Shown: piece by piece, positions 1-64,000 of the stretch
How the letters are laid out: each line of letters begins with the position of its first letter
Position numbering within the stretch: position 1 is the stretch's first letter
Origin: Escherichia coli
Lineage (GTDB): Bacteria; Pseudomonadota; Gammaproteobacteria; Enterobacterales; Enterobacteriaceae
Length of the DNA stretch: 64,000 nucleotides
Strand: one strand, 5' to 3'
NCBI RefSeq assembly: GCF_030013205.1
Contig: NZ_CP122648.1
Made by a program: the position numbers and the translations under genes
Notes under the pieces: model-generated
The model's input: the letters and a program-made list of their open reading frames with translations, nothing else
The model's database searches: none
What the model was told of the DNA's origin: nothing

Positions 1-1083
1 TACGTTACCTCGAACGGACTTCATCTTAACGGCCACGCACTGGAATTGCGTACCTTCAACCTGCTGCACGTTATAGCTGCCGTATCCAGTGACATGCACT
101 GAGCCGCTAAAAGCGTCGCCAATCAGCATGCCATTTACCCACGAATACTGTAGCACCGTCAGGTCATCACGCCCCTGTTGAGGACCGAAATGCGCTCCTA
201 ATTTGAACTTCGCCCGGTGCGCAGTGAACATTTCCTCCCTGAGTGGAGTAAGAATACCGTACCGACCATTTCCGTTTTCCAGGCGAATCATGAATTTTCC
301 GATGTCGGTTTCTACCTGGGAATAACTGGACTCCGGGTAGCTAACGGCCAGACCTACGGTCGATGCTGAGTCAGCATCCTTCACGCATAACTGGGTTTCT
401 GTCCCAGCCGTATAAATTTTCACGCCATAGGGAACGGTTACGCACGCCGTTAGTGCGGAATCTCCTGTATGGTAGTTATCCATATCCAGAGAAACACCAT
501 TTGTAGGGCTCACCAGATATTTTCCTGCTGGCCAATAGAGTACCTTAGCTCCGCAATTGGACCAGCGGTTTAGGGCAAGAGTGTCATCTGCAATACCATC
601 TCCCTTTGCTCCGAAGTGGTAAGGGGTAAGGAGATAGGTGTTGTGCTGATGTTGAGTAATAGGTACAGAATCAGCATATGGCTGTTTAACAATAACAAGC
701 GCATCTCCTAGGCCAGTGTCAGGGTTTAATAATTGCTGTCGCAACTGATCCGGGTCATACTTCAGCACATTAGGAAAATAGAACTGCTGCACACCGTATG
801 CATCATAAACAGCCATCGAATGGCCTTGCACAGTTACGAACTTGGCAATCTGTCCGTTATATACCGGGTAACCAGCCGCATTAATGATGATTGGTTGCGA
901 AACAGGAACATGAGAACCGTCTTCGTTCTCTATATAAACCTGAATCTGGTTTTCAGGATTTACAGGGTCAGTGTCAATTTTACCGATATAAATTTTGCCA
1001 TTGGCTACGGCTTTAAAAGAACGCGCCATAGTGAAAAGTTGCGAAGGCATCGATACGATCACATTGGCTGTAATGTCTGTCAT
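1..1083 (-). CDS. Tailspike protein, partial (N-terminal 361 codons; gene runs off window start)
   Basis: ATG at 1083. N-terminus [59 protein letters not shown] matches the recalled head-binding domain of P22 gp9; the rest diverges. Confidence 0.8.
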
Positions 1084-1141
1084 TTAATTTGCTCCAGATA
1101 CAATGAATCGCCGCAGCGTGGCCACGGTGAATTTTGGGCAT

Positions 1142-1164
1142 AAAAAAACCCAGCCGAAGCTGGG
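1142..1164 (-). terminator. Intrinsic terminator between ant and tailspike
   Basis: Hairpin CCCAGC-CGAA-GCTGGG with a 7-nt U-tract on the minus strand. Confidence 0.55.
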
Positions 1165-1183
1165 TCGTTGCGTTGGTTATCTG

Positions 1184-2113
1184 TCAGTAGTTATGTACTG
1201 AAGGAGGTAATTCTTTATTCTTAAGTCTCATCCATGCAGAAAGATTCGTTGGTCCGCCTGGCTCATTGATATCAACATCTCGTGTGTGGTTGATTAAAAC
1301 GTCTCTCGCCATTCCGATAACATACGAGAATTCATGACCGTAGTCGTAGCATCTGCCGGAATAGTTCGATTGAATTTGTTTTAGCGCCGGATACAGTTCG
1401 CGGAATAATGCCTGTGAGCGGTTGGCATAATCCCATAACCATACAAGGCTGTTTGCTTCTTTTGCAGAAAGCTCGTTGGTTTTCTTCTCTTGTTTGCCAA
1501 TGAACTCACCTTCAAGTGGAACTCGAGCTGCAAGTGATAGTGCTTCGGTAAACTGCTCCTCACTGATTTCTTTGTACGAACATCCAAAATGGGATTTCAG
1601 TGACGACCACATGGTGATCATCGCCTTAGCCTGTTTTTCTTTTGGCAGAGACTGACCGCGACTCATGACGAGTTGTTTAATGGCTTCCTGCTGTTCAGTG
1701 GTGATTTTACCCGGCAACGCCTTTTTAGCTTTGCGTGGGTTAACTACATGGCCTTTAGTCCAGTATTCGTAGAGCACATCGTCACACTCTTCCTGATACT
1801 GGATTACCTTGTCGCGGATTTCAGGGCGTACTTTGTTAGGGCTAATGGTTTGCAGCCAACCTGCAAGTTTGCGAAGTGCCAAACAAATAATCTCACGGCG
1901 CTGTTCATCACCTGAAAGCTGCATTGTGATTTTCACAATGGAGGTTTTAAACCGCTGCTTCATTTTCGTAAACTGTGAAGCCCAATCCATACCCATACCT
2001 TCAACGATAGGTTTCATTGGGGTGTACGGCTCACCGTTGTGATTGACGACATAAAGCTCTGCGCCGTGGAATGGCACGTTGATAGTAGATACTGCTGTTG
2101 CTATACTTTTCAT
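1184..2113 (-). CDS. ant: Phage antirepressor (Ant-like)
   Basis: 309-aa ORF immediately downstream of the arc-like gene, in the position of P22 ant; N-terminus [47 protein letters not shown] resembles the AntA antirepressor family as recalled. Confidence 0.75.
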
Positions 2114-2179
2114 GTCAGTTTTTCCTCAAAATTTACTGGCGATTTAAGCCCGAGCTACTCGCAATAGCTTGGGCTTTAC

Positions 2180-2326
2180 TCATTCTGGACAAACAATTCC
2201 ATCCTTAGCTACTGACTCCTTTAGTCTCCTCAATACCTCATTACTGAACGACCGATCATCCTTTTTCGCGGACTGCTCCAAAGCCTTTTCCAGCCATTCT
2301 GGCATCCTTAATGTCTTAACTTTCAT
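2180..2326 (-). CDS. arc: Arc-like ribbon-helix-helix repressor, 48 aa (not in ORF track)
   Basis: Translated by hand: MKVKTLRMPEWLEKALEQSAKKDDRSFSNEVLRRLKESVAKDGIVCPE, with AAGGAG RBS 5 nt upstream. Sits between the divergent mnt-like gene and ant as in P22 immI. Confidence 0.7.
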   Translation of the reverse strand: MKVKTLRMPEWLEKALEQSAKKDDRSFSNEVLRRLKESVAKDGIVCPE

Positions 2327-2430
2327 TTTTGCTCCTTTGTATGTGGTACGCATACATAGTATTTAGGTACGCATTGATAGTCAATAGATACCTACATATC
2401 CTGTGGTAAAAAATTATTCAGGATGCGCCG

Positions 2431-2682
2431 ATGTCTGATCGTAAGTACAAAAACCCTCAAGTGAATCTGAGGCTTCCTGTAGAGATAAAGGAACGTCTTA
2501 TTGAACTGGCTGAGGCTAATTCTCGTTCATTAAATGCTGAGATGGTCGCAGCACTTGAAGCATGGACCGAAAAAAACAAACACATTCAAGCACTAGATCT
2601 TGCAACTATAGCATCGCGACTGATAGAGCTTGAGCATGATGTTGAGAAGTTAAAATGCATGCATGGCAATGGTGAAAAATGA
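2431..2682 (+). CDS. mnt: Mnt-like ribbon-helix-helix repressor
   Basis: 83 aa; N-terminal NLRLPVEIKERLIELAEANSRSLNAEMVAAL resembles the recalled P22 Mnt RHH motif; divergent from arc-ant. Confidence 0.7.
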   Translation: MSDRKYKNPQVNLRLPVEIKERLIELAEANSRSLNAEMVAALEAWTEKNKHIQALDLATIASRLIELEHDVEKLKCMHGNGEK

Positions 2683-2996
2683 AACGTATCGCTATCCTAT
2701 TGCTCCTGTGTCTCTCGAGCATAGCTAACGCAGAAACAAAATCAGACGATAGCAGTTTTGATGAAATACAAGGCCTCATGATAGCTTCGAAAATGGCTGG
2801 TATGTGTGGTGCAATCAAACAAATGGCAATATTCCAAGAATCTACAAACATGCCGGGTGGGAATGAATTCTTGCAGAGATTCCTTACTACAGAGCAAGCA
2901 AGGCTTGGGATGACTCCGCAGCAATTTCTTGAAGCATGTCAGAAATCAATCTCTATTTATACCACCTATTACAATATGAGCTCTGAGAAAAAATAG
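2679..2996 (+). CDS. Secreted protein of unknown function (moron)
   Basis: 105 aa with a signal peptide MKRIAILLLLCLSSIANA. Its ATG overlaps the mnt stop (ATGA). Confidence 0.55.
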   Translation: MKRIAILLLLCLSSIANAETKSDDSSFDEIQGLMIASKMAGMCGAIKQMAIFQESTNMPGGNEFLQRFLTTEQARLGMTPQQFLEACQKSISIYTTYYNMSSEKK

Positions 2997-3005
2997 ACTA
3001 GGATT

Positions 3006-3191
3006 TCAACAACTTCCGCGTCCCTGAGTAATTCTGTCGCGGATTTGCTTCTTACGGTGATTTAAGCTGGAGAGTTTGGCTTCTGCTTCTGATATTTGCG
3101 CATCCAGATCTTTAAGTTCAAGCTCTGAAAGTCGCTGGTCAAGCAGGGTTTGGTTTAACTCAATGTTGTTCAGACGTTCTTCTATAGTCAT
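3006..3191 (-). CDS. Small coiled-coil protein, hypothetical
   Basis: 61-aa ORF with AAGGT RBS; Leu/Glu heptad-rich sequence. Confidence 0.35.
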   Translation of the reverse strand: MTIEERLNNIELNQTLLDQRLSELELKDLDAQISEAEAKLSSLNHRKKQIRDRITQGRGSC

Positions 3192-3216
3192 ATTGTTACC
3201 TTAGTGGGAGATTAGT

Positions 3217-3441
3217 ATGATTTCTGCTATTTTATCGGTGCTGCTAGCGTCATTATTCATCGGAGTGGTGTTGATCTCCCCGATGCCAATAATATCAATA
3301 TTATTCATCTTGATGATCGGCTGGTTGTGGCTTAAAAAGGCAAGAAACGATTATTTTTTATCCATAAGAGATAAGCAATTAGAGCTTTTCCGCTTGGGGT
3401 ACACTGGCGACTTGCCATTCTTAACATACCAAAAAAAGTAA
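3217..3441 (+). CDS. Small membrane protein (2 predicted TM helices), hypothetical
   Basis: 74 aa, hydrophobic N-terminal two thirds and basic tail; GGGAG RBS; followed by a terminator hairpin. Confidence 0.5.
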   Translation: MISAILSVLLASLFIGVVLISPMPIISILFILMIGWLWLKKARNDYFLSIRDKQLELFRLGYTGDLPFLTYQKK

Positions 3442-3447
3442 TAATCA

Positions 3448-3470
3448 AGCCGGTTCACTCCGGCTTTTTG
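3448..3470 (+). terminator. Intrinsic terminator after the 74-aa membrane protein gene
   Basis: Hairpin AGCCGG-TTCACT-CCGGCT followed by TTTTT. Confidence 0.5.
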
Positions 3471-3820
3471 ATATGTCGCTCGCAGAACTCAACAAGCCTG
3501 CTCATTAAGTAGCAGTAAGTCTCGTTGGCTCTTCCTGGTTCAACATCAACACCTACCCTTGAGCAGATATCGAATGCCATGTGAGCGCACTCATGGGCAA
3601 TAGTAGATAGTTTGCCATTGAACACGCCTATCACATGCAAAACACCATTCTCGCTACTCATTGTATGAGACGCTCCGTTGGCGTCCGAGTCATGCACGTC
3701 AACGCCAAGTTTTTGATGCAGGCGTTGCCATTCTGGAAAGTCTCTACAAAACACAATTGTACCGCTCTCAAAGAGCGGAACGAGCATCTTTGGTACGTTT
3801 CCAATGTTAACTTTTTTCAT
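3455..3820 (-). CDS. Small HExxH-motif protein, putative zinc metallopeptidase-like (moron)
   Basis: 121 aa containing IAHECAHMAFD (HExxH) and several Cys/His residues; AGGA RBS. No homolog recalled. Confidence 0.55.
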   Translation of the reverse strand: MKKVNIGNVPKMLVPLFESGTIVFCRDFPEWQRLHQKLGVDVHDSDANGASHTMSSENGVLHVIGVFNGKLSTIAHECAHMAFDICSRVGVDVEPGRANETYCYLMSRLVEFCERHIKKPE

Positions 3821-3850
3821 GGTATCCTGCGCAAAACTAAGGAGGTTGGT

Positions 3851-4039
3851 GTGAAGAAAAAATTTGTAAACGTTGCAAAGTGCGCAATTTTTATATTTTT
3901 TATGACCTTTTACGGATTTAGTGCCGGAGAAGGTTTCGATCGTGATGCCAATGCATTCAGTTTCTTTTGTCTGTCTATAGTGGTCATAATTGTATGGGTG
4001 GAATTAAAGCAAACATTGTTTCATGTGCTAGGGAAATAA
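3851..4039 (+). CDS. Small membrane protein (about 62 aa, GTG start), hypothetical
   Basis: Strong RBS AAGGAGG 5 nt before GTG; two hydrophobic segments (AIFIFFMTFYGF, FFCLSIVVIIVWV); AT-rich. It is the 3' part of track ORF 3635..4039. Confidence 0.4.
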   Translation: MKKKFVNVAKCAIFIFFMTFYGFSAGEGFDRDANAFSFFCLSIVVIIVWVELKQTLFHVLGK

Positions 4040-4056
4040 CCATCCATGGCTTTCCG

Positions 4057-6321
4057 TTACTTCTGGTTATCATCACTGTTCATCCAGTACATGATGCCTA
4101 GCCTTGATATGGTTTTCTTATCTGATTCTGGAAGTGAGTTGTAAAACGAGCGCCAAGCAGAAGAGCGTCTTACAGTTGTATCAACGATGCTTTCTGGTGC
4201 TTGTTTTACTGCCAGCCTTGCTGCTTTCTGGAATTCTGGTGAGCTAATTAGCTTTTCTGCAGATTCAATTGATTCAGCGCCGCCCATCGCCCTGATTTTG
4301 CTGGCGACTTTTGCCCCAATTTCTGACCCAGCAACAGCACCTACTGCACTGAACGGTCCTGACACAGTTGAACCAACCGCAGTGCCAATGCGTTGGGCAT
4401 GGTTAGCAACAAATTCATTTGCCGCAGTGACGCGATTAAACCGTTTGACGAACTCGTTTAGTCTTCCTGTAGTTATCTCGTAAGATTTTGCGTCTTTGAT
4501 AGCCTTTGCGACCTTATATACATCGTTCAGACCTGACATAGTCTCTTTTGGTAAATGTCGGGCAAGATTGCGCATCTGCCCGTTTGCTAACATGTTTTGA
4601 TACCAGTCAGCAAACCCTGCAGGATTAAAATCAGCGCCACGTTTTCCGTTCGAAAGCATATCCCGAAGACCTGTTCCCAGTAGCTCGGTTCTTAGCTTCC
4701 TGGACGGCGTGTTTTGCATCAATTCACGAAATCCTTTGGCATCGCCTTTCGACATTGCCTGTAGTGCTGTAGTTGCTTTGCGAGAAACATCACCGTTCAG
4801 CGTTCTGCCAGTTAGATTAATCATTTGCTCTTCCATGCTTTTTCGCATCTGAACAAGCCTCTGAGCAACTTCAAAATCACGTAATGCATTTGTCTCTGAC
4901 AGCGCCGCCTTTTGATCATCGGCGAGCGAACCGTAAAGCCTCGATAAAGCAGCGCGATCAGCATCTTTATATGGTCCAGAATTCTTATGAAGTGCATCAC
5001 CAACAAGTCGTCGTTGCTTATTGAGATTTGCATAAGTTAATGCGCCGTTCTTGCCTGGATTAATTGCCCGAAAGACTCTCTTTTCAATAGGGTCAAGGTT
5101 TTTCATCCCGCCAAGATCTTCTGCCACCTGTTTGAGCATTGACCTTGTTGATGGCGCATCAATTTTTGCACCTGCAGGCATCGCCTTTTCAACATTGCGA
5201 TAAAGCTGGTCGCTTCGTTTCATCAGCGCAGACATTCTTCCATTGACCGTATCAATAAACTTGTCGCTCATACCAAGAGCATCTTTTGCACCGGAAACGC
5301 GATCAATTATCTCCCCCGCGCCCTGTGCTAGCTGCCTGATTGCTTCATTTTCCTGCACCTGTAGAGCAGAACCCGCACGGGACTTGATTGCTTGCTCAAC
5401 TGCCTTGTATTGCTCGTTCCCGGAAAAGTGTGAAGGGAGTAATGAATCAACATTAAGCCTTTCAGCAGACTCCAGAACTTCAGCCTGAGGATTGATATCT
5501 AGTTCATCAAGCGATGAAGCGAGATTTGGCCTTTTTTGTGCTGCTACTGTGCGAACGACTTCCTCTGGGTTCCTCGTCGCAGGAGTCATTGGTACACCTT
5601 GTGCTGCTCTTGCCTCTGCGGCATGAACCGCAGGATTTGTTGCCTCTGCGGCATCACCGGAGAATGGTGATGTTTCTGTTGGCGCAGTGGTCGCTCTCTG
5701 TGCAGATGTTTTATTGCCACTAATTATATTTGATGCACCACGAACACCACGGGTAACGCCATTTATCAGGCCATGCGTAGCAATGTTAAGTCCGGCATTA
5801 ATAGCGGCATTTTCGGCAAAATCACCCTCCTGATTTGCAGCATCAGCAAGAGAACCTGCAATCATGTTTCCTGCGGAACCGATGTCTCCTGCGAGCTTTG
5901 CTGGCGCTCCAGCAACTTTTGCCGCTGTGCCAATTGGCAGGAGATACCCACCAATTGTTTCACCGGCTTGCGCCCAAGGGTCTGTCGGTCGATCGACAGG
6001 GCGATAAACATCATCCAAAACCTTGGGGCCACCAAGCCCCTGGCTGATTGCATTAATCAGACTTGCGCCACCCTGCAATACGTCAAATGGTATGTTTACC
6101 AGACCACGACCAGCCTGTTCTGCAATTTGCCCTGCGCTTTGACCACCAGTGAGCCAGTCAGTAGCTTTTCCCACCAGAGATTGTTCTTCTGGCTGCGATT
6201 GGTTTTGAGTGGATTGATCACCAGAAGACAGCATCTGAGCAATGCGACGTGCTCCCTCAGTATCGCCGGCAGCATCAGCATTCCTTAACGCCGTCATCAA
6301 CTGTTCACGACTATAGGCCAT
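4057..6321 (-). CDS. DNA ejection/transfer protein (P22 gp16-like by synteny)
   Basis: 754-aa ORF directly downstream of the gp20-like gene; Gly/Ala-rich segments. Confidence 0.7.
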
Positions 6322-7706
6322 TACTGCTCTCCGAGATATTTGCTAATTAATTCGTCATCGGACAATTGCTGTTGAGGTTGGCTATCGCCATAACTTGAGG
6401 AAAGAAAACGTTTTGCCGCAGAGTTCAATGACTCACCCTTCTTAACATCCATCCCCATGATGTTTCGGTTGCGATCAGATTGTCCTGGGCTGCCATTTGC
6501 ACTCATCCACTCTGACTTAAACTCGTTGAACTTCGCGTTATTACTTTCCATTTTTGCCATACCCCTTAACCATCGAGCCATGACCATTGGATTATCCGTT
6601 TCGCTTGGAATGCCTTTCCTTGCAAACTCAATATCCTTATCTGATGCAGGGCCGGGAGGGAGAAGCTTGGTTGCCTGCGCATTGGCTAGTTGGTTGAATC
6701 TAATCCGCATATCTCGGAGGTAGTTATCTTGCCCCGTAAGCTTAGAGAACATATTTTCAGCGTTACCGAACAAACCAGGAGTTGGCTTCTCCTTCTCCAG
6801 CGTGTCAGCGAGCGTTGTCATTGAATCGGCAGCATTACGACTAGCTGCCGCATCACCTGCTGATTTTTCTATAGCCTTTTCCATGTTCACTGATAATTTT
6901 GGCGCTGCATTAATAAGTTTCTCGGCCTTTTTTTGTGCCTGTTGTACTTCAAAACCGAATTTCTGCTTATCAAGTGCCAGTCTTTCTGCTGCAAGTCCGT
7001 GTCCGGTCATTGCAGACTGATAGGAAAGGTTTTGCCCCCTAATAGCCCTCGCATTCGTCATGTCATTATTGCGAATGGTTTCGTTAATTCTTTGCTGTTC
7101 CTGCTGGCGACCAACCATCTTATCCTGAACAGCAAACGCCTTTTCTGGTCCAAGCGCACCGAGAGACATAGTAGTCAGCATGTGTGATAGCTGCTCTGGA
7201 TTCTGGATACCTGTCTGAATCATCCAGTCAGCATTAGCACCAACGCGATTTAACCTGTCCTTGTTGTCAGTAATGAATTTACTGTAGGCTTCCGGCCCCT
7301 GAGAAAGAGCGACGTTAGCTCTCATGGCTAAATCGCCCATATCGTTGCGTTGCTGATCATTAAGACCTGAAAAAGCCTGTTGTGCCTGTGCAACAAACGC
7401 TGGATTTTCCTGGGCAAACTTAAATAGTCCCGATGGATCACCAGAAGCCCATGCATCAGCGTGAACCTTATTGAACGCCCTAATCGCTTTCTGTTGCTGT
7501 TCCTGCTTATAAATATCAGCAACTCCAGCCAGACCACGTAACGCGGTCAGACTAACGTTATTTGCACCTGATCGAGACAGTTCATTGTTTTCGCGGATCA
7601 GACCAAGCGTTGCATTAATGTCGCTTGCCTTTGGCGCATTCTCGTTTTGCGCACCAATGCCAGCCAGAAAACCACCAGAATTAATACCCTGTTGCCACGT
7701 AGCCAT
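6321..7706 (-). CDS. DNA ejection/transfer protein (P22 gp20-like)
   Basis: 461 aa, the size of P22 gp20, in the gp7-gp20-gp16 order. Confidence 0.7.
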
Positions 7707-7716
7707 TGATTACCCC

Positions 7717-8409
7717 TTAAAACAGTGAACCAAGCAGACCAAGACCAGCACCGATACCAGCACCCCACGGAGTTGATAGCTCGAGAGCACTGGCTATGCC
7801 ACCACCCAAAAGCGCACCGGATGCAGCACCACTAACCCCCTGCTGCAATGCTGACGGTCGGTTGGCATTTGCCGCAGCCAGCGCCGCGCTTTGCTGTGAA
7901 ATCTGACTCATGTTGTTGGCATATGTTTGCCCGGCGTTTGCCTGCCCCTGAAGAGCGCCAAGACCGATATTTGCCAGGTTGTTGTAATTGTTCATTTGTC
8001 CAGATAGCCATTGCTGACCAAGCGTTGGTGCGATTGTTGCTAACTGATTACTGGTTGCGGTGGAACCCAATCCACCTGTTGCTTCCGCTGCCGCAAGACT
8101 CTGATAGCGAGCCTGACCTGAAAGGTCTTTATACTGCTGAGAGTTGTAATACTGGTTAAGTGCCTGACCTTGCCCTTCCAGAGACGATAAGTTCTCGAGG
8201 CTGCCGACATACTTATCAGCCAGAGGAGTAAACGGCTTCAGGTTGTTCATGATGGTGTTGAACTGCTGATTTTGCAGGTCTGCTGCATACTTCTGAGCTT
8301 CTGCGGCATACTTTGCACTTTTATCAGAACTGCCACCTTTCCCGCCTTTTTCAGGGCAATAAGGTTCCTCGCCGCGCAGTTTTCTGCCCAGCTTAAATGC
8401 ATATAACAT
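7717..8409 (-). CDS. DNA ejection/transfer protein (P22 gp7-like)
   Basis: 230 aa starting MLYAFKLGRKLRGEEP with a Gly-rich C-terminus, recalled as typical of P22-like gp7. Confidence 0.7.
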   Translation of the reverse strand: MLYAFKLGRKLRGEEPYCPEKGGKGGSSDKSAKYAAEAQKYAADLQNQQFNTIMNNLKPFTPLADKYVGSLENLSSLEGQGQALNQYYNSQQYKDLSGQARYQSLAAAEATGGLGSTATSNQLATIAPTLGQQWLSGQMNNYNNLANIGLGALQGQANAGQTYANNMSQISQQSAALAAANANRPSALQQGVSGAASGALLGGGIASALELSTPWGAGIGAGLGLLGSLF

Positions 8410-8411
8410 GG

Positions 8412-8870
8412 CTATCTCCCGTGCTTCAGGAAGTCGATTAGTTCTTCGCGTGTGGCGCTGTAAAACGTCACGTCATCCACGCCTTTGAAGTATTTCTTGA
8501 TGGTTCCTACACGCTTAAGGCCAATCATTGCGCAGTACATCTGCCCGTGGCGGAATTTGCGTGCAGCGAACGATGTGACGCACTGAACGGTGGTGTTAGT
8601 CAGAATGTATCGCCAGAACGCCAGCCCGATTTCCTTGCTGAAGCCGCGAATCTCTGGCAGGTACATGGCGTGGCAATCAAAGGTCAGCGGCTGAATCTCC
8701 TGATAGTAAACAATTCCGCCGAACTGCCCGTGCACGTTCACCTCAAAGTAACGGCATTCAGGCTTGTAGTCGTATCCATCGCCGTTGTTGCTCCCGGCGA
8801 TAATGTCAGGGTGATTTCCTACTGCTTCGATCAGGTCGATGTTTCGCGTTGGTTTGAAATGAATCATCAC
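8412..8870 (-). CDS. Phage protein between needle and ejection genes (gp14 position)
   Basis: 152-aa ORF, start overlapping the needle gene stop. Assignment is by synteny only. Confidence 0.5.
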
Positions 8871-9688
8871 TGCTCCGCGATTATCTTGATGGTTGTGGCA
8901 GTAAACGCCGCACCATTCGACTGAATGGTTAACGTGCTGCCATTTGTGGCAAGAAAGCCGTCTTTATCCACGCTGAAGAACGTAGCTAACAGGATGTTGT
9001 CGGTTGTTGTCGCTGAGTTGCGACTGCTTACCAGTGTGTCAGGAACAGAACCGGAAAATGTTAGCTGCATTGACCTGTTGGCGGTTCCGCTGGGCCACGT
9101 CCCGACGATCGACAGCTTGAAGAACAAGGTTTTGTTCTCGTTGAACACAACCATCTTGTTGTTAACGGTGTCGAAGAATGGTGCCAACGTGCCGGATGAC
9201 GGCGTGAGCGTTTTCAGCAGGCTAACAAGGTTGGTAGGCGCTGTCGGAATTGTTACCGATACCCCTGAGTAAACAACCTCTGATTTCTTGCGCGTGGTGG
9301 CATACTCAAGCGCAGATATTCTTGTTGCGTGATCACCAACTGTGCTTTGTAGCGTCGAAATACTTCCCTCTGCCGCTGTGAGCCTGGTATCAAGTGCGTC
9401 GATATCGGTTGTATTCTGAGTTATGCGCGCATCATGGTTTGCTAACTCAGATTCATTGGCAGCAATTCGCGTATCGTGATCAGCCAGCTCTGTTTCAGCA
9501 GCCGTAATCCTTGTTTCATGATCTGCAAGAGTGCTTTCCGCTGTTGCAATTCTATGTTCATGATTGATGAGAGTTGCTTCAGCAGCTTCAATTCTGGATT
9601 CATGGTCTGCAAGGGTGACATCCTGCTCATCGTTCCTAACCTGTGCATCATAAGCGCCCTGTCCGGCCTCGTTGGCTTTGTTAGCCAC
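8867..9688 (-). CDS. Tail needle (P22 gp26-like) with coiled-coil repeats and C-terminal knob
   Basis: GTG at 9688. [20 protein letters not shown] and ADHESRI heptads match recalled gp26. The frame stays open upstream to the coat stop, encoding [30 protein letters not shown] (gp26 N-domain-like) with no in-frame ATG. Confidence 0.75.
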
Positions 9689-9838
9689 GTTACCAACATC
9701 AGTGCCCTGTGCGATAACGTAAAGCAGATACGACTGCGAGAAGATATTGCGTGGAAGGACTGATGTGTCGAGCCGTGTAGAGCATTGTTCGTGCCATTGT
9801 CTTCTCCCAATAAAAATGGGGCCGAAGCCCCACCAAAA

Positions 9839-11092
9839 TTACTGCCCGGCAATAACGATGCCCGTATATTCAGGAACAAGTACAGAGCAACCGTACAGAG
9901 TGGTGAAACGCGCAGTGGTTACGCCTTTGATGTGGTCGAAGGCGTAAGACATGATCAGCGTAGCGCCCTGCTCGGTGGTTGCTGTCATTACCTGTGGACC
10001 CTGACCAGTCGGGAACGCCAGTTTGCCGTACATCAGCTCAACAGAACCATCAGCCCAGAACAGGTTGGCCGGTGCGGCATTCTTGTTGAGAATGGTGATT
10101 GCTGCGCTACTTGCCGCGTTAGCATCAACGTTTGCATATGGTCGGCTGGCGACATCCGCGTTGTCAGGCGGCAGAATTTTCGGGGAGATAGTTACTGTCG
10201 TTCCGCTTACTGCCAGAACGCGGAATACCTGCGGCTGCCCGGTGGTATCTTTGGTGATCTGGTGTACGGAATTAACCCCTGCAATGGTAAACGCATCGCC
10301 AACCTGCAAACCTTCAGCAGATACCGTAATGGTCCCCTGTCGGTTATCCACTGGCATATCGTTAGCATCTTTCGCTTCAACCTTGTGCGCAGGTGCTGCT
10401 GCCAGCGTAATGGAAGTTGCTGTACCCTTCGGAACACGACCAGAAATATCGGTCTTGTAGCTATCGAAGGACGCAACAGGAGGGATCTGCGCTTTTTCGT
10501 ATGCTGTCAGGGTTGCGCCCTGAGCATAGGCACGGTGACCAAGCTCGCCAGCAAGGTCTTTGTAGTTGAAGGGGTTCCAGAAAGAGCGACGATTGATACC
10601 CTGCGGTACACCAATCGCCGTCATGGTGGCATCAATACCTGCCGCACAGTTCCACAAATCACGGCCCTGTGTACCTGTGGTTGAGTCAGCCATCGTGATC
10701 ACGTTAGTAGCACGCTGCGTGACCATGGAAATCAGGTCCGAGTCAATCTGTGCAGCAAGGCGCATACCTGCGGCGCGACCAGCTTCAGTTTTATGTTCCG
10801 GGTCACGCATTTCACGCGCATCCAGAGTGTACAGAATGTTTTTCGGCTCCTTGAACACAGAAGGAACAAGGCGCTGAACCAGTGCTGTTGGCGTTTTGCT
10901 GCTGAGGTCGAGGCCTTCCTCAATGTTCATGTGGTAATGCTGCGGACGATACAGAACATCACCTGCTCGCTGCATTGCTGTATCACCGGGACGGAATTTT
11001 TTAGCGTTACGGGAAACTACGCAGGCGGCCTCAAAGCCTTCAACGTAGTTTTCGAACATGATTTCAAGGTCTTTTGCTAATTGGTTAGCCAT
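9839..11092 (-). CDS. Major capsid (coat) protein, P22 gp5-like
   Basis: 417 aa following scaffold; C-terminal region similar to recalled P22 coat. Confidence 0.8.
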   Translation of the reverse strand: MANQLAKDLEIMFENYVEGFEAACVVSRNAKKFRPGDTAMQRAGDVLYRPQHYHMNIEEGLDLSSKTPTALVQRLVPSVFKEPKNILYTLDAREMRDPEHKTEAGRAAGMRLAAQIDSDLISMVTQRATNVITMADSTTGTQGRDLWNCAAGIDATMTAIGVPQGINRRSFWNPFNYKDLAGELGHRAYAQGATLTAYEKAQIPPVASFDSYKTDISGRVPKGTATSITLAAAPAHKVEAKDANDMPVDNRQGTITVSAEGLQVGDAFTIAGVNSVHQITKDTTGQPQVFRVLAVSGTTVTISPKILPPDNADVASRPYANVDANAASSAAITILNKNAAPANLFWADGSVELMYGKLAFPTGQGPQVMTATTEQGATLIMSYAFDHIKGVTTARFTTLYGCSVLVPEYTGIVIAGQ

Positions 11093-11110
11093 GCTTAATG
11101 CTCCGATAGG

Positions 11111-12004
11111 TTATTTTTTTGCCTTTTTAGCGGCGAAATACGGCGTCCAGTCACCAGTTTCCAGCGCCTTGGCTTTCAGTTTGTCGAGGTTATTGATTAC
11201 TGCGCCGTTGCTCCCCTTAACTGTCGGGGTTGTGGCTGCCGTGGTTTTTGCTTTTGGCATGATTCTGGCCTTCGATTCGATACGTTCCAGCAGACGACCA
11301 ATTGCTACGGGGTTGGTAGCTTCTGCCAGTTGCTTGCGCAGTTCAGCGTTGCGACCGAGCGCCAGAACAACGATTTCCGGCTTCTCTGACTCAAACAGGA
11401 TCGCGTTTTGTGTCTCGATGGGGATTTCCTCGAGTACGGCCTGTTCTGCTTCCTGATAGCCAGGAACCTTGAGAGCCTTAACACGTTGCTGATATTTGGA
11501 TAATCGCTCTTGATAGGCAGCCTGAAGCTCCTGCTCCTTCTGCTTGCGAGCCATCTCCTGTTGCTGGTACTTGCCGTTATCCTCTGCCCACTTAGCCATG
11601 CGTTGCTGATAGATTTCTTCATCGAAACCGATGTCCTCATCATCCAGTTTTGGCATTCGCGGTGGTTGAGTGATTACCGGCTGCTGCTCGACAGGTTTCT
11701 GAGACTGACGCATCAGCTCTTTCAGCTCGCGGTCTTTCTCTTTAATCGTCTTGCGCAGGTGTTTTACCAGTCCATGCTCTGCGCTATCTTCACTGGTTGG
11801 CGAATCCAGCTTTTCGTCACCAAAGTAGAATTCCTGTTCTGATTCGTCGTCATCAGTTTCAGTAGCTTCCTCTGCATCATTGCCGGAGGACTCACTGCCA
11901 TCTTCTGTTTCGACTTCTTCAGCCAGTTCGACATCATCAGGAATCTGCTCTGATGTATCGGTTTCGATTTCAACTTCTGGTGTGTTTTCTGCCATCTGGT
12001 CCAT
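11111..12004 (-). CDS. Scaffolding protein
   Basis: 297 aa, highly acidic N-terminus, Lys/Glu-rich helical protein between portal and coat. Confidence 0.8.
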   Translation of the reverse strand: MDQMAENTPEVEIETDTSEQIPDDVELAEEVETEDGSESSGNDAEEATETDDDESEQEFYFGDEKLDSPTSEDSAEHGLVKHLRKTIKEKDRELKELMRQSQKPVEQQPVITQPPRMPKLDDEDIGFDEEIYQQRMAKWAEDNGKYQQQEMARKQKEQELQAAYQERLSKYQQRVKALKVPGYQEAEQAVLEEIPIETQNAILFESEKPEIVVLALGRNAELRKQLAEATNPVAIGRLLERIESKARIMPKAKTTAATTPTVKGSNGAVINNLDKLKAKALETGDWTPYFAAKKAKK

Positions 12005-12094
12005 TTGTTACCCCTGTTTACTCGATGTTCAGCCCATCGGAAGGCAATAGGGTGCCAGGCCTCATAAAGACAGCCATTGCACGTTATGGGTTAA

Positions 12095-14293
12095 TTACTG
12101 CTGTGGTTGTTGCTGAGTTGATTTTTGCAGGATGCTGCTGATGTCCATGCGCTGCGCATGGCCCTGTGCCTGACTTTTCAGGACAAGCTCTGCATCAGCA
12201 CGGGCATTGTCTCCTTGCTGTTGCTGGAACTGTCCGAGCAGTTTCAGCGCCTCACGGATATCAGATTTCTGCTGACTATCGGCAGATGCGAGTATTTTCA
12301 CAACATTTGCCGCTGCAACCTGAGCATCAGTCTGTGCCTGGAATGCTTTAACCTGAATGGCTGCCTGTTCGTTCTGCGCTTTCTGCAATTCAGCCTGACC
12401 AGCAAGAAGCTGACCTTGCGCTGCAACCATAGCCGGATCTGGCTGACTGGCCTGTTGTTGTTTCGCCTGTTCAACCATCTGCTGTTCTTCTGGCGTTCTC
12501 GGCTTGATAACTCCAGACAGAAGCAACTGATTGCGGTTGTATTCTTTAAGGTCGTCCATCCCTTCGCCGTCCATATTGTCGAGGATCATCGACGATACAA
12601 GGTCGTGTTTCGGCGTTCCGGGCGGGATAAGTGCCAGCATGGAAAGTAACGACTTAACCGTTGCATCACGGCGAGTAGCGAACGACTGACCAACATCGAC
12701 AGTCACTTCATAGTTACCCTGCGAAAGGTCGTTAAGCGCGATAACCTGCCCTGTCTGACGGTCAACCACTTCACCAGTCATCAGCGCCACGTCATCGCTG
12801 CCGTCCTCATTAACGATACGCATCGGCGTATCACTGCCATAGACCTCACGCGCCATAGAAAGCCACACAACGCCAGCGCGACGCATGGATTTAGCCATGT
12901 TGTCCATGTAGATATAGGACTGCGTGTCCATCCGGTTAAAAATGCTATCAACGGTATCGGTGGCGACGTTGCTCGGCATGTTCTCAAGCTGCGACGCACC
13001 TGTAATTTGCTGAATAGCCGTTCCGGTGTACTGCAATAGCCCGGCAAGAGCTGGAGGCATTTGTGTCGGAGGCGTATAACTGCTGACCTGAGCCTGCGCA
13101 GTAATATCTCCGTTTTTGTTTTTCAGACTGACCATCGGCAGGAACGCCGGGCGCTTTTTGTTGCGCTCCGCCCAATGAGTGGCGAGAGGACCAGGAATCA
13201 TGTCAACATCAACTACAGGAATGCCATCACCGCCAGCCTGAGTAGCGTTATCTGCAATCATGGAAACCATCAGGTTCTCAAGACGCTGTGCATCCATCGC
13301 TTTTGCTGCGTGACCTTCGATTCGCTCCTGATTATCAACAAATGATCGACGCCCATATACCGGGATGAGAGGAATATGTTCGCCCGGAATACGCTTCGGT
13401 TCTTCCAGCCATTCAGCGCCAGACAGAAGACCGCAATAAACGCGGCGCTTCTTCACCGTTCGCTCGCCAATCAGTTCGAATGCACCATCGGTCAGCTCGT
13501 CGACAATATCTTTGATTTGCTCTTCATCATAAATTGCCGTTTCTCCGCTAACAGGGTTGCGCCACGCCGTGAGCTTCACCTTCTCTATGCGAACTTCGTA
13601 GTAGCGTCCAACATAGATGGCATCGGGCGTTGACCAGTCATACTGAGTACCAGTGTCATCACGAGAAAGGCTTGCTGCGATGGAATCAGGGTATTCAGCC
13701 TCGAACGCTTTGGGCGTCATGGAGAACATTTCCATAGCCCACATAGCATCAGAGCGGTCATATTGCTTGCTGTCCTGATCGAAGAAGACGCATGTCGCTG
13801 GGTCGTAAACAGGAAGAAGGCTGATGCGTCGCTGCTCGTTACTCGGATCCATTTCATCTTCGTAATCGGCACACATGCGGAAACAACCGAATCCGCCCGT
13901 TACAGCATCATCAAATGCGTTATCACACGCTTCACCACCGGATGTTTCCTGATAGTCAGCGCGGAATTTACCATTCATCTTTTCGGCTAACGCTTCCGAT
14001 GCCTTATCGTCCTTCGGCCTGAATTTAACGCTGATGCGATTCTGTCGATACTCGCCAATGATGCGATCACATTCACGGGCAATCTTATTCAGTTCAAAGC
14101 GCGGGTAATGCTCAAACCTGCCTTCATCAAATGAGTAACCAGCGTTTGTGCTGCCTTCCCACTGTGCGCCGGATACCCGGACGAAACGTTGAGCCTCAAT
14201 AATCTGCTCACGCATATCCTGCGTTGCTGACCAGGCATTATCAAAGTTGCACAGCACCTTGCGATGCCAGTCAGTCATCTTTTTTTCTGCCAT
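12095..14293 (-). CDS. Portal protein, P22 gp1-like
   Basis: 732 aa; C-terminal PRTPEEQQMVEQAKQQQASQPDPAMVAAQGQLLAGQAELQKAQNEQ closely resembles the recalled P22 portal barrel region. Confidence 0.9.
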   Translation of the reverse strand: MAEKKMTDWHRKVLCNFDNAWSATQDMREQIIEAQRFVRVSGAQWEGSTNAGYSFDEGRFEHYPRFELNKIARECDRIIGEYRQNRISVKFRPKDDKASEALAEKMNGKFRADYQETSGGEACDNAFDDAVTGGFGCFRMCADYEDEMDPSNEQRRISLLPVYDPATCVFFDQDSKQYDRSDAMWAMEMFSMTPKAFEAEYPDSIAASLSRDDTGTQYDWSTPDAIYVGRYYEVRIEKVKLTAWRNPVSGETAIYDEEQIKDIVDELTDGAFELIGERTVKKRRVYCGLLSGAEWLEEPKRIPGEHIPLIPVYGRRSFVDNQERIEGHAAKAMDAQRLENLMVSMIADNATQAGGDGIPVVDVDMIPGPLATHWAERNKKRPAFLPMVSLKNKNGDITAQAQVSSYTPPTQMPPALAGLLQYTGTAIQQITGASQLENMPSNVATDTVDSIFNRMDTQSYIYMDNMAKSMRRAGVVWLSMAREVYGSDTPMRIVNEDGSDDVALMTGEVVDRQTGQVIALNDLSQGNYEVTVDVGQSFATRRDATVKSLLSMLALIPPGTPKHDLVSSMILDNMDGEGMDDLKEYNRNQLLLSGVIKPRTPEEQQMVEQAKQQQASQPDPAMVAAQGQLLAGQAELQKAQNEQAAIQVKAFQAQTDAQVAAANVVKILASADSQQKSDIREALKLLGQFQQQQGDNARADAELVLKSQAQGHAQRMDISSILQKSTQQQPQQ

Positions 14294-14294
14294 A

Positions 14295-15710
14295 TCAACC
14301 TACACCACAAGGAATTGAGTAACTGGAATAGTCGGGTTGCGCAGCCGACTCTGGGCAATGCATACACATCATCAGCGCATCAGCCAGGTTAGGAGATGGA
14401 ATACCGAGCTTCTGCTTCATTTCGACCTTAGTCATAAGCTCCAGCTTCCCGTTGTTATTGAATTTGCGCTGAATCTGCGTCAGTTCTGCAAACAGCTTCT
14501 CCAGCATCTTCTCGCCTATCGCTTCTTTGTCAAAACTCAGCATGTCGTCGGGGTCCGCATACTCACCGTGAACAACCGCCCGATATGTCAGATACAGCCT
14601 GTCAGCCAGCGCGTAATAGAATTGCGCTCGCTTATTGCGGAATACATCGCCAATAGTGCGAACGTTGTCGCCCTGTACGGCTTCATCAGCCCATGCTCCG
14701 GCCTGATAAGGCGAATCTTCATCAAATGGCGATTCGCTGCCCTTGAACATCGTGGCGGTGATTTTCTTACCGGAGAACGCTTCCGCTGTCTGTCTGCGTA
14801 GACCTGCACCAACACCATCACCATCCCACAGGTAATGGTCAGCGCCGTCTTCAATAGCCAGCGAAGTAGCCCAGTCAGCACCCTCGTTGATGTCCATCAG
14901 CAGGCCTTCGGCAATGCGCTTAACAACCGAACCGTGACGCGATGCATAACCTTTAGCATCTGGCCCTGTATCTGATGGGTCATGTGCAGAAACAACCGCG
15001 CCTTTCGCTTTCCATCCGAGTTTCTTGTGCGCATCGGTTGCGGCTTCAAGCCATTCACGTTTGATGATTGCCATATCACTTGCGCTTACTGGCTCACCAA
15101 GCCAGATGTGACGATACAGTGTCTGATTTCTGCGTTTACACTCTTCCATCTCCAGACGGAGAACTTCAGGAAAATGCGGGTTGTCGGTGTAGTTCACCGT
15201 CAGCAGGCAAATATCATCGGGAGGATTTACAACGAATCGCTGATAGGTATCGTCGAGGATGTTCTTCGGGTTAAAGCTCACCCATATTTCGGAAAACGGC
15301 TTGCGGATGGTTGGTATCAGGATGTCCCATGATTCCTTTGTTACCGCTTCCGCTTCTTCCACCCAGCAGATATCAATGCCTTCTAGCGATTTAATCTTCG
15401 TTGGGTTGTTTTTTATGCCGTAGAACATGAATTCAGCATTCGTTCCGAGATGACGAATCATTGAACGCTGAATTTCAAACTCAGCCGAATACCCTTCACG
15501 CTCGATGGTGTCTTCAAGCAACCGGATTACCGAATCGCTGATACTGTTTTGCAGTTCACGAGCGCAGAGAATACGCACAGGCTGCCGACGCGCCGCTTCA
15601 ACAAGCAGCCTCGCAATTGCCCATGACTTACCGCTACCTCGACCGCCTTTGGCGACTTTGTAGCGATGCGCCTCAATGAACGGTTCAAAGATAGGATTAA
15701 TCGAGGTCAT
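14295..15710 (-). CDS. Terminase large subunit
   Basis: 471 aa with Walker A-like KGGRGSGKS near the N-terminus; sits between terS and portal. Confidence 0.9.
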   Translation of the reverse strand: MTSINPIFEPFIEAHRYKVAKGGRGSGKSWAIARLLVEAARRQPVRILCARELQNSISDSVIRLLEDTIEREGYSAEFEIQRSMIRHLGTNAEFMFYGIKNNPTKIKSLEGIDICWVEEAEAVTKESWDILIPTIRKPFSEIWVSFNPKNILDDTYQRFVVNPPDDICLLTVNYTDNPHFPEVLRLEMEECKRRNQTLYRHIWLGEPVSASDMAIIKREWLEAATDAHKKLGWKAKGAVVSAHDPSDTGPDAKGYASRHGSVVKRIAEGLLMDINEGADWATSLAIEDGADHYLWDGDGVGAGLRRQTAEAFSGKKITATMFKGSESPFDEDSPYQAGAWADEAVQGDNVRTIGDVFRNKRAQFYYALADRLYLTYRAVVHGEYADPDDMLSFDKEAIGEKMLEKLFAELTQIQRKFNNNGKLELMTKVEMKQKLGIPSPNLADALMMCMHCPESAAQPDYSSYSIPCGVG

Positions 15711-16147
15711 TTTCCGAATAGAGTGCTCATCGGTGATGTTTCAATCTGAATTGCGCCGCCGTCTTTGCCTGTTAGCTCGTGATCAACCTTGTCGCGCCAT
15801 TTATCCTTCTGTCGGTTCTTAAGCCAGAAGATGGCAGCGGTTGTATCAGGCGGGTAATACTTCTCAAGCGGAGTTTCGACAATTCTGTTTTCAATAACAC
15901 GAATATCGATGTCTGGAGCCACGAAGCCCATAGCGCGTTGATAAAGACGATCACTAACTTCTGCATCAGCGACGGCCTTACCCTTTTTTATGGACTCCGA
16001 AAACTTAGGATAATCAATCTTCCACTTGTTAATAGTTGACTCACTGACTTCAAAGAAATCAGCAAGTTCTGCATCGGTGTAGCCCAGCAAGCACAGTTTG
16101 CGTGCCTGTTCGGCATACGCCTCTTGATACTTTGTTGGGCGCGCCAT
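15707..16147 (-). CDS. Terminase small subunit
   Basis: 146 aa with N-terminal HTH-like region, overlapping the terL start. Confidence 0.8.
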   Translation of the reverse strand: MARPTKYQEAYAEQARKLCLLGYTDAELADFFEVSESTINKWKIDYPKFSESIKKGKAVADAEVSDRLYQRAMGFVAPDIDIRVIENRIVETPLEKYYPPDTTAAIFWLKNRQKDKWRDKVDHELTGKDGGAIQIETSPMSTLFGK

Positions 16148-16149
16148 GT

Positions 16150-16392
16150 TTATGCTCCGGTGGTGAACAGGTCTAACGCTTCCTTCGATTTACGCACCGC
16201 TTCGATAGTGCGGGTCGTGATATCCGAATTAGCGCCGCCTGACTGGAAGTGAATTTTGAATAGTTCAAGCTTCAGCTCGTCAGTGCCAATGAACTGAAAT
16301 GCTTCTTCTGCGGCTGCGTTCTGGTTCATGACCAGTTTGTAAATCTCTAACTGGAATTTCTGTTCTTCAGTCATGGGAATAATCTCTGCCAT
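16150..16392 (-). CDS. Hypothetical phage protein upstream of terS
   Basis: 80-aa ORF tightly packed against terS. Confidence 0.45.
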   Translation of the reverse strand: MAEIIPMTEEQKFQLEIYKLVMNQNAAAEEAFQFIGTDELKLELFKIHFQSGGANSDITTRTIEAVRKSKEALDLFTTGA

Positions 16393-16495
16393 TGTTGGCT
16401 CCGTTTATCCGTTAAAAGGGATATCAGTTAAGTTATCCCGTGTAGGGTATAAGCCATTATCAAAGCCACTCTGTAGGGAATGGCTTTTGTAATAA

Positions 16496-16876
16496 CTACT
16501 GTTCGCTTAGCTTCTGCTTCAGCAAGTAACCTTCGAGCATCCAGATTTTGTTTACAGCATTCTGCCGGGCAATCTTCCGACCAATTTCTGCATCAAAGTT
16601 TTCCGGGCTTGCACAGGCACTCTCTCCGGTAACGGTGAAGCCATTCTTCAGCACCAGTACGCAGAAAGTGAGCAACTTCAATGGTGATAAATCACGATCG
16701 CCTTCTTCTGGTTTTTCCCTGCCACAATATTCGTTGCTGGAAATGGCACCATTTCGTCCATCATAAGCAGTAAAGTAATGCTCGCTTTTAATCACGTCTT
16801 CGATGTGCTGCGGGGTGATTCGCGGTGCCGTTTTGCCTTTCTCAACGATTTCTTTTTCGATTTGCTGGTCGTTCAT
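16496..16876 (-). CDS. Phage protein of unknown function (possibly Gp49/Sf6 gp66-like)
   Basis: 126-aa ORF between the lysis remnant and terS; family assignment is recalled from position only and is unverified. Confidence 0.5.
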   Translation of the reverse strand: MNDQQIEKEIVEKGKTAPRITPQHIEDVIKSEHYFTAYDGRNGAISSNEYCGREKPEEGDRDLSPLKLLTFCVLVLKNGFTVTGESACASPENFDAEIGRKIARQNAVNKIWMLEGYLLKQKLSEQ

Positions 16877-17114
16877 AATTATGACCCTGTGGAGTGGTTG
16901 CTTGATTAGGATGTCTTTCCATCAGTCCGCCACCACAAAGAATCTTTTTTGCCATAAGGCTGGAGGTTCATCTTTCAGTGGCTGCCAGTGTTATTTCCCC
17001 ACTTACTGGCTTGGGTTGTTTCGCTGTACTGCCGTAACTGGTTACCCAGAATAAATTTTGGTTTCATTATCAAGCCCATCCGTAGATAGGCTTTGTAATG
17101 AACTGGCTCTTATC

Positions 17115-17267
17115 TCAACGCAGCCCCTTACCGCGCGCCAGATGCTCAATATCAAGCATCAGCAATGAGATGTTTAATCTGGATTCACTCCAGAAGTGAT
17201 CACCACCCTGTCTACAGAGCCAGATGTGAAGGATGATGAGTAGAATTATCGCTATCATCGAAGGCAT
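17115..17267 (-). CDS. Possible small ORF (50 aa) downstream of Rz remnant
   Basis: Hand translation MPSMIAIILLIILHIWLCRQGGDHFWSESRLNISLLMLDIEHLARGKGLR with AGGA RBS; start overlaps the Rz stop. Could be spurious. Confidence 0.25.
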   Translation of the reverse strand: MPSMIAIILLIILHIWLCRQGGDHFWSESRLNISLLMLDIEHLARGKGLR

Positions 17268-17480
17268 TGCGTCCTGATGTACTCCTGCAGGTAGTTAACC
17301 TGCGCGGTTATCCTGTCGATTCCACTTCGGAGACGGTAATAATTGAGTTCAGCATCTGCTGTAAGTCTTGGGCTTTCTCCATCGCCCATGCCGCTGGCTC
17401 TGGTCGTTGACTTTGCACAGGTGGCGGCGACTTGCAGGCGCTTACGACCAGCAGAAACATCAGCACGGAGACTTTCGATA
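17255..17480 (-). pseudogene. Rz: Rz (i-spanin) remnant, C-terminal part only
   Basis: ESLRADVSAGRKRLQVAATCAKSTTRASGMGDGESPRLTADAELNYYRLRSGIDRITAQVNYLQEYIRTQCLR aligns with the recalled lambda Rz C-terminus. The upstream part of the ORF has no Rz-like TM/N-terminal region and overlaps xis antisense. Confidence 0.65.
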
Positions 17481-17499
17481 TCGAAGCAGAGGACATCAA
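17308..17499 (-). CDS. Rz1: Rz1-like o-spanin lipoprotein, embedded in Rz frame +1
   Basis: Signal peptide with lipobox (LLVVSAC) followed by a proline-rich segment KSPPPVQSQRPEPAAW; the true start may be an internal Met. Confidence 0.65.
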   Translation of the reverse strand: MMSSASISKVSVLMFLLVVSACKSPPPVQSQRPEPAAWAMEKAQDLQQMLNSIITVSEVESTG

Positions 17500-17587
17500 C
17501 GACTGCTATAACCACTGGATGATATGGGCGCAGATAGCGCATGCAGACGTAACAAATATTCGAATTGAAGAACTGAAAGAACACCAA

Positions 17588-17608
17588 ACCGCCTGATGGC
17601 GGTTTTTT
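17588..17608 (+). terminator. Terminator-like hairpin upstream of xis
   Basis: ACCGCC-TGAT-GGCGGT followed by TTTTTT. Confidence 0.4.
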
Positions 17609-17635
17609 CTTGCGTGTAATTGCGGAGACTTTGCG

Positions 17636-17854
17636 ATGTACTTGACACTTCAGGAGTGGAACGCACGCCAGCGGCGCCCAAGAAGCCTTGAAACAGTTCG
17701 TCGATGGGTACGCGAGTGCAGGATATTCCCTCCTCCGGTTAAGGATGGAAGAGAGTATCTGTTCCACGAATCAGCGGTAAAGGTTGACTTAAATCGACCA
17801 ATAACAGGTAGCCTTTTGAAGAGGATCGGAAATGGGAAGAAGGCGAAGTCATGA
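17636..17854 (+). CDS. xis: Excisionase, lambda Xis-type
   Basis: 72 aa, MYLTLQEWNARQRRPRSLETVRRWVRECRIFPPPVKDGREYLFHESAVKVDLNRPITGSLLKRIGNGKKAKS matches recalled lambda Xis; overlaps the int start. Confidence 0.93.
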   Translation: MYLTLQEWNARQRRPRSLETVRRWVRECRIFPPPVKDGREYLFHESAVKVDLNRPITGSLLKRIGNGKKAKS

Positions 17855-18902
17855 GCGCCGGGATTTACCCCCTAACCTTTATATAAGAAACAATGGATAT
17901 TACTGCTACAGGGACCCAAGGACGGGTAAAGAGTTTGGATTAGGCCGAGACAGGCGAATCGCAATCACTGAAGCTATACAGGCCAACATTGAGTTATTTT
18001 CAGGACACAAACACAAGCCTCTGACAGCGAGAATCAACAGTGATAATTCTGTTACGTTACATTCATGGCTTGATCGCTACGAAAAAATCCTCGCCAGCAG
18101 AGGAATCAAGCAGAAGACACTCATAAATTACATGAGCAAAATTAAAGCAATAAGGAGGGGGCTACCTGATGTTCCACTTGAAGACATCACCACAAAAGAA
18201 ATTGCGGCAATGCTCAATGGATACATAGACGAGGGCAAGGCGGCGTCAGCCAAGTTAATCAGATCAACACTGAGCGATGCATTCCGAGAGGCAATAGCTG
18301 AAGGCCATATAACAATAAACCCGGTCGCTGCCACTCGCGCTGCAAAATCAGAGGTAAGGAGATCAAGACTTACGGCTGACGAATACCTGAAAATTTATCA
18401 AGCAGCAGAATCATCACCATGTTGGCTCAGACTTGCAATGGAACTGGCTGTTGTTACCGGGCAGCGAGTTGGTGATTTATGCGAAATGAAGTGGTCTGAT
18501 ATCGTAGATGGATATCTTTATGTCGAGCAAAGCAAAACAGGTGTAAAAATTGCCATCCCTACAACATTGCATGTTGATGCTCTCGGGATATCAATGAAGG
18601 AAACACTTGATAAATGCAAAGAGATTCTTGGCGGAGAAACCATAATTGCATCTACTCGTCGTGAACCGCTTTCATCCGGCACAGTATCAAGGTATTTTAT
18701 GCGCGCACGAAAAGCATCAGGTCTTTCCTTCGAAGGGGATCCGCCCACCTTTCACGAGTTGCGCAGTTTGTCTGCAAGACTCTATGAGAAGCAGATAAGC
18801 GATAAGTTTGCTCAACATCTTCTCGGGCATAAGTCGGACACCATGGCATCACAGTATCGTGACGACAGAGGCAGGGAGTGGGACAAAATTGAAATCAAAT
18901 AA
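17832..18902 (+). CDS. int: Tyrosine integrase, lambda Int-type
   Basis: 356 aa, near-identical to recalled lambda Int from MGRRRSHERRDLPPNLYIRNNGYYCYRDPRTGKEFGLGRDRRIA to HLLGHKSDTMASQYRDDRGREWDKIEIK. Confidence 0.95.
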   Translation: MGRRRSHERRDLPPNLYIRNNGYYCYRDPRTGKEFGLGRDRRIAITEAIQANIELFSGHKHKPLTARINSDNSVTLHSWLDRYEKILASRGIKQKTLINYMSKIKAIRRGLPDVPLEDITTKEIAAMLNGYIDEGKAASAKLIRSTLSDAFREAIAEGHITINPVAATRAAKSEVRRSRLTADEYLKIYQAAESSPCWLRLAMELAVVTGQRVGDLCEMKWSDIVDGYLYVEQSKTGVKIAIPTTLHVDALGISMKETLDKCKEILGGETIIASTRREPLSSGTVSRYFMRARKASGLSFEGDPPTFHELRSLSARLYEKQISDKFAQHLLGHKSDTMASQYRDDRGREWDKIEIK

Positions 18903-18990
18903 TGATTTTATTTTGACTGATAGTGACCTGTTCGTTGCAACAAATTGATAAGCAATGCTTTTTTATAATGCCAACTTAGTATAAAAAAGC
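18903..18990. other. attL: lambda P' arm plus 15-bp core TTAGTATAAAAAAGC (core at 18976-18990)
   Basis: Sequence after the int stop matches the recalled lambda attP P' arm (GATTTTATTTTGACTGATAGTGACCTGTTCGTTGCAACAAATTGATAAGCAATGCTTTTTTATAATGCCAAC) and ends in the reverse complement of the GCTTTTTTATACTAA core; bacterial DNA toward ybhC follows. Confidence 0.85.
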
Positions 18991-19036
18991 AGGCTTCAAC
19001 GGATTCATTTTTCTATTTCATAGCCCGGAGCAACCT

Positions 19037-20320
19037 GTGAACACATTTTCAGTTTCCCGTCTGGCGCTGGCATTGGCTTTTGGCGTGACGCTGACCGCCT
19101 GTAGCTCAACACCGCCCGATCAACCTCCTTCTGATCAAACCGCGCCTGGTACCTCTTCTCGCCCGATTCTGTCGGCAAAAGAAGCGCAGAATTTCGATGC
19201 TCAACACTATTTTGCATCCCTGACACCAGGTGCGGCAGCGTGGAATCCTTCCCCGATTACCCTGCCTGCGCAACCTGACTTTGTTGTCGGCCCGGCGGGT
19301 ACTCAAGGTGTAACGCATACCACGATTCAGGCGGCGGTAGATGCGGCAATTATCAAGCGCACCAACAAGCGCCAGTATATTGCCGTGATGCCTGGTGAGT
19401 ATCAGGGAACGGTGTATGTCCCTGCCGCTCCGGGTGGAATTACTCTGTACGGTACAGGTGAAAAACCGATTGATGTGAAGATTGGGCTTTCCCTTGATGG
19501 TGGCATGAGCCCTGCCGACTGGCGTCACGACGTCAACCCGCGCGGCAAATATATGCCAGGTAAACCAGCGTGGTATATGTACGATAGCTGCCAGAGCAAA
19601 CGCAGCGACAGTATCGGCGTTCTCTGCTCTGCGGTCTTCTGGTCACAAAACAATGGCCTGCAACTGCAAAACCTGACCATCGAAAACACGCTGGGCGATA
19701 GCGTAGATGCGGGTAACCATCCGGCGGTGGCACTGCGTACTGATGGCGACAAAGTGCAGATCAATAACGTCAACATTCTCGGTCGTCAGAACACCTTCTT
19801 TGTTACCAACAGTGGTGTGCAAAACCGTCTGGAAACCAACCGTCAGCCGCGTACTCTGGTGACCAACAGTTACATTGAAGGGGATGTGGATATCGTTTCT
19901 GGTCGCGGCGCAGTGGTGTTCGATAATACCGAATTCCGCGTGGTGAACTCACGTACTCAGCAAGAAGCGTATGTGTTTGCACCGGCAACACTGTCTAACA
20001 TCTATTACGGTTTCCTCGCCGTAAACAGCCGTTTCAATGCTTCCGGTGATGGCGTGGCGCAACTGGGCCGCTCGCTGGATGTTGATGCTAATACCAACGG
20101 TCAGGTGGTGATCCGTGATAGCGCCATCAACGAAGGTTTTAACACGGCGAAACCGTGGGCCGATGCGGTGATTTCCAATCGTCCATTCGCAGGTAACACC
20201 GGCAGCGTTGACGATAGCGACGAAATACAGCGCAATCTGAATGACACTAACTACAACCGCATGTGGGAATACAATAACCGCGGCGTGGGTAGCAAAGTGG
20301 TTGCAGAGGCGAAGAAGTAA
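19037..20320 (+). CDS. ybhC: Outer-membrane lipoprotein, pectinesterase-like acyl-CoA thioesterase YbhC
   Basis: 427 aa, GTG start, lipoprotein signal LTACSS; K-12 synteny beside the lambda attachment site. Confidence 0.9.
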   Translation: MNTFSVSRLALALAFGVTLTACSSTPPDQPPSDQTAPGTSSRPILSAKEAQNFDAQHYFASLTPGAAAWNPSPITLPAQPDFVVGPAGTQGVTHTTIQAAVDAAIIKRTNKRQYIAVMPGEYQGTVYVPAAPGGITLYGTGEKPIDVKIGLSLDGGMSPADWRHDVNPRGKYMPGKPAWYMYDSCQSKRSDSIGVLCSAVFWSQNNGLQLQNLTIENTLGDSVDAGNHPAVALRTDGDKVQINNVNILGRQNTFFVTNSGVQNRLETNRQPRTLVTNSYIEGDVDIVSGRGAVVFDNTEFRVVNSRTQQEAYVFAPATLSNIYYGFLAVNSRFNASGDGVAQLGRSLDVDANTNGQVVIRDSAINEGFNTAKPWADAVISNRPFAGNTGSVDDSDEIQRNLNDTNYNRMWEYNNRGVGSKVVAEAKK

Positions 20321-20362
20321 AAAAGAAAACCCGATAGTCTGAACCATCGGGTTAATGAAACT

Positions 20363-20391
20363 GGGCGCTATATTTCATAGCGCCTTTTTTT
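20363..20391 (+). terminator. Intrinsic terminator after ybhC
   Basis: GGGCGCTAT-ATTTC-ATAGCGCC followed by TTTTTTT; probably bidirectional with convergent ybhJ. Confidence 0.6.
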
Positions 20392-22651
20392 ACATCTGAC
20401 GGTTTTTATTGAAGTTAATCAAACTACCCGCCTTGATAATCTCGCGCTCTTCGGCCGTCAGGCTTTCCATGTAAAGCGTAATTTCCGTTACCGGCGCATC
20501 TTCATGGATCACATAACCTTTAAACGTCGTACCCGGATTATCCAACGCTGCTTTAATGCCAGGGATGTAAATGTAATCCCCCACTTCAAACGTTGGTGCT
20601 TCCGCCATTTGCAGCGGTAACATCCCCCAGTTGATGACGTTAGAACGGTAGCGTTTAGTCGCGTATTCCTCGGCAATATTCGCCAGACCGCCAATCACAC
20701 GCTGGCAGCTCGCCGCCTGCTCACGCGCAGAACCATCGCCTGGTTTCACCGCATAGACCATGCTGCCAATTTCAGTTTGCAGCGGATCAATATGCTCCTG
20801 ACCAGCAATCTGCTTAATGCGCGCAAACACCTCTGTCAGCTCACTGACATTCCCCGCCAGACGCTGATTTTCCAGTTCAGCAGTCGCTTTACTTCTGCCA
20901 ACATAACCTGGATCGCGGCGTGACAGGGTAAACTCCGCCAGACCAATCGGATTTGAACGATAAGAAGAGGTTTCACCGGAAGGAATCAGTTCGTCGGTGG
21001 TGGTCACTTCGTCGAGGATCTTCGAGCACACTTTGAGGACGATATTGTCAGTCAGCGCACCCAATTCCGGCCAGTCTTTAATGTTCGGTCCGTAAATCAG
21101 CGGTTGCTGGGTCGCCCCTTTCACAAAGCCCTGATAAACACGGTTTTTATACGGCGTTACATCGAAGGCGTACTCCGGCACGTTGTCCCAGCAATCCAGC
21201 TCGCTGGCAGAGGTTAAATAGCCACCGTTTGCCGCAGTCGCAGCGATGGAACGAGCGTCCATCAACGCCACTGCTGACATCTGCCCATTGGCTGGCTTAG
21301 AGCCTTCGCGGTTCGGGAAGTTACGCGTGGTGTGGCGAATACTCAAACCGTTGTTGATTGGCGTATCGCCCGCGCCAAAGCATGGGCCGCAGAACGCGGT
21401 TCTGATGATTGCGCCTGCGCCAATCAAATCTGCTACCACGCCTTTTTTGGCTAAATCCATAAACACCGGCTGTGATGACGGGTAAACCGCCAGCGAGAAG
21501 GTGTCATTGCCACAGGATTGACCGCGCAGTGCATTCGCCGCCGCGATGACGTTTTCGTAGTTACCGCCAGAACAGCCCGCGATAATCCCCTGCTGCACTT
21601 TCAGGCGACCATTTTCCACTTTATCCAGCAGCGAGAGTTTGGCTTTACCGTGTGCCACGCGTTCGGACTCAATTTCAATCTCACGCAGAATGTCGGTCAG
21701 GTTCTGGCTCAGCGTGTCGATTTCATACACGTTGCTCGGGTGAAACGGCAGCGCAATCATTGGCTTGATGGCGCTTAAATCAACGCTGATGCAGCCATCG
21801 TAGTACGCCATCGGTTGAGGGTTAAGCTGGCAGTAATCCTGGCCGCGACCGTGCAGCGCCAGCCAGTTATGGACTTCTTCATCGGTTTGCCAGACAGAAC
21901 TTAAACAGGTCGTTTCAGTGGTCATAACGTCAACGCTGTTACGGAAATCGGTAGAGAGCGCAGCAACACCGGGACCTACGAATTCCATCACTTTGTTTTT
22001 GACGTAGCCGTTTTTGAACACGGCACCGATGATAGCCAGCTCCACATCCTGTGGCCCCACATACGGCGCAGGTTTTCCGGTCAAATGCACCGCAACCACG
22101 CCCGGATAGTCGATATCCCAGGTGTCATTAAGCAGCTGTTTTACCAACTCGCCGCCGCCCTCACCGACTGCCATTGTCCCTAATGCACCGTAACGGGTGT
22201 GGCTGTCTGACCCGAGGATCATTTTGCCGCCGCCTGCCATCATCTCACGCATATATTGATGGATGACCGCAATATGCGGAGGCACAAAAATACCGCCATA
22301 ACGCTGAGCCGCCGATAAACCAAAAACATGGTCATCACCGTTAATGGTGCCGCCGACGGCGCAAAGTGAGTTATGGCAGTTGGTCAGCACATACGGCAGC
22401 GGGAAACGTTCCATACCGGACGCTTTAGCGGTCTGTACAATACCAACAAAGGTAATATCGTGAGAGGCTAATGAATCAAACTTAATTTTAAGTTTATCCA
22501 TATTTCCGGACGTATTATGAGAAGAGAGAATAGACCAGGCAATAGTGCCTTTTTTTGCTTCTTCTTTTTTAATTTCGCCGGTGAAATGTTCTTCGGCAAT
22601 TATTTCGTTATTACTGGCGAGAAACACGCCTTTTTCAGATAACTTGATCAT
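20390..22651 (-). CDS. ybhJ: Aconitase-family hydratase YbhJ
   Basis: Aconitase-like 4Fe-4S cluster motifs ([15 protein letters not shown]); the K-12-length product (753 aa) starts at MIKLSEKG, 8 codons inside the track ORF. Confidence 0.9.
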
Positions 22652-22833
22652 CAAATGCTCCAGATATCTGCGCACCGAGAAGTGCGCAGAAAGATAATAA
22701 ATGGATATACTCTAAATAATTAGAGTTGCAGGAAGGCGACTAGCGAGTGAATCCCCAGGCGCTTACATAAGTAAGTGACTGGGGTGAGCGAACGCAGACG
22801 CAGCACATGCAACTTGAAGTATGACGAGTATAT

Positions 22834-24267
22834 TTACAGCATGTTCCAGCCGATCAGCATATTCCACCACCACACGCCGAGGGTGATATGCACCAGGAAG
22901 GTTAATATCGTCAGTACCGCACCGACCAACCACCAGGATTTAATATCGTTATAACCCACGCCAAAGATGACCGGACCTGCCGCGCCGCCATAGTGAGTAA
23001 CCATGCCGCCATAGGAGTTGGAGAACAACAGTGCCAGCGCGGTTAACATTAACGGTGCGCCGGAGACGTTCGCCAGCATGGCAAATACCGGTAACATAGC
23101 AACGATATAGGCACTACCGGAAGCGAAGAAATAACGAACGATGATGCTGAGGAAAATAATAACGAAGAAAGCAACGTTACCGTGACCATCAAATGCCAGG
23201 TTATTTTTAAAGACTTCAGCTAACCATTCGAAGAATTTAACTTTCGATAATAAGGAGCTTAAGCCGATAATACCGCCGTACCAGATTAAGGTATTCCAGC
23301 CGCCTTTATTTTTAACCACGTCTTCCCAGGTAACGATACCCAGCAGCAGCATGGTCGCCATAACAACGATTGCCACGGTGGATTCATCAACCCCCAGGGA
23401 CTTACTGAAAATCCAGCCCAGCAGCGCCAACACAAAGACACCGAGCAGCATTTTTTCGCGGATTTTCATCGGTCCCAGTTCGGCAAGGCCCGCTTTGGCG
23501 ATGGTTTTATTATCCACCTTCTTAATTTCTGGCGGATACATGGTGTAAATCACCAGCGGGGTGACCAGCAGCATAATGATGCCCGGCAATCCGGCGGCCA
23601 GCGCCCATCCACCCCAGCTAATTTGCAGGTGCAGAATGTCGTTGATCATTTTCAGCGCCAGAATGTTCCCCGCCATTGCGGTAAAGAACATATAGCTGGT
23701 GGTTTTGGTGACCATGTAAATGGACATCATCAGGTAATGTCCAACACGACGCGGACTTTTTTCCGGTTCTGACCCCAAAGCCACCGCCACGCTGTTGATG
23801 ATCGGTAACACAATGCCGCCCGCACGCGCGGTGTTAGACGGTGTTGCCGGAGCCAGTACCAGATCGAGGAATACCGTAACGTAACCCAGACCCAGCGTGG
23901 TGTTACCGATTTTACCAATCAGCAGATAGGCAATACGTTTACCTAAGCCGGTGGTCACAAATGCGGCGCTTAAGGTAAACGCCGAGAACACCAGCCAGGT
24001 GGTACCTGAAGAGTAACCGCTTAATACGGCGGTGGTCTTAAACGCACCGTCGGATAAGTTACCGACCACCACCATTGAGGCAGCAACGGCAATTAACAGT
24101 ACGACAGGTTCCGGGAAAGGCTTGATAACCAGCCCCACAATGGCCGCCAGGTAAATACCAAAAAGCACCCACGCCAGTTCGCTTAATCCTGCCGGAGCTG
24201 GCATAAAGCCAATAATACATGGGATCGCTAATATCAGAATTAGCTTCCATAACGATTTTTTATTCAT
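22834..24267 (-). CDS. ybhI: DASS-family anion transporter YbhI
   Basis: 477-aa polytopic membrane protein; K-12 synteny. Confidence 0.9.
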   Translation of the reverse strand: MNKKSLWKLILILAIPCIIGFMPAPAGLSELAWVLFGIYLAAIVGLVIKPFPEPVVLLIAVAASMVVVGNLSDGAFKTTAVLSGYSSGTTWLVFSAFTLSAAFVTTGLGKRIAYLLIGKIGNTTLGLGYVTVFLDLVLAPATPSNTARAGGIVLPIINSVAVALGSEPEKSPRRVGHYLMMSIYMVTKTTSYMFFTAMAGNILALKMINDILHLQISWGGWALAAGLPGIIMLLVTPLVIYTMYPPEIKKVDNKTIAKAGLAELGPMKIREKMLLGVFVLALLGWIFSKSLGVDESTVAIVVMATMLLLGIVTWEDVVKNKGGWNTLIWYGGIIGLSSLLSKVKFFEWLAEVFKNNLAFDGHGNVAFFVIIFLSIIVRYFFASGSAYIVAMLPVFAMLANVSGAPLMLTALALLFSNSYGGMVTHYGGAAGPVIFGVGYNDIKSWWLVGAVLTILTFLVHITLGVWWWNMLIGWNML

Positions 24268-24342
24268 TTAAAATCCTGTTCTTTCTGTATGACTCATACA
24301 GAAGTCCTTTATTGATTGTCCTTATCCTGACAACGAATTTTT

Positions 24343-25395
24343 TCAGGGAAGAAAAACTTCACCGGAAAATATTTTTCTGGTTGTCCGAATAACAGATGCG
24401 CGTAACGTCGTGGCATCCTGACCTTCATTACTTAAATGAACGTCGAGCGCACCACTGGGGTGTTCAATATTGATATTGCCGTATCCTACAGAAGGGACGA
24501 TTTGTCGGGTGACGGTGCCTTCCAATGCACAACTACTGGAAATGGCAATAGCACCGGTTATCGCCAGCGCGCGATGGCAAGAATGCGGCATAAAATAACG
24601 CACATTAATTGCTCCGCCTTTCTGCGCTGGAGAAATAAGCACAGGTTTAGGGATAACCATATTACTGACATCGCCTAAGCCCATTGCTTTACCCGCTTGT
24701 AGACGGATAGATTCAATGCGGGCTAATAATGCTTTGTCGGCATCCAGCTCCGCCGGTAATTCATAGCCTGTTTTTCCCAGATATTCAGCAGGAATAATGA
24801 CAACTGGCATCGCCATATCGATACAAGTCACCGGGACATCGTCAAAATAATCAATCTGATTATCAGTCGGGAAGATTTTTCCGGTTTTGGTTCCGGCGGC
24901 ATTCAGGAAAGTGAGCGCAACCGGTGCGGCAGTACCCGGTACGCCGTCAATTCTGGCGCTACCCTCGTACTCGACAACACCATTTGGCGTTTGCACATCA
25001 GCTTCGATGAACGTACCCGTATTGACGTTGCGGATACGTACGCGGGTTACTGGCGAAGTCGCTGCAATCAAACCATTTTCAATGGCGAATGCCCCAACCC
25101 CAGACAACATATTGCCGCAGTTTGGTGTTGTATCGACACGCTGCTCATGGACAATAACCTGAGCAAACAGATAATCGACATCAGCACGCGGATCGTCGGA
25201 ATGGCTAATAATGGCGACTTTACTGGTCAGCGGATTACCGCCGCCAATACCGTCAATTTCCAGATCGTTACCGGAACCCATAATTGCCATCAATATTTTA
25301 TCGCGCTGCGTTTGATCTTCGGGTAGATGTTCCGCTAACAGGAACGCGCCCCTCGAGGTTCCACCTCGCATCATCACGCAGGGTATTTTTTTCAT
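24343..25395 (-). CDS. ybhH: PrpF-family isomerase YbhH
   Basis: 350 aa; K-12 synteny. Confidence 0.9.
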   Translation of the reverse strand: MKKIPCVMMRGGTSRGAFLLAEHLPEDQTQRDKILMAIMGSGNDLEIDGIGGGNPLTSKVAIISHSDDPRADVDYLFAQVIVHEQRVDTTPNCGNMLSGVGAFAIENGLIAATSPVTRVRIRNVNTGTFIEADVQTPNGVVEYEGSARIDGVPGTAAPVALTFLNAAGTKTGKIFPTDNQIDYFDDVPVTCIDMAMPVVIIPAEYLGKTGYELPAELDADKALLARIESIRLQAGKAMGLGDVSNMVIPKPVLISPAQKGGAINVRYFMPHSCHRALAITGAIAISSSCALEGTVTRQIVPSVGYGNINIEHPSGALDVHLSNEGQDATTLRASVIRTTRKIFSGEVFLP

Positions 25396-25578
25396 AATAA
25401 TGCCCTCAATTTAAAAACATAACTTATTGCGATATGGTTACATTAAGGGCAAAGCATCTCTAATGACTTTAGCTCAACGATTAATAACATTTTTTCATTA
25501 ATTTAAGTTGGCTAAATGCAGTTAAAATTTTTAACGGCCAGCCACCCAAAATCGACGCTTCCATTTTCCGGAGTAATA

Positions 25579-26532
25579 ATGAAGCATGAATTATCAAGTA
25601 TGAAGGCATTTGTCATACTGGCAGAGTCCAGTTCATTTAACAATGCCGCTAAATTACTCAATATTACGCAACCTGCATTAACGCGAAGAATAAAAAAGAT
25701 GGAGGAAGATTTACATATTCAACTATTTGAGCGTACAACTCGCAAGGTTACGTTAACAAAAGCAGGAAAAAGATTGCTCCCGGAGGCGCGGGAATTAATA
25801 AAGAAATTCGATGAAACGCTTTTTAATATTCGTGATATGAATGCTTATCATCGTGGTATGGTGACATTAGCGTGTATTCCGACCGCAGTATTTTATTTTT
25901 TACCGCTGGCAATCGGTAAATTTAATGAGCTTTATCCCAATATTAAAGTGCGGATTCTGGAACAAGGTACGAATAATTGCATGGAATCGGTGCTGTGTAA
26001 CGAATCAGACTTTGGCATAAACATGAACAACGTCACAAATTCATCCATCGATTTTACCCCACTGGTCAACGAGCCGTTCGTGCTGGCCTGTCGGCGTGAC
26101 CATCCATTGGCCAAAAAGCAGCTTGTAGAATGGCAGGAGTTAGTGGGTTACAAAATGATTGGCGTACGCTCCTCCAGCGGCAACCGACTGTTGATAGAAC
26201 AACAGCTGGCCGACAAGCCCTGGAAGCTGAACTGGTTTTACGAAGTGCGTCATCTTTCGACGTCATTAGGACTGGTGGAGGCGGGACTGGGGATTTCGGC
26301 GCTTCCTGGTCTGGCAATGCCCCATGCACCCTATTCTTCGATTATTGGTATCCCGCTGGTGGAACCGGTTATACGTCGGACATTGGGGATTATTCGCCGC
26401 AAAGATGCCGTGCTTTCTCCGGCAGCTGAACGCTTTTTTGCCTTGCTGATTAATTTGTGGACTGACGATAAAGACAATTTGTGGACCAATATCGTCGAAC
26501 GCCAGAGACATGCGTTACAGGAGATAGGTTAA
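25579..26532 (+). CDS. ybhD: LysR-family transcriptional regulator YbhD
   Basis: HTH motif NITQPALTRRIKKMEEDL; start chosen at MKHELSSM (317 aa), 21 codons inside the track ORF. Confidence 0.85.
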   Translation: MKHELSSMKAFVILAESSSFNNAAKLLNITQPALTRRIKKMEEDLHIQLFERTTRKVTLTKAGKRLLPEARELIKKFDETLFNIRDMNAYHRGMVTLACIPTAVFYFLPLAIGKFNELYPNIKVRILEQGTNNCMESVLCNESDFGINMNNVTNSSIDFTPLVNEPFVLACRRDHPLAKKQLVEWQELVGYKMIGVRSSSGNRLLIEQQLADKPWKLNWFYEVRHLSTSLGLVEAGLGISALPGLAMPHAPYSSIIGIPLVEPVIRRTLGIIRRKDAVLSPAAERFFALLINLWTDDKDNLWTNIVERQRHALQEIG

Positions 26533-26572
26533 TACACCGGCGCAGAAGAGACTGCGCCGGGTAAATCAGCGG

Positions 26573-27604
<1,032 letters not shown>

Positions 27605-27722
27605 CTAAAATTAGTCGCTTTTGGCGGTGAATGCTGAATTAAAACGCAGAATTTTGTCCGATAGTGGTATCGGTGTACCATTCGCGCAGAAGAAAATTCT
27701 TAACCTTAATCTGGAATACGCC

Positions 27723-28541
27723 ATGACCACACGCGTGATTGCTCTCGACTTAGACGGCACCTTATTGACCCCGAAAAAGACCTTGCTTCCATCATCGATA
27801 GAAGCCCTGGCCCGCGCTCGCGAAGCAGGCTATCAATTAATCATCGTCACAGGTCGCCATCACGTCGCTATTCATCCTTTTTATCAGGCGCTGGCGCTGG
27901 ATACACCTGCTATTTGCTGTAATGGCACCTATTTGTATGATTATCATGCAAAAACCGTGCTGGAAGCGGACCCAATGCCCGTTAATAAAGCCCTGCAACT
28001 CATTGAGATGCTGAATGAACACCACATTCACGGTCTGATGTATGTCGATGATGCAATGGTCTATGAGCACCCGACCGGGCATGTCATTCGCACGTCTAAC
28101 TGGGCGCAAACCCTGCCGCCGGAACAGCGTCCGACTTTCACACAAGTCGCTTCTCTGGCTGAAACGGCGCAACAAGTTAACGCCGTATGGAAGTTCGCCC
28201 TGACGCACGATGACCTGCCGCAATTGCAGCATTTTGGTAAGCATGTCGAACATGAACTGGGACTGGAGTGTGAATGGTCCTGGCACGATCAGGTTGATAT
28301 TGCACGCGGCGGCAACAGCAAAGGTAAACGTTTGACGAAATGGGTTGAGGCACAAGGTTGGTCGATGGAAAACGTCGTGGCATTCGGCGATAACTTTAAT
28401 GATATCAGTATGCTGGAAGCCGCTGGTACAGGCGTGGCGATGGGCAACGCCGATGACGCGGTAAAAGCGCGCGCCAACATTGTGATTGGTGATAACACCA
28501 CCGACAGCATTGCCCGGTTCATTTATAGCCACCTGATTTAA
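27723..28541 (+). CDS. ybhA: HAD-family pyridoxal phosphate phosphatase YbhA
   Basis: HAD motif I IALDLDGTLL; start at MTTRVIALD (272 aa), 34 codons inside the track ORF. Confidence 0.9.
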   Translation: MTTRVIALDLDGTLLTPKKTLLPSSIEALARAREAGYQLIIVTGRHHVAIHPFYQALALDTPAICCNGTYLYDYHAKTVLEADPMPVNKALQLIEMLNEHHIHGLMYVDDAMVYEHPTGHVIRTSNWAQTLPPEQRPTFTQVASLAETAQQVNAVWKFALTHDDLPQLQHFGKHVEHELGLECEWSWHDQVDIARGGNSKGKRLTKWVEAQGWSMENVVAFGDNFNDISMLEAAGTGVAMGNADDAVKARANIVIGDNTTDSIARFIYSHLI

Positions 28542-29600
28542 TCAGGCGGTTATCGACACACTTTTAATTTGCGCGTACAGCCACAGGCCTGGTTTGATCG
28601 CCAGTTCATCCCTGGCCCACGGGCTGATACGCGCCCACAGCGTTTTACCGCCGACTTCCAGCTCCACTTCCACCTGGCCGTTGTCGTCATAACTATTAAC
28701 AACTTTTGCCCGCAATACGTTACGAATGCTGGTTTGCTGCGGCGGTTGTAAAACCAGCGAGACATCGGAAGCCTGAATGCGGATGCGTAGCGCAGCTTGC
28801 AGCGGTTCGTCCAGCTTATTGACCCACAAATGCTGATCGCCCAGCGCCAGCGCGGTCATCGCGTAATGCGGATGATGCTCAAGCACCGTCACTTTCAGAA
28901 TGCTACTTTGTTGCTCTTTCGGCAGCCACGGATTCATCACGCTACTGCCCCACACTTCCTCCAGCGCGCCAAAGGCTTTCACCTGACCGTTTTCCAGTAC
29001 CATCACTCTGTCTGCCAGATGGAGGATCTCATCCAGCGAATGGCTGACATACAACATCGGAATGTTGATTTCCCGTGTCAGCCGTTGCAGATAAGGCAAC
29101 AGTTCGCGTTTACGCGGAATATCCAGTGACGCCAGCGGTTCATCCAGCAACAGCAATTCCGGTGCTGTCAGCAAAGCCCGACCAATCGCCACACGCTGTT
29201 TTTCGCCTCCGGACAGGCTGCCTGGTAAACGGTCAAGCAACGGTTCAATGCCTAAAAGCGCCACCAGCTTATCGAACTGATCGACCATACTTTTCGACAT
29301 GCCGTAGCGCAGATTGCCACGCACTTTGTAATGCGGGAACAGCCGTGCATCCTGAAAAACATAGCCAACGCGACGCTTTTCTGGCGTCAGGCAGATACCT
29401 TTTTCGGCATCATTTAGTACCCGCCCATTGAGGACAATCCGCCCTTTTTGCGGGCGCGTCAGTCCACTGATGGCGTTAATCAGCGAAGTTTTTCCGGCAC
29501 CGGAGACGCCAAAGATAGCAGTGATGCCATTGGCGGGCAGCGTTTCATTAATGGTCAGGCAATGGTTGCCCAACGTCTGGGAAAAATTCAGTTCCAGCAT
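28542..29600 (-). CDS. modC: Molybdate ABC transporter ATP-binding protein
   Basis: 352 aa with Walker [10 protein letters not shown] and ABC signature LSGGEKQR. Confidence 0.93.
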
Positions 29601-29602
29601 GA

Positions 29603-30292
29603 TTAGCGCCCCGCCCGTTCACGGCTGATTCTGGCCAGCCATTCTGAAATCAACAGGGAGATCATCGCCAGCGCAATAGAAATAATGCACAGTCTCGCCG
29701 CGCCACTTTCCCCGCCGGGGGTCTGGATCAGGGTATACATGGCAGAGGGAATAGTTCGCGTTTCGCCAAGAATGTTCGACACAAAGGTGATGGTTGCACC
29801 AAACTCACCGAGAGAACGAGCAAAAGCCAGTACCGTACCAACAATAATGCCCGGTAAGGTCAGCGGTAACGTGATAGTAAAGAAAACTCGCCAGCGCCCG
29901 GCCCCCAGTGTTCTTGCGGCCTGCTCCAGTTTGATATCAACACCTTCCAGCGCCAGACGAATCGCCCGCACCATCAGCGGAAAAGACATGACAGCGGCAG
30001 CGAGAACCGCACCGCGCCAGCTAAACGCGAAAGAAAGACCAAACCAGTCATACAGACGTTCACCGATAAATCCGCGCCGTCCCATCGAAACTAATAATAA
30101 GTAACCGACGACCACGGGCGGTAACACCAGCGGTAGATGCAGTACGCTGTCGAGCAGAGCTTTGCCCGGAAACGTGCAACGCACCAGTAACCAGGCAAAA
30201 AAGATCCCAAACGGCAGGCTAAACAGCACAGCCAGGGAAGAAACTTTCAGGCTTAATAAAACTGCCTGCCATTCTGGATCGGTCAGTATCAT
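29603..30292 (-). CDS. modB: Molybdate ABC transporter permease
   Basis: 229-aa membrane protein between modA and modC. Confidence 0.93.
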
Positions 30293-31065
30293 TACTTGGT
30301 TGTAAATCCGTAACGTTTAAAGATTTCCGCAGCCTGCGGCCCTTTCAAATAATCATAAAATGCTTTCACTGTCGCATTGTTATGCCCTTCCACAACAGCA
30401 ACCGGATATTCCACTTTTTTATGTGAATCTTCCGGGAAGGTGGCAACCACTTTTACCCCTTTGCTGGCAACTGCGTCAGAACCGTAAACAATGCCCAACG
30501 GCGCTTCATTGCGTTCGACCAACGCCAGCGCGCCACGAACATCTTCCGCCGGAGCCAGTTTCGGGGAGAGCGTATCCCATGCGCCCAGTTTTTGCAGTGC
30601 TTCTTTTGCATAAATGCCAGCGGGAACATGTTCCGGATCGCCAACCGCCAGGCGACCGCCATTCAGCAGTGAAGTCCAATTGGTTTTGCTGTCGATGGTG
30701 AAATCTTTCTGCTCGCTGGCTTTCGGTGCTACAACGACCAGGCTATTGCCGAGCAGTGTCTGACGTGTAGCTGTATCGATCGCTTTTTTATCAACCGCAT
30801 AATCCATCCATTTCTGATCGGCAGAAATAAACAGATCCGCAGGCGCACCCGCTTCAATCTGACGGGCCAAAGTAGATGACGAAGCGAAAGAAGAAACCAC
30901 ATCCACGCCTTTCTCTTTTTTATACTGCGTAGCAATGTCCTGCATTGCGTTAGTCAGTGATGCGGCGGCGAACACCGTGATTTTCCCTTCATCTGCCAGT
31001 GCATTGCCAGCAACAGCGAAAGAGAGTGCCGCCCCGGCAAACAAGTTCAACCATTTACGAGCCAT
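30292..31065 (-). CDS. modA: Molybdate-binding periplasmic protein
   Basis: 257 aa with signal peptide MARKWLNLFAGAALSFAVAGNALA. Confidence 0.93.
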   Translation of the reverse strand: MARKWLNLFAGAALSFAVAGNALADEGKITVFAAASLTNAMQDIATQYKKEKGVDVVSSFASSSTLARQIEAGAPADLFISADQKWMDYAVDKKAIDTATRQTLLGNSLVVVAPKASEQKDFTIDSKTNWTSLLNGGRLAVGDPEHVPAGIYAKEALQKLGAWDTLSPKLAPAEDVRGALALVERNEAPLGIVYGSDAVASKGVKVVATFPEDSHKKVEYPVAVVEGHNNATVKAFYDYLKGPQAAEIFKRYGFTTK

Positions 31066-31078
31066 TGGTAACCCCTTA

Positions 31079-31108
31079 ATGTAACGTTATGTAGGCGTCA
31101 ATATAACG
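31079..31108. promoter_or_regulatory. ModE operator at the modA promoter
   Basis: ATGTAACGTTATGTAGGCGTCAATATAACG contains the recalled CGTTATATTG...TACATAACGTTACAT operator (reverse complement) just upstream of modA. Confidence 0.6.
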
Positions 31109-31230
31109 GCTAACTCAGAATTTTCCCAGCAGTTATTGCTAACCTTTGTGAGGTAGATGAGAAAAAATATCGGCAGGAAAAGCAGGAAGTTGAGCAAAAG
31201 AAATGCCCGACTAAGCGGGCATTCAGGGAA

Positions 31231-31398
<168 letters not shown>

Positions 31399-31508
31399 TC
31401 ATGAGACTATTCTAACCGCTAAGCACAGAAAAGCACTCCCCTTTTGTGCGGTCAGCTTTGCGTGGCGTTCGTTTTCCGTCACAATAAGACTTTTGCCAGG
31501 ACATTGTT

Positions 31509-32297
31509 ATGCAGGCCGAAATCCTTCTCACCCTTAAGCTCCAACAAAAATTATTCGCCGACCCGCGCCGCATTTCGCTACTAAAACACATTGCGCTTTC
31601 CGGTTCCATTAGCCAGGGAGCGAAAGATGCCGGTATCAGCTATAAAAGCGCCTGGGATGCCATTAACGAGATGAATCAGTTAAGTGAGCATATTCTGGTC
31701 GAGCGCGCAACAGGCGGTAAAGGTGGCGGCGGCGCAGTACTGACCCGCTATGGTCAGCGACTGATTCAGCTCTATGACTTACTGGCGCAAATCCAGCAAA
31801 AAGCCTTTGATGTGTTAAGTGACGATGACGCCCTGCCGCTGAACAGCCTGCTGGCCGCGATCTCACGTTTTTCACTGCAAACCAGCGCCCGTAACCAGTG
31901 GTTCGGTACCATCACCGCCCGCGATCATGATGACGTTCAACAGCATGTTGATGTCTTACTGGCTGATGGAAAAACACGCCTGAAAGTCGCAATTACCGCA
32001 CAAAGCGGCGCGCGTCTGGGGCTGGATGAAGGCAAAGAAGTGTTGATATTGCTAAAAGCGCCGTGGGTAGGCATTACTCAGGACGAAGCTGTCGCACAAA
32101 ACGCCGACAACCAATTACCGGGTATTATTAGTCATATTGAGCGCGGCGCAGAGCAGTGCGAAGTATTAATGGCGCTACCCGACGGGCAAACACTGTGCGC
32201 CACAGTGCCGGTAAATGAAGCGACTTCTCTTCAGCAAGGACAGAATGTCACGGCCTACTTTAATGCCGACAGCGTGATTATCGCCACGCTGTGCTAA
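31509..32297 (+). CDS. modE: Molybdate-responsive transcriptional regulator
   Basis: 262 aa; K-12 synteny. Confidence 0.93.
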   Translation: MQAEILLTLKLQQKLFADPRRISLLKHIALSGSISQGAKDAGISYKSAWDAINEMNQLSEHILVERATGGKGGGGAVLTRYGQRLIQLYDLLAQIQQKAFDVLSDDDALPLNSLLAAISRFSLQTSARNQWFGTITARDHDDVQQHVDVLLADGKTRLKVAITAQSGARLGLDEGKEVLILLKAPWVGITQDEAVAQNADNQLPGIISHIERGAEQCEVLMALPDGQTLCATVPVNEATSLQQGQNVTAYFNADSVIIATLC

Positions 32298-32364
32298 GCG
32301 TGTTGACAATTTGTTATGAAACACGTATCCCTGTCAGTAATCGCTGCACAAAATGGGATATAAA

Positions 32365-33837
32365 ATGTCATCGTTGCAAATTTTGCAAGGCACGTTTCGT
32401 CTTAGCGACACAAAAACGCTGCAATTGCCTCAGCTAACGTTAAACGCGGGTGATAGTTGGGCGTTTGTCGGTTCGAATGGAAGCGGGAAATCGGCCCTGG
32501 CCCGTGCGCTGGCGGGGGAACTTCCGCTTTTGAAAGGTGAACGGCAAAGCCAGTTTTCCCACATCACTCGTCTCTCCTTCGAGCAATTGCAAAAGCTCGT
32601 CAGCGACGAATGGCAGCGGAATAACACCGATATGCTCGGCCCTGGCGAAGATGACACCGGGCGTACCACGGCTGAAATCATTCAGGATGAAGTAAAGGAT
32701 GCACCGCGTTGTATGCAACTGGCGCAGCAGTTCGGTATTACCGCCCTCCTCGACCGACGCTTTAAATACCTTTCCACTGGCGAGACGCGAAAAACCCTGC
32801 TGTGTCAGGCGCTGATGTCGGAGCCTGACTTGTTGATTCTTGATGAGCCGTTCGATGGCCTGGATGTTGCCTCACGTCAGCAGCTGGCTGAGCTACTCGC
32901 CTCGTTACATCAGTCCGGTATTACTCTGGTACTGGTGCTCAATCGCTTCGATGAGATCCCGGAATTTGTCCAGTTTGCTGGCGTGCTGGCGGATTGTACG
33001 TTAGCGGAAACGGGCGCTAAAGAGGAACTGCTCCAACAAGCACTCGTTGCGCAACTGGCGCATAGCGAACAGCTTGAAGGTGTACAACTGCCGGAGCCGG
33101 ATGAACCTTCAGCACGTCACGCCTTACCCGCCAACGAACCGCGCATTGTGCTGAACAACGGCGTGGTTTCTTATAATGATCGCCCCATTCTTAATAACCT
33201 TAGCTGGCAGGTGAATCCAGGTGAACACTGGCAAATTGTCGGGCCAAATGGCGCGGGAAAATCGACGTTATTAAGCCTGATTACTGGCGATCATCCGCAA
33301 GGTTACAGCAACGATTTGACGCTTTTCGGACGACGTCGCGGCAGCGGCGAAACCATCTGGGATATCAAAAAGCATATCGGTTACGTCAGCAGTAGTTTGC
33401 ATCTGGATTACCGGGTCAGTACTACTGTGCGTAATGTGATTCTTTCTGGCTATTTTGATTCGATTGGCATTTATCAGGCCGTTTCGGATCGCCAGCAAAA
33501 ACTGGTGCAGCAGTGGCTGGATATTCTCGGCATTGATAAACGCACGGCTGACGCTCCGTTCCATAGTCTTTCCTGGGGGCAACAACGCCTGGCGCTGATC
33601 GTCCGCGCGCTGGTGAAACATCCGACGTTGCTTATTCTCGATGAACCACTACAGGGGCTTGATCCGCTCAATCGCCAGCTTATCCGCCGGTTTGTTGATG
33701 TGCTGATTAGCGAAGGTGAAACGCAATTGTTGTTTGTTTCGCACCACGCTGAAGATGCGCCTGCCTGTATTACCCATCGTCTTGAGTTCGTGCCAGACGG
33801 CGGACTCTATCGCTATGTGCTGACAAAAATAAATTGA
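32365..33837 (+). CDS. modF: ABC-family ATPase ModF (two ATPase domains)
   Basis: Two Walker A motifs (GSNGSGKS, GPNGAGKS); start at MSSLQILQG, 4 codons inside the track ORF. Confidence 0.9.
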   Translation: MSSLQILQGTFRLSDTKTLQLPQLTLNAGDSWAFVGSNGSGKSALARALAGELPLLKGERQSQFSHITRLSFEQLQKLVSDEWQRNNTDMLGPGEDDTGRTTAEIIQDEVKDAPRCMQLAQQFGITALLDRRFKYLSTGETRKTLLCQALMSEPDLLILDEPFDGLDVASRQQLAELLASLHQSGITLVLVLNRFDEIPEFVQFAGVLADCTLAETGAKEELLQQALVAQLAHSEQLEGVQLPEPDEPSARHALPANEPRIVLNNGVVSYNDRPILNNLSWQVNPGEHWQIVGPNGAGKSTLLSLITGDHPQGYSNDLTLFGRRRGSGETIWDIKKHIGYVSSSLHLDYRVSTTVRNVILSGYFDSIGIYQAVSDRQQKLVQQWLDILGIDKRTADAPFHSLSWGQQRLALIVRALVKHPTLLILDEPLQGLDPLNRQLIRRFVDVLISEGETQLLFVSHHAEDAPACITHRLEFVPDGGLYRYVLTKIN

Positions 33838-33900
33838 GTCGGTAGTGCTGACCGTGCCGGAGGCGGCCTAAGCGCCCTCTCCGGCCAACGGTTCGACGCA
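33838..33900. repeat. REP-like palindromic element after modF
   Basis: GCCGGAGGCGGC...GCCCTCTCCGGCC imperfect palindrome resembling the REP consensus. Confidence 0.35.
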
Positions 33901-34005
33901 TCCAGGCATGAAACCGCGTCTTTTTTTTCAGATAAAAAGCGCAATCATTCATAAACCCTCTGTTTTATAATCACTTAATCGCGCATAAAAAACGGCTAAA
34001 TTCTT

Positions 34006-34099
34006 GTGTAAACGATTCCACTAATTTATTCCATGTCACACTTTTCGCATCTTTGTTATGCTATGGTTATTTCATACCATAAGCCTAATGGAGCGAATT
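34006..34099 (+). promoter_or_regulatory. gal operon control region: GalR operator OE, CRP site, P2/P1 promoters
   Basis: GTGTAAACGATTCCAC (OE) then ...TTTGTTATGCTATGGTTATTTCATACC... with overlapping extended -10 elements, as recalled for galP1/P2. Confidence 0.8.
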
Positions 34100-35116
34100 A
34101 TGAGAGTTCTGGTTACCGGTGGTAGCGGTTACATTGGAAGTCATACCTGTGTGCAATTACTGCAAAACGGTCATGATGTCATCATTCTTGATAACCTCTG
34201 TAACAGTAAGCGCAGCGTACTGCCCGTTATCGAGCGTTTAGGCGGCAAACATCCAACGTTTGTTGAAGGCGATATCCGTAACGAAGCGTTGATGACCGAG
34301 ATCCTGCACGATCACGCTATCGACACCGTGATCCACTTCGCCGGGCTGAAAGCCGTTGGCGAATCGGTACAAAAACCGCTGGAATATTACGACAACAATG
34401 TTAACGGCACCCTGCGCCTGATTAGCGCCATGCGCGCCGCGAACGTCAAAAACTTTATCTTTAGCTCCTCCGCCACCGTTTATGGCGATCAGCCCAAAAT
34501 TCCATACGTTGAAAGCTTCCCGACCGGCACACCGCAAAGCCCTTACGGCAAAAGCAAACTGATGGTTGAACAGATCCTCACCGATCTGCAAAAAGCCCAG
34601 CCGGACTGGAGCATTGCCCTGCTGCGCTACTTCAACCCGGTTGGCGCACATCCGTCGGGCGATATGGGCGAAGATCCGCAAGGCATTCCGAATAACCTGA
34701 TGCCATACATCGCCCAGGTTGCTGTAGGCCGTCGCGACTCGCTGGCGATTTTTGGTAACGATTATCCGACCGAAGACGGTACTGGCGTACGCGATTACAT
34801 CCACGTAATGGATCTGGCGGACGGTCACGTCGTGGCGATGGAGAAACTGGCGAACAAGCCAGGCGTACACATCTACAACCTCGGCGCTGGCGTAGGCAGC
34901 AGCGTGCTGGACGTGGTTAATGCCTTCAGCAAAGCCTGCGGCAAACCAGTTAACTATCATTTTGCACCGCGTCGCGAGGGCGACCTTCCGGCCTACTGGG
35001 CGGACGCCAGCAAAGCCGACCGTGAACTGAACTGGCGCGTGACGCGCACACTCGATGAAATGGCGCAGGACACCTGGCACTGGCAGTCACGCCATCCACA
35101 GGGATATCCCGATTAA
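34100..35116 (+). CDS. galE: UDP-glucose 4-epimerase
   Basis: Starts MRVLVTGGSGYIGSH (Rossmann GxxGxxG), 338 aa; track ORF begins 14 codons upstream. Confidence 0.95.
   Translation: MRVLVTGGSGYIGSHTCVQLLQNGHDVIILDNLCNSKRSVLPVIERLGGKHPTFVEGDIRNEALMTEILHDHAIDTVIHFAGLKAVGESVQKPLEYYDNNVNGTLRLISAMRAANVKNFIFSSSATVYGDQPKIPYVESFPTGTPQSPYGKSKLMVEQILTDLQKAQPDWSIALLRYFNPVGAHPSGDMGEDPQGIPNNLMPYIAQVAVGRRDSLAIFGNDYPTEDGTGVRDYIHVMDLADGHVVAMEKLANKPGVHIYNLGAGVGSSVLDVVNAFSKACGKPVNYHFAPRREGDLPAYWADASKADRELNWRVTRTLDEMAQDTWHWQSRHPQGYPD
34119..34134. promoter_or_regulatory. GalR internal operator OI
   Basis: GTGGTAGCGGTTACAT inside the 5' end of galE, the recalled OI sequence. Confidence 0.75.
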
Positions 35117-35125
35117 GGAACGACC

Positions 35126-36172
35126 ATGACGCAATTTAATCCCGTTGATCATCCACATCGCCGCTACAACCCGCTCACCGGGCAATGGATTCTGGTTTCA
35201 CCGCACCGCGCTAAGCGCCCCTGGCAGGGGGCGCAGGAAACGCCAGCCAAACAGGTGTTACCTGCGCACGATCCAGATTGCTTCCTCTGCGCAGGTAATG
35301 TGCGGGTGACAGGCGATAAAAACCCCGATTACACCGGGACTTACGTTTTCACTAATGACTTTGCGGCCTTGATGTCTGACACGCCAGATGCGCCAGAAAG
35401 CAACGATCCGCTGATGCGTTGCCAGAGCGCGCGCGGTACCAGCCGGGTGATCTGCTTTTCACCGGATCACAGTAAAACGTTGCCAGAACTCAGCGTTGCG
35501 GCATTGACGGAAATCGTCAAAACCTGGCAGGAGCAAACCGCAGAACTGGGGAAAACATACCCATGGGTGCAGGTCTTTGAAAACAAAGGTGCGGCGATGG
35601 GCTGCTCTAACCCGCATCCGCACGGACAGATTTGGGCAAATAGCTTCCTGCCTAACGAAGCTGAGCGCGAAGACCGCCTGCAAAAAGAATATTTTGCCGA
35701 ACAGAAATCACCAATGCTGGTGGATTATGTTCAGCGCGAGCTGGCAGACGGTAGCCGTACCGTTGTCGAAACCGAACACTGGTTAGCCGTCGTGCCTTAC
35801 TGGGCTGCCTGGCCGTTCGAAACGCTACTGCTGCCCAAAGCCCACGTTTTACGGATCACCGATTTGACCGACGCCCAGCGCAGCGATTTGGCACTGGCGT
35901 TGAAAAAGCTGACCAGTCGTTATGACAACCTCTTCCAGTGCTCCTTCCCCTACTCTATGGGCTGGCACGGCGCGCCATTTAATGGCGAAGAGAATCAACA
36001 CTGGCAGCTGCACGCGCACTTTTATCCGCCTCTGTTGCGCTCCGCCACCGTACGTAAATTTATGGTTGGTTATGAAATGCTGGCAGAGACCCAGCGAGAC
36101 CTGACCGCAGAACAGGCAGCAGAGCGTTTGCGCGCAGTCAGCGATATCCATTTTCGCGAATCCGGAGTGTAA
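35126..36172 (+). CDS. galT: Galactose-1-phosphate uridylyltransferase
   Basis: 348 aa; gal operon synteny. Confidence 0.95.
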
Positions 36173-36175
36173 GAA

Positions 36176-37324
36176 ATGAGTCTGAAAGAAAAAACACAAT
36201 CTCTGTTTGCCAACGCATTTGGCTACCCTGCCACTCACACCATTCAGGCGCCTGGCCGCGTGAATTTGATTGGTGAACACACCGACTACAACGACGGTTT
36301 CGTTCTGCCCTGCGCGATTGATTATCAAACCGTGATCAGTTGTGCACCACGCGATGACCGTAAAGTTCGCGTGATGGCAGCCGATTATGAAAATCAGCTC
36401 GACGAGTTTTCCCTCGATGCGCCCATTGTCGCGCATGAAAGCTATCAATGGGCTAACTACGTTCGTGGCGTGGTGAAACATCTGCAACTGCGTAACAACA
36501 GCTTCGGCGGCGTGGACATGGTGATTAGCGGCAACGTGCCGCAGGGTGCCGGGTTAAGTTCTTCCGCTTCACTGGAAGTCGCGGTCGGAACCGTATTGCA
36601 GCAGCTTTATCATCTGCCGCTGGACGGCGCACAAATCGCGCTTAACGGCCAGGAAGCAGAAAACCAGTTTGTTGGCTGTAACTGCGGGATCATGGATCAG
36701 CTAATTTCCGCACTCGGCAAGAAAGATCATGCCTTGCTGATTGACTGCCGCTCACTGGGGACTAAAGCAGTTTCCATGCCGAAAGGTGTGGCTGTCGTCA
36801 TCATTAACAGTAACTTCAAACGTACCCTGGTTGGCAGCGAATACAACACCCGTCGTGAACAGTGCGAAACTGGTGCGCGTTTCTTCCAGCAGCCAGCGCT
36901 GCGCGATGTCACCATTGAAGAGTTCAACGCTGTTGCGCATGAACTGGACCCAATCGTGGCAAAACGCGTGCGTCATATCCTGACTGAAAACGCCCGCACC
37001 GTTGAAGCTGCCAGCGCGCTGGAGCAAGGCGACCTGAAACGTATGGGCGAGTTGATGGCGGAGTCTCATACCTCTATGCGCGATGATTTCGAAATCACCG
37101 TGCCGCAAATTGACACTCTGGTAGAAATCGTCAAAGCTGTGATTGGCGACAAAGGTGGCGTACGCATGACCGGCGGCGGATTTGGCGGCTGTATCGTCGC
37201 GCTGATCCCGGAAGAGCTGGTGCCTGCCGTACAGCAAGCTGTCGCTGAACAATATGAAGCAAAAACAGGTATTAAAGAGACTTTTTACGTTTGTAAACCA
37301 TCACAAGGAGCAGGACAGTGCTGA
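36176..37324 (+). CDS. galK: Galactokinase
   Basis: 382 aa; GHMP kinase motif GAGLSSSAS. Confidence 0.95.
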
Positions 37325-38358
37325 ACGAAACTCCCGCACTGGCACCCGATGGTCAGCCGTACCGACTGTTAACTTTGCGTAACAACGCAGGGATGGTAGT
37401 CACGCTGATGGACTGGGGTGCGACTTTACTTTCAGCCCGTATTCCGCTTTCCGATGGCAGCGTCCGCGAGGCGCTGCTTGGCTGCGCCAGCCCGGAATGC
37501 TATCAGGATCAGGCCGCGTTTCTGGGGGCCTCTATTGGTCGTTATGCCAACCGCATCGCCAATAGCCGTTATACCTTTGACGGTGAAACCGTGACGCTTT
37601 CGCCAAGCCAGGGCGTTAACCAGCTGCACGGCGGCCCGGAAGGGTTCGACAAACGTCGCTGGCAGATTGTGAACCAGAATGATCGTCAGGTGCTATTTGC
37701 CCTGAGTTCAGATGATGGCGATCAGGGCTTCCCGGGTAATCTCGGCGCGACGGTGCAATATCGTCTGACCGACGATAACCGTATCTCCATTACTTATCGC
37801 GCCACAGTTGATAAACCTTGCCCGGTGAATATGACTAATCACGTCTATTTCAATCTTGACGGCGAGCAGTCTGACGTGCGCAATCACAAGTTGCAGATTC
37901 TGGCGGACGAATATCTGCCGGTTGATGAAGGCGGCATTCCGCACGACGGCCTAAAATCTGTCGCTGGAACGTCTTTTGATTTCCGCAGCGCCAAAATCAT
38001 CGCCAGTGAGTTTCTTGCCGACGACGATCAGCGCAAAGTGAAAGGTTACGATCACGCGTTCTTGTTACAGGCCAAAGGCGATGGCAAGAAAGTGGCGGCG
38101 CATGTCTGGTCAGCAGATGAAAAATTGCAGCTGAAGGTCTACACCACCGCTCCGGCTCTGCAATTCTACTCCGGCAACTACCTCGGCGGCACACCGTCGC
38201 GGGGAACCGAACCTTACGCCGACTGGCAAGGGCTGGCGTTGGAAAGCGAGTTTCTGCCGGACAGCCCGAACCACCCTGAATGGCCGCAACCGGACTGCTT
38301 CCTGCGTCCTGGCGAAGAGTATTCCAGCCTGACGGAATATCAGTTTATTGCTGAGTAA
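37318..38358 (+). CDS. galM: Aldose 1-epimerase (mutarotase)
   Basis: 346 aa; overlaps the galK stop. Confidence 0.95.
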
Positions 38359-38362
38359 TGTT

Positions 38363-38383
38363 AAGCCCTCGTCATGAGGGCTT
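38363..38383 (+). terminator. Hairpin after galM
   Basis: AAGCCCTC-GTCAT-GAGGGCTT with a short T run. Confidence 0.45.
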
Positions 38384-38560
38384 TATCTTCATATTGTTCA
38401 AATCACCAGCAAACACCGACATATTTGCAACTCAATATTCACAACAACCTTACACTGCGACACTATTTTCGCTATGGTTATGCGTAAGCATTGCTGTTGC
38501 TTCGTCACGGCAATATAATGAGAATTATTATCATTAAAAGATGATTTGAGGAGTAAGTAT

Positions 38561-39313
38561 ATGGCTGTAACTAAGCTGGTTCTGGTTCGTCATGGCGAAA
38601 GTCAGTGGAACAAAGAAAACCGTTTCACCGGTTGGTACGACGTGGATCTGTCTGAGAAAGGCGTAAGCGAAGCAAAAGCAGCAGGTAAGCTGCTGAAAGA
38701 GGAAGGTTACAGCTTTGACTTTGCTTACACCTCTGTGCTGAAACGCGCTATCCATACCCTGTGGAATGTGCTGGACGAACTGGATCAGGCATGGCTGCCC
38801 GTTGAGAAATCCTGGAAACTGAACGAACGTCACTATGGTGCGTTGCAGGGTCTGAACAAAGCAGAAACCGCTGAAAAGTATGGCGACGAGCAGGTGAAAC
38901 AGTGGCGTCGTGGTTTTGCAGTGACTCCGCCGGAACTGACTAAAGATGATGAGCGTTATCCGGGTCACGATCCACGTTACGCGAAGCTGAGCGAGAAAGA
39001 ACTGCCACTGACGGAAAGCCTGGCGCTGACCATTGACCGCGTGATCCCTTACTGGAATGAAACCATTCTGCCGCGTATGAAGAGCGGTGAGCGCGTAATC
39101 ATCGCCGCACACGGTAACTCGTTACGTGCGCTGGTGAAATATCTCGATAACATGAGCGAAGAAGAGATTCTTGAGCTGAATATCCCGACTGGTGTGCCAC
39201 TGGTGTATGAGTTCGACGAGAATTTCAAACCGTTGAAACGCTATTATCTGGGTAATGCTGACGAGATCGCGGCGAAAGCAGCGGCCGTTGCGAACCAGGG
39301 TAAAGCGAAGTAA
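38561..39313 (+). CDS. gpmA: 2,3-bisphosphoglycerate-dependent phosphoglycerate mutase
   Basis: Starts [17 protein letters not shown] (catalytic RHGE motif), 250 aa. Confidence 0.95.
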
Positions 39314-39336
39314 ACGTCATTCGCTTAAAAATGAGA

Positions 39337-39365
39337 AAGCCGACTGCAAGTGAGTCGGCTTTTTT
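39337..39365 (+). terminator. Intrinsic terminator after gpmA
   Basis: AAGCCGACT-GCAAGTGA-GTCGGCTT followed by TTTTTT. Confidence 0.65.
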
Positions 39366-39394
39366 GTTTGTCGTTGCTAACAATGGAGCACATT

Positions 39395-39465
39395 GCCTGA
39401 TGCGACGCTGCGCGTCTTGTCAGGGCTACGGTGATTCATCGGATACGCCACTCTGACGGCGCATC
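39395..39465. repeat. REP/BIME element between gpmA and aroG
   Basis: GCCTGATGCGACGCTGCGCGTCTTGTCAGGGCTACGG is a canonical REP; an inverted partial copy follows. Confidence 0.6.
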
Positions 39466-39478
39466 CGACAATTAAACC

Positions 39479-40531
39479 TTACCCGCGACGCGCTTTTACT
39501 GCATTCGCCAGTTGACGTAACAGAGCATCGGTATCTTCCCAGCCGATGCAGGCATCAGTGATGCTCTTGCCATAGGCCAGCGGTTCCCCACTCTCGAGGC
39601 TCTGATTGCCTTCCACCAGATGGCTTTCCACCATCACGCCAATAATGGCCTTTTCGCCACCGGCAATCTGCTGGCAAACGTCAGCACAAACATCCATCTG
39701 CTTTTTGAATTGTTTTGACGAGTTAGCATGGCTGAAATCGATCATCACCTGTGCTGGCAGGCCTGCTTTGTTCAGCCCTTCTTTCACTTCAGCAACGTGC
39801 TTCGCGCTGTAGTTAGGCTCTTTACCACCGCGCAGAATGATATGGCAATCGCCGTTACCGCTGGTATTCACAATCGCCGAATGCCCCCATTTCGTTACGG
39901 ACAGGAAGCAGTGCGGCGCACCGGCGGCATTAATGGCATCGATAGCCACTTTAATCGTACCGTCGGTGCCATTTTTGAAGCCGACCGGACAAGAAAGACC
40001 AGACGCCAGTTCGCGGTGCACCTGCGATTCCGTAGTACGTGCGCCAATTGCCCCCCAACTCATCAGGTCCGCGAGATATTGTGGGGTGATCATATCGAGA
40101 AATTCACCCGCTGCTGGCAAACCGCTGTCGTTAATATCAAGCAGCAATTTACGGGCAATACGCAGACCGTCGTTGATCTGGAAGCTGTTATCCATATGCG
40201 GATCATTAATCAGCCCTTTCCAGCCCACCGTTGTACGCGGCTTTTCAAAATAGACGCGCATTACGATTTCCAGCTCATCTTTCAGCTCTTCACGCATCGT
40301 CAGCAAGCGAGTGGCATACTCTTTTGCTGCGACAGGATCATGAATTGAGCATGGGCCAATCACCACCAGCAGGCGATCATCATTACCTTTCAGGATCTTA
40401 TGGATCGCTTTTCGGGCATGGGCAACCGTATTCGCGGCATTTTCAGTAGCGGGGAATTTTTCCAGCAATGCGACAGGAGGAAGTAACTCTTTGATTTCTT
40501 TGATGCGTAAATCGTCGTTCTGATAATTCAT
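39479..40531 (-). CDS. aroG: Phe-sensitive DAHP synthase
   Basis: 350 aa starting MNYQNDDLRIKEIKELLPP. Confidence 0.95.
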   Translation of the reverse strand: MNYQNDDLRIKEIKELLPPVALLEKFPATENAANTVAHARKAIHKILKGNDDRLLVVIGPCSIHDPVAAKEYATRLLTMREELKDELEIVMRVYFEKPRTTVGWKGLINDPHMDNSFQINDGLRIARKLLLDINDSGLPAAGEFLDMITPQYLADLMSWGAIGARTTESQVHRELASGLSCPVGFKNGTDGTIKVAIDAINAAGAPHCFLSVTKWGHSAIVNTSGNGDCHIILRGGKEPNYSAKHVAEVKEGLNKAGLPAQVMIDFSHANSSKQFKKQMDVCADVCQQIAGGEKAIIGVMVESHLVEGNQSLESGEPLAYGKSITDACIGWEDTDALLRQLANAVKARRG

Positions 40532-40601
40532 GTCTGTTCCAGTGTTGCCATACTTATCTTAGTGAATGCAATACTTCCAATCTATATCTTCCGTCAGAAT
40601 G

Positions 40602-40619
40602 TGTAAACGGGGTTTTACA
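40602..40619. promoter_or_regulatory. TyrR box upstream of aroG
   Basis: TGTAAACGGGGTTTTACA fits TGTAAA-N6-TTTACA. Confidence 0.7.
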
Positions 40620-40846
40620 CTATGAACGGATTAATCCTGGAATTAGCAAGAAAAACGCCAGATTGTCGCGAAAAACGAGATCTCTCCTACAATTTCTAAC
40701 TGTAACTCCTTTGTTTGTTAATTATTTCAAGATTCTCTGCTGGGTATCTTTGCCTGGCTGAAATCTTAAACCATTGCCTTATATTCACCTGCAAATGCAC
40801 TGTTGGAAGAGGTTATCCGACATAACGACCATAACAGGAGCATCCT

Positions 40847-41227
40847 ATGAAAATGACAAAACTGGCCACACTATTTTTGACTACCACTCTAAGCCTTGCC
40901 AGCGGTGCCGCACTGGCTGCCGATAGCGGAGCGCAAAGCAATAACGGCCAGGCAAACGCCGCAGCTGATGCGGGCCAGATAGCCCCTGATGCCCGTGAAA
41001 ATGTCGCGCCAAATAACGTCGACAATAACGGGGTAAATACCGGTTCTGGCGGCACAATGCTGCATCCGGATGGTTCTTCAATGAACAATGACGGCATGAC
41101 CAAAGATGAAGAGCACAAGAACACCATGTGCAAAGATGGTCGCTGCCCGGATATCAATAAAAAAGTCCAAACCGGTGATGGCATCAACAATGATGTCGAT
41201 ACCAAAACCGACGGTACCACGCAGTAA
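40847..41227 (+). CDS. ybgS: Secreted protein YbgS
   Basis: 126 aa with a signal peptide; Asn/Gly/Asp-rich; K-12 synteny. Confidence 0.85.
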
Positions 41228-41340
41228 CCCTGCGAAATAGCCAATAATGGGAGAGCGGAGTCTCTCCCTTTTAATTTTTCCCTTCTAAAAGCAGTATGAT
41301 GTCATAAAGTTAAGTGAGAATAATTAAGGGATGACTCGTC

Positions 41341-42282
41341 ATGGCGCACTCACACTCACACACTTCCTCACACCTGCCAGAAGATAATAATGCTCGTCGC
41401 TTGTTGTATGCTTTCGGCGTGACTGCCGGGTTTATGCTCGTAGAAGTCATTGGTGGTTTTCTTTCCGGTTCTCTGGCATTGCTGGCCGATGCGGGTCATA
41501 TGTTGACCGATACTGCCGCCCTGCTTTTCGCCCTACTCGCAGTGCAATTTTCCCGTCGTCCTCCCACCATTCGCCACACTTTCGGTTGGCTAAGATTGAC
41601 CACGCTCGCGGCGTTTGTGAATGCCATCGCCCTGGTGGTGATTACTATTTTGATTGTCTGGGAGGCGATAGAACGCTTCCGCACTCCGCGTCCGGTCGAG
41701 GGCGGCATGATGATGGCAATTGCCGTGGCTGGGCTGCTGGCAAATATACTTTCTTTCTGGTTACTTCATCACGGCAGCGAAGAGAAAAACCTCAACGTGC
41801 GAGCAGCGGCACTGCATGTGCTCGGGGACCTGCTGGGTTCGGTTGGGGCTATTATTGCCGCGTTGATTATTATCTGGACCGGCTGGACACCTGCTGACCC
41901 CATTCTCTCAATACTGGTGTCGCTTCTGGTTCTGCGTAGCGCGTGGCGACTGTTGAAAGATAGCGTGAATGAATTACTTGAAGGTGCACCGGTATCGCTG
42001 GATATCGCCGAACTGAAGCGTCGTATGTGCCGGGAAATCCCGGAAGTCCGCAATGTGCACCATGTACATGTATGGATGGTAGGCGAGAAGCCGGTGATGA
42101 CGCTGCATGTGCAGGTGATCCCGCCACACGATCACGATGCCTTGTTAGATCAGATCCAACACTACCTGATGGATCACTATCAGATTGAGCACGCCACTAT
42201 TCAGATGGAATATCAACCTTGTCATGGGCCAGACTGCCACCTGAATGAAGGGGTGTCTGGCCATTCACATCATCACCATTAA
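41341..42282 (+). CDS. zitB: Zinc efflux transporter (cation diffusion facilitator)
   Basis: 313 aa, His-rich N- and C-termini (HSHSH, HSHHHH), six TM segments. Confidence 0.93.
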
Positions 42283-42998
42283 TGGGACAGCGCGCGTGAA
42301 CCTCTTTCGCGTGCGCTGTTGATCCACATCCGGCTGCCGTTGAGGGCAATAAAGGTCAGGATGATGTACTCCAGAGACATGGCGTAAACGCCCTGAAGTG
42401 CAAAAATAACGACGCTAATCACGTTAATAATCACCCACAACAGCCAGTTTTCCACATACTTACGCGTCATCAGAATCATTGCCACGATAGATAACACCAT
42501 CATGCATGAATCCCAGAACGGGAAAGCGTCCGGTTGCAGTTCAGGCATCACAACCTGTAATCCTAATGCTTGCATGATCATGACTGCCACGCGGGTCAAA
42601 AATGCAAACACCGGATTGATAAATACCGTCATCAGACCAATCGAAACAACGCAAACCGCCAACCAGCTTAGCGCCTTCGGCAATGGCAACCAGCGAATTT
42701 TCAACTCCGCCTCGTTCTGACTGGTTTGTCGCGACCACGCATACCAACCGTAAATATTCGCGGCAAAGAAAAACACCTGTAATAGCAGGCTGGCATACAG
42801 CTGAATCTGAAAGAAAATAATGCCAAACAAGGTGACGTTGATCAGGCCAAAGAAGTAGTTGCTGATCTTCTCCAGACTGGCAAGGCCAATACACAGCAAC
42901 CCGGCGATCGTGCCTACCGCTTCGATCCATGAGAGATCATAACCGCCTGCTCCTATTGGTATATGTACCAGGATATTCTGCACACTAAAAAAATCCAT
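42279..42998 (-). CDS. pnuC: Nicotinamide riboside transporter
   Basis: 239-aa membrane protein downstream of nadA. Confidence 0.93.
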
Positions 42999-43035
42999 CT
43001 TTCCCCCAAAGCGTAACGTTACGCCTTATTATTCG

Positions 43036-44079
43036 TTATCCACGTAGTGTAGCCGCAAAATCCAGCATACGATTGAGCGGCACCAGCGCCCTCTCTCGCA
43101 GCCTTTCATCAACATGAACCTCGTGATTGCTTCCTTCCTGTTCTAATGCCTCTGCGATGGCCTGAAGGCCATTCATGGCCATCCACGGACAATGCGCGCA
43201 GCTGCGGCAGGTTGCACCCTCACTTGCGGTTGGTGCTTCCAGTAACTCTTTATCTGGCACCGCCTGCTGCATTTTGTAGAAAATACCCCGATCGGTTGCC
43301 ACAATAAGCCTCTGATGTGGCAATGTTTTCGCAGCAGCGATCAGTTGACTGGTGGAACCGACCGCATCCGCCATATCGACAATAGCTTGTGGTGATTCTG
43401 GATGCACCAGTATGGCAGCATCCGGGTATTCTTCTTGCAAGCGGGTTAACGCCTGAGTCTTAAATTCATCATGCACAATGCAGGCACCCTGCCAGCATAA
43501 AATGTCTGCGCCCGTCTGTTTTTGCACGTAACGCCCCAGATGTTTGTCGGGAGCCCAGATGATTTTTTCACCCAAACTATCCAGATGATCAATAAGTTCG
43601 ACAGCAATGCTTGAAGTTACCACCCAATCTGCCCGCGCTTTTACCGCAGCAGAAGTGTTGGCGTAGACGACGACAGTATGATCGGGATGGGCATCGCAAA
43701 ATGCGTTAAATTCTTCAACTGGGCAGCCGAGATCCAGTGAACATTCAGCCTGAAGTGTCGGCATCAGAATTGTTTTTTCCGGACTGAGAATTTTGGCGGT
43801 TTCTCCCATAAATCTCACCCCAGCGACTAACAACGTAGAAGCGGGATGCTTTGCACCGAAGCGCGCCATTTCCAGAGAATCAGAAATACAGCCACCGGTT
43901 TCTTCTGCCAGTTGTTGAATTTCGGGATCGGTATAGTAATGGGCAACCATCACCGCATTACGTTCTTTTAGCAGACGTTTTATCTTCTCGCGGTAATACG
44001 CTTTTTCATCAATGCTTAACGGCGTCGGCTTCGGGGGGAAAGGATAAATCGCCGTGTCTGGATCAAACATCACGCTCAT
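43036..44079 (-). CDS. nadA: Quinolinate synthase A
   Basis: 347 aa starting [18 protein letters not shown]. Confidence 0.95.
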
Positions 44080-44151
44080 CTTACCATCTCGTTTTACAGG
44101 CTTAACGTTAAAACCGACATGAGCGTAATATTCGCTGTTATCGGTGTAATT

Positions 44152-44169
44152 TGTTTTATATGCTAAACA
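44152..44169. promoter_or_regulatory. NadR operator upstream of nadA
   Basis: TGTTTTATATGCTAAACA palindrome (TGTTTA...TAAACA). Confidence 0.65.
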
Positions 44170-44356
44170 AGATAGTCGAATGGTGGGGAAAAGTCACTCG
44201 AATTACGTATGAGATGCCGAATGCCACACTTTGCGTCTTATTTCTCCGACGTAAAGTTGTTTACGCAGCAAACGCGGAGTATGTCATCTGGGTTAAGAAT
44301 TGAAATTGAGAGATGCCTGAATAGCAAAAAAGCGCCTTTAGGGCGCTTTTTTACAT

Positions 44357-44432
44357 TGGTGGGTCGTGCAGGATTCGAACCTGCGACCAATTGATTAAAA
44401 GTCAACTGCTCTACCAACTGAGCTAACGACCC
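44357..44432 (-). tRNA. tRNA-Lys(UUU)
   Basis: Reverse complement equals the recalled E. coli tRNA-Lys (GGGTCGTTAGCTCAGTTGGTAGAGCAGTTGACTTTTAATCAATTGGTCGCAGGTTCGAATCCTGCACGACCCACCA). Confidence 0.95.
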
Positions 44433-44465
44433 CTTGCGGGATTATGCTGCTTTAATCATTCAGGA

Positions 44466-44541
44466 TGGTGGGTCGTGCAGGATTCGAACCTGCGACCAAT
44501 TGATTAAAAGTCAACTGCTCTACCAACTGAGCTAACGACCC
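44466..44541 (-). tRNA. tRNA-Lys(UUU)
   Basis: Identical copy of the 76-nt tRNA-Lys sequence. Confidence 0.93.
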
Positions 44542-44590
44542 ATACGGGTGTTACCTGAAAGATTTCTACTCGAAACCAATCTTTAAGATT

Positions 44591-44660
44591 GGTGGGTCGT
44601 GCAGGATGACTCGCTTCGCTCGCCCTACGGGCCGTTGCTGGCGCAACGTTATCCTTCACG
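44591..44660 (-). repeat. Spacer unit: truncated tRNA-Lys 3' end (17 nt) fused to a ~55-bp conserved repeat
   Basis: TGGTGGGTCGTGCAGGA followed by TGACTCGCTTCGCTCGCCCTACGGGCCGTTGCTGGCGCAACGTTATCCTTCACG; second copy at 44877-44950. Confidence 0.5.
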
Positions 44661-44687
44661 CTTAACATCTGAGTTTGATGTTAAAAC

Positions 44688-44763
44688 TGGTGGGTCGTGC
44701 AGGATTCGAACCTGCGACCAATTGATTAAAAGTCAACTGCTCTACCAACTGAGCTAACGACCC
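44688..44763 (-). tRNA. tRNA-Lys(UUU)
   Basis: Identical copy of the 76-nt tRNA-Lys sequence. Confidence 0.93.
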
Positions 44764-44765
44764 GG

Positions 44766-44841
44766 TGGTGGGTGATGACGGGATCGAACCGCCGACCCCC
44801 TCCTTGTAAGGGAGGTGCTCTCCCAGCTGAGCTAATCACCC
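44766..44841 (-). tRNA. tRNA-Val(UAC)
   Basis: Reverse complement equals the recalled E. coli tRNA-Val1 (GGGTGATTAGCTCAGCTGGGAGAGCACCTCCCTTACAAGGAGGGGGTCGGCGGTTCGATCCCGTCATCACCCACCA); 2 nt from the adjacent tRNA-Lys. Confidence 0.93.
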
Positions 44842-44876
44842 GATACTACGCTGGATACTACAACTAACTAGGTTAG

Positions 44877-44950
44877 TGGTGGGTCGTGCAGGATGACTCG
44901 ACTTCGTCTCGCCCTTCGGGCCGTTGCTGACGCAACGTTATCCTTCACGT
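44877..44950 (-). repeat. Spacer unit: truncated tRNA-Lys 3' end fused to the conserved repeat (second copy)
   Basis: TGGTGGGTCGTGCAGGA followed by TGACTCGACTTCGTCTCGCCCTTCGGGCCGTTGCTGACGCAACGTTATCCTTCACG. Confidence 0.5.
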
Positions 44951-44976
44951 TTTACTACCGCTTCCACCTTAGCGAT

Positions 44977-45052
44977 TGGTGGGTCGTGCAGGATTCGAAC
45001 CTGCGACCAATTGATTAAAAGTCAACTGCTCTACCAACTGAGCTAACGACCC
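44977..45052 (-). tRNA. tRNA-Lys(UUU), first gene of the operon
   Basis: Identical 76-nt tRNA-Lys sequence. Confidence 0.93.
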
Positions 45053-45089
45053 ACTTTTTCGTTGCTTTCGGTTTGTTTGATATCCCGTG

Positions 45090-45125
45090 GCAACGGCGGC
45101 ATATATTACTGATTTCAGACTTGAG
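45090..45125 (-). promoter_or_regulatory. Putative tRNA operon promoter
   Basis: On the minus strand: TTGCGC, 16-bp spacer, TAATAT, then GC-rich discriminator, with an AT-rich upstream region. Confidence 0.4.
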
Positions 45126-45216
45126 CGCAACAAAAATTTCGATGTAGATCACTCAACTGCTTATGATTCGCACGACACGACCAGAAATAATGCGACTTCT
45201 GGTCGTGTGTTATGCA

Positions 45217-46008
45217 TTACATCGCGTTCAGACGTTTTTGCGCCTGTTTAGCGCCATCAGTACCAGGGTATTTACTGATAACCTGCTGGTATACGGCTTT
45301 CGCTTTTGCGGTGTCACCTTTGTCCTGCATGATGACGCCGACTTTAAACATCGCATCTGCAGCCTTCGGTGACTTCGGATAGTTTTTCACTACCGAAGCA
45401 AAATAATACGCAGCGTCATCTTTTTTACCCTTGTTGTAGTTTAACTGACCCAGCCAATAATTGGCGTTTGGCAGGTAAGTTGAATCAGGGTAATTTTTGA
45501 TGAAATTCTGAAATGCCACCATTGCGTCATCCTGGCGGGATTTATCCTGCACCAGCGCAATAGCTGCATTGTAATCCGTGTTTGCATCACCGCTTTTCAC
45601 CGGCGCGCCAGCATTCGCAGTACCAGCATCAGCTGTCGGCGTCGTTGATGCCGCCGCACCGCTTTGATCGCCGCTGGTTGATTGCGCCGCTGCACCACCG
45701 CTGCTGAGGCTATCGATCTGCAACAGGATCTGCTTTTGCCGCTCCATGACCTGATTCAGTTGATACTGATTTTCCTGAATCTGACCACGCAGGGAATCAA
45801 TATCGGATTGATTATCAGAGAGTTGTTGCTGGAGTTGGGTTAAAAGCTGGCTGTGAGCATTTGAAATACGCTCAAGTTGAGTGACGCGGTCTTCGACCGA
45901 GCCTGAGCCGACACTACTGATTGGTGCCTGAGCAAAAGCGGCCCAGGGGGCCGCTATACCAACCAGTAACGACAGACTCAATAGTTGATGTCTGAAGTTA
46001 CTGCTCAT
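45217..46008 (-). CDS. cpoB: Cell division coordinator CpoB (YbgF), TPR protein
   Basis: 263 aa with signal peptide, coiled coil and TPR-like C-terminus; last gene of the tol-pal cluster. Confidence 0.93.
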   Translation of the reverse strand: MSSNFRHQLLSLSLLVGIAAPWAAFAQAPISSVGSGSVEDRVTQLERISNAHSQLLTQLQQQLSDNQSDIDSLRGQIQENQYQLNQVMERQKQILLQIDSLSSGGAAAQSTSGDQSGAAASTTPTADAGTANAGAPVKSGDANTDYNAAIALVQDKSRQDDAMVAFQNFIKNYPDSTYLPNANYWLGQLNYNKGKKDDAAYYFASVVKNYPKSPKAADAMFKVGVIMQDKGDTAKAKAVYQQVISKYPGTDGAKQAQKRLNAM

Positions 46009-46017
46009 GCAATTCTC

Positions 46018-46563
<546 letters not shown>

Positions 46564-46573
46564 TTAATTATTA

Positions 46574-47866
46574 TCACAGATACGGCGACCAGGCAGGGAA
46601 TTTGACCTGTCCATCAGTTGCCGGAAGACGCGCTTTGAAACGCCCATCTGTAGAAACCAAATTCAGCACGGATCCCATCCCCTGAGAAGAGCTGTAGATT
46701 ACCATAGTGCCGTTAGGTGCCAGACTTGGCGTTTCATCCAGGAACGTGGACGACAGAACTTGTACGCCTCCCGTTGCCAGATCTTGTTTGGCAATGTGCT
46801 GCTGCCCACCATTGGAGCTGACCATTACCATAAATTTACCGTCGCTGCTGACATCCGCATCCTGGTTCTGCGAACCTTCCCAGGTAATACGTTGTGGCGC
46901 ACCGCCGTTGATATTCACTTTATAAACCTGTGGACGACCGGCCTGGTCAGAAGTAAATGCCAGGTTCTGGCTGTCCGGGAACCAGGTCGGTTCGGTATTG
47001 TTACTGCGACCATCCGTCACCTGGCGGATCTGACCAGAAGCCAAATCCATTACGTACAGGTTCAGACTACCGGTTTTCGACAAGGCGAATGCCAGTTTGC
47101 TGCCGTCTGGCGAGAATGCAGGTGCACCGTTGTGACGCGGGAATGAAGCCACCTGACGTACAGCGCCATTTGCCAGCGTTTGGATGACCAGCGCGGAACG
47201 ACCGCTTTCGAAGGTCACATAAGCCAGTTTAGAACCGTCTGGTGACCACGCCGGAGACATCAGCGGCTGCGGTGAACGGTGAACGACAAACTGGTTGTAA
47301 CCGTCATAGTCAGATACGCGCAGTTCATACGGGAACTGACCGCCGTTGGTCTGAACAACGTAGGCAATACGGGTACGGAACGCACCTTTAATGCCGGTCA
47401 GTTTTTCAAACACTTCATCACTGGCGGTATGACCAGCATAACGCAGCCACTGCTTGTTCACTTTGTACGAGTTCTGAGCAAGTACAGTACCCGGTGCGCC
47501 GCCAGTGTCAACAAGTTGATAAGCAACATTGTAAGAACCATCCGGATTCGGAGTGACCTGACCGACAACTACAGCGTCAATGCCCAGTGCGGACCATGCA
47601 GCTGGTTGTACTTCCTGCGCACTACCCGGCTGCTGTGGCAGACGAGCGCGATCTAACGGATTAAATTTACCGCTGTTACGCAAGTCGGCAGCAACGATGC
47701 CGCCAATATCTTCAGGTGCCGCACCAGGGCCCGCCCACTGGAAAGGAACAACTCCAATAGGACGACCGGAATCTACACCGCTGTCGATCACAATGCGGAC
47801 TTCAGCATGCAGAACTGATGCCCACAGTATGAGAAAACCAAATGCTACTCGTAATGCCTGCTTCAT
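46574..47866 (-). CDS. tolB: Tol-Pal system periplasmic protein TolB
   Basis: 430-aa beta-propeller protein with signal peptide; start at MKQALRVAF, one codon inside the track ORF. Confidence 0.93.
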
Positions 47867-47998
47867 CATATCTCCCTTATCTGGACCGATGGCCCACGAT
47901 AATTTAGCAGAATGTTAACAAACTAAAATACACAAAACTACCAGAACCCCGTGGCAACCGGTGCCTGATGTTGACCGTCGGAACAGTCAACATCGCGA

Positions 47999-49264
47999 TT
48001 ACGGTTTGAAGTCCAATGGCGCGTTTTTGAACACTTCATATACTGCCTGGCTTGGTGGTTTCGGGATCTTCGCAAGTTTAGCTGCTGCCAACGCAGCCTG
48101 ACAAAGTGCGGGATCGCCACCTTCAGGTTTGATATCCAGTAACATACCATCGGGTGCCAGTTTTATGCGCAGCGTACAGGTTTTGCCTGCATAGGACGAT
48201 GCGTCGTAGAACTTACTTTCGATAGCAGATTTAATCTGCCCGGCATAGTTATTGATATCGGCCCCTGATGCGCCATTGTTTTTAGTATTACCACTCCCAG
48301 CAGGCGAAGCATTGTTCCCTTTCGCCCCTCCCCCCGTTTTCGGTGCATTCTTACCAGAGCTTAGCTCACCGAAAATATCATCTGCCTCTGCGGCAGCTTT
48401 TGCTGCAGCGGCTTTTTCAGCTGCTGCTTTTGCCGCTGCCGCTTTTTTGTCTGCGGCGGCTTTTTCTGCCGCTGCTTTTTTATCAGCTGCTGCCTTTTCA
48501 GCAGCCGCTTTTTCTGCTGCTTTTTTGTCGGCTGCAGCTTTCTCTGCTGCCGCTTTCTTATCAGCTGCAGCCTTTTCAGCAGCCGCTTTCTTCTCAGCTT
48601 CTGCCTTGGCTTTTTCAGCAGCTTCAGTTGCTGCTTTCTTTCTTGCTTCAGCTGCAGCTGCTTCTGCCGCTTCCGCTTTCTTCTTCAGTGCCGCCGCGGC
48701 TGCCTCGGCTTTTTTCTGCGCTTCGGCTGCGGCTTTGGCGGCTTCTGCTTCTGCTTTTTTCTTCGCGTCTGCAGCCGCTTTCTTCGCTGCTTCTTCCGCA
48801 GCTTTAGCATCCGCTTCGGCCTTCGCTTTAGCATCTGCCGCCGCTTTCGCTGCCGCTTCTTCCGCTTGCTTCTGCTTTAACTCGGCCTGTTTTGCGGCTT
48901 CTTCAGCCTGCTTTTTCTGTTCCTGAGCAGCTAACCGCTCTTTCTCAAGTTGCTTCAGGCGTTCCTGTTCAGCCGCTTGTTTCTCACGCAGTTCTTCAGC
49001 AGCCTGCTGTTCCTTCATCTTGCGCTGCTCATCAGAACGCTTCGCGCTTGATTCCTGGCTTTGCATGCGTTTGTACTGCTCAACTACCGCACCTGAATCA
49101 ACCATGACAGCGTCGATGGATGAACCACCGCCGCCTCCGGCTGAAGCTTCTATATTCTCATCGAACGAACTCCAGATCAGCGCCGCAAATAAGATGACAT
49201 GCAGCACTGCTGAAATAATTATCGCCCGCTTGAGCTTGTCGTTTTGTTCGGTTGCCTTTGACAC
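47999..49264 (-). CDS. tolA: Tol-Pal system protein TolA
   Basis: 421 aa: N-terminal TM anchor, long Ala/Lys/Glu-rich helical domain II, C-terminal domain III. Confidence 0.93.
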   Translation of the reverse strand: MSKATEQNDKLKRAIIISAVLHVILFAALIWSSFDENIEASAGGGGGSSIDAVMVDSGAVVEQYKRMQSQESSAKRSDEQRKMKEQQAAEELREKQAAEQERLKQLEKERLAAQEQKKQAEEAAKQAELKQKQAEEAAAKAAADAKAKAEADAKAAEEAAKKAAADAKKKAEAEAAKAAAEAQKKAEAAAAALKKKAEAAEAAAAEARKKAATEAAEKAKAEAEKKAAAEKAAADKKAAAEKAAADKKAAEKAAAEKAAADKKAAAEKAAADKKAAAAKAAAEKAAAAKAAAEADDIFGELSSGKNAPKTGGGAKGNNASPAGSGNTKNNGASGADINNYAGQIKSAIESKFYDASSYAGKTCTLRIKLAPDGMLLDIKPEGGDPALCQAALAAAKLAKIPKPPSQAVYEVFKNAPLDFKP

Positions 49265-49328
49265 TCTCGGTTTCCAAAAACTGTTCGCCTGTTACCCGCT
49301 CTCTTTCAAGCAAGGGAAACGCAGATGT

Positions 49329-49757
49329 TTAGATAGGCTGCGTCATTAAACCAACCGATTTCACACCCGCACTATGTAACAAGTTCAGTGCTTTAATTAT
49401 TTCATCGTAAGGCACATCTTTTGCGCCACCGATCAGAAAGACCGTTTTCGGGTTGGCCTTGAAACGGCTGGACACTTCCGCCACCACCTGCTCTGGTGGT
49501 AAACGCTCCAGGCGATCTTTCTCAACCACCACGGTGTACTGACCAATACCAGACACTTCAACAATCACTGGCGGATTATCGTTACTGCTCACCGCCTGTG
49601 ATTCAGTAGCGTCTGGCAGATCGACCTCCACGCTCTGGGTGATGATGGGCGCTGTCGCCATAAAGATCAGCAACAGCACCAGCAGTACGTCCAGCAACGG
49701 TACAATGTTGATTTCGGACTTGAGATCGCGACGACCTCGTCCACGCGCTCTGGCCAT
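49329..49757 (-). CDS. tolR: Tol-Pal system protein TolR
   Basis: 142 aa, single TM; ExbD/TolR family. Confidence 0.93.
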   Translation of the reverse strand: MARARGRGRRDLKSEINIVPLLDVLLVLLLIFMATAPIITQSVEVDLPDATESQAVSSNDNPPVIVEVSGIGQYTVVVEKDRLERLPPEQVVAEVSSRFKANPKTVFLIGGAKDVPYDEIIKALNLLHSAGVKSVGLMTQPI

Positions 49758-49760
49758 GGC

Positions 49761-50854
<1,094 letters not shown>

Positions 50855-50952
50855 TTTACATCCCGGTAATGCAACAAAAGTTAGAGCTTTTAAACGCTGC
50901 TACTATACGCGCGCGATTGAGGTTTGGGAATGAGGGCAAGTTAAGGGAGCGT

Positions 50953-50988
50953 AAAAATTTATGGGCCTGAAGCGGCCCATAAATTTTT
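50953..50988 (-). terminator. Intrinsic terminator after ybgE
   Basis: ATTTATGGGCC-TGAAGC-GGCCCATAAAT flanked by T/A tracts (bidirectional shape). Confidence 0.6.
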
Positions 50989-51003
50989 AAAGAGAATTCT
51001 GAT

Positions 51004-51297
51004 TTAAAAGAAGAAGAAAATCAGCCCGACAATGAGAACAATATCGGCAAGCAAAGGGCAAAAAATCCCTTGCCAGAGAACCTTCTGCGGACGAAAGCCC
51101 ACGCCGTGAATAACACCAGCACAGACGGCCCACATCAGCAATAAACCATGCCAGATTTCCAGTTCACTGGTCTTCGCGGCGAAACGTGACGGGTCCCAAA
51201 ACATACATCCTGCTAACAGAAGCGCCATCACGAAGGAAAGCGCCCGCAGGGGGCGCTTGTCCATTACCGCATACAAGGTTGCGATAATCTTACTCAT
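51004..51297 (-). CDS. ybgE: Small membrane protein YbgE
   Basis: 97 aa, downstream of cydX. Confidence 0.9.
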   Translation of the reverse strand: MSKIIATLYAVMDKRPLRALSFVMALLLAGCMFWDPSRFAAKTSELEIWHGLLLMWAVCAGVIHGVGFRPQKVLWQGIFCPLLADIVLIVGLIFFFF

Positions 51298-51410
51298 CAG
51301 ATGTCTTCTTGACCGGCTTTGCCTGATTCGACGTGCTCAAGCGCCAGCGCGGTGATTACCCCAAACGAACAGGCAAGAAGCGTTCCCAGAATCCATGCGA
51401 AATACCACAT
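51297..51410 (-). CDS. cydX: Cytochrome bd-I accessory subunit CydX, 37 aa (not in ORF track)
   Basis: Hand translation MWYFAWILGTLLACSFGVITALALEHVESGKAGQEDI; 14 bp after the cydB stop, overlapping the ybgE start by 1 nt. Confidence 0.85.
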   Translation of the reverse strand: MWYFAWILGTLLACSFGVITALALEHVESGKAGQEDI

Positions 51411-51424
51411 TTTTAGCTCCTTAC

Positions 51425-52564
51425 TTAGTACAGAGAGTGGGTGTTACGTTCAATATCTTCTTTGGTGATACGACCGAACATTTTCCAGTAACACCAGGCG
51501 GTGTAGAGCAGAATGATCGGTACCAGAACCACCGCAACCCAGGTCATGACGTTAAGTGTCAGCTGGCTGGAAGTTGCATCCCACATTGTCAGACTTGCGT
51601 TCATCATGGTGCTGGACGGCATCACAAACGGGAACATTGCGATACCGGCAGTCAGGATGATGCAGGCCAGCGTCAGGGAGGAGAACACAAACGCCCACGC
51701 GGCTTTATCCATACGTGCAGTCAGGATGGTCAGCAGCGGCAGAACCACACCCAGTGCCGGAATAGCCCACAGAATTGGCGTGTTGTTGAAGTTTACCAGC
51801 CATGCGCCAGCTTCACGAACCACTTCTTTATTCAGCGGGTTAGAGGCTGCGTAATGGTCCATTGTCGATTTCACGACATAACCATCGATACCGTACATCA
51901 CCCATACGCCAGCCAGTGCGAAGCAGACCAGTGTCACCAGTGCCGCCACCTGAGCCGTTGCACGGGTACGCAGGTGCAGTTCGCCCACGGTACGCATTTG
52001 CAGGTAAGTCGCGCCCTGAGTAATGATCATTCCTACGCTCACCACGCCAGCCAGCAGGCCGAACGGGTTAAGCAGCTGGAAGAAGTTACCGGTGTAGTAC
52101 AGACGCAGATATTCATCAACGTTGAACGGTACGCCCTGCAACAGGTTACCGAACGCCACACCAATCACCAGCGGCGGAACGAAGCTACCAATGAAGATGC
52201 CCCAGTCCCACATGTTACGCCAGCGGGTTTCTTCAATCTTGGAGCGGTAGTCAAAACCGACCGGACGGAAGAACAAAGATGCCAGCACGAGGATCATCGC
52301 CACATAGAAGCCGGAGAACGCAGCGGCATAGACCATCGGCCAGGCAGCAAAGAGTGCGCCGCCCGCGGTGATCAGCCAAACCTGGTTACCGTCCCAGTGT
52401 GGTGCAATGGAGTTAATCATAATTCGACGCTCGGTGTCGTTACGACCGAGGAAACGGGTGAGCATGCCCACCCCCATGTCGAAACCGTCAGTGACTGCAA
52501 AACCAATCAGCAGAACGCCAACCAGCAGCCACCAGATAAAACGCAATACTTCATAATCGATCAT
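51425..52564 (-). CDS. cydB: Cytochrome bd-I ubiquinol oxidase subunit II
   Basis: 379-aa polytopic membrane protein. Confidence 0.95.
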   Translation of the reverse strand: MIDYEVLRFIWWLLVGVLLIGFAVTDGFDMGVGMLTRFLGRNDTERRIMINSIAPHWDGNQVWLITAGGALFAAWPMVYAAAFSGFYVAMILVLASLFFRPVGFDYRSKIEETRWRNMWDWGIFIGSFVPPLVIGVAFGNLLQGVPFNVDEYLRLYYTGNFFQLLNPFGLLAGVVSVGMIITQGATYLQMRTVGELHLRTRATAQVAALVTLVCFALAGVWVMYGIDGYVVKSTMDHYAASNPLNKEVVREAGAWLVNFNNTPILWAIPALGVVLPLLTILTARMDKAAWAFVFSSLTLACIILTAGIAMFPFVMPSSTMMNASLTMWDATSSQLTLNVMTWVAVVLVPIILLYTAWCYWKMFGRITKEDIERNTHSLY

Positions 52565-52579
52565 TTGACGACTCCTGTC

Positions 52580-54148
52580 TTAGCGTGCCGGCTGAGTAGT
52601 CGTGGAAGACTGCTCAAAGTGATAGCGACCGGTTTTCAGGCTGCTTGGGCCGAGGCGTGCATACTTGAACATTAAGAACAATTCTGCCACCAGGAACAGG
52701 GTATACAGGCCGCAAATCAGCACCATTGAGAAGATGAGATCGCCTGCGGTCAGTGACGAGTTCGCCACAGCTGTCGGCAGCACTTCACCGATAGCCCACG
52801 GTTGGCGGCCATATTCAGCCACGAACCAGCCCGCTTCTACAGCAATCCACGGCAGCGGAATACCGTACAGCGCGGCGCGCAGCAGCCATTTTTTCTCGCC
52901 AATGCGGTTGCGGATGACACTCCAGAAAGAGAGCGCGATGATTGCCAGCAGCAGGAAGCCACACGCCACCATGATACGGAACGCGAAGTACAGCGGCGCT
53001 ACACGCGGAATGGAGTCTTTGGTTGCCTGTTGAATCTGCGCTTCAGTCGCATCCGCCACGTTTGGCGTATAGCGTTTCAGCAGCAGACCGTAACCGAGGT
53101 CTTTCTTCATGCTATTGAACTGGTCACGAACCGCCTGGTCGGTAGAACCAGAACGCAGTTGTTCGAGCAGAGAGTACGCCTTCATCCCGTTACGAATGCG
53201 TTCTTCATGCTGCACCATCAGCTCTTTCAGGCCGATAACCGGGGTATCCACGGAACGCGTTGCAATGATGCCCAGTGCGTAAGGGATCTGGATTGCAAAT
53301 TTGTTCGTCTCCTCTTCCTGATCAGGAATGCCGAACAGAGTAAAGGCAGCAGGTGCAGGTTGCGTTTCCCACTCGGCTTCAATAGCAGCCAGTTTGGTTT
53401 TCTGCACGTCGCCCATTTCGTAACCAGATTCATCACCCAGAACAATAACAGACAGAACGGCAGCCATACCGAAGCTGGCAGCGATAGCAAAGGAGCGTTT
53501 AGCGAAGGCGAAGTCACGACCTTTCAGCATATACCATGCGCTGATACCGAGGATGAACATCGCGCCAGTCACATAACCAGAGGCTACAGTGTGAACGAAT
53601 TTCACCTGAGCAACCGGGTTAAGCACCAGCTCGGAGAAGCTCACCATCTCCATACGCATAGTTTCAAAGTTGAAATCGGATGCGATTGGGTTTTGCATCC
53701 AGCCGTTCGCAACCAGAATCCACAGTGCGGACAGGTTTGAACCGAGCGCCACCAGCCAGGTGACACACATATGCTGAACTTTACCCAGACGATCCCAACC
53801 GAAGAAGAACAGACCTACAAAGGTGGATTCGAGGAAGAAGGCCATCAGACCTTCGATTGCCAGCGGCGCACCGAAGATATCCCCTACATAGTGGGAATAG
53901 TAAGACCAGTTAGTCCCGAACTGGAACTCCATGGTCAGACCGGTAGCCACACCCAGAGCGAAGTTGATACCAAACAACTTGCCCCAGAACTTGGTCATAT
54001 CTTTATAAATCTGTTTGCCGGAAAGGACGTAGACCGTTTCCATAATGGCCAGCAGGAACGCCATACCGAGCGTCAGTGGCACAAAAAGGAAGTGGTACAT
54101 CGCGGTCAAGGCAAACTGTAAGCGCGACAGTTCGACTATATCTAACAT
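52580..54148 (-). CDS. cydA: Cytochrome bd-I ubiquinol oxidase subunit I
   Basis: Start at [12 protein letters not shown] (522 aa), one codon inside the track ORF. Confidence 0.95.
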
Positions 54149-54953
54149 CATGACTCCTTGCTCATCGCATGAAGACTCCGAGAGTGAACCCCGTTAGAAA
54201 GGGTCACACGCATGCCCCAATACAAAATTATTTGCTCGCCTCTATCGTTGCCATTTCATCAAAAGAGGAAAAGACAATGATAAAAAAGTTACAAATATGT
54301 TAATGAATAAACCAAATTGATCCCGTAATTATATTACGCCGCAAAATCCTTACAATAAACAGGTTTTTATTGAGCAAATTTGCATTTTTCGACAGTGATC
54401 AATTTATAGCGAAATTGTCACGATCTCACCAATTTGATCTACGACAATTTATCGTGTTTTGCAGATTTTTTTCAAGAATTAAAAATTGATTTATATCAAA
54501 ACCAACCAAATATGTTAATTATGTATAAACCATAGATCATTGGTGATTTTATTGTTAATTTATTGTGAAATATTTATGCAACACAATTATTACAATGAAA
54601 AGGTATAGATAAAAAACCAGTGTTTTATTTAACAGAACCGCCTTATCCACTTTTTATAATACCAATTGATTAGATTAGCCAATTTGTTGCTATTTTACAT
54701 AACATATTTTTATCAAAGTTAATTGATTGTTGCGTTTATGAGCACCGGCCGTAAGCCCGTTATGTTATTGTTTCATTAGTAATAATCACTTAAATGTATC
54801 GATGAAACAGGTATGACTTAGCGGGAGTGATTGTTTCTGAGTGAACAGAGACCACTTTCGCCTGATAAATGAAAAATGAGCGATTTTTGCAAGTTAGTTT
54901 TTCTATAGCCGAGTACGCTCAGCGCCTCGCTTGATTACAATGAGGTTGCTGCT
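54149..54953. promoter_or_regulatory. Long AT-rich region upstream of cydA (cydAB control region) merging into accessory DNA
   Basis: About 800 bp of AT-rich non-coding DNA with TTGAT-containing motifs; cydAB is known to have a complex FNR/ArcA-regulated promoter. Individual sites not resolved. Confidence 0.4.
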
Positions 54954-55898
54954 ATGAGTCCTGATAATATCAGTTCTGCTGTCAATCGCTTCTCAGGTTG
55001 GCCATCTAATGATCCTCTAAAAACAGATAAAGAATCAATGACATCACCCATGACTGTGCAGGTAATAAAGATGATTGCCGCCATCCTTGACCCACATCGG
55101 ATAGTCGTTGGAATCGATACACTTTATACAACGCAGCGCGAAACATTTACCTCAGAGAGTCAACAGCTCATTGAATCAGCATTGCAAACACTTCATGTGA
55201 TGAATTTAAATAACCTGGAAACAAATCTCGATGAGGAAGGTCACTATCTGGCTTTTGGATATAACGTTGACACTCCTGACAGAATAACCGTTTCTGCTTA
55301 TAATGAAAAAAAGCCTGGCTGCTATGGCCAATGTCTTTTAATACAGGATGACGAAACAGACTTATTTAACCTGATAAAAGTTAAAATTTTTGAAGCCAGA
55401 CATAATTATGTCGCTCAATTGATGAGCGATCCGGAATTTATGTTCAAATTTAGTTATAGCGCTCAACAAAATAGATTAGAACCTCATCTTCTGGTTCCCA
55501 CTTATTTCCCTCTAAAAACAAACGAACCGGTTACGCAAGAGGATGTACTGTTACTTTATCGTTTCTTTAAAATGGATGGTGATTTTAATATATTAACATC
55601 AGATGAATACATGAGCATCATGACACCTCTGATGAAGTGTGAGCGCAGCATCCACGACCACAACAGGTATGTGACGGGCAAAGATACCCTTCTTCTGGAC
55701 TATCCTCCTTCTGGTAACCAGATATATTTCCATATTTTTCCTGACGAATCAGCAACACTAGTCCTTTATTTTTCAAACAATGACATTGAATGTTTCGTCT
55801 TTGAAAGAGATATTCCGAGCCAGTATCGCTTTTTCAAAATGTTTACCAATCTGGCACTGGTTATTGATCAGTTAACCGATGCCAATCAAATACTTTAA
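54954..55898 (+). CDS. Hypothetical protein (AT-rich accessory gene)
   Basis: 314-aa ORF with GAGG RBS; AT-rich codon usage unlike the flanking core genes; no motif recognised. Confidence 0.55.
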   Translation: MSPDNISSAVNRFSGWPSNDPLKTDKESMTSPMTVQVIKMIAAILDPHRIVVGIDTLYTTQRETFTSESQQLIESALQTLHVMNLNNLETNLDEEGHYLAFGYNVDTPDRITVSAYNEKKPGCYGQCLLIQDDETDLFNLIKVKIFEARHNYVAQLMSDPEFMFKFSYSAQQNRLEPHLLVPTYFPLKTNEPVTQEDVLLLYRFFKMDGDFNILTSDEYMSIMTPLMKCERSIHDHNRYVTGKDTLLLDYPPSGNQIYFHIFPDESATLVLYFSNNDIECFVFERDIPSQYRFFKMFTNLALVIDQLTDANQIL

Positions 55899-55978
55899 TT
55901 TTTATATATTCCCTGTGGCAAATATTGCTAAACAATGCCCGGGGATTAATTTTTATTACTCACGGAAAGATTTAAATA

Positions 55979-56401
55979 ATGATCCCATCTCAAATCTCTT
56001 TCAACACCCTTCCTGTCAATGCAACATACGCTTCAGAGACAACAGTTGACACACAAAAATTCTCTGACATCCTCTACTCAGCGGGGTGTTCCCTAAAGGA
56101 TCTGGCTTATCTGAGCAGATGTCTGGCATCAATACATCCGACTATCGCCAAAAACATTTATGAAACAGAAAATCTCAGCGATCAAAAATTACTACATATT
56201 GATTGCCGTAGTACAAATGAAATCAAGATAAATATCTTTTTTGGTCAACAACGAGAAGGATTAATTGAAATTAGTTCTGACACAGTCATTTTTTCGATAC
56301 TGTCTTCATTGATTGACTCCACCATTTCTAAATTTCAACACCAAAACCCCGTTAACGGTTCTGTAAATCCTGACCTATTGTATGAGGATTATACTGATTA
56401 A
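55979..56401 (+). CDS. Hypothetical protein (AT-rich accessory gene)
   Basis: 140-aa ORF immediately downstream, same strand, acidic C-terminus; no motif recognised. Confidence 0.5.
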   Translation: MIPSQISFNTLPVNATYASETTVDTQKFSDILYSAGCSLKDLAYLSRCLASIHPTIAKNIYETENLSDQKLLHIDCRSTNEIKINIFFGQQREGLIEISSDTVIFSILSSLIDSTISKFQHQNPVNGSVNPDLLYEDYTD

Positions 56402-56948
56402 ATCCCTCCTGTCGCGAAAAATGGCCTGCGTTATTGCCAGACGTAATAAAACTTTTGATTAACGTTTCTCGTACTGGTAGCACCTTCATGTACTTTTCTT
56501 TTTTACGAAAAATCAAAAGAGCTAACAAAGGTCATAATTCGCATGAATCATTAATTATTTGTTATTTTCAACATTATTTTTACATTAAGCAGAGATGAAT
56601 TGCTGTGAAATTCGACTTAACTTTTATGAAATGCATTTACTCATGGCTAAAGCCACGTCACAAAAATGCAAATTAGAAGTTGATCACAATTATCTCAATA
56701 CATCAAATCAAGTTAATTTTAAAAATTTAACATTCATGACATCAGTTGACATAACACACTGAATTAAAATGAGAATTTGAAAACACACTTTAAACAATCA
56801 TTTCCCGAAAGACATTTTGAAAATAGATCAATTGCAACATTACGGTCAGATAAAGACACTCCTGTGATATTAAACCTGTGCCGTTATGAACGGCCATAAA
56901 TACGACGTGTGTAACTTATTTTACTCTCTGTCTTACAAAGGATTACCC

Positions 56949-57398
56949 ATGAAGAAAGCAACACTTGTGATTGGCGTTATTGGCGCGGACTGCCATGCAG
57001 TAGGCAATAAAGTTCTGGACCGCGTTTTTAGCAACCATGGCTTCAGAGTCATTAATCTGGGCGTAATGGTCAGCCAGGACGAATATATTGATGCGGCCAT
57101 TGAAACTGGCGCTGACGCGATTGTCGTCTCCTCTATCTATGGGCATGGCGATATCGATTGTCTGGGCATGCGCGAACGCTGCATTGAGCGTGGGCTGGGT
57201 AACATCCTGCTCTATGTGGGCGGTAACCTGGTGGTCGGAAAACATGACTTCGCTGACGTGGAAACCAAGTTCAAAGAGATGGGATTTGATCGCGTCTTTT
57301 CCCCAAGTCATGACTTAGAAGATGTTTGTCAGCTGATGGCCCACGATATCAACCAACGTCATGACGTTGATACTCGCATTCTTGAAGAGGCAATCTGA
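56949..57398 (+). CDS. Glutamate mutase S (sigma) subunit, B12-binding
   Basis: Starts [23 protein letters not shown] (cobalamin-binding DxHxxG-type motif); about 149 aa; track ORF begins 21 codons upstream. Confidence 0.85.
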
Positions 57399-58786
57399 TG
57401 CAAATCGTCTCTGTCGATATTGGTTCGACGTGGACCAAAGCAGCCCTCTTCACCCGGGAGGGGGACGCGTTAACGTTGGTTAACCACGTTCTGACCCCAA
57501 CCACCACCCATCATCTGGCGAAGGGGTTTTTCTCCAGCCTGGACCAGGTGTTAAACGTAGATGATGCCCTCCCCCTGTTAAACAGTGGTGAGGTTGCATT
57601 GAAGTATTCCTCCTCTGCCAAAGGTGGGCTGGCGGTTGCCGCAATGGGATTGGTGCCTTCTATCACCCTGGAAACCGCGAAAGTAACCGCTCACTCTGCG
57701 GGTGCTAAAATTGCGCAATATTACGCCTACAAGCTGAACCGCCGTGATATCCAGGCACTGGAAGAAACGCAGCCCGATATTCTCTTGTTCACCGGCGGCA
57801 CCGATGGCGGAGAAGAAAGCTACGGACTGAATAACGCCCGTGTGTTGGCAGAATCCAAACTCGACTGCGCCATTATTTATGCCGGAAACCGGGATATTCA
57901 GGACGAGGTGCAGGAGGTCCTCGGGCATAAAGACCTGACCATCGTCGACAACGTTCTGCCCGATCTTGACCATCCGAACCCTTTAGCCGCACGCCAGGCT
58001 ATTTGCGACATATTCCTTAAACGCATCGTTAAAGGGAAAGGGCTGGATGTCATTGTTGATAAAACAGGCGAAGAACCAATGCCGACACCATGGACGGTCT
58101 TTGAACTGGTTAAGGCAATCAGTAACGTCGATCACAGCTGGAAAGAGTTCATGCTGATCGACATGGGCGGCGCAACCACCGATGTTTATTCCGCCTGTGC
58201 CAACACGCTCTCGCCCGACACCGTTCTACACGGCGTACCGGAACCCTTCGTGAAACGGACGGTGGAAGGCGATCTGGGAATGCGCGTCTCGGCAATGGTG
58301 GTTGGTGAAAGTGCGAAAGAGTTAGTCAATGTGAATTTTGCTCAGCAACCCGCACAGCTGGACGCTTTTTATCATTACCTCCGCCATCTAGTCGCTCATC
58401 CCGACTACTTACCCGCGAATGCAGAAGAAAAATATTTCGATACCGTCCTGGCCGGAGTGTGTGTGGGTTATGCCACCGAAAGACATGCGGGCACCAAAAA
58501 AGAGGTCTGCACCTGCGTCGGCAATGTCGATTTACAGATGGGACGTGATCTGACAACCGTGCGTAAAGTCGTGGGTTCCGGCGGATGGCTCTCGCGTGCC
58601 AGTCAGTTCGATATGCATCACTGGTTGAAATACCGCGAGTTAAACGACGACGGTAAACGCATTCTCTTACCGACCGAATTTGAATATTACCGCGATTCCC
58701 GGGGGCTATTACCACTGCTGGCAAACGTCGCCAGAGTCGATCCGCTGGCCGCCGCGCGCACCAGTATTCAATGCTTAACCCTATAA
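57398..58786 (+). CDS. Glutamate mutase accessory protein (GlmL/MutL-like)
   Basis: 462-aa ORF between the S and E subunit genes, the position of glmL in clostridial glutamate mutase operons. Confidence 0.75.
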   Translation: MQIVSVDIGSTWTKAALFTREGDALTLVNHVLTPTTTHHLAKGFFSSLDQVLNVDDALPLLNSGEVALKYSSSAKGGLAVAAMGLVPSITLETAKVTAHSAGAKIAQYYAYKLNRRDIQALEETQPDILLFTGGTDGGEESYGLNNARVLAESKLDCAIIYAGNRDIQDEVQEVLGHKDLTIVDNVLPDLDHPNPLAARQAICDIFLKRIVKGKGLDVIVDKTGEEPMPTPWTVFELVKAISNVDHSWKEFMLIDMGGATTDVYSACANTLSPDTVLHGVPEPFVKRTVEGDLGMRVSAMVVGESAKELVNVNFAQQPAQLDAFYHYLRHLVAHPDYLPANAEEKYFDTVLAGVCVGYATERHAGTKKEVCTCVGNVDLQMGRDLTTVRKVVGSGGWLSRASQFDMHHWLKYRELNDDGKRILLPTEFEYYRDSRGLLPLLANVARVDPLAAARTSIQCLTL

Positions 58787-58804
58787 CAATTAAGGCTGCA
58801 ATCA

Positions 58805-60250
58805 ATGGAACTTCGAAATAAGAAATTAACCCATGACGAATTCATGACCGAGCGGCAACAGGTACTGAAAACCTGGGAAACCGGCAAGGATGTTGAAAAC
58901 TTTGAAGATGGCGTTAAATACCAACAAACCATCCCTGAGCATAAACGCTTCTCTCTTGCGCTGCTGAAAGCAGACAAGGAAGGTAAAACCCTTAGCCAAC
59001 CGCGCGCAGGTGTGGCGCTGATGGACGAACACATCGAACTACTGAAAACACTACAAGAAGAGTGCGATCTGCTGCCGAGCACTATCGATGCATATACCCG
59101 TCTGAATCGGTACGAAGAAGCGGCTGTAGGGATTAAAAAATCCATCGAAGCCGGAACCTCTAAACTGAACGGTTTGCCGGTAGTTAACCATGGCGTCGCA
59201 GCTTGCCGTCGCCTCACCGAAGCCCTGCAAAAACCGCTACAGATCCGCCACGGCACGCCAGATGCGCGTCTGCTGGCTGAAATCTCGATGTCCAGCGGCT
59301 TTACCAGTTACGAAGGCGGCGGCATTTCCTACAACATTCCGTATGCCAAACGCGTAACGCTGGAAAAATCGATCCGCGACTGGCAGTACTGCGACCGTTT
59401 AATGGGGATGTATGAAGAACACGGGATCCGCATCAACCGCGAACCGTTTGGCCCACTAACGGGTACGCTGATCCCGCCGTTTATCTCGCACTCTATCGCG
59501 ATCATCGAAGGCTTGCTGGCGCTGGAACAGGGTGTGAAATCTATCACCGTTGGTTATGGACAGGTCGGCAGCCTGACGCAGGATGTTGCGGCGATCCAGT
59601 CTCTGCGTGAACTTGCACACGAATATTTTCAGAGCTATGGCTATACCGACTATGAATTAAGTACCGTGTTTCACCAGTGGATGGGCGGCTTTCCGGAAGA
59701 CGAATCGAAAGCGTTCGCTATTATCTCCTGGGGCGCAGCCGTCGCGGGGATGTCTGGTGCCACCAAAGTCATCACCAAAAGTCCGCACGAAGCCTGGGGT
59801 ATCCCGACTGCCGCTGCCAACATTCAGGGGCTGAAAGCCTCCCGCCAGATGCTCAACATGGTCAACGAGCAGAAATTCCCGCCGTGCCCTGCGGTTGAAC
59901 TGGAAATTGAACTGATTAAGAGCGAGGTTCGCGCAGTACTGAATAAAGTGTTCGAACTGGGTAATGGTGATATTGCGCGCGGTACGGTGCTGGCATTTGA
60001 AGCGGGCGTACTGGATGTGCCGTTTGCACCAGCCGCGTGTAACGCGGGCAAAATTCTTCCGGTCCGTGACAACACCGGCGCGATACGCGTACTGGAAGCC
60101 GGAGCCGTTCCATTGCCAAAAGATATTCTCGACCTCCACCACGATTACGTTGCTGAACGCGCACGCTTTGAAGGACGCCAACCGACATTCCAGATGGTTG
60201 TAGATGACATCAATGCTGTATCCCACAGTAAATTAATAGGAAGACCATAA
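58805..60250 (+). CDS. Glutamate mutase E (epsilon) subunit
   Basis: 481-aa ORF following the glmL-like gene; operon context. Confidence 0.8.
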   Translation: MELRNKKLTHDEFMTERQQVLKTWETGKDVENFEDGVKYQQTIPEHKRFSLALLKADKEGKTLSQPRAGVALMDEHIELLKTLQEECDLLPSTIDAYTRLNRYEEAAVGIKKSIEAGTSKLNGLPVVNHGVAACRRLTEALQKPLQIRHGTPDARLLAEISMSSGFTSYEGGGISYNIPYAKRVTLEKSIRDWQYCDRLMGMYEEHGIRINREPFGPLTGTLIPPFISHSIAIIEGLLALEQGVKSITVGYGQVGSLTQDVAAIQSLRELAHEYFQSYGYTDYELSTVFHQWMGGFPEDESKAFAIISWGAAVAGMSGATKVITKSPHEAWGIPTAAANIQGLKASRQMLNMVNEQKFPPCPAVELEIELIKSEVRAVLNKVFELGNGDIARGTVLAFEAGVLDVPFAPAACNAGKILPVRDNTGAIRVLEAGAVPLPKDILDLHHDYVAERARFEGRQPTFQMVVDDINAVSHSKLIGRP

Positions 60251-61491
60251 TGAAAATAAAACAGGCCCTGTTCACCGCTGGCTACTCCTCATTCTATTTC
60301 GATGACCAGCAGGCGATAAAAAACGGAGCGGGTCATGACGGCTTTTTTTATACCGGGGAGCCAGTAACACAGGGGTTTAACGCCGTACGTCAGGCCGGGG
60401 AGTGCGTATCGGTACAGTTGATTCTGGAAAACGGCGCGGTCGCCGTAGGTGACTGTGCTGCCGTACAGTATTCCGGGGCAGGTGGTCGCGATCCACTGTT
60501 CCTCGCGGAGCACTTTATTCCGTTCCTCAACGACCATATCAAGCCATTACTGGTAGGCCGCGATGTGGATACTTTCCTGCCGAATGCCCGTTTCTTCGAC
60601 AAATTGCGTATTGACGGCAACTTGCTGCATACCGCCGTGCGCTACGGATTATCACAGGCGCTGCTTGATGCTACCGCGCTGGCAACCGGCCGTCTGAAAA
60701 CTGAAGTGGTCTGTGATGAATGGCAGTTGCCACGCGTGGCGGAATCCATTCCATTATTTGGTCAGAGCGGCGACGATCGATATATCGCCGTCGATAAGAT
60801 GATCCTTAAGGGCATCGACGTGCTGCCCCATGCACTGATTAATAACGTCGAAGAGAAACTGGGCTTTAAAGGTGAAAAACTGCGCGAATATGTCCGCTGG
60901 CTGTCGGATCGTATTCTGAGCAAGCGCACCAGCGCACGCTACCACCCTACCCTGCACATCGATGTATACGGCACTATCGGTCTGATCTTCGATATGGATC
61001 CGCTTCGCTGTGCGCAATACATCGCCAGCCTGGAAAAAGAAGCGCAAGGCCTGCCGCTCTACATTGAAGGTCCGGTCGATGCCGGTAACAAGCCCGATCA
61101 AATTCGCCTGCTGACCGCGATTACCAAAGAGCTGACGCGCCTCGGTTCCGGCGTGAAACTAGTGGCCGATGAATGGTGTAACACCTACCAGGATATTGTT
61201 GATTTCACCGATGCCGCCAGTTGCCACATGGTGCAAATCAAAACCCCGGATCTGGGCAGTATTCACAACATCGTCAATGCAGTTCTTTATTGCAACAGCC
61301 ACAGCATGGAAGCGTACCAGGGCGGCACCTGCAATGAAACTGATGTCAGTGCCCGCACCTGTGTCCACGTCGCCCTTGCCGCTCGCCCCATGCGTATGCT
61401 GGTAAAACCAGGGATGGGCTTTGACGAAGGCCTCGATATCGTCTTCAACGAAATGAATCGTACTATCGCGCTGTTGCAGGCTAAGGATTAA
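60250..61491 (+). CDS. 3-methylaspartate ammonia-lyase
   Basis: 413-aa enolase-superfamily-size ORF immediately after the mutase genes, overlapping the glmE-like stop. Confidence 0.8.
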   Translation: MKIKQALFTAGYSSFYFDDQQAIKNGAGHDGFFYTGEPVTQGFNAVRQAGECVSVQLILENGAVAVGDCAAVQYSGAGGRDPLFLAEHFIPFLNDHIKPLLVGRDVDTFLPNARFFDKLRIDGNLLHTAVRYGLSQALLDATALATGRLKTEVVCDEWQLPRVAESIPLFGQSGDDRYIAVDKMILKGIDVLPHALINNVEEKLGFKGEKLREYVRWLSDRILSKRTSARYHPTLHIDVYGTIGLIFDMDPLRCAQYIASLEKEAQGLPLYIEGPVDAGNKPDQIRLLTAITKELTRLGSGVKLVADEWCNTYQDIVDFTDAASCHMVQIKTPDLGSIHNIVNAVLYCNSHSMEAYQGGTCNETDVSARTCVHVALAARPMRMLVKPGMGFDEGLDIVFNEMNRTIALLQAKD

Positions 61492-61494
61492 CAA

Positions 61495-62865
61495 ATGGCT
61501 CGTTCTTTTAAAGTCTTATCGCCTACGGCAATCCTCGGGTATGGATTCCCGGAGGAGAGCTTCCGCAAAGCGATGGCAGAATCGCCCGATCTGATCGCCG
61601 TTGATGCTGGCTCTTCCGATCCTGGCCCCCACTACCTCGGGGCGGGCAAACCGTTTACCGATCGCGCAGGGGTCAAGCGCGATCTGCGCTATATGATCAC
61701 CGCAGGCGTGCAAAATAATATACCGGTGGTGATCGGAACGGCCGGCGGTTCTGGTGCCGCTCCACACCTGGAGTGGTGCCGAGAAATAATTCATGAGATT
61801 GCCCGGGAAGAGCACCTCTCGTTCTCGATGGCGCTGATCCCGGCAGACGTTGACAAAGCCATCGTCCACCAGGCGCTGGATAACGGCAAAATCACGGCGC
61901 TGGATTTTGTCCCGCCGTTAACCCACGACGCGATTGACGAAAGTACGTATATCGTCGCGCAAATGGGCATCGAACCCTTCCAGCAGGCGCTGAAAGAAGG
62001 CGCGCAAGTGGTGCTGGGCGGGCGCGCTTACGACCCGGCCTGCTTTGCTGCGCTACCGATCATGCAAGGCTTTGATGAAGGTCTGGCGCTGCATTGTGGG
62101 AAAATCCTTGAATGCGCGGCAATCGCCGCAACGCCCGGCTCAGGCTCTGACTGTGCGATGGGCATCATTGATGACAACGGCTTTACGCTGAAGACATTTA
62201 ATCCGAAGCGTAAATTTACCGAAACGTCAGCAGCTGCACACACACTGTATGAGAAATCCGATCCCTACTTCCTGCCAGGACCTGGCGGCGTGTTGAACCT
62301 GAAAAGCTGCACATTTAAAGCGGTCAATGACGGCGAAGTGTACGTCAGCGGTTCTAAGCATGAAGAAACGCCGTATTCCCTGAAACTGGAAGGTGCGCGA
62401 CGGGTGGGCTTCCGCTGTCTGACCATCGCCGGAACGCGCGACCCGATCATGATCGCCGGGATCGATAAAATCATCGATGAAGTCAAAACCAGCGTTTCGC
62501 GTAACCTGTCGCTCGACGATGACAGCATTCACATCAATTTCCACCTGTACGGCAAAAACGGGGTGATGGGCGACCATGAACCGATGCAAACTGCCGGGCA
62601 TGAGCTGGGGATTGTCCTTGATGTAGTTGCACCGACCCAGGAAATTGCCAACAGCGTTTGCTCGCTGGTGCGCTCTACCATGCTGCACTACGGCTATGAA
62701 AACCGCATCGCTACCGCAGGTAATCTGGCGTTCCCGTTCTCCCCTTCTGATATTCAGGGCGGGCCGGTATACGAATTTTCCATATATCACCTGATTGAAG
62801 CCAACGACGCTCTGCGTTTTGATTTCCATATTGAACAGGTGACGCCAGAAGGAGTTCAGGCATGA
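61495..62865 (+). CDS. DUF1446 / AtuA-like protein, function unknown
   Basis: 456-aa ORF 3 bp after the ammonia-lyase gene; family assignment recalled, not verified. Confidence 0.6.
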   Translation: MARSFKVLSPTAILGYGFPEESFRKAMAESPDLIAVDAGSSDPGPHYLGAGKPFTDRAGVKRDLRYMITAGVQNNIPVVIGTAGGSGAAPHLEWCREIIHEIAREEHLSFSMALIPADVDKAIVHQALDNGKITALDFVPPLTHDAIDESTYIVAQMGIEPFQQALKEGAQVVLGGRAYDPACFAALPIMQGFDEGLALHCGKILECAAIAATPGSGSDCAMGIIDDNGFTLKTFNPKRKFTETSAAAHTLYEKSDPYFLPGPGGVLNLKSCTFKAVNDGEVYVSGSKHEETPYSLKLEGARRVGFRCLTIAGTRDPIMIAGIDKIIDEVKTSVSRNLSLDDDSIHINFHLYGKNGVMGDHEPMQTAGHELGIVLDVVAPTQEIANSVCSLVRSTMLHYGYENRIATAGNLAFPFSPSDIQGGPVYEFSIYHLIEANDALRFDFHIEQVTPEGVQA

Positions 62866-63061
62866 AACAGTCAATTGTCTCACTGGCGCAAGTCATTCGT
62901 TCGAAAAATGCCGGACCTTACGAACTGGTTTTAGATATTTTATTTAAAACCAAAGAAAACTATGAGCGAGTCAAATCATCAGGGCAATTAACCCCAGAAC
63001 TGATTGGGTGATGCTGCCAACTTACTGATTTAGTGTATGATGGTGTTTTTGAGGTGCTCCA

Positions 63062-63337
63062 GTGGCTTCTGTTTCTATCAGCTGTCCCTCCTGTTCAGCT
63101 ACTGACGGGGTGGTGCGTAACGGCAAAAGCACCGCCGGACATCAGCGCTATCTCTGCTCTCACTGCCGTAAAACATGGCAACTACAGTTCACTTACGCCG
63201 CCTCTCAGCCCGGTACGCACCAGAAAATCATTGATATGGCCATGAATGGCGTCGGATGTCGCGCCAGTGCACGCATTATTGGCGTTGGCCTCAACACGAT
63301 TTTCCGCCACTTAAAAAACTCAGGCCGCAGTCGGTAA
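63062..63337 (+). CDS. insA: IS1 InsA
   Basis: 91 aa [43 protein letters not shown] (zinc finger). Confidence 0.93.
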
Positions 63338-63759
63338 CCTCGCGCATACAACCGGGCAGTGATGTGATTGTCTGCGCTGAAATGGACGAACAGTGGGGCT
63401 ACGTCGGTGCTAAATCACGTCAGCGCTGGCTGTTTTACGCGTATGACAGGATGCGGAGGACGGTTGTGGCGCACGTCTTCGGTGAACGCACTCTGGCCAC
63501 ACTGGAGCGTCTTCTGAGCCTGCTGTCGGCCTTTGAGGTCGTGGTATGGATGACGGATGGCTGGCCGCTGTATGAATCACGCCTGAAGGGAAAGCTGCAC
63601 GTTATCAGCAAGCGTTATACTCAGCGCATTGAGCGGCATAACCTGAATCTGAGACAACATCTGGCAAGGCTGGGACGGAAGTCACTGTCGTTCTCAAAAT
63701 CGGTGGAGCTGCATGACAAGGTCATCGGGCATTATCTGAACATAAAACACTATCAGTAA
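63256..63759 (+). CDS. insB: IS1 InsB frame (expressed as InsAB' by -1 frameshift)
   Basis: 167-aa frame overlapping the insA 3' end; A-run slippery site before the insA stop. Confidence 0.9.
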
Positions 63760-64000
63760 GTTGGAGTCATTACCACTGATTGCGCGCTTATATCATGTTG
63801 AACCTGACTTTATTCACCGTATTGTCTGGTTTGATCCTTCTAACGCAGTAAAAATCGTCATGCCACGAGATATTATCTCCGGGAATGTAGGTGACAATGA
63901 TGTCTATGGTGCACAGCAACATGCACCTTTATTAAATATGAGTTTCGATTTGTAAAAATCCGAATACTTTTAGCCAACTGACATCCCGTCACTTATTGCA

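Follow-up and report, generated by a model that had tools for sequence, protein, structure and literature searches.

Two small two-helix membrane protein genes occupy separate cassette slots in the ant moron of P22-like Escherichia coli prophages, one of them a candidate exclusion gene

By size and topology, T4 Imm and HK97 gp15 are small membrane proteins of phages; they sit in the inner membrane and block DNA entry, and gp15 is the product of a moron expressed from the prophage. Both are listed among the phage exclusion proteins (PMC11436027). In P22-like phages the corresponding role is known for SieA, a protein of 160–210 aa with 3–4 transmembrane (TM) helices, of which three types (A, B and C) have been described that share a cytoplasmic FxRYPxEAxxFNK motif (PMC10883804). 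The published model of SieA exclusion is based on large and very divergent proteins; phages escape through mutations in the C-terminal parts of gp16 and gp20, and sieA with only 85 bp of upstream DNA suffices for exclusion when moved to galK (PMC10883804). Its setting is the immunity-I (immI) region, termed the "ant moron" by Villafane et al., a hypervariable and independently expressed insertion in the late operon (PMC2629481). The annotated record of P22 gives the order tailspike 9 ← ant ← arc / mnt → orf59a → terminator / ← hkcC / sieA → / ← 16 ← 20 ← 7, and the annotated map of HK620 has the same layout in identical orientation, with hkcB where P22 has sieA.

Here we describe an E. coli prophage in which the orf59a and sieA positions are held by two other small genes. 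The window, by which we mean the whole 64,000-nucleotide stretch of contig NZ_CP122648.1 that was analysed, is 100% identical in DNA to the chromosome of E. coli ETEC4079 over positions 2400–4400, and parts of this interval are 96–99% identical to Salmonella phage P22, E. coli phage HK620 and many P22-like prophages. The region belongs to a P22-like prophage of E. coli and covers its immI or ant moron stretch, from gene 16 to the tailspike gene. The ant (1184–2113) and arc (2180–2353) genes lie on the minus strand, followed on the plus strand by an mnt-like gene for an Arc-family repressor (2431–2682), assigned from the RefSeq annotation of the identical record and from the position of mnt in P22; it is the first gene of the rightward, prophage-expressed immI transcription unit. 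Beyond it comes context cargo, a 105-aa ORF with an N-terminal signal peptide (2679–2996, plus strand; full-length match to phrog_19844) whose start overlaps the mnt stop. A 61-aa coiled-coil ORF (3006–3191, minus strand; phrog_7586) is then succeeded by the 74-aa gene (3217–3441, plus strand), hkcC (3455–3820, minus strand), which encodes a 121-aa HExxH protein (phrog_1365; ~99% identical to the P22 and HK620 copies), and the 62-aa gene (3851–4039, plus strand). On the far side stands a gene 16-type DNA-transfer (ejection) protein gene of 754 codons (4057–6321, minus strand; phrog_770 / phrog_21143), whose assignment is backed by synteny with genes 20 (6321–7706) and 7 (7717–8409), which continue on the minus strand.

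A sequence-only reading of this DNA had singled out the 74-aa and 62-aa ORFs, the latter with a GTG start and a strong ribosome-binding site (RBS), as closely spaced genes for two-helix membrane proteins. Their coordinates and starts were confirmed in the sequence, and the spacing is as tight as described: the divergent starts of hkcC and the 62-aa ORF lie 30 bp apart, and those of the 61-aa and 74-aa ORFs 25 bp apart. The stops of the 74-aa ORF and hkcC converge at a distance of 13 bp, where a terminator hairpin is located (3447–3466), and 17 bp separate the end of the 62-aa gene from the convergent end of gene 16.

Because synonymous changes are in excess in exactly these two frames, start and Shine-Dalgarno (SD) sites are retained and, for the 62-aa family, length is conserved, we conclude that both ORFs are real, selected protein-coding genes for small two-helix membrane proteins. 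The 62-aa ORF begins 5 nt behind an AAGGAGG box (3839–3845), and its product matches phrog_21338 over its full length (E 4.3e-45, residues 1–62 on profile positions 1–62); this is the sole PHROG match of the protein, to a family without functional annotation. Homologues at 79–82% identity, each exactly 62 aa long, are found in Salmonella and Serratia; when 1.8 billion representative proteins were searched exhaustively with a profile, relatives of 61–66 aa at 32–53% identity were added from metagenomes, so that the family keeps 61–66 codons down to 32% identity; a scan of GTDB representative genomes found none. The frame is intact in all 46 of the loci collected, GTG and ATG alternate at a single start site behind the conserved SD, and pN/pS is 0.17–0.37 for pairs with unsaturated synonymous sites. 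Among 5,426 complete E. coli genomes the 62-aa gene occurs in 88, about four times as many as the HS1-type (type B) sieA (21 genomes); full-length hkcB occurs in ~82. Three isolated phages (phiv205-1, UPF_BP1 and JEP4) carry it as well.

The 74-aa gene is much the rarer of the two (14 of the 5,426 genomes). Its ATG stands 6 nt behind a GGGAG box (3206–3210, plus strand), and its relatives in a large protein database are all close, at 92–99% identity. Between the gene and its most distant copy (L014), 34 of 225 nt are changed, 10, 1 and 23 of them at codon positions 1, 2 and 3, with only six residue changes as a result, all conservative (pN/pS 0.10); in the same comparison both alternative frames are interrupted by stops. 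That copy uses GTG at the very site of the ATG, with a GGAGG box at equal distance. A conservation pattern typical of non-coding DNA had been named as grounds for dismissing the two ORFs, and the pattern found is instead a coding one for each. Furthermore, the boundaries of both ORFs coincide with mosaic junctions. Both genes are missing from the annotation of the identical RefSeq record, and mostly also from that of other genomes and of the three phage GenBank records.

The presence of two hydrophobic helices in each protein was borne out by Kyte-Doolittle profiles, which give two hydrophobic segments apiece, and by AlphaFold2. The 62-aa protein was modelled as a helical hairpin (H2–25 / H30–59, pLDDT 85.7), with a Lys-rich N-terminus, a first TM helix at ~8–25, a short acidic loop (GEGFDRD) and a second TM helix at ~36–50 that ends in a W-x-E-[LI]-K motif on the predicted cytoplasmic side. 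Taken with the positive-inside rule, the Lys-rich N-terminus, the acidic loop and the W-x-E-[LI]-K end suggest an inner-membrane hairpin with both termini in the cytoplasm (N-in / C-in). Conserved residues of helix 1 (K10, F14, M18 and G22) fall on one face, and S37, F38, I43, I46, I47, W49, E51 and K53 are conserved further along. We also considered a cleavable signal peptide or a lipobox for this protein and rejected both, as no AxA or L-x-x-C is conserved across the family. The 74-aa protein was modelled as H2–20 / H22–59, broken at Ser-Pro-Met-Pro (pLDDT 77); its hydrophobic helices span about residues 2–20 and 22–39, with SPMP between them, and its basic C-terminal tail is probably cytoplasmic. 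A Foldseek search of both models against the BFVD viral structures returned no match at E ≤ 0.001, as expected for bare helical hairpins.

Alignment of the locus with P22 and HK620 places each small gene in a slot that other phages fill differently. The 62-aa gene replaces P22 sieA and HK620 hkcB codon-for-codon. The 85 bp ahead of its start (3766–3850) match, almost base for base, those ahead of P22 sieA, which hold the putative PsieA promoter, and homology to P22 sieA and HK620 hkcB ends exactly at the start codon. The 5′ end of hkcC overlaps the region that in P22 holds this putative promoter. A linker of ~30 bp including the RBS and GTG (GGTATCCTGCxCAAAACTAAGGAGGTTGGTGTG; its intergenic part, up to the GTG, at 3821–3850 on the plus strand) is common to P22 sieA, HK620 hkcB and most of the 62-aa loci, and HS1 sieA-B and the more diverged 62-aa loci retain only a related form of it or the SD. 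A second, short inverted-repeat linker, CCATCCATGGC (4040–4050), lies between the stops of the 62-aa gene and gene 16; in the form (G/A)CCATCC(A/T)TGGC it is present behind nearly all members of the family, and related sequences occur in P22 (GCCGTCCTTGGC) and within the end of HK620 hkcB.

The 74-aa gene, for its part, replaces P22 orf59a, downstream of mnt and directly ahead of the common bidirectional terminator. Its DNA is homologous to that of orf59a only from the last two codons onward, stop and terminator included; the shared stretch at 3433–3470, defined from the alignment, a terminator scan and the annotations, consists of the 3′ linker AAAAAGTAATAATC and the terminator hairpin, which is equivalent to P22 tmnt and HK620 tORF59A, and the ORF upstream of it is unrelated. 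P22 orf59a and HK620 "HkcD" thus share with the 74-aa gene the slot, the ...AAAAAGTAA junction and the bidirectional terminator, whereas the orf59a product is a soluble, Gly/Lys-rich protein of 59 aa with no hydrophobic segment, and BLASTP detected no match between it and the 74-aa protein. The 74-aa protein likewise has no match in PHROGs, and hhalign against an alignment of SieA types A and B gave a probability of 0.25%, that is, no relationship. The divergent 61-aa coiled-coil ORF accompanies the 74-aa gene in every locus that has it, and one further locus (L021) holds a parallel pair of 59-aa and 77-aa two-TM ORFs. Its position, the pairing with the 61-aa ORF and this parallel pair are the sole clues to the function of the 74-aa protein, which would be a prophage-expressed membrane "moron" product with a distribution much narrower than that of the 62-aa gene.

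Since conserved junctions delimit each small ORF, the 74-aa one in the orf59a slot and the 62-aa one in the sieA slot, the two genes are independent cassettes in two conserved slots of a hypervariable cargo region. The suggestion that they form a unit flanking the HExxH gene did not survive comparison of the loci: about ten unrelated upstream neighbours of the 62-aa gene were found, including hkcC, LexA/S24-type repressor-like proteins, a Rap1a-type T6SS immunity protein, two different lipoproteins, Fic, PIN, P63C, a 149-aa ORF and small membrane ORFs, and P22 and HK620 carry hkcC without either small ORF. A three-gene unit with hkcC was rejected on this variability. The side of the 62-aa gene that faces gene 16 is far more constant. 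In every lineage examined, including the most distant, the two genes are convergent, and the 62-aa gene is the last before the 3′ end of gene 16 except in one lineage (loci L052 and L053), where a 95-aa ORF intervenes; in two minimal loci (L054 and L055) no gene but a 61-aa homologue separates gene 16 from the tailspike gene. One identical 189-nt allele was found in 20 loci or prophage backgrounds, beside very different gene 16 types, which indicates recent horizontal spread rather than co-evolution with gp16.

We then compared the 62-aa gene with the known occupants of its slot. Like P22 sieA, it lies between genes 16 and 9, where it ends the ant moron and converges on gene 16, and it has the same upstream linker, RBS and start codon; its product, like SieA, is predicted to reside in the inner membrane and is carried by P22-like prophages. 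Unlike SieA, it has only 62 aa and two TM helices. The FxRYPxEAxxFNK motif is absent from it, the SieA family of Pfam (PF26849) gave no match at E ≤ 0.1, the 62-aa family aligned to the SieA A+B alignment by hhalign with a probability of 0.3%, and BLASTP against SieA-A, SieA-B, HkcB, the orf59a product, a 161-aa lipoprotein and gp16 returned chance matches only. We therefore rejected the possibility that the 62-aa protein is itself a SieA, on similarity, size and motif. HkcB of HK620 (also in epsilon34) is an alternative occupant with the same linker and GTG and a hydrophobic first helix, but it has 109 aa, in which a single N-terminal TM helix is followed by a coiled coil, and it shares no sequence similarity with the 62-aa protein. 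None of the ~46 loci with a 62-aa homologue holds sieA of type A or B or hkcB, and tblastn among the collected loci found hkcB in HK620 only; alternative alleles of a single slot would in any case be expected to exclude each other, as the 62-aa gene and sieA do. No sequence relationship was detected between the 62-aa protein and T4 Imm or HK97 gp15, from which it also differs in phage type and presumed target, nor was there similarity to any other characterised exclusion protein in PHROGs, PADLOC, NCBIfam or the Foldseek comparison. Our literature search found no study of the two small ORFs, of the function of hkcB or hkcC, or of PHROG 21338.

As the 85 bp ahead of the 62-aa gene are almost identical to those of sieA, the gene is equipped with expression signals that work in P22. 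Elsewhere it closes the mnt operon of its prophage, which likewise implies that lysogens express it; in Serratia, mnt is followed by Rap1a and then by the 62-aa gene, whose start comes after a gap of 1 nt. A consensus promoter scan recovered no promoter for either the 74-aa or the 62-aa gene, and expression is hence argued solely from homology to P22 PsieA and from operon context.

On these grounds we propose, tentatively and with a probability of roughly 0.4, that the 62-aa protein is made in the lysogen and acts at the inner membrane to hinder DNA entry by superinfecting P22-like phages in the manner of SieA. Transcription would start from PsieA-type signals within hkcC or, elsewhere, come from the mnt operon; the protein would form an N-in / C-in hairpin inserted in the inner membrane, and it may target either the gp7/gp20/gp16 conduit or the conduit's partner in the host. 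The proposal draws positional support from the fact that the gene sits in the sieA slot with the same 85 bp, RBS and start. The exclusion role raised in the sequence-only reading accordingly gains support as far as slot and upstream signals go and finds no counterpart in similarity to SieA. Sharing of the slot may reflect only recombination at conserved linkers; moreover, other ant moron cargo is unrelated to exclusion (Rap1a, Fic, PIN, P63C and the repressor-like proteins), and the occurrence of one allele beside very different gene 16 types gives no sign of co-evolution with gp16. A stronger form of the proposal, that the 62-aa family constitutes a fourth exclusion class in the sieA slot, minimal, two-helical and unrelated to SieA, which would block the gp7/gp20/gp16 conduit or its host partner, we regard as conceivable but doubtful.

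The alternative that best survives the same observations is that both small proteins are prophage-expressed membrane proteins with a role in lysogenic conversion apart from exclusion, such as modulation of a host transporter or sensor, tolerance of envelope stress, or immunity to a competitor's effector. Non-exclusion cargo in the same moron is what this reading would lead one to expect, and the Rap1a-type T6SS immunity gene that adjoins the 62-aa gene in Serratia, together with Fic and PIN, fits it well; so does the conservation, in the 62-aa family, of K10, F14, M18, G22, W49, E51 and K53 on one helix face or at a cytoplasmic interface, a pattern compatible with binding to a membrane partner of any kind. 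What lysogenic conversion leaves unexplained is the tight and ancient linkage of the 62-aa gene to the end of an ejection-protein gene, and the replacement of sieA behind identical expression signals. We consider it a serious contender, though less likely than not.

Small size and two TM helices would also suit membrane-damaging effectors of the sort that the sequence-only reading had suggested, either a toxin belonging to a toxin-antitoxin or abortive-infection module or a holin- or pinholin-like protein. The 74-aa protein in particular has a pinholin-like layout, two TM helices and a charged C-terminal tail, and its gene has the divergent 61-aa coiled-coil partner 25 bp away, with a parallel in the 59-aa/77-aa pair of L021. 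These roles nevertheless drew no support from the comparisons. Neither protein matched a PADLOC defence model at E ≤ 1, Pfam and NCBIfam scans gave nothing meaningful for either, no holin family was found for them in Pfam, PHROGs or NCBIfam, and no toxin family matched; both genes lie outside the lysis cassette, in the immI region between gene 16 and the tailspike gene, and no antitoxin candidate was seen in the minimal loci L054 and L055. There the 62-aa homologue stands alone in the moron. The 62-aa gene lies behind a near-consensus SD, in promoter surroundings of the lysogen type, and selection would act against a toxin made constitutively with no antidote; yet 20 different prophage backgrounds carry one identical allele of it, undamaged. 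We therefore judge a toxin or holin function improbable.

Its near-invariant position beside gene 16 could also mean that the 62-aa protein serves the phage's own cycle together with the gene 16 product, for example in handling ejection proteins or the conduit during infection or induction, and P22 sieA has been reported to be up-regulated on induction (PMC10883804). Yet the 62-aa gene runs in the direction opposite to the late operon, many viable P22-like phages, P22 and HK620 among them, lack it, and a single allele pairs with unrelated gene 16 types, which together make such a role very improbable. Finally, the notion that one or both ORFs are untranslated chance frames in an AT-rich spacer, for which the missing annotation in the identical RefSeq record and mostly elsewhere and the many spurious ORFs of similar length within the window might speak, is effectively refuted by the substitution patterns, with their strong synonymous excess in the exact frames, and further by the length kept to 32% identity in the 62-aa family, the conserved SD and start sites and the match of ORF boundaries to mosaic junctions.

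The region and its type of cargo, membrane proteins encoded by morons in the sieA slot, are well known, and the 62-aa family is already present, unnamed, in PHROGs. Two conserved and selected small-protein genes are nonetheless missing from RefSeq in most of the genomes that carry them, a gap in annotation, and the conserved linkers that flank each of them show a route of cassette exchange in the ant moron. The 62-aa gene is a good candidate for a new exclusion protein, as judged by analogy of position and expression signals. If a hairpin of 62 residues does exclude the same phages, it would offer a far simpler probe of the interface between the conduit and the inner membrane than SieA, and the sieA slot would then be a general "exclusion port" for which P22-like phages have several unrelated solutions.

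The 1.5 kb lying 5′ of the homologues of the 62-aa membrane protein gene (3851-4039, + strand) was examined in loci L004-L050. Here the DNA separating mnt/ant from the 62-aa gene is a hotspot for cargo, hosting LexA/S24-type repressor-like proteins, Fic, PIN and a P63C-domain protein, as well as lipoproteins of two families and several small membrane ORFs. Within the window, cassettes are bounded by short conserved linkers (3821-3850, 4040-4050 and 3433-3470), which are likely recombination junctions. The linker 5′ of the 62-aa cassette reads GGTATCCTGCxCAAAACTAAGGAGGTTGGTGTG, the 3′ linker is an inverted repeat, (G/A)CCATCC(A/T)TGGC, and the orf59a slot is followed by AAAAAGTAATAATC and a terminator. 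In L021, a distant P22-like prophage, the GCCATCCATGGC element is instead found upstream of the 64-aa homologue.

Between the 74-aa and 62-aa genes lies hkcC (3455-3820, − strand; 121 aa, with HECAH at residues 76-80), which is ~99% identical across P22, HK620, Salmonella prophages and the window despite its varying neighbours. Scans of Pfam, NCBIfam and PADLOC returned no match for hkcC, its sole database match being the unannotated phrog_1365. The gene is transcribed in the direction of the late operon and contains, on its opposite strand, the putative PsieA promoter.

The 74-aa membrane ORF (3217-3441, + strand) is itself divergent from a 61-aa coiled-coil ORF (3006-3191, − strand), with only 25 bp separating the two starts; the promoter of each would have to lie inside the coding region of the other. 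The same layout is seen in L021, where a 59-aa ORF (4542-4721, − strand), beginning MTTEERI compared to MTIEERL for the 61-aa ORF, is paired with a 77-aa two-TM ORF (4741-4974, + strand) unrelated to the 74-aa ORF. The arrangement may represent a conserved two-gene module.

On the other side of the 62-aa gene, the gene 16-type ejection-protein ORF (4057-6321, − strand) is intact at 754 aa, with a full match to DNA-transfer protein and a transglycosylase-like match at its N-terminus (residues 28-186, phrog_29864). The identical RefSeq record gives this ORF only as an internal fragment, a pseudogene labelled [quoted passage not shown], which is probably an annotation artefact. In L004, a 22-codon ORF, MVTVGWIIVALLVALWAKNRYY (5217-5285, + strand; SD GGGAGG), directly follows the 62-aa gene and linker and runs antisense to the 3′-terminal codons of gene 16; its product would be a single TM helix, and the ORF may encode another mini-protein or have arisen by chance.

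Lastly, the mnt stop is overlapped (ATGA) by an ORF of 105 aa (2679-2996, + strand), whose signal peptide looks cleavable. In the Serratia prophages L008-L010, the corresponding place, after mnt and before the 62-aa gene, is taken by a Rap1a-family T6SS immunity protein (PF18602; about 4643-4999). This suggests that the cargo of the mnt operon includes proteins with a protective role in the periplasm.

What the first reader, a model, noticed from the sequence alone, without database searches (positions are those of the whole stretch)
3455..3820. Small (121-aa) HExxH protein with no recognised family
It contains IAHECAHMAFD, a zincin-type HExxH motif, plus further Cys/His residues (CERH near the C-terminus) that could complete metal coordination. 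It is much smaller than typical metallopeptidases, so it could be a minimal peptidase, a metal-binding regulator or an anti-defence factor.
Basis: seen in the sequence. Interest (0 to 1): 0.5.

Follow-up and report, generated by a model that had tools for sequence, protein, structure and literature searches.

The report
Phage hkcC: predicted minimal zinc protease
The 121-residue ORF is the long-unexplained phage gene hkcC (P22/HK620), a member of a widespread phage-only protein family whose only invariant residues form a classic zinc-protease site (HExxH plus a glutamate 19 residues later), so it is most likely a very small metalloprotease with an unknown target.

Summary
The ORF is real (window 3455..3820, minus strand, 121 aa). 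It is hkcC, a gene of unknown function in the "ant moron" of P22-like phages, here in a defective E. coli prophage. Allele variation shows purifying selection in this frame (29 synonymous vs 7 non-synonymous changes).

It has no Pfam or NCBIfam family but matches PHROG 1365 (unknown function). The family has at least 278 clusters at 50% identity, nearly all stand-alone proteins of 100-140 aa.

In 131 diverse members (mean identity 21%) only four columns are invariant: H76, E77, H80 and E100. The spacing HExxH-x18/19-E holds in 127 of 131, which is the thermolysin/M1-type gluzincin signature.

AlphaFold gives a confident model (pLDDT 93.7) with the order beta-beta-alpha-beta-beta-alpha(HExxH)-alpha(E100). 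No solved structure matches it significantly. AlphaFold DB neighbours outside the family are small proteins auto-labelled SprT-like, DUF4157, ImmA/IrrE and similar.

Members sit in accessory-gene hot spots of temperate and virulent phages, with no constant partner gene.

Best reading: a new family-level variant of minimal zinc metallopeptidase. Substrate and biological role are unknown.

The parts
3455..3820 (-). hkcC coding sequence: 121 aa, 13.6 kDa, pI 6.4, including the TGA stop at 3455-3457
   Evidence: ORF list. 99.2% aa identity to HK620 hkcC and the P22 ORF. PHROG 1365 E=1.7e-39. Synonymous vs non-synonymous changes 29:7.
3581..3595 (-). Codons for H76-E77-C78-A79-H80 (CAT GAG TGC GCT CAC): two proposed zinc ligands and the catalytic base
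   Evidence: Read from the sequence. H76, E77 and H80 are present in 131 of 131 members. They lie in predicted helix 71-88.
3509..3529 (-). Codons for A98-N99-E100-T101-Y102-C103-Y104. E100 (3521-3523) is the proposed third zinc ligand. Y104 and C103 are the next most conserved residues.
   Evidence: E100 131/131, N99 92/131, C103 105/131, Y104 121/131. 18 or 19 residues separate H80 and E100 in 127/131 members. E100 starts predicted helix 100-117.
3623..3676 (-). Codons for residues 49-66: the predicted beta-hairpin (G49 ... G65-V66) that precedes the active-site helix
   Evidence: Strands 49-56 and 59-66. G49 129/131, G65 111/131, V66 106/131, F67 116/131. This segment aligns to the strands before the HExxH helix of thermolysin-like proteases in a weak PDB hit.
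3825..3828 (-). Shine-Dalgarno-like AGGA, 4 nt upstream of the ATG
   Evidence: Read from the sequence...GCAGGATACC-ATG on the minus strand.
3447..3466 (.). GC-rich hairpin overlapping the stop codon. The T-run is only on the + strand side, so it should terminate the convergent 74-aa gene better than hkcC-strand transcripts.
   Evidence: Terminator scan. HK620 annotates the homologous site as 'bidirectional terminator tORF59A', and P22 annotates it as the mnt terminator.
3433..3853 (.). Conserved mosaic block: hkcC plus about 30 bp upstream and 22 bp downstream. It moves as a unit between P22-like genomes with different flanks.
   Evidence: In 69 of 80 IMG/VR loci the megablast alignment ends 22 bp past the stop. 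In 76 of 80 it starts 27-41 bp before the ATG. Most phage records align to the same span.

Best explanation
hkcC encodes a stand-alone, cytoplasmic, minimal zinc metallopeptidase of the gluzincin type. Proposed mechanism (inferred): H76 and H80 on the active-site helix and E100 at the start of the next helix hold one zinc ion. E77 acts as the general base that activates the zinc-bound water. The beta-hairpin 49-66 and conserved G49 provide the edge strand that binds a substrate backbone. Y104 and C103, one turn after E100, line the site.

The gene is a self-contained accessory module without an evident promoter of its own. In intact P22-like phages it lies on the late-operon strand directly after ejection-protein gene 16, so it would be made by late read-through transcription during lytic growth. 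Its job would be to cut one or a few specific host or rival-phage proteins, but the substrate is unknown.

Shown here: gene identity, family breadth, the invariant site, a confident model with the right order of secondary-structure elements, and accessory-type genomic locations. Inferred: zinc binding, catalysis, timing of expression, and the class of target.
For: - Identity and reality of the gene.
- Breadth: 278 clusters at 50% identity with E<=1e-3, nearly all 100-140 aa.
- Active site: in 131 members with 21% mean column identity, the only invariant columns are H76, E77, H80 and E100.
- Spacing: HExxH-x18/19-E in 127 of 131. From established knowledge, this equals the spacing of thermolysin M4 (x19) and M1 (x18).
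- Model: AF2 pLDDT 93.7, pTM 0.87, elements b-b-a-b-b-a(HExxH)-a(E100). The mini-zincin paper describes 105-130-aa single-domain zincins as precedents (PMC3890501).
- Weak PDB sequence hits: the six best single-sequence hits (E<1) are M4 thermolysin-like proteases, and all 11 profile hits are zincins. In the alignments printed or implied by the ungapped coordinate ranges, the HExxH motifs coincide; for thermolysin E100 then falls on E166.
- Pfam: SprT-like is sub-threshold in 15 of 131 members and reaches E<=1e-3 in 2.
- AFDB50 Foldseek: beyond its own family, neighbours at E 1e-4 to 1e-6 and TM 0.6-0.78 are 110-140-aa proteins auto-labelled SprT-like, DUF4157, ImmA/IrrE, metallopeptidase, MPTase-PolyVal or zinc protease.
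- Accessory nature: sharp mosaic boundaries and variable neighbours. Locations include just before terminase, beside integrase, inside podovirus structural operons and in early regions, and members occur in T7-like and N4-like virulent phages.
- Expression: no promoter-like or terminator-like site lies on the hkcC strand between gene 16 and hkcC.
Against: - All sequence hits to solved zincins are non-significant (E 0.09-1). They partly reflect the weight of HExxH itself, and three other family members give no zincin hit.
- hhalign against an E. coli SprT alignment is negative (probability 10.8%, HExxH not aligned).
- The geometry of H76/H80/E100 could not be measured.
- C103 could be a fourth protein ligand, which would make the site structural or latent.
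- No substrate, phenotype or expression data were found for hkcC.
- In this window the prophage has lost its late promoter region, so the gene may be silent here.
Confidence: 0.55

Rival explanations
1. A non-catalytic metal-binding protein (pseudo-protease) that works by stoichiometric binding, for example as an inhibitor or regulator of a host or phage protein. The H/H/E(/C103) site would serve only to stabilise the fold.
For: The protein is very small. C103 is conserved in 105 of 131 members one turn after E100 and could be a fourth ligand. No solved protease fold matches. Many small phage accessory proteins act by binding (general knowledge).
Against: E77 is not a metal ligand in zincins, yet it is invariant in 131 of 131 members. 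C103 is replaced by Ala or Thr in about 20% of members. This pattern is what catalysis predicts, not structural metal binding.
Confidence: 0.15
2. A SprT/Wss1/Spartan-like DNA-dependent protease that removes proteins bound or cross-linked to phage or host DNA.
For: Pfam SprT-like hits at E<=0.1 in 15 of 131 members and at E<=1e-3 in 2. Several AFDB structural neighbours are labelled 'SprT-like domain-containing'. One homologue is named 'SprT-like family protein' in nr. A subset of members carries a Lys-rich basic C-terminal extension. Wss1 and Spartan are regarded as minigluzincin-like (PMC4559962).
Against: The query has no Pfam hit. hhalign against an enterobacterial SprT alignment gives probability 10.8% with HExxH unaligned. 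No PDB hit to Spartan or Wss1 by sequence or fold. The conserved third ligand is Glu, whereas SprT/WLM enzymes use His (established knowledge). The 121-aa form has no zinc ribbon or DNA-binding module.
Confidence: 0.12
3. A prophage-expressed abortive-infection or exclusion protease, analogous to the Lit zinc protease of prophage e14, that protects the lysogen from other phages.
For: It sits in the moron that carries sieA in P22. It is retained intact in a degraded prophage and occurs in 258 of 5426 complete E. coli genomes. Four members lie beside integrases.
Against: No PADLOC hit. No promoter-like site of its own was found. It is oriented with the late operon. Members occur in T7-like and N4-like virulent phages, which have no lysogens to protect.
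Confidence: 0.08
4. An ImmA/IrrE-type anti-repressor protease that cleaves a phage repressor (Mnt, Arc or C2) to control the immI region.
For: It lies next to mnt-arc-ant. Two AFDB family members are auto-labelled IrrE/ImmA. M78 enzymes also use a Glu third ligand (established knowledge).
Against: No Peptidase_M78 hit in the query or any of 131 members at E<=0.1. HK620 keeps hkcC although its mnt and ant are only remnants. The hkcC block recombines independently of its neighbours. Most family members are nowhere near a repressor, and some are in virulent phages.
Confidence: 0.04
5. Not a gene: a chance ORF antisense to the real gene, or an annotation artefact.
For: The curated P22 record BK000583 does not annotate it and places the sieA promoter inside its 5' end. 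A 134-aa ORF overlaps it on the other strand.
Against: Hundreds of same-length homologues down to about 25% identity. Synonymous vs non-synonymous changes are 29:7 in this frame against 2:21 in the antisense frame. The antisense ORF's real product is the 62-aa phrog_21338 protein that starts at 3851, outside hkcC.
Confidence: 0.01

Closest known systems
HkcC of coliphage HK620, the unannotated P22 ORF between sieA and orf59a, and PHROG 1365
   Same: 99.2% amino-acid identity, and the same position after gene 16 on the late-operon strand. Full-length PHROG 1365 match.
   Different: Nothing material. This is the same gene in a defective E. coli prophage, with different cargo genes on both sides. 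The literature lists it only as 'unknown function' (PMC2629481, PMC4837284).
Mini-zincins and minigluzincins (MEROPS M94 Acel_2062, PDB 3E11; M95 proabylysin, PDB 4JIU)
   Same: A single-domain protein of 105-130 aa carrying the HExxH helix. For M95 there is also a Glu third ligand on the following helix. This is the minimal zincin scaffold (PMC3890501).
   Different: No detectable sequence or fold match here. Those families are archaeal or bacterial cellular proteins, while this one is phage-borne. Autoinhibition by a C-terminal tail, as in proabylysin (PMC5557861), is unknown here.
Thermolysin-type gluzincins (M4) and the M1 HExxH-x18-E signature
   Same: Identical motif logic and spacing: HExxH, 18-19 residues, then N-E on the next helix. 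In the ungapped alignment ranges H76/E77/H80/E100 fall on thermolysin H142/E143/H146/E166.
   Different: E-values are 0.09-1, which is not significant. Thermolysin is 316 aa with large extra subdomains. Position E+4 is Tyr here, against Asp in the NExxSD motif of M4.
SprT-like / WLM (Wss1, Spartan) proteases, Pfam PF10263
   Same: Small HExxH domain preceded by a Gly-containing strand. Sub-threshold Pfam hits in a minority of members, and AFDB structural neighbours with that label.
   Different: The third ligand is Glu, not His. There is no zinc ribbon or DNA-binding region. The profile-profile test against E. coli SprT is negative.
ImmA/IrrE (M78) repressor-cleaving proteases
   Same: A gluzincin-type site encoded on mobile elements next to regulatory genes. 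Two family members carry that automatic label.
   Different: No M78 profile hit. No cognate XRE-type repressor next door. The family is found in virulent phages and in structural operons.

Membership tests
hkcC / PHROG 1365 | Full-length profile match and near-identity to the named gene at the same genomic position | tested here: met
   PHROG 1365 E=1.7e-39 over residues 1-121. 99.2% identity to HK620 HkcC and the P22 ORF, located after gene 16.
Zincin / gluzincin (MEROPS clan MA(E)) | HExxH on an alpha-helix, conserved across the family | tested here: met
   H76, E77 and H80 are invariant in 131 of 131 members. They lie in predicted helix 71-88, where pLDDT is about 97-99.
Zincin / gluzincin (MEROPS clan MA(E)) | Third zinc ligand is a Glu on the next helix, at a fixed distance after the second His | tested here: met
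   E100 is invariant. 18 or 19 residues separate it from H80 in 127 of 131 members. E100 starts helix 100-117. Ligation itself is inferred.
Zincin / gluzincin (MEROPS clan MA(E)) | Three-dimensional similarity to solved zincin catalytic domains | tested here: not met
Zincin / gluzincin (MEROPS clan MA(E)) | Binds one catalytic zinc and hydrolyses peptide bonds | not testable with these tools
   Needs metal analysis and activity assays.
Thermolysin family M4 | Significant sequence similarity to M4 catalytic domains | tested here: not met
   Best E=0.093 (1npc), thermolysin 0.65, profile search 0.96. Other family members give no M4 hit.
Minigluzincins M95 / mini-zincins M94 | Single zincin domain of about 105-130 residues | tested here: met
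   121 aa. Family median 121 aa, 5th-95th percentile 108-138.
Minigluzincins M95 / mini-zincins M94 | Sequence or fold match to 4JIU, 4JIX, 3E11 or 2EJQ | tested here: not met
SprT-like (Pfam PF10263) | Pfam profile match | tested here: inconclusive
   The query has no hit. 2 of 131 members hit at E<=1e-3 and 15 of 131 at E<=0.1.
SprT-like (Pfam PF10263) | Profile-profile similarity to bona fide SprT, and a His as third ligand | tested here: not met
   hhalign of A2 against A3 gives probability 10.8% with HExxH not aligned. The invariant downstream residue is Glu, and no conserved His follows the motif.
ImmA/IrrE (Peptidase_M78, PF06114) | M78 profile match and an adjacent cognate repressor | tested here: not met
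   No M78 hit in the query or in 131 members at E<=0.1. Neighbours vary, and HK620 has only remnants of mnt and ant.
Known anti-phage defence systems (PADLOC) | Match to a defence-system protein model | tested here: not met
   0 families at E<=0.1.

The most novel reading that the evidence does not exclude
PHROG 1365/HkcC is a phage-specific family of minimal proteases that works as an enzymatic counter-defence or host-takeover factor. In this reading it is made late in infection, or carried by diverse temperate and virulent phages at accessory hot spots, and it cuts a specific host immunity or stress-response protein. The two divergent paralogues in P22-like phages would have different targets.
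Probability: 0.2. Interest if true: 0.75.

Novelty: new variant of a known kind. Interest (0 to 1): 0.45.

Why it matters
hkcC has been listed as 'unknown function' in P22, one of the most studied phages, since 2001, and the curated P22 record does not annotate it at all. This work shows it belongs to a large phage-only family. The family is in about 5% of complete E. coli genomes and has at least 278 clusters at 50% identity in metagenomes. Its conservation pattern is that of a gluzincin active site on a 120-residue scaffold.

That gives a concrete, cheap hypothesis to test: make E77A, H76A and E100A mutants and search for the substrate. It would add a phage branch to the short list of 'mini-zincins'. 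If the target proves to be a host defence or physiology protein, it would be a new enzymatic phage accessory function. If not, it is still a useful minimal protease scaffold.

Tried and rejected
- **gp7 processing.** I asked whether HkcC removes the 20-residue N-terminal propeptide of ejection protein gp7, which is encoded nearby. Rejected: the literature attributes that cut to the host OpdA protease, and deleting the 20 residues has little effect (PMC8402733).
- **CERH as metal ligands.** Rejected by conservation.
- **Lantibiotic hits.** The Pfam and NCBIfam hits to lantibiotic families (E 0.5 and 0.026) are a Cys/His composition artefact.
- **aKG-HExxH peptide hydroxylase.** The TIGR04267 hit in one member has E=0.04 against a 40-bit cutoff, so it was not pursued.
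- **SprT comparison.** hhalign against E. coli SprT, as a single sequence and as an alignment, was negative.
- **Context scans.** The search for related loci with the broad alignment failed for lack of a conserved stretch. With the close alignment it returned only near-identical P22-like copies. With a T7-like member it gave only 3 loci. A degenerate DNA pattern for GVFDGxxxTL[AV]HE gave the 34 diverse loci used for context.
- **Fused or extended members.** Pfam scans of P0139 and mEp554_72 found no informative extra domain.
- **Literature.** Searches for hkcC, phrog_1365, and phage HExxH or anti-defence proteases found no functional study.
- **Second copy.** None exists in the window.

Full report
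**Observation**

The window has an ATG-to-TGA ORF at 3455..3820 on the minus strand. An AGGA lies 4 nt before the ATG.

The ORF overlaps a mechanical 134-aa ORF on the other strand (3635..4039). The real product of that strand is a 62-aa membrane protein. It starts at GTG 3851 behind an AAGGAGG and matches phrog_21338 end to end.

Among 40 distinct alleles in 80 IMG/VR loci there are 29 synonymous and 7 non-synonymous codon changes in the hkcC frame. The same differences read in the antisense frame give 2 synonymous and 21 non-synonymous. So the minus-strand frame is the one under selection.

HExxH occurs in only 1 of 145 stop-to-stop ORFs of at least 100 codons in the window. About 0.03 would be expected by chance for a protein of this composition.

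**What the gene is**

The DNA is 97-99% identical to a block found in phage HK620, phage P22 and some 50 other P22-like phages. HK620 annotates it as hkcC, a hypothetical protein lying between gene 16 and the remnants of mnt and ant.

The curated P22 record BK000583 does not annotate the ORF. It places the sieA promoter in the ORF's first 31 nt on the other strand and the mnt terminator at its end.

The two papers that name hkcC list it as a gene of unknown function in the "ant moron" (PMC2629481; PMC4837284).

In the window the neighbours are:
- gene 16 (4057..6321, minus strand), gene 20 and gene 7
- the 62-aa membrane ORF and a 74-aa membrane ORF
- a 61-aa coiled-coil ORF and a 105-aa secreted ORF
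- mnt, arc and ant

The host is E. coli, with 100% matches in two porcine strains. The block occurs in 258 of 5426 complete E. coli genomes, where PGAP calls it "hypothetical protein".

The prophage is defective. The integrase and excisionase genes abut Rz and Rz1 remnants. The whole early, lysis and gene-23 region is missing, and so are genes 4 and 10.

**Family**

The query has no Pfam family and no NCBIfam family. It matches PHROG 1365 (unknown function) over its full length, E=1.7e-39. Ten distant homologues fall in the same PHROG.

An exhaustive phmmer search over 1.84 billion representatives finds 278 clusters at 50% identity with E<=1e-3. Nearly all are 100-140 aa. The median length is 121 aa.

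**Conservation**

In an alignment of 131 diverse members (mean column identity 21%), the only invariant columns are H76, E77, H80 and E100. The next most conserved positions are listed below:

| Position | Members with the majority residue (of 131) |
|---|---|
| G49 | 129 |
| G90 | 122 |
| Y104 | 121 |
| F67 | 116 |
| L105 | 116 |
| T73 | 114 |
| G65 | 111 |
| C103 | 105 |
| N99 | 92 |

The number of residues between H80 and E100 is 18 or 19 in 127 of 131 members. From established knowledge, HExxH-x19-E is the thermolysin (M4) signature and HExxH-x18-E the M1 signature. In both, the two His and the distal Glu bind zinc and the motif Glu is the catalytic base.

C113 is present in 27 of 131 members and H116 in 25 of 131.

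**Structure**

With the 131-sequence alignment AlphaFold2 gives mean pLDDT 93.7 and pTM 0.87. The elements are strand 11-13, strand 21-25, helix 28-37, strand 49-56, strand 59-66, helix 71-88 (HExxH) and helix 100-117, which starts at E100.

This order is a small sheet with a backing helix, a hairpin, the active-site helix and a "glutamate helix". It is the order described for minimal zincins of 105-130 residues (PMC3890501). I could not read coordinates, so the distances between H76, H80 and E100 are untested.

Fold searches against solved structures were negative:
- Foldseek against PDB gave nothing better than E=0.066.

Foldseek against AFDB50 gave 57 hits at E<=1e-3. These are the family itself and then 110-140-aa proteins at TM 0.6-0.78. 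Their automatic labels include SprT-like domain, DUF4157, ImmA/IrrE, Lys-specific metalloendopeptidase domain, metallopeptidase domain, polyvalent-protein-associated domain, phage metallopeptidase domain and zinc protease.

**Sequence links to known peptidases**

All such links are weak.
- The six PDB hits of the single sequence with E<1 are M4 neutral proteases and thermolysin (E 0.09-0.66). The ungapped ranges place H76/E77/H80/E100 on H142/E143/H146/E166.
- The family profile hits only zincins (myroilysin, BMP1/tolloid, peptidyl-Lys metalloendopeptidase and thermolysin) at E 0.3-1.1.
- These hits are partly driven by the HExxH columns themselves, and three other members gave no zincin hit.
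- In Pfam, 2 of 131 members hit SprT-like at E<=1e-3 and 15 at E<=0.1.
- A profile-profile comparison with an enterobacterial SprT alignment was negative (probability 10.8%).

I therefore do not file the family under SprT, M4, M78, M94 or M95. It fits the gluzincin pattern at motif level only.

**Genomic behaviour**

In 69 of 80 IMG/VR P22-like loci the conserved block ends 22 bp after the stop. In 76 of 80 it begins 27-41 bp before the ATG. The block corresponds to window 3433..~3853, and the genes on either side differ between genomes.

No promoter-like site was found on the hkcC strand. No terminator-like site lies between gene 16 and hkcC. The hairpin at 3447..3466 has its T-run only on the opposite strand. 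In intact phages the gene would therefore be transcribed by read-through of the late operon. This is an inference.

P22-like phages also carry a second paralogue class (38-40% identity) between the lysis genes and the Dec/terminase genes, and some phages carry both.

The contexts I could classify among about 30 diverse members were:
- Nine lie immediately upstream of terminase genes, usually after lysis genes.
- Four lie beside an integrase, one of them next to an Acb2/Tad1-hairpin gene.
- Three lie inside podovirus structural operons: after gene 16, between gp4-like and gp10-like genes, and between the capsid and tail-tube genes of a T7-like phage.
- Two lie in early regions, one before primase and DNA polymerase and one beside a 7-deazaguanine cluster.
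- One opens an operon in an N4-like Pseudomonas phage.

There is no constant partner gene and no PADLOC match. Presence in virulent phages argues for a role in lytic infection rather than one tied to lysogeny.

**Explanation and rivals**

The pattern is most simply explained by a catalytically active minimal zinc metallopeptidase. It shows an invariant non-ligand Glu together with three invariant ligand candidates at canonical spacing, on a confidently predicted helix-loop-helix behind a beta-hairpin.

- A purely structural metal site would not need E77.
- A SprT/Wss1-like DNA-dependent protease remains possible, given the weak Pfam and AFDB links and the Lys-rich tails in some members. It failed the direct comparison, however, and it uses a different third ligand.
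- An ImmA-like role on Mnt, Arc or C2 is unlikely. HK620 keeps hkcC without functional immI, and most relatives are far from any repressor.
- A Lit-like exclusion protease is possible for the prophage copies but does not explain the virulent-phage members.
- My own idea that HkcC trims gp7 is contradicted by published work that assigns the cut to host OpdA.

**Verdict**

The finding is a previously named but uncharacterised phage gene. It can now be described as the type member of a phage-specific, family-level variant of the mini-gluzincin idea. Substrate, timing and biological role remain open. The most interesting reading that is still allowed is an enzymatic counter-defence or host-takeover protease.

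Noticed in passing
window 1..18902: The first ~19 kb is a defective P22-like prophage at the ybhC / ybhB-bio site. The integrase gene (17832..18902) and xis abut Rz/Rz1 remnants. The whole early, immunity, replication, lysis and gene-23 region is missing. Tail genes 4 and 10 are absent between the coat gene (9839..11092) and the needle gene (8867..9688).
   Followed up: partly
window 3851..4039 (+): A 62-aa membrane ORF with a GTG start and a strong AAGGAGG Shine-Dalgarno, matching phrog_21338 end to end. It occupies the slot that holds sieA in P22 and hkcB in HK620, and it would be driven by the promoter that P22 annotates inside the 5' end of hkcC. It is a candidate superinfection-exclusion cargo gene.
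   Followed up: partly
window 3217..3441 (+): A 74-aa ORF that looks like a two-transmembrane protein, convergent with hkcC, in the slot of P22 orf59a. It has no PHROG or PADLOC hit. The same ORF is present in 11 of 80 IMG/VR P22-like loci, whereas 66 of 80 carry the P22 orf59a-type 64-aa protein.
   Followed up: partly
window 2679..2996 (+) and 3006..3191 (-): A 105-aa ORF that looks like it has a signal peptide (phrog_19844). Its ATG overlaps the mnt stop codon, so it is probably co-transcribed with mnt in lysogens. Next to it is a 61-aa ORF that looks like a coiled coil (phrog_7586), with weak PADLOC hits to PbeC and JetC that look compositional.
   Followed up: no
window 4057..6321 (-): The gene 16 ejection protein is 754 aa here, against 609 aa in P22. 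It carries an N-terminal segment (residues 28-186) matching a transglycosylase PHROG. In the otherwise identical prophage of strain ETEC4079 this gene is a pseudogene.
   Followed up: no
L006 (P22 BK000583 13861..14226): The curated P22 reference genome does not annotate hkcC although the ORF is 99.2% identical. Another P22-like record (UAB_Phi20) annotates a long sieA that overlaps hkcC by 186 bp on the opposite strand.
   Followed up: partly
L087 3501..3890 (ST64T), also epsilon34 gene 70 and phage L Orf129: A second PHROG 1365 paralogue class (38-40% identity, 123-129 aa) sits between the Rz spanin gene and the Dec/terminase genes of P22-like phages. Several phages (ST160, SE1, UAB_Phi20) carry both paralogues.
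   Followed up: partly
L088 3501..4058 (mEp554_72); P0095, P0137: A subset of family members has a 60-aa C-terminal extension. It is acidic and then strongly Lys-rich (KKGKRKPKAK) and ends in a conserved VPR[VI]xx[FY]KR[GW]. The extension has no Pfam match. It may be a DNA-binding or targeting tail.
   Followed up: partly
L003 972..1259: In one metagenomic prophage fragment the family member lies directly downstream of a gene with an Acb2/Tad1-hairpin domain (an anti-CBASS/anti-Thoeris sponge family) and upstream of an integrase. This is the only direct link to a known anti-defence gene seen.
   Followed up: no
window 8867..9688 (-): The tail-needle ORF contains a run of near-repeats of the type 'ADHE[ST]RI.AAE[ST].L' in its N-terminal half.
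   Followed up: no

Follow-up and report, generated by a model that had tools for sequence, protein, structure and literature searches.

The five 14-residue repeats encoded on the minus strand at 9404-9613 of the window, that is, of the whole 64,000-nucleotide stretch of Escherichia coli DNA analysed here (contig NZ_CP122648.1 of assembly GCF_030013205.1), are in all likelihood shaft heptads of an HS1/Sf6-type tail needle, which go back to an old internal duplication, change in number by rare misalignment in register and belong here to a truncated gene. Needles of the gp26 family are fibres that plug the tail hub and reach beyond the tailspikes. In the mechanism proposed, the 42-nt period would be the product of coiled-coil packing and of an internal duplication of ancient date rather than of recent DNA repeats. 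The units have short identical words in common in their DHExRI-coding part, and rare misalignment at those words would delete or duplicate whole units in register, the outcome being related phages with different shaft lengths among which the variants that keep the heptad phase predominate. In the window itself, a deletion of about 2.08 kb has taken the start and first 13 codons of the needle gene together with gp4 and gp10, which would leave no working needle.

The five units (42 nt each) lie head to tail and in frame in an ORF that ends at 8867. The peptides listed in the initial annotation are encoded exactly as given there, in tandem and in register on the minus strand, and the span of 9388-9613 that it assigned to them holds for the array proper, except that a start at 9388 takes in 16 nt of the more degenerate unit that follows. 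The array and the shaft around it are composed as follows, with residues numbered as in the full-length protein.

9572-9613, minus strand: unit 1, residues 70-83, two heptads
9530-9571, minus strand: unit 2
9488-9529, minus strand: unit 3, which forms the closest pair with unit 1 (74% DNA identity)
9446-9487, minus strand: unit 4
9404-9445, minus strand: unit 5
9296-9403, minus strand: degenerate units 6-8, in the same unbroken heptad register and ending in ISALEYAT, which join the array to the knob
9296-9697, minus strand: predicted single alpha-helix (needle shaft), residues 42-175, from the AlphaFold2 monomer, the heptads and the gp26 alignment

Tandem Repeats Finder, which had been proposed as a check on the repeats, was run on positions 8500-10500 and returned no 42-nt array at a minimum score of 30; periodicity was therefore measured by autocorrelation and shuffles. 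Residue identity at lag 14 was 0.57 as compared with 0.105 +/- 0.04 in 20,000 shuffles, none of which reached the observed value (z 11.7), with further peaks at lags 28 and 42 and no signal at other lags. At the DNA level, identity at lag 42 was 0.60 against 0.31 for codon shuffles (z 8.2). The 14-residue periodicity is thus far above chance.

Once the heptad register was set with Leu70 at position a, this position was found to be Leu, Ile or Val in 15 of 15 consecutive heptads (residues 70-174) with no stutter, and the hydrophobicity power at period 7 reached a z of 9.9. At position d, the five units have His and Ala (or Asn) in turn, and Leu, Ala or His follow further on; position e is nearly always Glu or Asp, and at position g Arg alternates with Thr or Glu. 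Each 14-residue unit is accordingly two heptads, and the five units are ten of the about sixteen heptads of the shaft. The AlphaFold2 monomer model, built on 18 orthologues, displays one unbroken helix from residue 42 to 175, with a pLDDT of 91-98 over residues 61-160, followed by a beta-rich knob. The shaft also aligns to the P22 gp26 coiled coil in the structures 2POH, 3C9I and 4LIN, and the long uninterrupted heptad helical core that follows the N-terminal domain in the gp26 family is present in the gene. Heptad register, predicted helix and alignment all agree with the placement of the repeats in the needle coiled coil by the initial annotation. The coiled coil is presumably trimeric, by analogy with the solved homologues 4K6B, 3RWN and 2POH; the solved HS1-type structure, 4K6B, spans the knob and nine shaft residues only, the five units lying outside it.

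Judged by homology, the ORF is assigned to a P22-like prophage as the gene for a gp26-family tail needle of the HS1/Sf6 type. Its C-terminal 182 residues give a match to Pfam PF16532 over the full profile (1-175) with an E-value of 4e-108 and 359 bits, well above the gathering cut-off of 27, which places the knob in the Sf6/HS1 type, and the knob is 100% identical to that of HS1 (PDB 4K6B) over 153 residues. Further matches, to P22 gp26 structures (2POH, 3C9I and 4LIN among others), cover residues 14-60 and the shaft. The tail-needle identity given to the ORF at the outset is in keeping with all of these matches. Intact relatives of 317 aa are found in phage Gally and in a prophage of E. coli EC556. 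The knob and the neighbouring genes are listed below.

6321-7706: gp20-type translocase
7717-8409: gp7
8412-8870, minus strand: gp14-like DUF2824 gene (PF11039, E-value 2e-53), the usual downstream neighbour of the needle
8870-9295, minus strand: C-terminal knob of Sf6/HS1 type (PF16532, 4K6B), with the stop codon at 8867-8869
9839-11092, minus strand: P22-family major capsid (coat) gene (PF11651, E-value 1e-75), now directly upstream of the needle remnant

The position of gp16, the third ejection protein, is occupied by an ORF of 754 aa (4057-6321, minus strand). No match to Pfam was obtained for this ORF, its similarity to the third ejection protein of Gally is weak (30% identity over only 166 residues), and part of it is labelled in RefSeq as a partial "lytic transglycosylase domain" pseudogene.

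Compared with phage Huey and E. coli Res13-Lact-PEB17-18, about 2.08 kb is absent between the coat gene and the needle. The missing interval comprises the rest of a small ORF that follows the coat gene, gp4 (adaptor), gp10 (hub) and needle codons 1-13, and its traces in the window are the following.

8867-9780, minus strand: 5'-truncated needle gene remnant, from codon 14 to the stop
9778-9780, minus strand: deletion junction at a 3-nt microhomology (CTA), joining codon 7 of the small ORF to needle codon 14 out of frame
9699-9797, minus strand: fused 32-codon ORF, MARTMLY followed by out-of-frame needle sequence, still with the small ORF's own ribosome-binding site and ATG
9815-9834, minus strand: terminator-like hairpin after the coat gene, which contains the ATT start (9817) of the needle CDS in RefSeq

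The junction is seen in a three-way alignment. In comparisons with phage genomes, the coat side and the first 20 nt of the small 63-codon ORF match Huey, Kapi1 and Sf101, while from needle codon 14 on the matches are to Gally, JEP4 and Sf6; phage genomes match either flank of 9778-9780, never across. Among 5,426 complete E. coli genomes, the junction was present in one (NZ_CP122643.1, strain ETEC4079, from pig faeces in Belgium), and the deletion accordingly rests on one public assembly. Over the stretch that they have in common, the remnant differs from the intact EC556 needle gene at a single base (99.9% identical), suggesting that the deletion is probably recent. The EC556 relative is intact, with gp4 and gp10. 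Its coat type is different, being the 431-aa P22 type as against the 417-aa Huey/Sf101 type of the window, and comparison of the two sequences shows mosaicism of head and needle modules. As these modules are mosaic, the needle deletion could also stem from illegitimate recombination of two different prophages. In another prophage, a Shigella sonnei protein of 394 aa (P0058) consists of the N-terminal ~128 residues of gp4 (P22_Tail-4) fused in frame to an HS1-type needle from about residue 56, and represents an independent deletion of the same gp4-gp10-needle N-terminus interval.

The open stretch of the needle frame reaches back as far as the stop codon of the coat gene, and no ATG, GTG or TTG occurs in it before a GTG at 9688 (residue 45). 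With no start before 9688 and needle homology that begins abruptly at codon 14, a legitimate upstream needle start was ruled out; the ribosome-binding site and ATG at 9797 were likewise rejected as the needle start, as they are part of a different gene in a different frame. In principle, initiation at the GTG at 9688 could yield a product of 273 aa that is shortened at its N-terminus, and no such GTG-start product is on record in public assemblies. RefSeq (PGAP) starts the gene at the ATT, names its 316-aa product "tail needle knob protein" (WP_282843021.1) and sets no pseudogene flag. This ATT start is probably an artefact of annotation, its choice being dictated by protein homology, and WP_282843021.1 is best treated as the product of a pseudogene. 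Of the complete N-terminal domain (residues 1-60) with its own start that is typical of the gp26 family, residues 14-60 are left, and these match the intact relatives. The family gene order gp4-gp10-needle-gp14, kept in the intact relatives, is reduced to the needle followed by gp14/DUF2824, with gp4 and gp10 absent. The needle gene here thus appears to be a remnant of the gp26 family rather than a functional member of it. Its truncation is not mentioned in the initial annotation.

The prophage as a whole, located between ybhC and ybhB-bioA, is a cryptic remnant of about 20 kb. Its int and xis are directly followed by partial Rz and Rz1 (about 17255-18902 of the window), pseudogenes are also present, and the early, immunity, replication and lysis region is absent. 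Lacking the adaptor, the hub and an intact needle, the prophage cannot build a tail. In gp26-family needles the N-terminal hairpin plugs the hexameric hub (PMC9728967). Since the hub, the adaptor and the start of this hairpin are missing, the shaft repeats are presumably without function in ETEC4079, and the length of the needle would not matter to this prophage.

In the relatives, by comparison, shaft length is variable. The 120 best homologues comprise proteins of 254, 268, 282, 289, 296, 303, 310, 317, 331, 338 and 345 aa. Among protein clusters, those of 317 aa (1,430 members) and 282 aa (3,620 members) dominate. Anchoring was feasible for 101 homologues, and 97 of these keep a single heptad phase, with shaft segments that range from 48 to 139 residues and in every case leave a remainder of 6 on division by 7. 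The phase is broken in the remaining 4 of 101, singletons of 285 (P0055), 298 (P0049), 309 (P0053) and 316 aa (P0005) with changes of -32, -19, +27 and -1 residues respectively, and these records may be sequencing errors, pseudogenes or tolerated stutters; unless they are erroneous, the phase rule has exceptions. The simplest reading of the predominance of in-phase variants would be selection for a continuous coiled coil. A comparison of repeat number among related prophages, as had been proposed in the initial annotation, thus revealed whole-unit differences, the steps being 7, 14 or 28 residues. The Sf6 lineage varies by a different block, of 28 residues (254, 282, 310 and 338 aa).

Breakpoints were located by comparing the DNA of four length variants unit by unit. 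The 303-aa form carries a hybrid of unit 1 (5' half) and unit 2 (3' half), with the crossover in AGAATTG and a deletion of 42 nt, and the 289-aa form a hybrid of units 1 and 3, with the crossover in CATGAA and a deletion of 84 nt. In the 345-aa form, units 1-2 are duplicated base for base (84 nt), which is the reciprocal of the 289-aa deletion through the same misalignment of units 1 and 3. In the 268-aa form, unit 4 is joined to unit 7 in TGATCAC, with a deletion of 147 nt, or seven heptads. The breakpoints of all four variants sit in microhomologies of 6-7 nt between units, and it is presumably because the units have such short identical words in common that they are lost or gained in register. 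Either replication slippage or unequal exchange could underlie the misalignment, the sequence being compatible with both and not discriminating between them. The earlier proposal that copy number changes and thereby alters needle length is therefore borne out as far as whole-unit variants with inter-unit breakpoints exist among relatives; these are rare microhomology events, however, and not the easy slippage that it implied.

The units had also been described as near-perfect at the protein and DNA levels, a description that their sequences do not fit: pairwise identity between units is 36-71% for protein and 38-74% for DNA, and no exact direct DNA repeat in the region is longer than 9 nt, next to the blank result of Tandem Repeats Finder. 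With exact repeats no longer than this, there is no basis for assembly error in the array, and the notion of the repeats as a source of such error is unfounded. At residues common to neighbouring units, the same codon is used in 16 of 32 cases against 12.5 expected from local codon usage (P ~0.13), and since same-codon use is near this expectation, the DNA similarity is roughly what the protein similarity imposes. Across 317-aa orthologues of 73-82% identity, including those of Klebsiella and Serratia, the motif L-x-x-H-E-x-R-I-x-x-A-E is largely invariant, and each unit is closest to the unit at the same position (82, 68, 79, 70 and 73% on the diagonal for units 1 to 5, with lower values off it). 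That same-position units are the most similar across orthologues suggests that the five units predate the divergence of the lineages and have not been homogenised. That the five units arose by recent duplication was ruled out by the near-random synonymous codons together with this positional orthology across genera.

These observations bear on two other accounts of the array. It might be a tandem DNA repeat in active slippage, with needle length changing at high frequency as at a contingency-type locus, and the unit-number variants among close relatives (254-345-aa forms), which include the perfect 84-nt duplication and deletions of 14, 28 and 49 residues, are the copy-number polymorphism to be expected of a slippage-prone repeat of the minisatellite or contingency type. 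The high identity of such arrays is, on the other hand, lacking here, where units of 38-74% DNA identity have 9 identical bases in a row at most and escape Tandem Repeats Finder. Moreover, 162 of 5,426 complete E. coli genomes carry the 210-nt five-unit array at full length, with an identity of 95-100%; the array is also conserved in each of its units in orthologues from Klebsiella and Serratia that are exactly 317 aa long, and belongs to a family dominated by the 317-aa and 282-aa clusters, so that active slippage is very improbable. Conversely, the periodicity might be purely convergent from coiled-coil packing, with units that are not homologous and no internal duplication, and the near-random synonymous codons are in keeping with this account. 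It is nevertheless unlikely, as conservation extends to the non-core positions b, c, f and g (LAD-H-E-x-R-I-x-A-A-E), beyond what a/d packing needs, units 1 and 3 agree at 14 of the 15 bases at their 5' ends, and recent duplications of exactly these units in relatives show the array-building process at work. Old internal duplication followed by rare in-register misalignment is thus the preferred reading of the array, and changes in unit number are evolutionarily rare and mediated by microhomology.

An assembly artefact, whether in the repeats or in the truncated gene, is scarcely credible. What speaks for it is the occurrence of the coat-needle junction in a single assembly. The array itself, however, is identical in independent genomes and isolated phages (EC556 at 100%, Gally), and the junction lies outside it, at a 3-nt microhomology where nothing would lead an assembler to lose 2 kb of unique sequence. 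The same prophage also shows other decay, namely the Rz/Rz1 fragments beside xis and the pseudogenes.

Histidine occupies alternate core d positions at residues 73, 87, 101, 115 and 129 (units 1-5) and again at residue 164 (unit 7). The first five are invariant in the 317-aa orthologues from E. coli, Klebsiella and Serratia, and His164 is not among the invariant columns. These core His layers (about six per trimer) might act as a switch that responds to pH or metal and, at the cell envelope, destabilises the needle or sets it free; in-register gains and losses would then adapt the number of units to the tailspike type or to the surface layer of the host. Such a switch is a decidedly improbable reading, on which the invariance of the histidines and the quantised length variation are the only observations to bear.

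The closest known system is the needle of HS1, a prophage of E. coli HS (EcHS_A0316), whose solved knob is the one identical to that of the window. The intact relatives of the window gene agree with the HS1 needle in architecture, being 317 aa long with a shaft of 16 heptads, whereas the window copy lacks codons 1-13 and a canonical start and directly follows the coat gene; full-length HS1 was compared at the knob only. The HS1 tail needle is reportedly the subject of a paper by Bhardwaj et al. (2009, J Mol Biol 391:227). Its 317-aa chain has a helical core of 16 heptads as compared with 11 in Sf6 and P22, and the needles of P22-like phages span 220-320 A (PMC3741392, Leavitt et al. 2013). Needles of the HS1 type, the shaft of 16 heptads and the range of 11-16 heptads among P22-like needles are thus already published, and the array matters little beyond annotation; the breakpoints of the variants, for their part, illustrate in detail how a coiled-coil fibre is lengthened or shortened in register by way of microhomologies of 6-7 nt.

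The Sf6 gp9 needle (282 aa, knob PDB 3RWN) has a nearly identical N-terminal hub-plug domain and knob, and its first units also read LxxHExRI. It differs in having 11 heptads, in which IAQNExD IASLDTx VQSLESQ VSDHETR come after three H-type units. P22 gp26 (233 aa, 2POH, 3C9I) has a homologous N-terminal domain and coiled-coil start (...DDHESRI) and the same hub-plug role, but only two His-type units. Its C-terminus (2POH) is a triple beta-helix followed by an inverted coiled coil, not a TNF-like knob. Finally, the engineered gp26 of 4LIN (300 aa) contains an in-frame internal duplication of a coiled-coil segment, with DDHESRITANTKAITALNVRVTTAEGEIASLQTNV present twice. Although this construct is man-made, with a longer module and a P22 backbone, it shows that the fibre tolerates added repeat modules, like those of the natural 331-345-aa variants.

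Follow-up and report, generated by a model that had tools for sequence, protein, structure and literature searches.

A 2,081-bp deletion at a 3-bp microhomology as the probable cause of the missing tail adaptor and hub genes in a defective P22-like prophage of Escherichia coli ETEC4079

The tail body of P22-like phages is composed of twelve gp4 and six gp10 subunits, and the hub recruits the tailspikes (PMC3741392, PMC9728967). The N-terminal hairpin of the tail needle plugs the channel of the hub, and the packaged DNA leaks out when this channel is unplugged (PMC3741392, PMC9728967). In phage Huey and in the prophage of E. coli HS, the genes concerned are arranged in the order coat, 62-codon ORF, adaptor (gp4-like), hub (gp10-like) and needle. 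The window, i.e., the whole stretch of E. coli DNA analysed here (64,000 nucleotides), contains a join between the coat and needle genes, and the same gene order and gene types flank this position in prophage HS1 of E. coli HS (NC_009800.1, 315.7–322.5 kb), Huey, Gally and Sf6. The likeness extends to the coat and scaffold, both of Sf6 type, and to the needle, whose coiled coil is long and whose knob is likewise of Sf6 type. Across 4.7 kb spanning the join, the DNA is 97.9% identical to that of HS1. However, HS1, Huey, Gally and Sf6 carry the 62-codon ORF, gp4, gp10 and a complete needle gene, whereas the window is without the 2,081 bp in question.

The prophage and its relatives

Positions 1–29900 of the window match the E. 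coli ETEC4079 chromosome (NZ_CP122643.1) with 100% identity; the strain is from pig faeces in Belgium, and a literature search found no paper on it. A P22-like (Lederbergvirus) prophage occupies the lambda attachment site, with ybhC on one side, ybhB/bioA on the other and the structural genes on the minus strand. After int and xis, the minus-strand order begins with a junction and a fragment of Rz and proceeds through small terminase, large terminase, portal and scaffold to coat. Past the coat–needle join, it continues with needle, gp14-like, gp7-like, gp20-like and gp16-like genes and then with the immunity-I genes; last comes the tailspike, which extends beyond position 1 of the window. The genes outside the join and the junction beside xis are as follows.

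17832–18902, plus strand: int (annotation), the same integrase protein as in ETEC1701
17636–17854, plus strand: xis (annotation), beside ybhC at the left prophage end at the lambda attachment site
17479–17483, no strand: the other private junction, at which the C-terminal part of a 55-codon ORF beside xis is joined to mid-Rz
15707–16147, minus strand: small terminase, open and full length (ORF list, annotation)
14295–15710, minus strand: large terminase, open and full length (ORF list, annotation)
12095–14293, minus strand: portal, open and full length (ORF list, annotation)
11111–12004, minus strand: scaffold, open and full length (ORF list, annotation)
9839–11092, minus strand: coat (major head protein), 417 aa, intact, the final complete gene before the join (ORF list; phrog_283, E 4e-121)
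8412–8870, minus strand: gp14-like gene, open and full length (ORF list)
7717–8409, minus strand: gp7-like gene, open and full length (ORF list)
6321–7706, minus strand: gp20-like gene, open and full length (ORF list)
4057–6321, minus strand: gp16-like gene, open and full length (ORF list)

The upstream head-module block (11111–16147, minus strand) is contiguous and is found with 96–98% identity in approximately 350 E. coli genomes. The 7.7-kb head module, bounded by Rz′ and nt 20 of the small ORF, occurs once in ETEC4079; duplication of the module from elsewhere in the genome was thereby rejected. The coat gene has 98.4% nucleotide identity to that of Huey, and its RefSeq label is P22 major capsid family protein. 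The downstream genes (4057–8870) match the head morphogenesis, DNA ejection and DNA transfer families of PHROGs, with lengths equal to those in HS and ETEC1701, and the remaining structural ORFs also have the lengths found in intact relatives. According to the annotation, the element has no repressor, replication, antiterminator, holin or endolysin genes. A known attachment site, an integrase and host-gene flanks combined with the loss of essential lytic genes characterize it as a defective (cryptic) prophage.

The annotation of the gp16-like ejection protein gene (4057–6321, minus strand) differs from its sequence. The gene is open over 754 codons and contains a transglycosylase region (PHROG 770 and 21143), and RefSeq annotates just the internal piece 5074–6189, calling it a pseudogene 'missing N- and C-terminus'. 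The discrepancy looks like an annotation inconsistency and not a true defect.

An intact P22-like prophage of approximately 42 kb occupies the same lambda attachment site in the sister strain ETEC1701 (NZ_CP122938.1). The integrase, gp14-like, gp7-like and antirepressor proteins are shared between the two elements, and the DNA identity is 99.4–99.8% from needle nt 41 to the tailspike. ETEC1701 retains the early, lysis, gp4 and gp10 genes that are missing from the window, whereas its terminase-to-coat module belongs to a different type. Two patches of the window, 6189–7108 (gp20 C-terminus and gp16 N-terminus) and 3194–3433 (near the immunity-I genes), had no ETEC1701 match at the megablast level; judged from these alignments, they are most probably mosaic exchanges between the sister prophages.

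The coat–needle join and the missing segment

The coat stop codon TAA is at 9841–9839, and needle homology begins at 9780, 58 bp further on. The original prediction had placed the two approximately 50 bp apart and had estimated the missing DNA at roughly 1.9 kb; the close spacing was borne out, and the size of the loss is corrected to 2,081 bp. The coat stop is followed by a terminator-like hairpin, then by the ribosome-binding site GGGAGAAG and by ATGGCACGAAC with an ATG at 9797–9795. The hairpin is native to the intact relatives, and the identical sequence follows the coat gene in Huey. The features of this region are given below.

9815–9834, minus strand: terminator-like hairpin GGTGGGGCTTCGGCCCCATT and T-run, directly past the coat stop (terminator scan)
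9778–9797, minus strand: first 20 nt (ATGGCACGAACAATGCTCTA) of the 62-codon ORF (alignment with Huey CDS0006 and HS ECHS_RS01560)
9778–9780, minus strand: probable deletion junction with the 3-bp microhomology CTA (BLAST pieces against the HS prophage; junction alignments)
9699–9797, minus strand: chimeric 32-codon ORF with its stop at 9701–9699 (translation)
8867–9817, minus strand: RefSeq CDS 'tail needle knob protein' WP_282843021.1, 316 aa, ATT start (annotation)
8867–9780, minus strand: tail-needle remnant of Sf6/HS1 type with C-terminal knob; residues 14–318 kept, own start codon and codons 1–13 gone
8867–9688, minus strand: 273-aa ORF from GTG, the longest in the needle frame to have a canonical start (ORF list); it would begin at needle residue 45, without the N-terminal plug hairpin

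The endpoints were located by comparison with the HS prophage. The BLAST pieces end at window position 9778 and resume at 9780, which correspond to HS locus positions 3323 and 5402, and the CTA at 9778–9780 is common to both parental sequences. Relative to HS, 2,081 bp are absent, from nt 21 of the 62-codon ORF to nt 40 of the needle gene. The segment comprises nt 21–189 of the small ORF, the whole of gp4 (adaptor), the whole of gp10 (tail hub) and needle codons 1–13. The adaptor gene (P22 gp4 / Sf6 gp7), which sits downstream of the coat gene in Huey, Gally, HS and ETEC1701, is missing here, and the tail hub gene (P22 gp10 / Sf6 gp8) is missing from the element. The tblastn searches of the 64-kb window with the HS proteins returned no homologue, the best E-values being at chance level (0.011 for gp4 and 0.21 for gp10). 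The gp10 DNA is 93–96% conserved among the relatives, so a copy in the window would have been detected. Thus, the claimed absence of gp4 and gp10 between coat and needle holds across the whole window. It had been considered that the two genes might stand elsewhere in the same element, and none was found there; the genome otherwise has a gp10 ORF and no complete gp4.

The two sides of the join differ in their closest relatives. Up to window position 9778, the left flank (coat and 20 nt of the small ORF) shares 98.4–98.5% identity with Huey and HS. For the right flank, from 9780 (needle nt 41), the values are 97.3% with HS and 99.8% with ETEC1701. A 2.7-kb query against the phage collection was split at the same place: up to 9778, it matched the coat and downstream 'hypothetical protein' genes of Huey (98.4%), Kapi1, Sf101 and CUS-3, and from 9780 on, it matched the needle, gp14 and gp7 genes of Gally (97.2%), JEP4, Sf6 and HK620. 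No near-identical undeleted parent was found among the sequenced genomes, the best collinear relative being E. coli HS at 97.9%. Because the closest relatives of the two flanks are different, the ancestor would have to have been mosaic, and we infer from the alignments that it was a mosaic collinear with these relatives.

The reading frames around the join agree with the original prediction, as judged by the translations and the ORF list. The needle frame equals the coat frame and is stop-free between the coat TAA and the needle codons. No in-frame ATG is present in the needle frame; the sole ATG (ATGGCACGAAC, 9797–9795) lies one base upstream of that frame, and the earliest canonical in-frame start is the GTG at 9688. 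The proposals made to account for this arrangement fared differently. An extra frameshift is unnecessary because the missing segment ends in two different genes, which puts the ATG and the needle in different frames. With its ribosome-binding site GGGAGAAG, the ATG at 9797 starts a different gene, namely the 62-codon ORF, and a single 2,081-bp event explains everything. Unusual initiation is not supported either, since the ATG belongs to the small ORF and the needle has lost its own. The suspected homopolymer error also failed: no homopolymer occurs at the junction, just the 3-bp CTA, and the frame offset follows from the endpoints. The chimeric 32-codon ORF that results consists of seven codons of the small ORF and needle DNA read out of frame, and it had no PHROG family match.

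The HS needle protein aligns to the window over residues 14–318 with 97.7% identity (tblastn). The family phrog_1219 was matched from profile position 15; positions 1–14 are missing, so the conserved N-terminal plug hairpin is incomplete. The coiled-coil shaft and the Sf6-type C-terminal knob are present (phrog_1030 needle knob, E 1e-128), and the remnant is 99.8% identical in nucleotides to the ETEC1701 needle from nt 41 onward. The first 13 residues of WP_282843021.1 derive from the terminator and small-ORF leader sequences and have no homology to the needle. Its ATT 'start' (9817–9815) falls within the coat terminator stem, without a properly spaced ribosome-binding site, and it was possible to annotate only because the needle frame happens to equal the coat frame, with no stop between them. 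This CDS looks like an annotation artefact, and WP_282843021.1 is best handled as a pseudogene fragment.

Distribution of the join and the remnant at argW

The 251-bp junction is complete in 1 of 5,426 complete E. coli genomes, namely ETEC4079 itself, and the two flanks were adjacent in none of 50,697 phage records. Hence, the arrangement is not conserved among related sequences. With the 4.7-kb query around the junction, approximately 256 E. coli genomes gave two pieces with about 2.06–2.09 kb extra between them (best match HS, 97.9%). The missing 2,081-bp segment is present in 924 E. coli genomes, and ETEC4079 is not among the best 60 of the 928 records that match it. The intact state is abundant, and the deleted state is private to ETEC4079; on these counts, chance does not account for the pattern.

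The junction beside xis (17479–17483) was likewise found in 1 of 5,426 genomes. The deletion at this place took all early, immunity, replication and antitermination genes and most lysis genes. The loss of gp4 and gp10 comes in addition to this join of the xis-side ORF to Rz, and the element therefore carries a second deletion, as had been suggested.

A second locus was detected when a 450-nt gp10 probe was appended to the single-copy 7.7-kb anchor, by which the number of places in ETEC4079 rose from one to two. This locus is a KplE1/CPS-53-type P22-like remnant at argW (NZ_CP122643.1, approximately 1.5825–1.5955 Mb; extract 22500–35600). It starts with torI, a small-ORF fragment, a junction, a joined hyp′–small terminase′ segment and another junction. 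These are followed by a 102-nt piece of gp4, a gp10 gene that is open over 472 codons, a NUMOD4/HNH endonuclease gene and a truncated needle of 126 codons. An acyltransferase fragment comes next, and the end of the remnant contains a tailspike cut by IS1, gtr genes and intS. The argW tailspike is interrupted by IS1 in ETEC4079 and intact in ETEC1701.

The two remnants resemble each other in being P22-like and in having been shrunk by several illegitimate deletions with 2–3 bp microhomology. They differ in content: the argW remnant keeps an open gp10 and the needle 5′ end, which were lost at the lambda site, whereas it lost the large terminase-to-coat genes, which were kept there. The argW remnant is also older than the lambda-site damage, being shared with ETEC1701 and having a junction that occurs in 17 genomes; as ETEC1701 has it, it predates the gp4/gp10 deletion. 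Complete gp4 was found at neither P22-like remnant of ETEC4079, the argW locus having only the 102-nt piece, so both together still do not make a full tail set. Reciprocal translocation of gp4 and gp10 to argW was considered and rejected: the boundaries do not match, needle nt 41–378 are present at both loci, and ETEC1701 has the argW remnant plus an intact lambda-site prophage. By analogy with other ETEC strains, the second P22-like locus had been expected at 3.21–3.26 Mb, where only core genes are present.

Several observations concern the 55-codon ORF beside xis. An argW remnant junction in ETEC4079 (NZ_CP122643.1, approximately 1,582,897; extract 22897–22899) breaks the same ORF after ...CTTCGATA, at most 1 nt from the cut at 17479–17483. 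The partners of the two breakpoints differ, being Rz in the lambda-site element and an ORF upstream of small terminase in the argW remnant. Approximately 2,180 E. coli genomes have the ORF unbroken, and 17 have the argW-type junction. The shared breakpoint may be a hotspot or may reflect a common history. In the K-12 MG1655 record NZ_CP025268.1, the ORF has a 96% match at 806,610–806,852, where a hypothetical protein is annotated close to the bio region. ETEC1701 (extract 10092–10527) has a 435-bp stretch with a 345-bp ORF (WP_021557655.1) between the small ORF and xis; this stretch is absent at window 17605–17608, where the arrangement resembles that of the argW remnant.

Origin of the join and its consequences

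The join is very probably the scar of one illegitimate, microhomology-mediated deletion within an already defective P22-like prophage. The ancestor would have carried coat, the 62-codon ORF, gp4, gp10 and needle in normal order. Joining at the shared CTA would then have cut out the 2,081 bp from small-ORF nt 21 to needle nt 40. As a consequence, the element has neither adaptor nor hub, and the needle gene is without its start codon and first 13 residues, which are part of the hub-plugging hairpin. The ATG of the small ORF now reads seven codons of its own and then out-of-frame needle DNA before a stop after 32 codons, and the needle remnant is probably not made in useful amounts. At both junctions, the phage genes retain their order and direction, the outcome expected of simple deletions. 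The remaining genes are open and both junctions are unique to the strain, which argues that the damage is recent.

A replacement in one step would lead to the same structure by another route. An ETEC1701-like resident would have lost approximately 31 kb, from the small gene by xis to needle nt 40, and gained in the same event, through two illegitimate joins, a 7.7-kb piece of another P22-like phage whose ends lie in mid-Rz and at nt 20 of the small ORF. The intact ETEC1701 prophage is suited to this role, since it has the same site and integrase, outer arms with 99.4–99.8% identity and a different head module; moreover, the limits of the foreign-type segment coincide exactly with the two private junctions. 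However, the normal order and orientation at both joins are what simple deletions in a collinear mosaic ancestor predict, and the same combination of head module and needle is intact in approximately 256 genomes. The right arm differs from ETEC1701 in the patches at 6189–7108 and 3194–3433 and is not a direct derivative of it, and two deletions occur more often than a double illegitimate exchange. Such a replacement is considered unlikely, and it would change nothing in the outcome, with gp4 and gp10 absent and the needle truncated either way. The structure could also be an artefact, in which gp4 and gp10 are really present and the region was collapsed by the assembler, possibly confused by the second chromosomal locus with its homology to gp10 and the needle 5′ end. 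Mis-joins at repeats occur within long shared sequence, whereas the identity here is 3 bp and the left side is unique in the genome. The argW copy is just 96% identical over 163 bp, and the record is a finished circular RefSeq chromosome; an assembly error is hence regarded as highly improbable.

The opposite possibility, that a functional needle is still made, whether from ATT 9817, through ribosomes reading past the coat TAA or through a programmed frameshift after initiation at ATG 9797, has the frame open back through the coat stop and the RefSeq ATT start in its favour. The 32-codon ORF also has a strong ribosome-binding site, and 11 nt separate its end from the in-frame GTG 9688 downstream; weak reinitiation there is conceivable, although it would yield a needle without the plug. 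Against this stand the occurrence of the arrangement in one genome, with nothing conserved by selection, the position of the ATT within a terminator stem and its want of a properly spaced ribosome-binding site. The conserved plug-hairpin residues 1–13 are gone, the hub partner is absent from the element and the late promoter region is deleted, and a functional needle is accordingly the least credible of these readings. Two broader ideas share a very small joint probability, below that of a one-step replacement. Deletions in the P22-like remnants of ETEC4079 might be non-random, owing to a preferred break site or an active prophage-disabling mechanism of which the gp4/gp10 deletion would be one more product; or, less likely than this, a truncated needle-knob protein made by reinitiation at GTG 9688 might be retained for a host function.

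The preferred reading is thus ordinary, recent decay of a prophage, in which a deletion arose at a short microhomology; events of this kind are well known, and the significance beyond annotation is small. With the adaptor, the hub, the first 13 needle residues and the late-operon control region missing, the element is predicted to be incapable of building tails or stable filled heads. The ETEC4079 prophage would therefore be unable to yield infectious or stable DNA-filled particles, which is relevant where ETEC prophages are scored 'intact'. Owing to the intact sister prophage in ETEC1701, the locus provides a clean, datable example of stepwise prophage decay through deletions at short microhomologies.

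Follow-up and report, generated by a model that had tools for sequence, protein, structure and literature searches.

A predicted Acb4-family sponge cassette and a DUF2560 gene at the lysis–packaging junction of a decayed P22/Sf6-like prophage

The Acb4 protein of phage SPO1 is a tetrameric sponge that sequesters 3′3′-cGAMP and related CBASS signals (Chang et al., PMC11722364). The family has been defined as PF13876 and comprises 1,331 homologues; 3′3′-cGAMP was bound by all eight of the homologues that were purified, 3′3′-cAA was bound in addition by homologues from phages of Gram-negative hosts, c-di-GMP was bound by none, and confident AF3 tetramers were obtained for eight of eight homologues (Chang et al., PMC11722364). 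The Acb4 protein of phage N4 behaves in E. coli as a cyclic-nucleotide sponge and is there both necessary and sufficient to trigger Panoptes (PMC12657230), and in other phages Acb4 domains bind 2′3′-cAA and further signals. N4 gp48/49 (Acb4) and Sf6 gene 66 are the namesakes of PF13876. In N4-like phages, Tad2, Acb4, Sequestin-type sponges and unknown genes gather in a fixed anti-signalling slot (2026 preprint). In P22, cargo has been documented ‘between orf25 and orf80’, where the pid moron is inserted; in related phages this site is empty or holds another insert (Cenens et al. 2013).

Here, we describe two small genes, of 126 and 80 codons, that lie at 16,150–16,876 in a window of 64,000 nucleotides (the whole stretch of DNA that was analysed) whose sequence matches the chromosome of E. 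coli ETEC4079 at 100% identity. Our preferred account, to which we give a probability of roughly 0.75, is that both belong to the late operon as accessory genes and are unrelated to each other, one being an Acb4 sponge cassette and the other a DUF2560 gene, and that both are probably silent in this strain. In an intact phage, Acb4 would be made alongside the late proteins, and its homotetramer would bind the cyclic dinucleotides of CBASS (3′3′-cGAMP and, judging by the family, probably signals of the c-di-AMP type), so that sequestration would spare the infected cell from death by the CBASS effector. The cassette occupies a slot for cargo that is flanked by the lysis genes and DUF2560; DUF2560 itself, dispensable for growth in the laboratory, is the invariant final gene ahead of the packaging module. 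In ETEC4079, both genes would persist as intact relics, available to incoming phages via recombination.

Layout of the locus and state of the prophage

Both ORFs start with ATG and lie on the minus strand, which the earlier note, made from the sequence alone, had left unstated; its coordinates and lengths match the list of ORFs exactly, and the flanks are those it described, with a remnant of Rz/Rz1 upstream and terS and terL downstream (table 1). The note had also called the two ORFs tightly packed with the terminase genes. This description fits the 80-aa gene, since the terS ATG at 16147 lies 2 nt past its stop codon, and fails between the two ORFs, which are parted by a spacer of 103 nt with a strong hairpin. 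The Shine–Dalgarno sequence of terS, GGAG, is embedded in the last codons of the 80-aa gene, to which terS is translationally coupled; the 80-aa gene is preceded by a GGAG ribosome-binding site of its own. In P22, HK620 and Sf6, a further small gene (orf59c, hkbN and gene 68, respectively; 59–63 aa) intervenes before terS, whereas DUF2560 abuts terS both here and in CUS-3. RefSeq names the products of the two genes ‘Gp49 family protein’ (126 aa) and ‘DUF2560 family protein’ (80 aa), while the PGAP label of the CUS-3-type terS is ‘hypothetical protein’.

Table 1. Features at and around the two small genes, in window coordinates.
Feature	Coordinates	Strand	Evidence or remark
P22-type portal	12095..14293	-	Downstream of terL
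terL	14295..15710	-	PF04466 Terminase_3, E 7.6e-41
terS, CUS-3 type, 146 aa	15707..16147	-	phrog_309 E 1.5e-67; same gene annotated terS in CUS-3
DUF2560 gene (PF10834), 80 aa, acidic, predicted four-helix	16150..16392	-	Pfam E 1.1e-43
Hairpin H2, directly after the Acb4 stop	16456..16493	-	Inverted repeat I4; -20.6 kcal/mol, z -5.8
Acb4-family gene (PF13876 Phage_gp49_66), 126 aa, predicted cyclic-dinucleotide sponge	16496..16876	-	Pfam; Table S3 of Chang et al.; AF2/Foldseek
Acb4 cassette, 413 bp: gene and 33-nt leader with weak ribosome-binding site	16497..16909	-	blastn, junctions read
Conserved backbone segment, 130 bp, upstream of the cassette	16910..17042	-	blastn
Hairpin H1, look-alike of H2, directly after the gene-65-like ORF	17063..17102	-	Inverted repeat I1; -21 kcal/mol, z -5.6
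50-aa ORF, Sf6 gene 65-like, overlapping the Rz end	17115..17267	-	RefSeq; Sf6/epsilon34 annotation
Rz/Rz1 remnant, 3′ part only	17255..17480	-	PF03245 on the C-terminal part only; RefSeq: both pseudogenes
Lambda-type xis (17636-17854) and int (17832-18902), adjoining ybhC	17636..18902	+	PF07825 Exc E 5.9e-40; RefSeq

The prophage that carries these genes is a decayed P22/Sf6-like element, flanked by ybhB and ybhC at the lambda att site. The block of xis and int is its attL end. Position 17480 is where homology to Sf6, P22 and ST64T breaks off, and the Rz remnant forms the left edge of a deletion; because xis and int directly adjoin this remnant, the entire early region has been lost, including any late-gene activator or late promoter. 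Decay extends to the structural genes of the same prophage, in which the needle gene comes straight after the capsid gene and a gene for one of the ejection proteins is a pseudogene. A crude consensus scan of 15600–17900 found no sigma-70-like promoter. Rfam gave no match in the region, and the terminator-like matches from a scan of 15600–17900 were unconvincing. With the early region gone, along with any late activator or late promoter, both genes are intact but probably silent in ETEC4079, where they are likely to be inert relics.

The 126-aa protein as a member of the Acb4 family

The 126-aa protein matches PF13876 at E 3.4e-35 and 120.8 bits (cut-off 27) over positions 1–82 of the profile, which is its full length; SPO1 Acb4 matches the same profile at 35.5 bits. 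Its sequence is identical to A0A0H2Z1H7 from E. coli APEC O1, which is listed in Table S3 of Chang et al. (PMC11722364) together with Sf6 Q716B1. The product of Sf6 gene 66 is a single residue apart (D3G), and comparison of the gene with those of Huey and Sf6 gives seven nucleotide differences in synonymous codons and one in a non-synonymous codon. More distantly, the protein is 45% identical to N4 Acb4 over 109 aa and approximately 24–28% identical to SPO1 Acb4. A phmmer search of PDB sequences returned one meaningful match, the SPO1 Acb4 structure 9e4w (E 0.007). Relatives that are 71–73% identical to the 126-aa protein occur in fusion proteins with a Tad2 domain (PF11195) or a Sequestin domain (PF21825), and fusions of this type have been the Sorek laboratory’s route to new sponges.

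On grounds of family membership, the 126-aa protein is with high confidence an Acb4-family anti-CBASS sponge, its binding of a ligand being predicted. The gene is thus not new, as it is already catalogued as an Acb4 homologue, and its presumed sponge activity is assigned from the family. The earlier description of genes at this position as poorly characterised does not hold for this one, given its family and the presence of its exact sequence in Table S3, and it does hold for the 80-aa gene, which encodes a DUF2560 protein. For the ‘126-aa hypothetical’ or ‘Gp49 family protein’ of many E. coli and Shigella prophages, the correct label is predicted anti-CBASS sponge.

The predicted structure agrees with this assignment. 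An AlphaFold2 (AF2) monomer built on an alignment of 27 sequences reaches a pLDDT of 91.6, with helices at residues 22–28 and 96–125 and strands at 29–36, 69–76 and 81–87. It reproduces the fold of SPO1 Acb4, in which helices at the N terminus precede an antiparallel sheet of three strands and the C-terminal region is long and helical. When this model was compared with the PDB by Foldseek, the best 13 matches were all chains of 9e4w, with a probability of 1.0 and target-normalised TM scores of 0.60–0.74. The two proteins therefore share a Pfam family and a core fold in which one helix and three strands are joined by a long helix at the C terminus; the Phe that stacks on the base and the segment F-x-x-x-I-G-R are also common to both, and both are borne by a phage or prophage. 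Unlike SPO1 Acb4, the 126-aa protein has an N-terminal extension of 20 residues and a helical insertion of approximately 30 residues (37–68) between beta1 and beta2, in place of the SPO1 hairpin that bears K36. An insertion between beta1 and beta2 is found in N4 Acb4 as well. The two genes differ in their setting: N4, a lytic phage, carries its gene in an anti-signalling hot spot of early/middle timing, while the 126-aa gene comes from a temperate P22-like phage, as a cassette in the late operon, and now sits in a dead prophage.

The residues that line the SPO1 pocket are conserved in part. The contacts of SPO1 Acb4 with 3′3′-cGAMP were mapped as K36, F48, E49, V56, Y57, F62, N63, I66, T70 and K81. 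Alignment mapping indicates that the stacking and hydrophobic platform is retained, with SPO1 F48, F62, I66, G67 and R68 corresponding to F80, F94, I98, G99 and R100. The residues specific for base and phosphate are changed (K36 to L68, E49 to T81, Y57 to A89, T70 to I102 and K81 to M113); V56 is replaced by C, and N63, a backbone contact, by D. Some variation among the specificity residues is to be expected, because Gram-negative members of the family also bind 3′3′-cAA. With about half of the SPO1 contacts changed and an insertion at the site of K36, the range of ligands could nevertheless differ.

The same region differs between alleles. In phage vB_EcoP-611R6, whose allele encodes 112 aa, both ends of the gene are 100% identical in DNA to the 126-aa allele, while codons 16–85 or thereabouts are only 3–60% identical, which is an intragenic swap that spans beta1, the insertion and beta2. 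Because the position of a SPO1 ligand contact falls inside the swapped segment, we infer that this segment may tune specificity; judged from these sequences, the middle of the Acb4 gene may act as a specificity module whose exchange retunes which immune signal is bound.

These observations raise the alternative that the protein has kept the Acb4 fold and changed its target, either to another signal or to something else, such as the target implied by the label ‘anti-CRISPR protein’ that the Huey record gives to its homologue. The difference at five of ten SPO1 contacts, the insertion at the point where K36 contacts guanine, the swap of residues 16–85 (approximately) between otherwise identical alleles and the binding of 2′3′-cAA and other signals by Acb4 domains of other phages are all consistent with such a change. 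It is countered by the binding of 3′3′-cGAMP by eight of eight diverse homologues (PMC11722364) and by the behaviour of N4 Acb4, which is 45% identical, has the beta1–beta2 insertion and still acts as a cyclic-nucleotide sponge. The anti-CRISPR label, moreover, looks like an automatic transfer, because in Huey it is also carried by the adjacent Tad2-like gene (PF11195). We consider a changed target unlikely, and the reading of the 126-aa protein as a predicted sponge of CBASS signals is retained below.

The Acb4 cassette and the cargo slot

The Acb4 gene sits in a cassette with exact boundaries. The sequences on either side of it (17042–16910 and 16496–16152) are contiguous by blastn in HK620 (L005 2265–2398 then 2400–2741) and in P22 (L004 1667–1794 then 1796–1855), so the 413 bp between them constitute a clean unit of presence or absence. 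The backbone segment upstream is 97–98.5% identical to P22, HK620 and Sf6 and 91% identical to ST64T. The site resembles that of P22 pid, since the cassette lies only 60–90 bp or so from the pid site (between the equivalents of 16434 and 16406). Whereas pid is transcribed against the surrounding genes and brings a terminator with it, the Acb4 cassette has the same orientation as its neighbours.

To place the cassette among its relatives, a survey was made of 72 IMG/VR loci with an identical DUF2560 and a recognisable Rz upstream, which together with the present locus make 73. Full-length tblastn identity of DUF2560 was 100%, and the script matched its first 40 residues; many of the IMG/VR loci are near-identical prophages and are not independent of one another. 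Across the 73 loci, between 307 and 1916 bp separate DUF2560 from the end of Rz, and the gene-65-like 50-aa ORF, which has no Pfam match, is found in 47 of them. The slot holds KilA-N in 21 loci, Rha in 17, Acb4 in 16, a Tad2-like gene in eight (three of them together with Acb4), T5orf172 in seven and DUF551 in three; several loci have single unknown ORFs as cargo, and in seven the slot is empty. Acb4 is scattered over several terS types in these loci, and the cassette comes and goes independently of terS type.

The slot upstream of DUF2560 is thus a hot spot for cargo that includes Acb4, Tad2-like, Acb2/Tad1-like, Rha and KilA-N genes. At least one known immune-signal sponge is present in approximately 29% of the surveyed slots, a figure that comes from phylogenetically non-independent loci in which most cargo is not a sponge. 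Individual loci illustrate the variety: phage Huey carries a Tad2-like gene (PF11195) and Acb4 in tandem, Proteus phage Brookers has Acb4 beside a divergent DUF2560 of its own, and the slot of locus L015 holds a gene with an Acb2/Tad1 hairpin. In gathering Acb4, Tad2-like and Acb2/Tad1-like genes, the slot between Rz and DUF2560 resembles the hot spot of N4-like phages, from which it differs in phage group, boundaries, late-operon timing and a cargo that is mostly Rha, KilA-N and T5orf172. We found no literature linking P22-like phages or this slot to Tad2 or to an anti-defence hot spot in the library that was searched, which is incomplete. Because the slot repeatedly holds known immune-signal sponges, its unknown genes (e.g. 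the ORFs of 62–125 aa) are candidates for counter-defence.

Two similar hairpins, H1 and H2, mark this part of the locus (table 1), and the motif of H2 is specific to the slot. In the epsilon34 record, the homologue of gene 65 is followed by an annotated Rho-independent terminator roughly where H1 lies, a correspondence judged by position.

DUF2560 and the packaging module

The 80-aa protein belongs to a family that is already known, DUF2560. It matches PF10834 at 147.7 bits (cut-off 25) over positions 1–72 of the 72 in the profile and phrog_571 at E 2.3e-41. Identity is 98.8% with P22 ORF80 and 100% with HK620 hkbM, Sf6 gene 67 and epsilon34 gp69, all of which occupy the same genome position. 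The protein is acidic (pI 4.7), and its AF2 model has four helices at a pLDDT of 70. No helix-turn-helix or other DNA-binding motif was found in it, a search of PDB sequences gave nothing meaningful, and DUF2560 had no fold or profile match outside its own family. A search of the literature on DUF2560 and hkbM found no relevant paper.

Both genes are conserved in phages, with DUF2560 in 171 phage records and the Acb4 family in 640, contrary to the lack of conservation in P22-like relatives that the earlier note would have counted against them; its suggestion that genes at this position might be accessory factors is borne out, as both are accessory genes at the junction of lysis and packaging. 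The DUF2560 family is nonetheless small, with 93 clusters at 90% identity; a profile search found 73 representatives in 1.84 billion proteins, among which the few long matches are repetitive and no fusion is informative. The named carriers are Enterobacterales (E. coli, Salmonella, Shimwellia and Serratia, plus phages of Klebsiella, Shigella and Proteus), and most metagenomic matches are nameless. Two variants of the family were considered and rejected. A longer DUF2560 with an N-terminal extension appears in gene calls of 105–129 aa and was set aside because the extensions are mutually unrelated. A Sequestin-like sponge was not supported, as there was no PF21825 match at E≤1 and hhalign gave 0.5–0.7% against 1 and 3 sequences (a tiny template alignment); a word-index search for homologues with which to enlarge the Sequestin profile found none.

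Genes at this position have been suggested to encode packaging specificity, and one or both small proteins might be accessory or specificity factors of packaging that work with the small terminase. The position of DUF2560 is in keeping with this idea: it is always the last or nearly the last gene before terS, and where the terS is of the CUS-3 type, as here, the stop codon of DUF2560 lies 2 nt from the terS start, the ribosome-binding site of which it contains. The association does not extend to the type of terminase. The first large ORF downstream of DUF2560 was scored apart, in 76 loci with enough downstream sequence. A CUS-3-type terS follows in 30 loci, this one included, with a gap of 2 nt in 30 of 30; a P22 gp3-type terS follows in 22 loci (gap 29–198 nt), an Sf6/HK620-type terS in 14 (gap 79–200 nt) and other ORFs in 10, at varied distances. 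DUF2560 does not co-vary with terS type across these loci, and a 100%-identical DUF2560 adjoins at least four terS families, which are unrelated to one another.

More divergent members of the family extend this pattern. DUF2560 proteins of at most 40% identity occupy the same position before Terminase_2/Terminase_6, GP3_package and Terminase_3 modules, and in locus L099 a homologue precedes a lambda-type cos module (DUF1441 terS, GpA terL and Phage_portal_2; Nu1/gpA/gpB-like). Given such varied packaging modules downstream, DUF2560 is independent of the family of terS, terL and portal. At about 16152, exactly at the DUF2560 stop codon, the present locus ceases to be homologous to HK620, P22 and Sf6, and a mosaic boundary therefore lies there. 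The acidity of DUF2560 and its lack of a DNA-binding motif likewise speak against a packaging factor, as does, for the 126-aa gene, its place in a characterised immune-evasion family and its presence in just 16 of 73 loci. Nor is DUF2560 needed for growth, since P22 grows and lysogenises without orf80; a P22 delta(orf25-orf80)::KmR is viable too, in a paper that is ambiguous as to whether orf80 itself is gone. By its independence from terS type, the idea of packaging specificity is by now largely refuted for DUF2560, and for the Acb4 cassette, which varies independently of terS, it fares no better; we regard a packaging factor at either gene as very unlikely.

The junction with terS admits another reading, in which DUF2560 acts in cis: its translation would bring ribosomes to terS, and the protein itself would have no job. 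Coupling of this kind could operate through the terS Shine–Dalgarno sequence within the last DUF2560 codons and the 2-nt gap between stop and start. Phages of the P22, Sf6 and ST64T types, however, have one to three ORFs or 29–200 nt between DUF2560 and terS. Furthermore, comparison of the 80-aa gene with those of Huey, Sf6, P22 and HK620 finds 31 differing nucleotides in synonymous codons and one in a non-synonymous codon, which points to strong purifying selection on the gene and, from the ratio, to selection on its amino-acid sequence; homologues that are no more than 40% identical retain the conserved pattern of motifs. A purely cis-acting DUF2560 is highly improbable on this evidence.

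In our preferred account, DUF2560 is an accessory gene whose protein may matter to the phage outside packaging. That the protein is strictly conserved, dispensable and acidic and is encoded in this neighbourhood favours a role directed at the host, in counter-defence or host modulation, which we put forward with low confidence and at somewhat less than even odds; a non-essential role in packaging or assembly, or coupling purely in cis, would be less likely. The near-universal presence and fixed position of DUF2560 are unlike the patchy distribution that is typical of anti-defence genes, an observation that runs against the host-directed view. The tight coupling to terS seen here is also compatible with a role related to packaging.

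Two leads arise from the locus, namely DUF2560 itself, which is strictly conserved and yet dispensable, and the cargo slot as a hunting ground for new counter-defence genes. A broader and rather doubtful possibility joins the two, with DUF2560 as an unrecognised host-directed factor (e.g. an inhibitor of a widespread defence) and at the same time the downstream edge of a hot spot for sponges in the late operon, with a characteristic hairpin as its boundary. Under that possibility, DUF2560 would be the part kept by nearly all enterobacterial P22-like phages and by some lambda-like phages, beside a hot spot that gathers Acb4, Tad2-like and Acb2/Tad1-like genes.

Hairpins and small ORFs around the Acb4 cassette

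The interval between the end of Rz and the DUF2560 gene, here termed the slot, holds the Acb4 gene, which encodes a predicted cyclic-dinucleotide sponge. It also contains two strong hairpins, H1 and H2 (z approximately −5.7), which are look-alikes whose inner stems differ by compensatory changes (features are listed in the table). Both lack a U-tract. The hairpin motif, ATTACAAAGCC...GGCTTGATAAT, occurs 69 times across the 73 slots surveyed, versus twice in 539 kb outside them, and most slots with Acb4 carry two copies. Possible roles for these hairpins are as moron terminators, as elements that stabilise RNA, or as boundaries for recombination.

Features of the slot and of the adjoining terminase gene
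Feature	Coordinates	Strand	Remarks
Conserved 130-bp segment	16910-17042		Immediately upstream of Acb4 cassette
Hairpin H1	17063-17102	minus	Directly 3′ of gene-65-like ORF; −21 kcal/mol
Hairpin H2	16456-16493	minus	Directly 3′ of Acb4 stop; −20.6 kcal/mol
50-aa gene-65-like ORF	17115-17267	minus	Like Sf6 gene 65 and epsilon34 gp67
Small terminase (terS)	15707-16147	minus	phrog_309 terS match, E 1.5e-67; corresponds to terS annotated in CUS-3

The gene-65-like ORF, present in 47 of the 73 loci, overlaps the end of Rz and encodes a hydrophobic N-terminus; its product has no match in Pfam. The backbone segment bordering the cassette shows 97-98.5% conservation in P22, HK620 and Sf6, falling to 91% in ST64T. 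A small ORF begins inside this segment (MAKKILCGGGLMERH...), and its tail varies with the downstream sequence.

Mosaicism of Acb4 and DUF2560

Acb4 alleles are mosaic, as is seen when the gene in the window (16496-16876) is aligned with that of phage vB_EcoP-611R6 (L008 1997-2335). The DNA is 100% identical at nucleotides 1-45 and 271-381, with 3-60% identity between them; the divergent stretch (residues ~16-85) spans β1, the helical insertion and β2.

In HK97, HK544, HK75 and the mEp phages (matches H96-H105), DUF2560 is reduced to its first 27-28 codons (93-96% identity), located close to the right end in HK97-like genomes. The fragment is what remains of the same late-operon junction, and it places a mosaic breakpoint within the gene. 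A divergent homologue (P0223; comparison locus L099, 296-544) precedes a lambda-type packaging module (DUF1441, GpA and Phage_portal_2), and the family therefore extends beyond P22-type heads.

Prophage decay and the surrounding chromosome

The prophage is heavily decayed, as seen at ~17480-18902 and within 1-12000. Rz/Rz1 is cut off at ~17480 and fused to lambda-type xis-int next to ybhC; the whole early region is therefore missing. The tail-needle gene directly follows the capsid gene; of the ejection-protein genes, one is a pseudogene.

Elsewhere in the window (44360-46117), Rfam identifies the cpoB/ybgF thermometer and a five-tRNA cluster accompanied by two RtT elements; these are ordinary chromosomal features unrelated to the Acb4/DUF2560 pair.

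Database labels

The GenBank record of phage Huey (L001) applies 'anti-CRISPR protein' both to its Acb4 gene and to a neighbouring Tad2-like gene (382-762 and 997-1497; PF11195 in the latter, E 1.7e-24); these labels probably reflect automatic transfer and not evidence. The terS gene is a 'hypothetical protein' in RefSeq/PGAP, and a homologue in one phage record is named 'HNH homing endonuclease'.

Follow-up and report, generated by a model that had tools for sequence, protein, structure and literature searches.

The locus lies in a 64,000-nucleotide stretch of E. coli DNA (the window), whose positions 16000-19000 are 100% identical to the finished, circular chromosome of ETEC4079 (NZ_CP122643.1), an E. 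coli from pig faeces in Belgium. On the minus strand it carries an intact small hydrophobic ORF and, upstream of it, remnants of the i-spanin gene Rz and of the o-spanin gene Rz1 embedded in the latter; these abut a truncated small gene, ORF55', which is followed on the plus strand by a hairpin, xis and int (Table 1).

Table 1. Features in and around the joint and segments collinear with vB_EcoP-720R6 (positions in the window)
Feature	Position	Strand	Basis or remark
Second internal deletion junction, 3-bp TAG microhomology	9778..9780		720R6 comparison (context 8867-9838)
50-aa small hydrophobic ORF, intact, Sf6 gene 65 homologue	17115..17267	-	PHROG 11822 over full length, E=3.9e-38
Rz', i-spanin remnant, codons I72-R145 plus stop (74/145 aa)	17255..17479	-	alignments, profiles
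Chimeric 170-aa mechanical ORF	17255..17767	-	antisense xis, intergenic hairpin and ORF55', in frame with Rz'
Rz1', o-spanin remnant, +1 frame, codons 6-61 plus stop; codon 5 partial (Leu to Ile)	17308..17481	-	
Six codons TTG ATG TCC TCT GCT TCG from the antisense ORF55' strand	17482..17499	-	direct reading, Sf6 comparison
Perfect 12-bp palindrome TTCGATATCGAA, joint at exact centre	17474..17485		sequence
Deletion junction, 2-bp TA common to both parental sequences (microhomology)	17479..17480		homology limits on both sides
ORF55', codons 18-55, first 17 deleted	17480..17596	+	PHROG 676 positions 18-55/55, E=1.1e-23
G+C-rich hairpin, T-runs on both strands, terminator-like both ways	17586..17605		between ORF55 stop and xis start
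xis, intact, 72 aa	17636..17854	+	69/72 identical to lambda Xis
int, intact, 356 aa	17832..18902	+	351/356 identical to lambda Int
Lambda att core TTAGTATAAAAAAGC, attL end of prophage, adjoins ybhC	18976..18990		sequence match
Segment collinear with 720R6 20277-26992	9778-16496		97.4% identity
Segment collinear with 720R6 27846-28233	17092-17480		97.9% identity
Segment collinear with 720R6 44197-44326	17479-17608		95.4% identity
Segment collinear with 720R6 44771-46068	17605-18902		98.5% identity

Gene content of the prophage and of the region around the joint

The genes belong to a prophage of Sf6/P22-like type with lambda-type int and xis, integrated at the lambda attachment site, the flanks of which in the ETEC4079 record are bioA-ybhB on one side and ybhC-gal on the other. 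A second copy of the att core, matching at 14/15 positions, is found beside ybhB in the same record, and the two cores lie 20,361 bp apart, measured core-to-core; the remnant thus spans ~20.4 kb, as compared with ~38.4 kb for the prophage vB_EcoP-720R6 (720R6 in what follows). A repeat of the att core thus stands at either end of the element, at an established site of phage integration, as in a defective prophage. Its minus strand keeps genes of P22/Sf6 type for the tailspike, ant, arc, mnt, ejection proteins, needle, capsid, scaffold, portal and terminase, while xis and int occupy the plus strand beside ybhC.

An initial annotation of this DNA had confined the Rz-like homology to the C-terminal ~75 residues of a long ORF, and had described the upstream part as devoid of a transmembrane segment and antisense to xis. 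Both points agree with our results. Residues 97-170 of the 170-aa ORF, 74 in all, are identical to residues 72-145 of Sf6 Rz at 72/74 positions (E=5e-51) and match Pfam PF03245 (Phage_lysis) at positions 51-125/126 (E=2.5e-22) and PHROG 13 at positions 79-154/154. The proposed alignment with lambda Rz is significant as well (30/73 identical, or 41%, with lambda residues 80-152; E=5e-16), which disposes of the possibility that the similarity to Rz was only apparent. The first 96 residues, in contrast, resemble neither Rz nor any other protein matched, and codons 1-44 are antisense to xis. With a transmembrane threshold of 1.6 on the Kyte-Doolittle scale over a 19-residue window, no segment of the 170-aa ORF is of transmembrane grade, its maximum being 1.53 as against 2.63 for the transmembrane domain (TMD) of Sf6 Rz. 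This ORF is not a gene. An intact Rz reached in frame from a corrected start, which had been raised as the alternative, was rejected because the ORF lacks such a segment and because the Sf6 Rz N-terminus (residues 1-71), like endolysin and holin, has no tblastn match anywhere in the 64 kb.

Rz is a type II, N-in/C-out protein, anchored in the inner membrane by a single N-terminal TMD; in lambda Rz the TMD occupies residues 1-24, coiled-coil 1 residues 27-87 and coiled-coil 2 residues 121-150 (PMC5295617). Since the alignment of Rz' starts at lambda residue 80, Rz' is without its membrane anchor and has kept almost none of coiled-coil 1, and by the same alignment coiled-coil 2 and the C-terminal domain are kept. 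What Rz' retains of an i-spanin is therefore the homology in the periplasmic domain; the TMD, the complete pair of coiled-coils and the location in a lysis cassette are gone, the upstream neighbour being antisense ORF55'/xis and not holin and endolysin. PGAP labels the fragment 'i-spanin subunit Rz, missing N-terminus'.

The +1-frame ORF (17308..17499, minus strand) is identical to residues 5-61 of Sf6 Rz1 at 55/57 positions and covers the whole of Pfam PF06085 (positions 1-41/41, E=2.2e-20), positions 1-5 of the PHROG 3198 (Rz1) profile being left unmatched. Judged from its sequence, Rz1' keeps the n-region lysine, the h-region of the signal peptide, the lipobox VVSAC with its cysteine (codon 17434-17436) and the whole proline-rich mature part; it reads ...KVSVLMFLLVVSAC|KSPPPVQSQRPEP..., and the lipobox variant LVVSAC is also present in 720R6 and Chlobot. 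The initial annotation had spoken of an intact embedded Rz1, and as regards frame, lipobox and mature part it was right. It does not hold, however, for the 5' end. The Rz1 gene of Sf6 lies at 1417-1602 of the Sf6 segment and its homology to the window stops at 1589; given that Rz1 starts at 1602, the cut lies 13 nt inside the gene. Lost in this way were the AAGGAG Shine-Dalgarno sequence, the original ATG, codons 1-4 and a single base of codon 5. The native AAGGAG-N7-ATG is visible in the alignment of Sf6 and Rac, where the window has antisense-ORF55 sequence instead. Sf6 Rz1 accordingly begins with MLTRLSKVSVLMFLLVVNAC (MLTRLSKVS...) and the ORF in the window with (M)MSSASISKVSVLMFLLVVSAC (MSSASISKVS...), the apparent starts TTG 17499 and ATG 17496 both stemming from antisense ORF55'. 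Inspection of the sequence before these two codons revealed no purine run resembling a Shine-Dalgarno sequence. Rz1' thus has the lipobox lipoprotein features and the +1-frame embedding of an Rz1, but not a start codon and ribosome-binding site of its own.

PGAP places an rz1 pseudogene at 17374-17496 (21375-21497 of the ETEC4079 segment), which ends 66 nt before the real stop at 17308-17310, and flags it as incomplete at the 3' end; the C-terminus is actually complete and identical to that of Sf6 Rz1, the real defect being 5'. The case carries a lesson for annotation, in that a seemingly complete Rz1 ORF can be a chimera that takes its start codon from unrelated antisense sequence.

ORF55 is a small conserved gene located directly upstream of xis in lambda (lambdap35), 434 (ORF55), HK022 and Chlobot; its remnant in the window is labelled 'hypothetical protein, missing N-terminus' by PGAP. 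The hairpin that follows it is likewise found in lambda, between lambdap35 and xis. At the other end of the region, the hydrophobic 50-aa ORF suspected in the initial annotation to overlap the Rz stop is indeed present, overlaps the stop by 13 nt and corresponds to Sf6 gene 65. The gene 65 family (PHROG 11822) is conserved and has no assigned function. Homologues occur in 44 phage records, all at least 92% identical, which is too little divergence for a coding test, and in every record checked the homologue is found at the 3' end of Rz. The HF4s record gives the names 'Rz2 protein' and 'Rz1 protein' to the features annotated under the gene 65 match.

Position of the joint and sequences lost

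A megablast search of 17050-17900 against phage records splits the query cleanly into two halves. Query positions 11-434 match the Rz/Rz1/gene 65 region of Sf6, mEp213 and mEp043, and positions 430-851 match the ORF55-xis-int region of Chlobot, HK022, 434, HK106 and others; no phage record in this search spans both halves. Homology on the Rz side (Sf6, 720R6, Chlobot) stops at 17480 and that on the ORF55 side (720R6, Chlobot, ETEC4075, lambda) starts at 17479. At the level of single bases, the Rz-side parent reads ...GGAGACTTTCGATA up to the break and GTCGCG beyond it, the ORF55-side parent reads ...AACAGAGTTA before the break and TCGAAGCAGAG after it, and the window reads ...GGAGACTTTCGATATCGAAGCAGAG across the joint, the TA at 17479-17480 being the only bases common to both parents. 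In Rz the cut falls at codon 71/72, corresponding to codon 5 of Rz1 in the embedded frame, and in ORF55 it falls at codon 17/18. The sequence comparisons thus confirm a deletion junction inside Rz within a defective prophage. The range of 17480-17560 first given for the breakpoint was sound, the junction lying at its low edge, and it is the recommended comparison with intact relatives of the prophage, here 720R6 and Chlobot, that fixes it at 17479/17480.

The main reference for the missing segment was the Lederbergvirus prophage record of 720R6 (ON470605). This record includes uvrB-bio-ybhB, which means that 720R6 occupies the same chromosomal site in the same orientation as the ETEC4079 prophage. 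Gene order and strands are collinear with 720R6 on both sides of the joint, with a gene truncated at each side, and from the collinear segments (Table 1) it follows that positions 28234-44196 of 720R6 (15,963 bp) are absent from the ETEC4079 prophage. Relative to 720R6, the prophage is without the first 71 codons of Rz, endolysin, holin, tRNA-Thr, tRNA-Asn, Q, the nin and replication genes, cII, cro, cI, N, bet, ea genes, DUF551 and the first 17 codons of ORF55, so that immunity genes and early-left recombination and ea genes are among the losses. In Chlobot, a lambda-like siphovirus, the same two points are ~17.6 kb apart. The true undeleted parent was not found, and the size of the deletion is that given by relatives which are 95-98.5% identical. 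Within these bounds, the alignments establish the position of the junction, the collinearity with intact relatives and the gene content that was lost.

The same prophage contains a second internal deletion, by which 2,078 bp of 720R6 (18199-20276) are missing. Lost with it were genes resembling those for the head-completion proteins gp10 and gp4, the greater part of a small ORF, and codons 1-13 of the tail needle. PGAP annotates the needle as an intact CDS, yet its frame no longer has a canonical start. In another part of the window, an ORF of 754 aa runs uninterrupted at 4057-6321 on the minus strand and abuts the gene-20 homologue. PGAP annotates part of it (5074-6189) as a pseudogene for a lytic transglycosylase domain protein with both ends missing. 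At 6182-6189 the homology changes over from Sf101-like to Emek-like, which from the pattern of matches looks like a mosaic boundary; a third breakpoint at this place was rejected, since the 754-aa ORF passes through it without interruption.

The joint lies at the exact centre of a perfect palindrome of 12 bp. The palindrome exists because the parental ends, TTCGATA in Rz and TATCGAA in ORF55, are mutual reverse complements over 7 nt. Given the palindromic TA at the centre, five further complementary pairs would arise by chance in ~1 in 1,000 cases, a figure to be read in the light of the palindrome having been noticed after the fact; in the window as a whole there are 19 palindromes of 12 bp, with ~15.6 expected. 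Inverted homology by itself does not yield deletions, and we know of no mechanism that would use such a palindrome at a joint. The presence of the palindrome at the joint is probably a coincidence.

Origin of the joint

Truncated genes on both sides, collinearity with intact relatives, absence of an IS and an overlap of 2 bp together fit RecA-independent illegitimate recombination. We consider it very probable that the joint was made by a single RecA-independent illegitimate deletion of ~16 kb inside an Sf6/P22-like prophage residing at lambda attB. The integrated prophage would have been cut in codon 71/72 of Rz and in codon 17/18 of ORF55, and the two ends would have been joined by microhomology at the common TA, either through replication slippage or through end-joining. 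An overlap of 2 bp says little about any specific mechanism. A second deletion of ~2 kb with the same signature, here a TAG overlap, removed the head-completion genes. The fragments Rz', Rz1' and ORF55' are what is left at 17255-17596, with no lysis function: Rz' cannot be anchored in the inner membrane and Rz1' is stripped of its own translation signals. Deletion by an IS was rejected for the ETEC4079 joint, where no IS sequence is found.

It is improbable that the joint instead stems from illegitimate recombination involving two lambdoid prophages resident in the same cell, such as a P22-like and a lambda-like phage side by side in a tandem double lysogen at attB; the loss would then have far exceeded 16 kb. 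Such an origin might be suspected from the fact that ORF55' is 96.2% identical to its counterpart in the sister strain ETEC4075, whereas the neighbouring xis-int-ybhC stretch is 99.7% identical. In view of the lower value, some mosaic exchange may have taken place close to the joint. Moreover, the ORF114 cassette of ETEC4075 and 720R6 is absent from ETEC4079. However, 720R6 and ETEC4075 both combine P22-like morphogenesis genes with lambda-type int/xis in one prophage, at the same site and in the same orientation, and the presence or absence of ORF114 is a common polymorphism, so that a second phage is not required.

The cassette itself, known from phages 434 and HK022, measures ~445 bp and is situated between ORF55 and xis in 720R6 and ETEC4075 (720R6 44327-44770, corresponding to window 17597-17635), bounded by two similar terminator-like hairpins. 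It is missing from lambda, Chlobot and HK106 as well. Its absence from the window was therefore rejected as a part of the ~16-kb deletion and is regarded as a cassette polymorphism, lambda itself being without it.

Another proposal is that translation of the chimeric Rz1' ORF (MSSASISKVSVLMFLLVVSAC...) starts at the chance ATG, or at a GTG or ATG farther inside, and that the ORF has been kept as a stand-alone outer-membrane lipoprotein. In its favour, the frame is open to the native stop with n-region lysine, h-region, lipobox and mature part in place, and K-12 Rac offers a parallel in RzoR, which is annotated as a CDS. Among the 226 nt of Rz/Rz1 that are retained, three positions differ from Sf6; two of the differences alter Rz (G98R, S101G) and are silent in Rz1, as the proposal would lead one to expect, but the third, at position 40, does the opposite (N18S in Rz1, silent in Rz), and three substitutions are too few to carry statistical weight or to compare selection on Rz1' with that on Rz'. 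Against translation stands the deletion of the native Shine-Dalgarno sequence and ATG, with nothing similar to the former before the new starts. Moreover, no activity is known for an o-spanin that lacks its i-spanin partner (PMC5295617).

The prospects for transcription are poor too. A simple scan of 16400-19100 for sigma-70-like promoters on either strand returned 0 sites, as compared with 4.2 expected from shuffled sequences; the stretch scanned includes the place inside xis where lambda pI would lie, and the scan is thus probably too strict for pI. With no promoter match, a terminator-like hairpin (17586-17605) upstream of Rz'/Rz1' on the minus strand, and the late promoter and Q deleted, expression of the Rz', Rz1' and ORF55' fragments appears unlikely. 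For all these reasons we give a translated and retained Rz1' very little chance. Just as little is to be said for the wider idea that the joint is something other than a random scar, be it that the chimeric Rz1' is expressed as a domesticated outer-membrane lipoprotein or that the palindrome betrays a specific joining mediated by a hairpin or a nuclease.

An artefact of the ETEC4079 assembly, that is, a collapsed or chimeric join, might be suspected from a joint which occurs in one genome only and is centred on a 12-bp palindrome. This is highly improbable, since the chromosome is finished and circular, att cores are in place at both ends of the element, a second, independent deletion is present, other strains have comparable central prophage deletions at the same site, and no flanking repeats are long enough to collapse the assembly. 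Finally, hardly any credence can be given to an evolved satellite (a capsid-forming PICI or a mini-phage) naturally devoid of lysis and replication genes, a notion that could appeal to the retention of int/xis, terminase, portal, scaffold and capsid genes together with the lack of replication and lysis genes, but that founders on the truncation of both genes at the joint in mid-codon relative to many intact homologues, on the absence of a regulator or replication module of its own, on the P22-type tailspike, ejection-protein, ant, arc and mnt genes still present, on the further disabling deletion, which struck head-completion and needle genes, and on the occurrence of the arrangement in a single genome.

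Because the repressor, Q, replication, holin and endolysin genes and the gp4/gp10 homologues are absent, the 20.4-kb remnant should be unable to be induced, to replicate, to lyse the cell or to build virions. On this evidence the joint marks the prophage as dead, without genes for immunity, replication, lysis or head completion, and everything in the comparisons points to an ordinary scar of prophage decay. The type of joint is already known and all three fragments are already flagged by PGAP in RefSeq.

Comparison with related remnants

A 161-nt probe across the junction was covered to at least 80% in 1/5,426 complete E. coli genomes, and that genome was ETEC4079 itself; exact junction 25-28-mers gave 0 matches in IMG/VR and 0 in JGI metagenome contigs. 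Being private to the strain and defined to the base, the joint can serve to mark the ETEC4079 lineage, although it matters little beyond annotation.

ETEC4075 (NZ_CP122652.1, segment 8798-21862), a sister ETEC isolate from pig, has the same prophage ends at the same site; the tailspike-ant-arc end and the xis-int-ybhC end are each 99.7% identical to the window. In ETEC4075, however, head, lysis and replication genes were lost instead and IS2 copies are present, whereas the ETEC4079 joint is without an IS. The two strains represent independent decay of one ancestral prophage. In 13C1065T (NZ_CP019259.1, segment 6154-9595), an IS1 lies between an intact lysis cassette, made up of essD-rrrD-Rz and a gene 65 homologue, and xis-int. 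13C1065T and L6-21 share with ETEC4079 the att site, int/xis and the loss of the central early/immunity/replication segment; they differ in having the IS1 between essD and xis and, in 13C1065T, an intact lysis cassette. The losses in ETEC4075, 13C1065T and L6-21, which are associated with IS elements, indicate that central loss from prophages at lambda attB is recurrent, the particular joint of ETEC4079 being private.

The undeleted arrangement on the lysis side is seen in Sf6, where Rz and Rz1 are genes 63 and 64 and gene 65 is 96% identical; next come, as in the window, genes 66 (Gp49 family) and 67 (DUF2560) and then the terminase. The Rz/Rz1/gene 65 cassette of Sf6 type is also found in vB_EcoP-720R6, HK620, epsilon34 and Sf101. 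Unlike the remnant, Sf6 has a full Rz of 145 aa with its TMD, an Rz1 with its own start, endolysin and holin upstream, and a different integrase.

As far as sequence comparison can tell, the nearest precedent is the rzpR/rzoR pair of the Rac prophage of K-12 MG1655. Here too an N-terminally truncated Rz, the pseudogene rzpR (300 nt), contains an embedded Rz1 frame, rzoR; rzpR is fused directly to ydaW, a remnant of an early-region/replication gene, and nin/Q/S/R together with the 5' part of Rz have been deleted. Rac differs from the ETEC4079 prophage in that the Rz allele is of lambda type and was cut ~55 nt upstream of rzoR, which consequently keeps its AAGGAG and ATG and is an intact CDS. 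In ETEC4079 the allele is of Sf6 type, Rz1 itself was cut, 13 nt from its start, and the partner end is beside xis, so that the early region, too, has gone entirely. The ETEC4079 prophage is one more lambdoid prophage that has lost its lethal central part, next to K-12 Rac and the IS-mediated variants at the same site.
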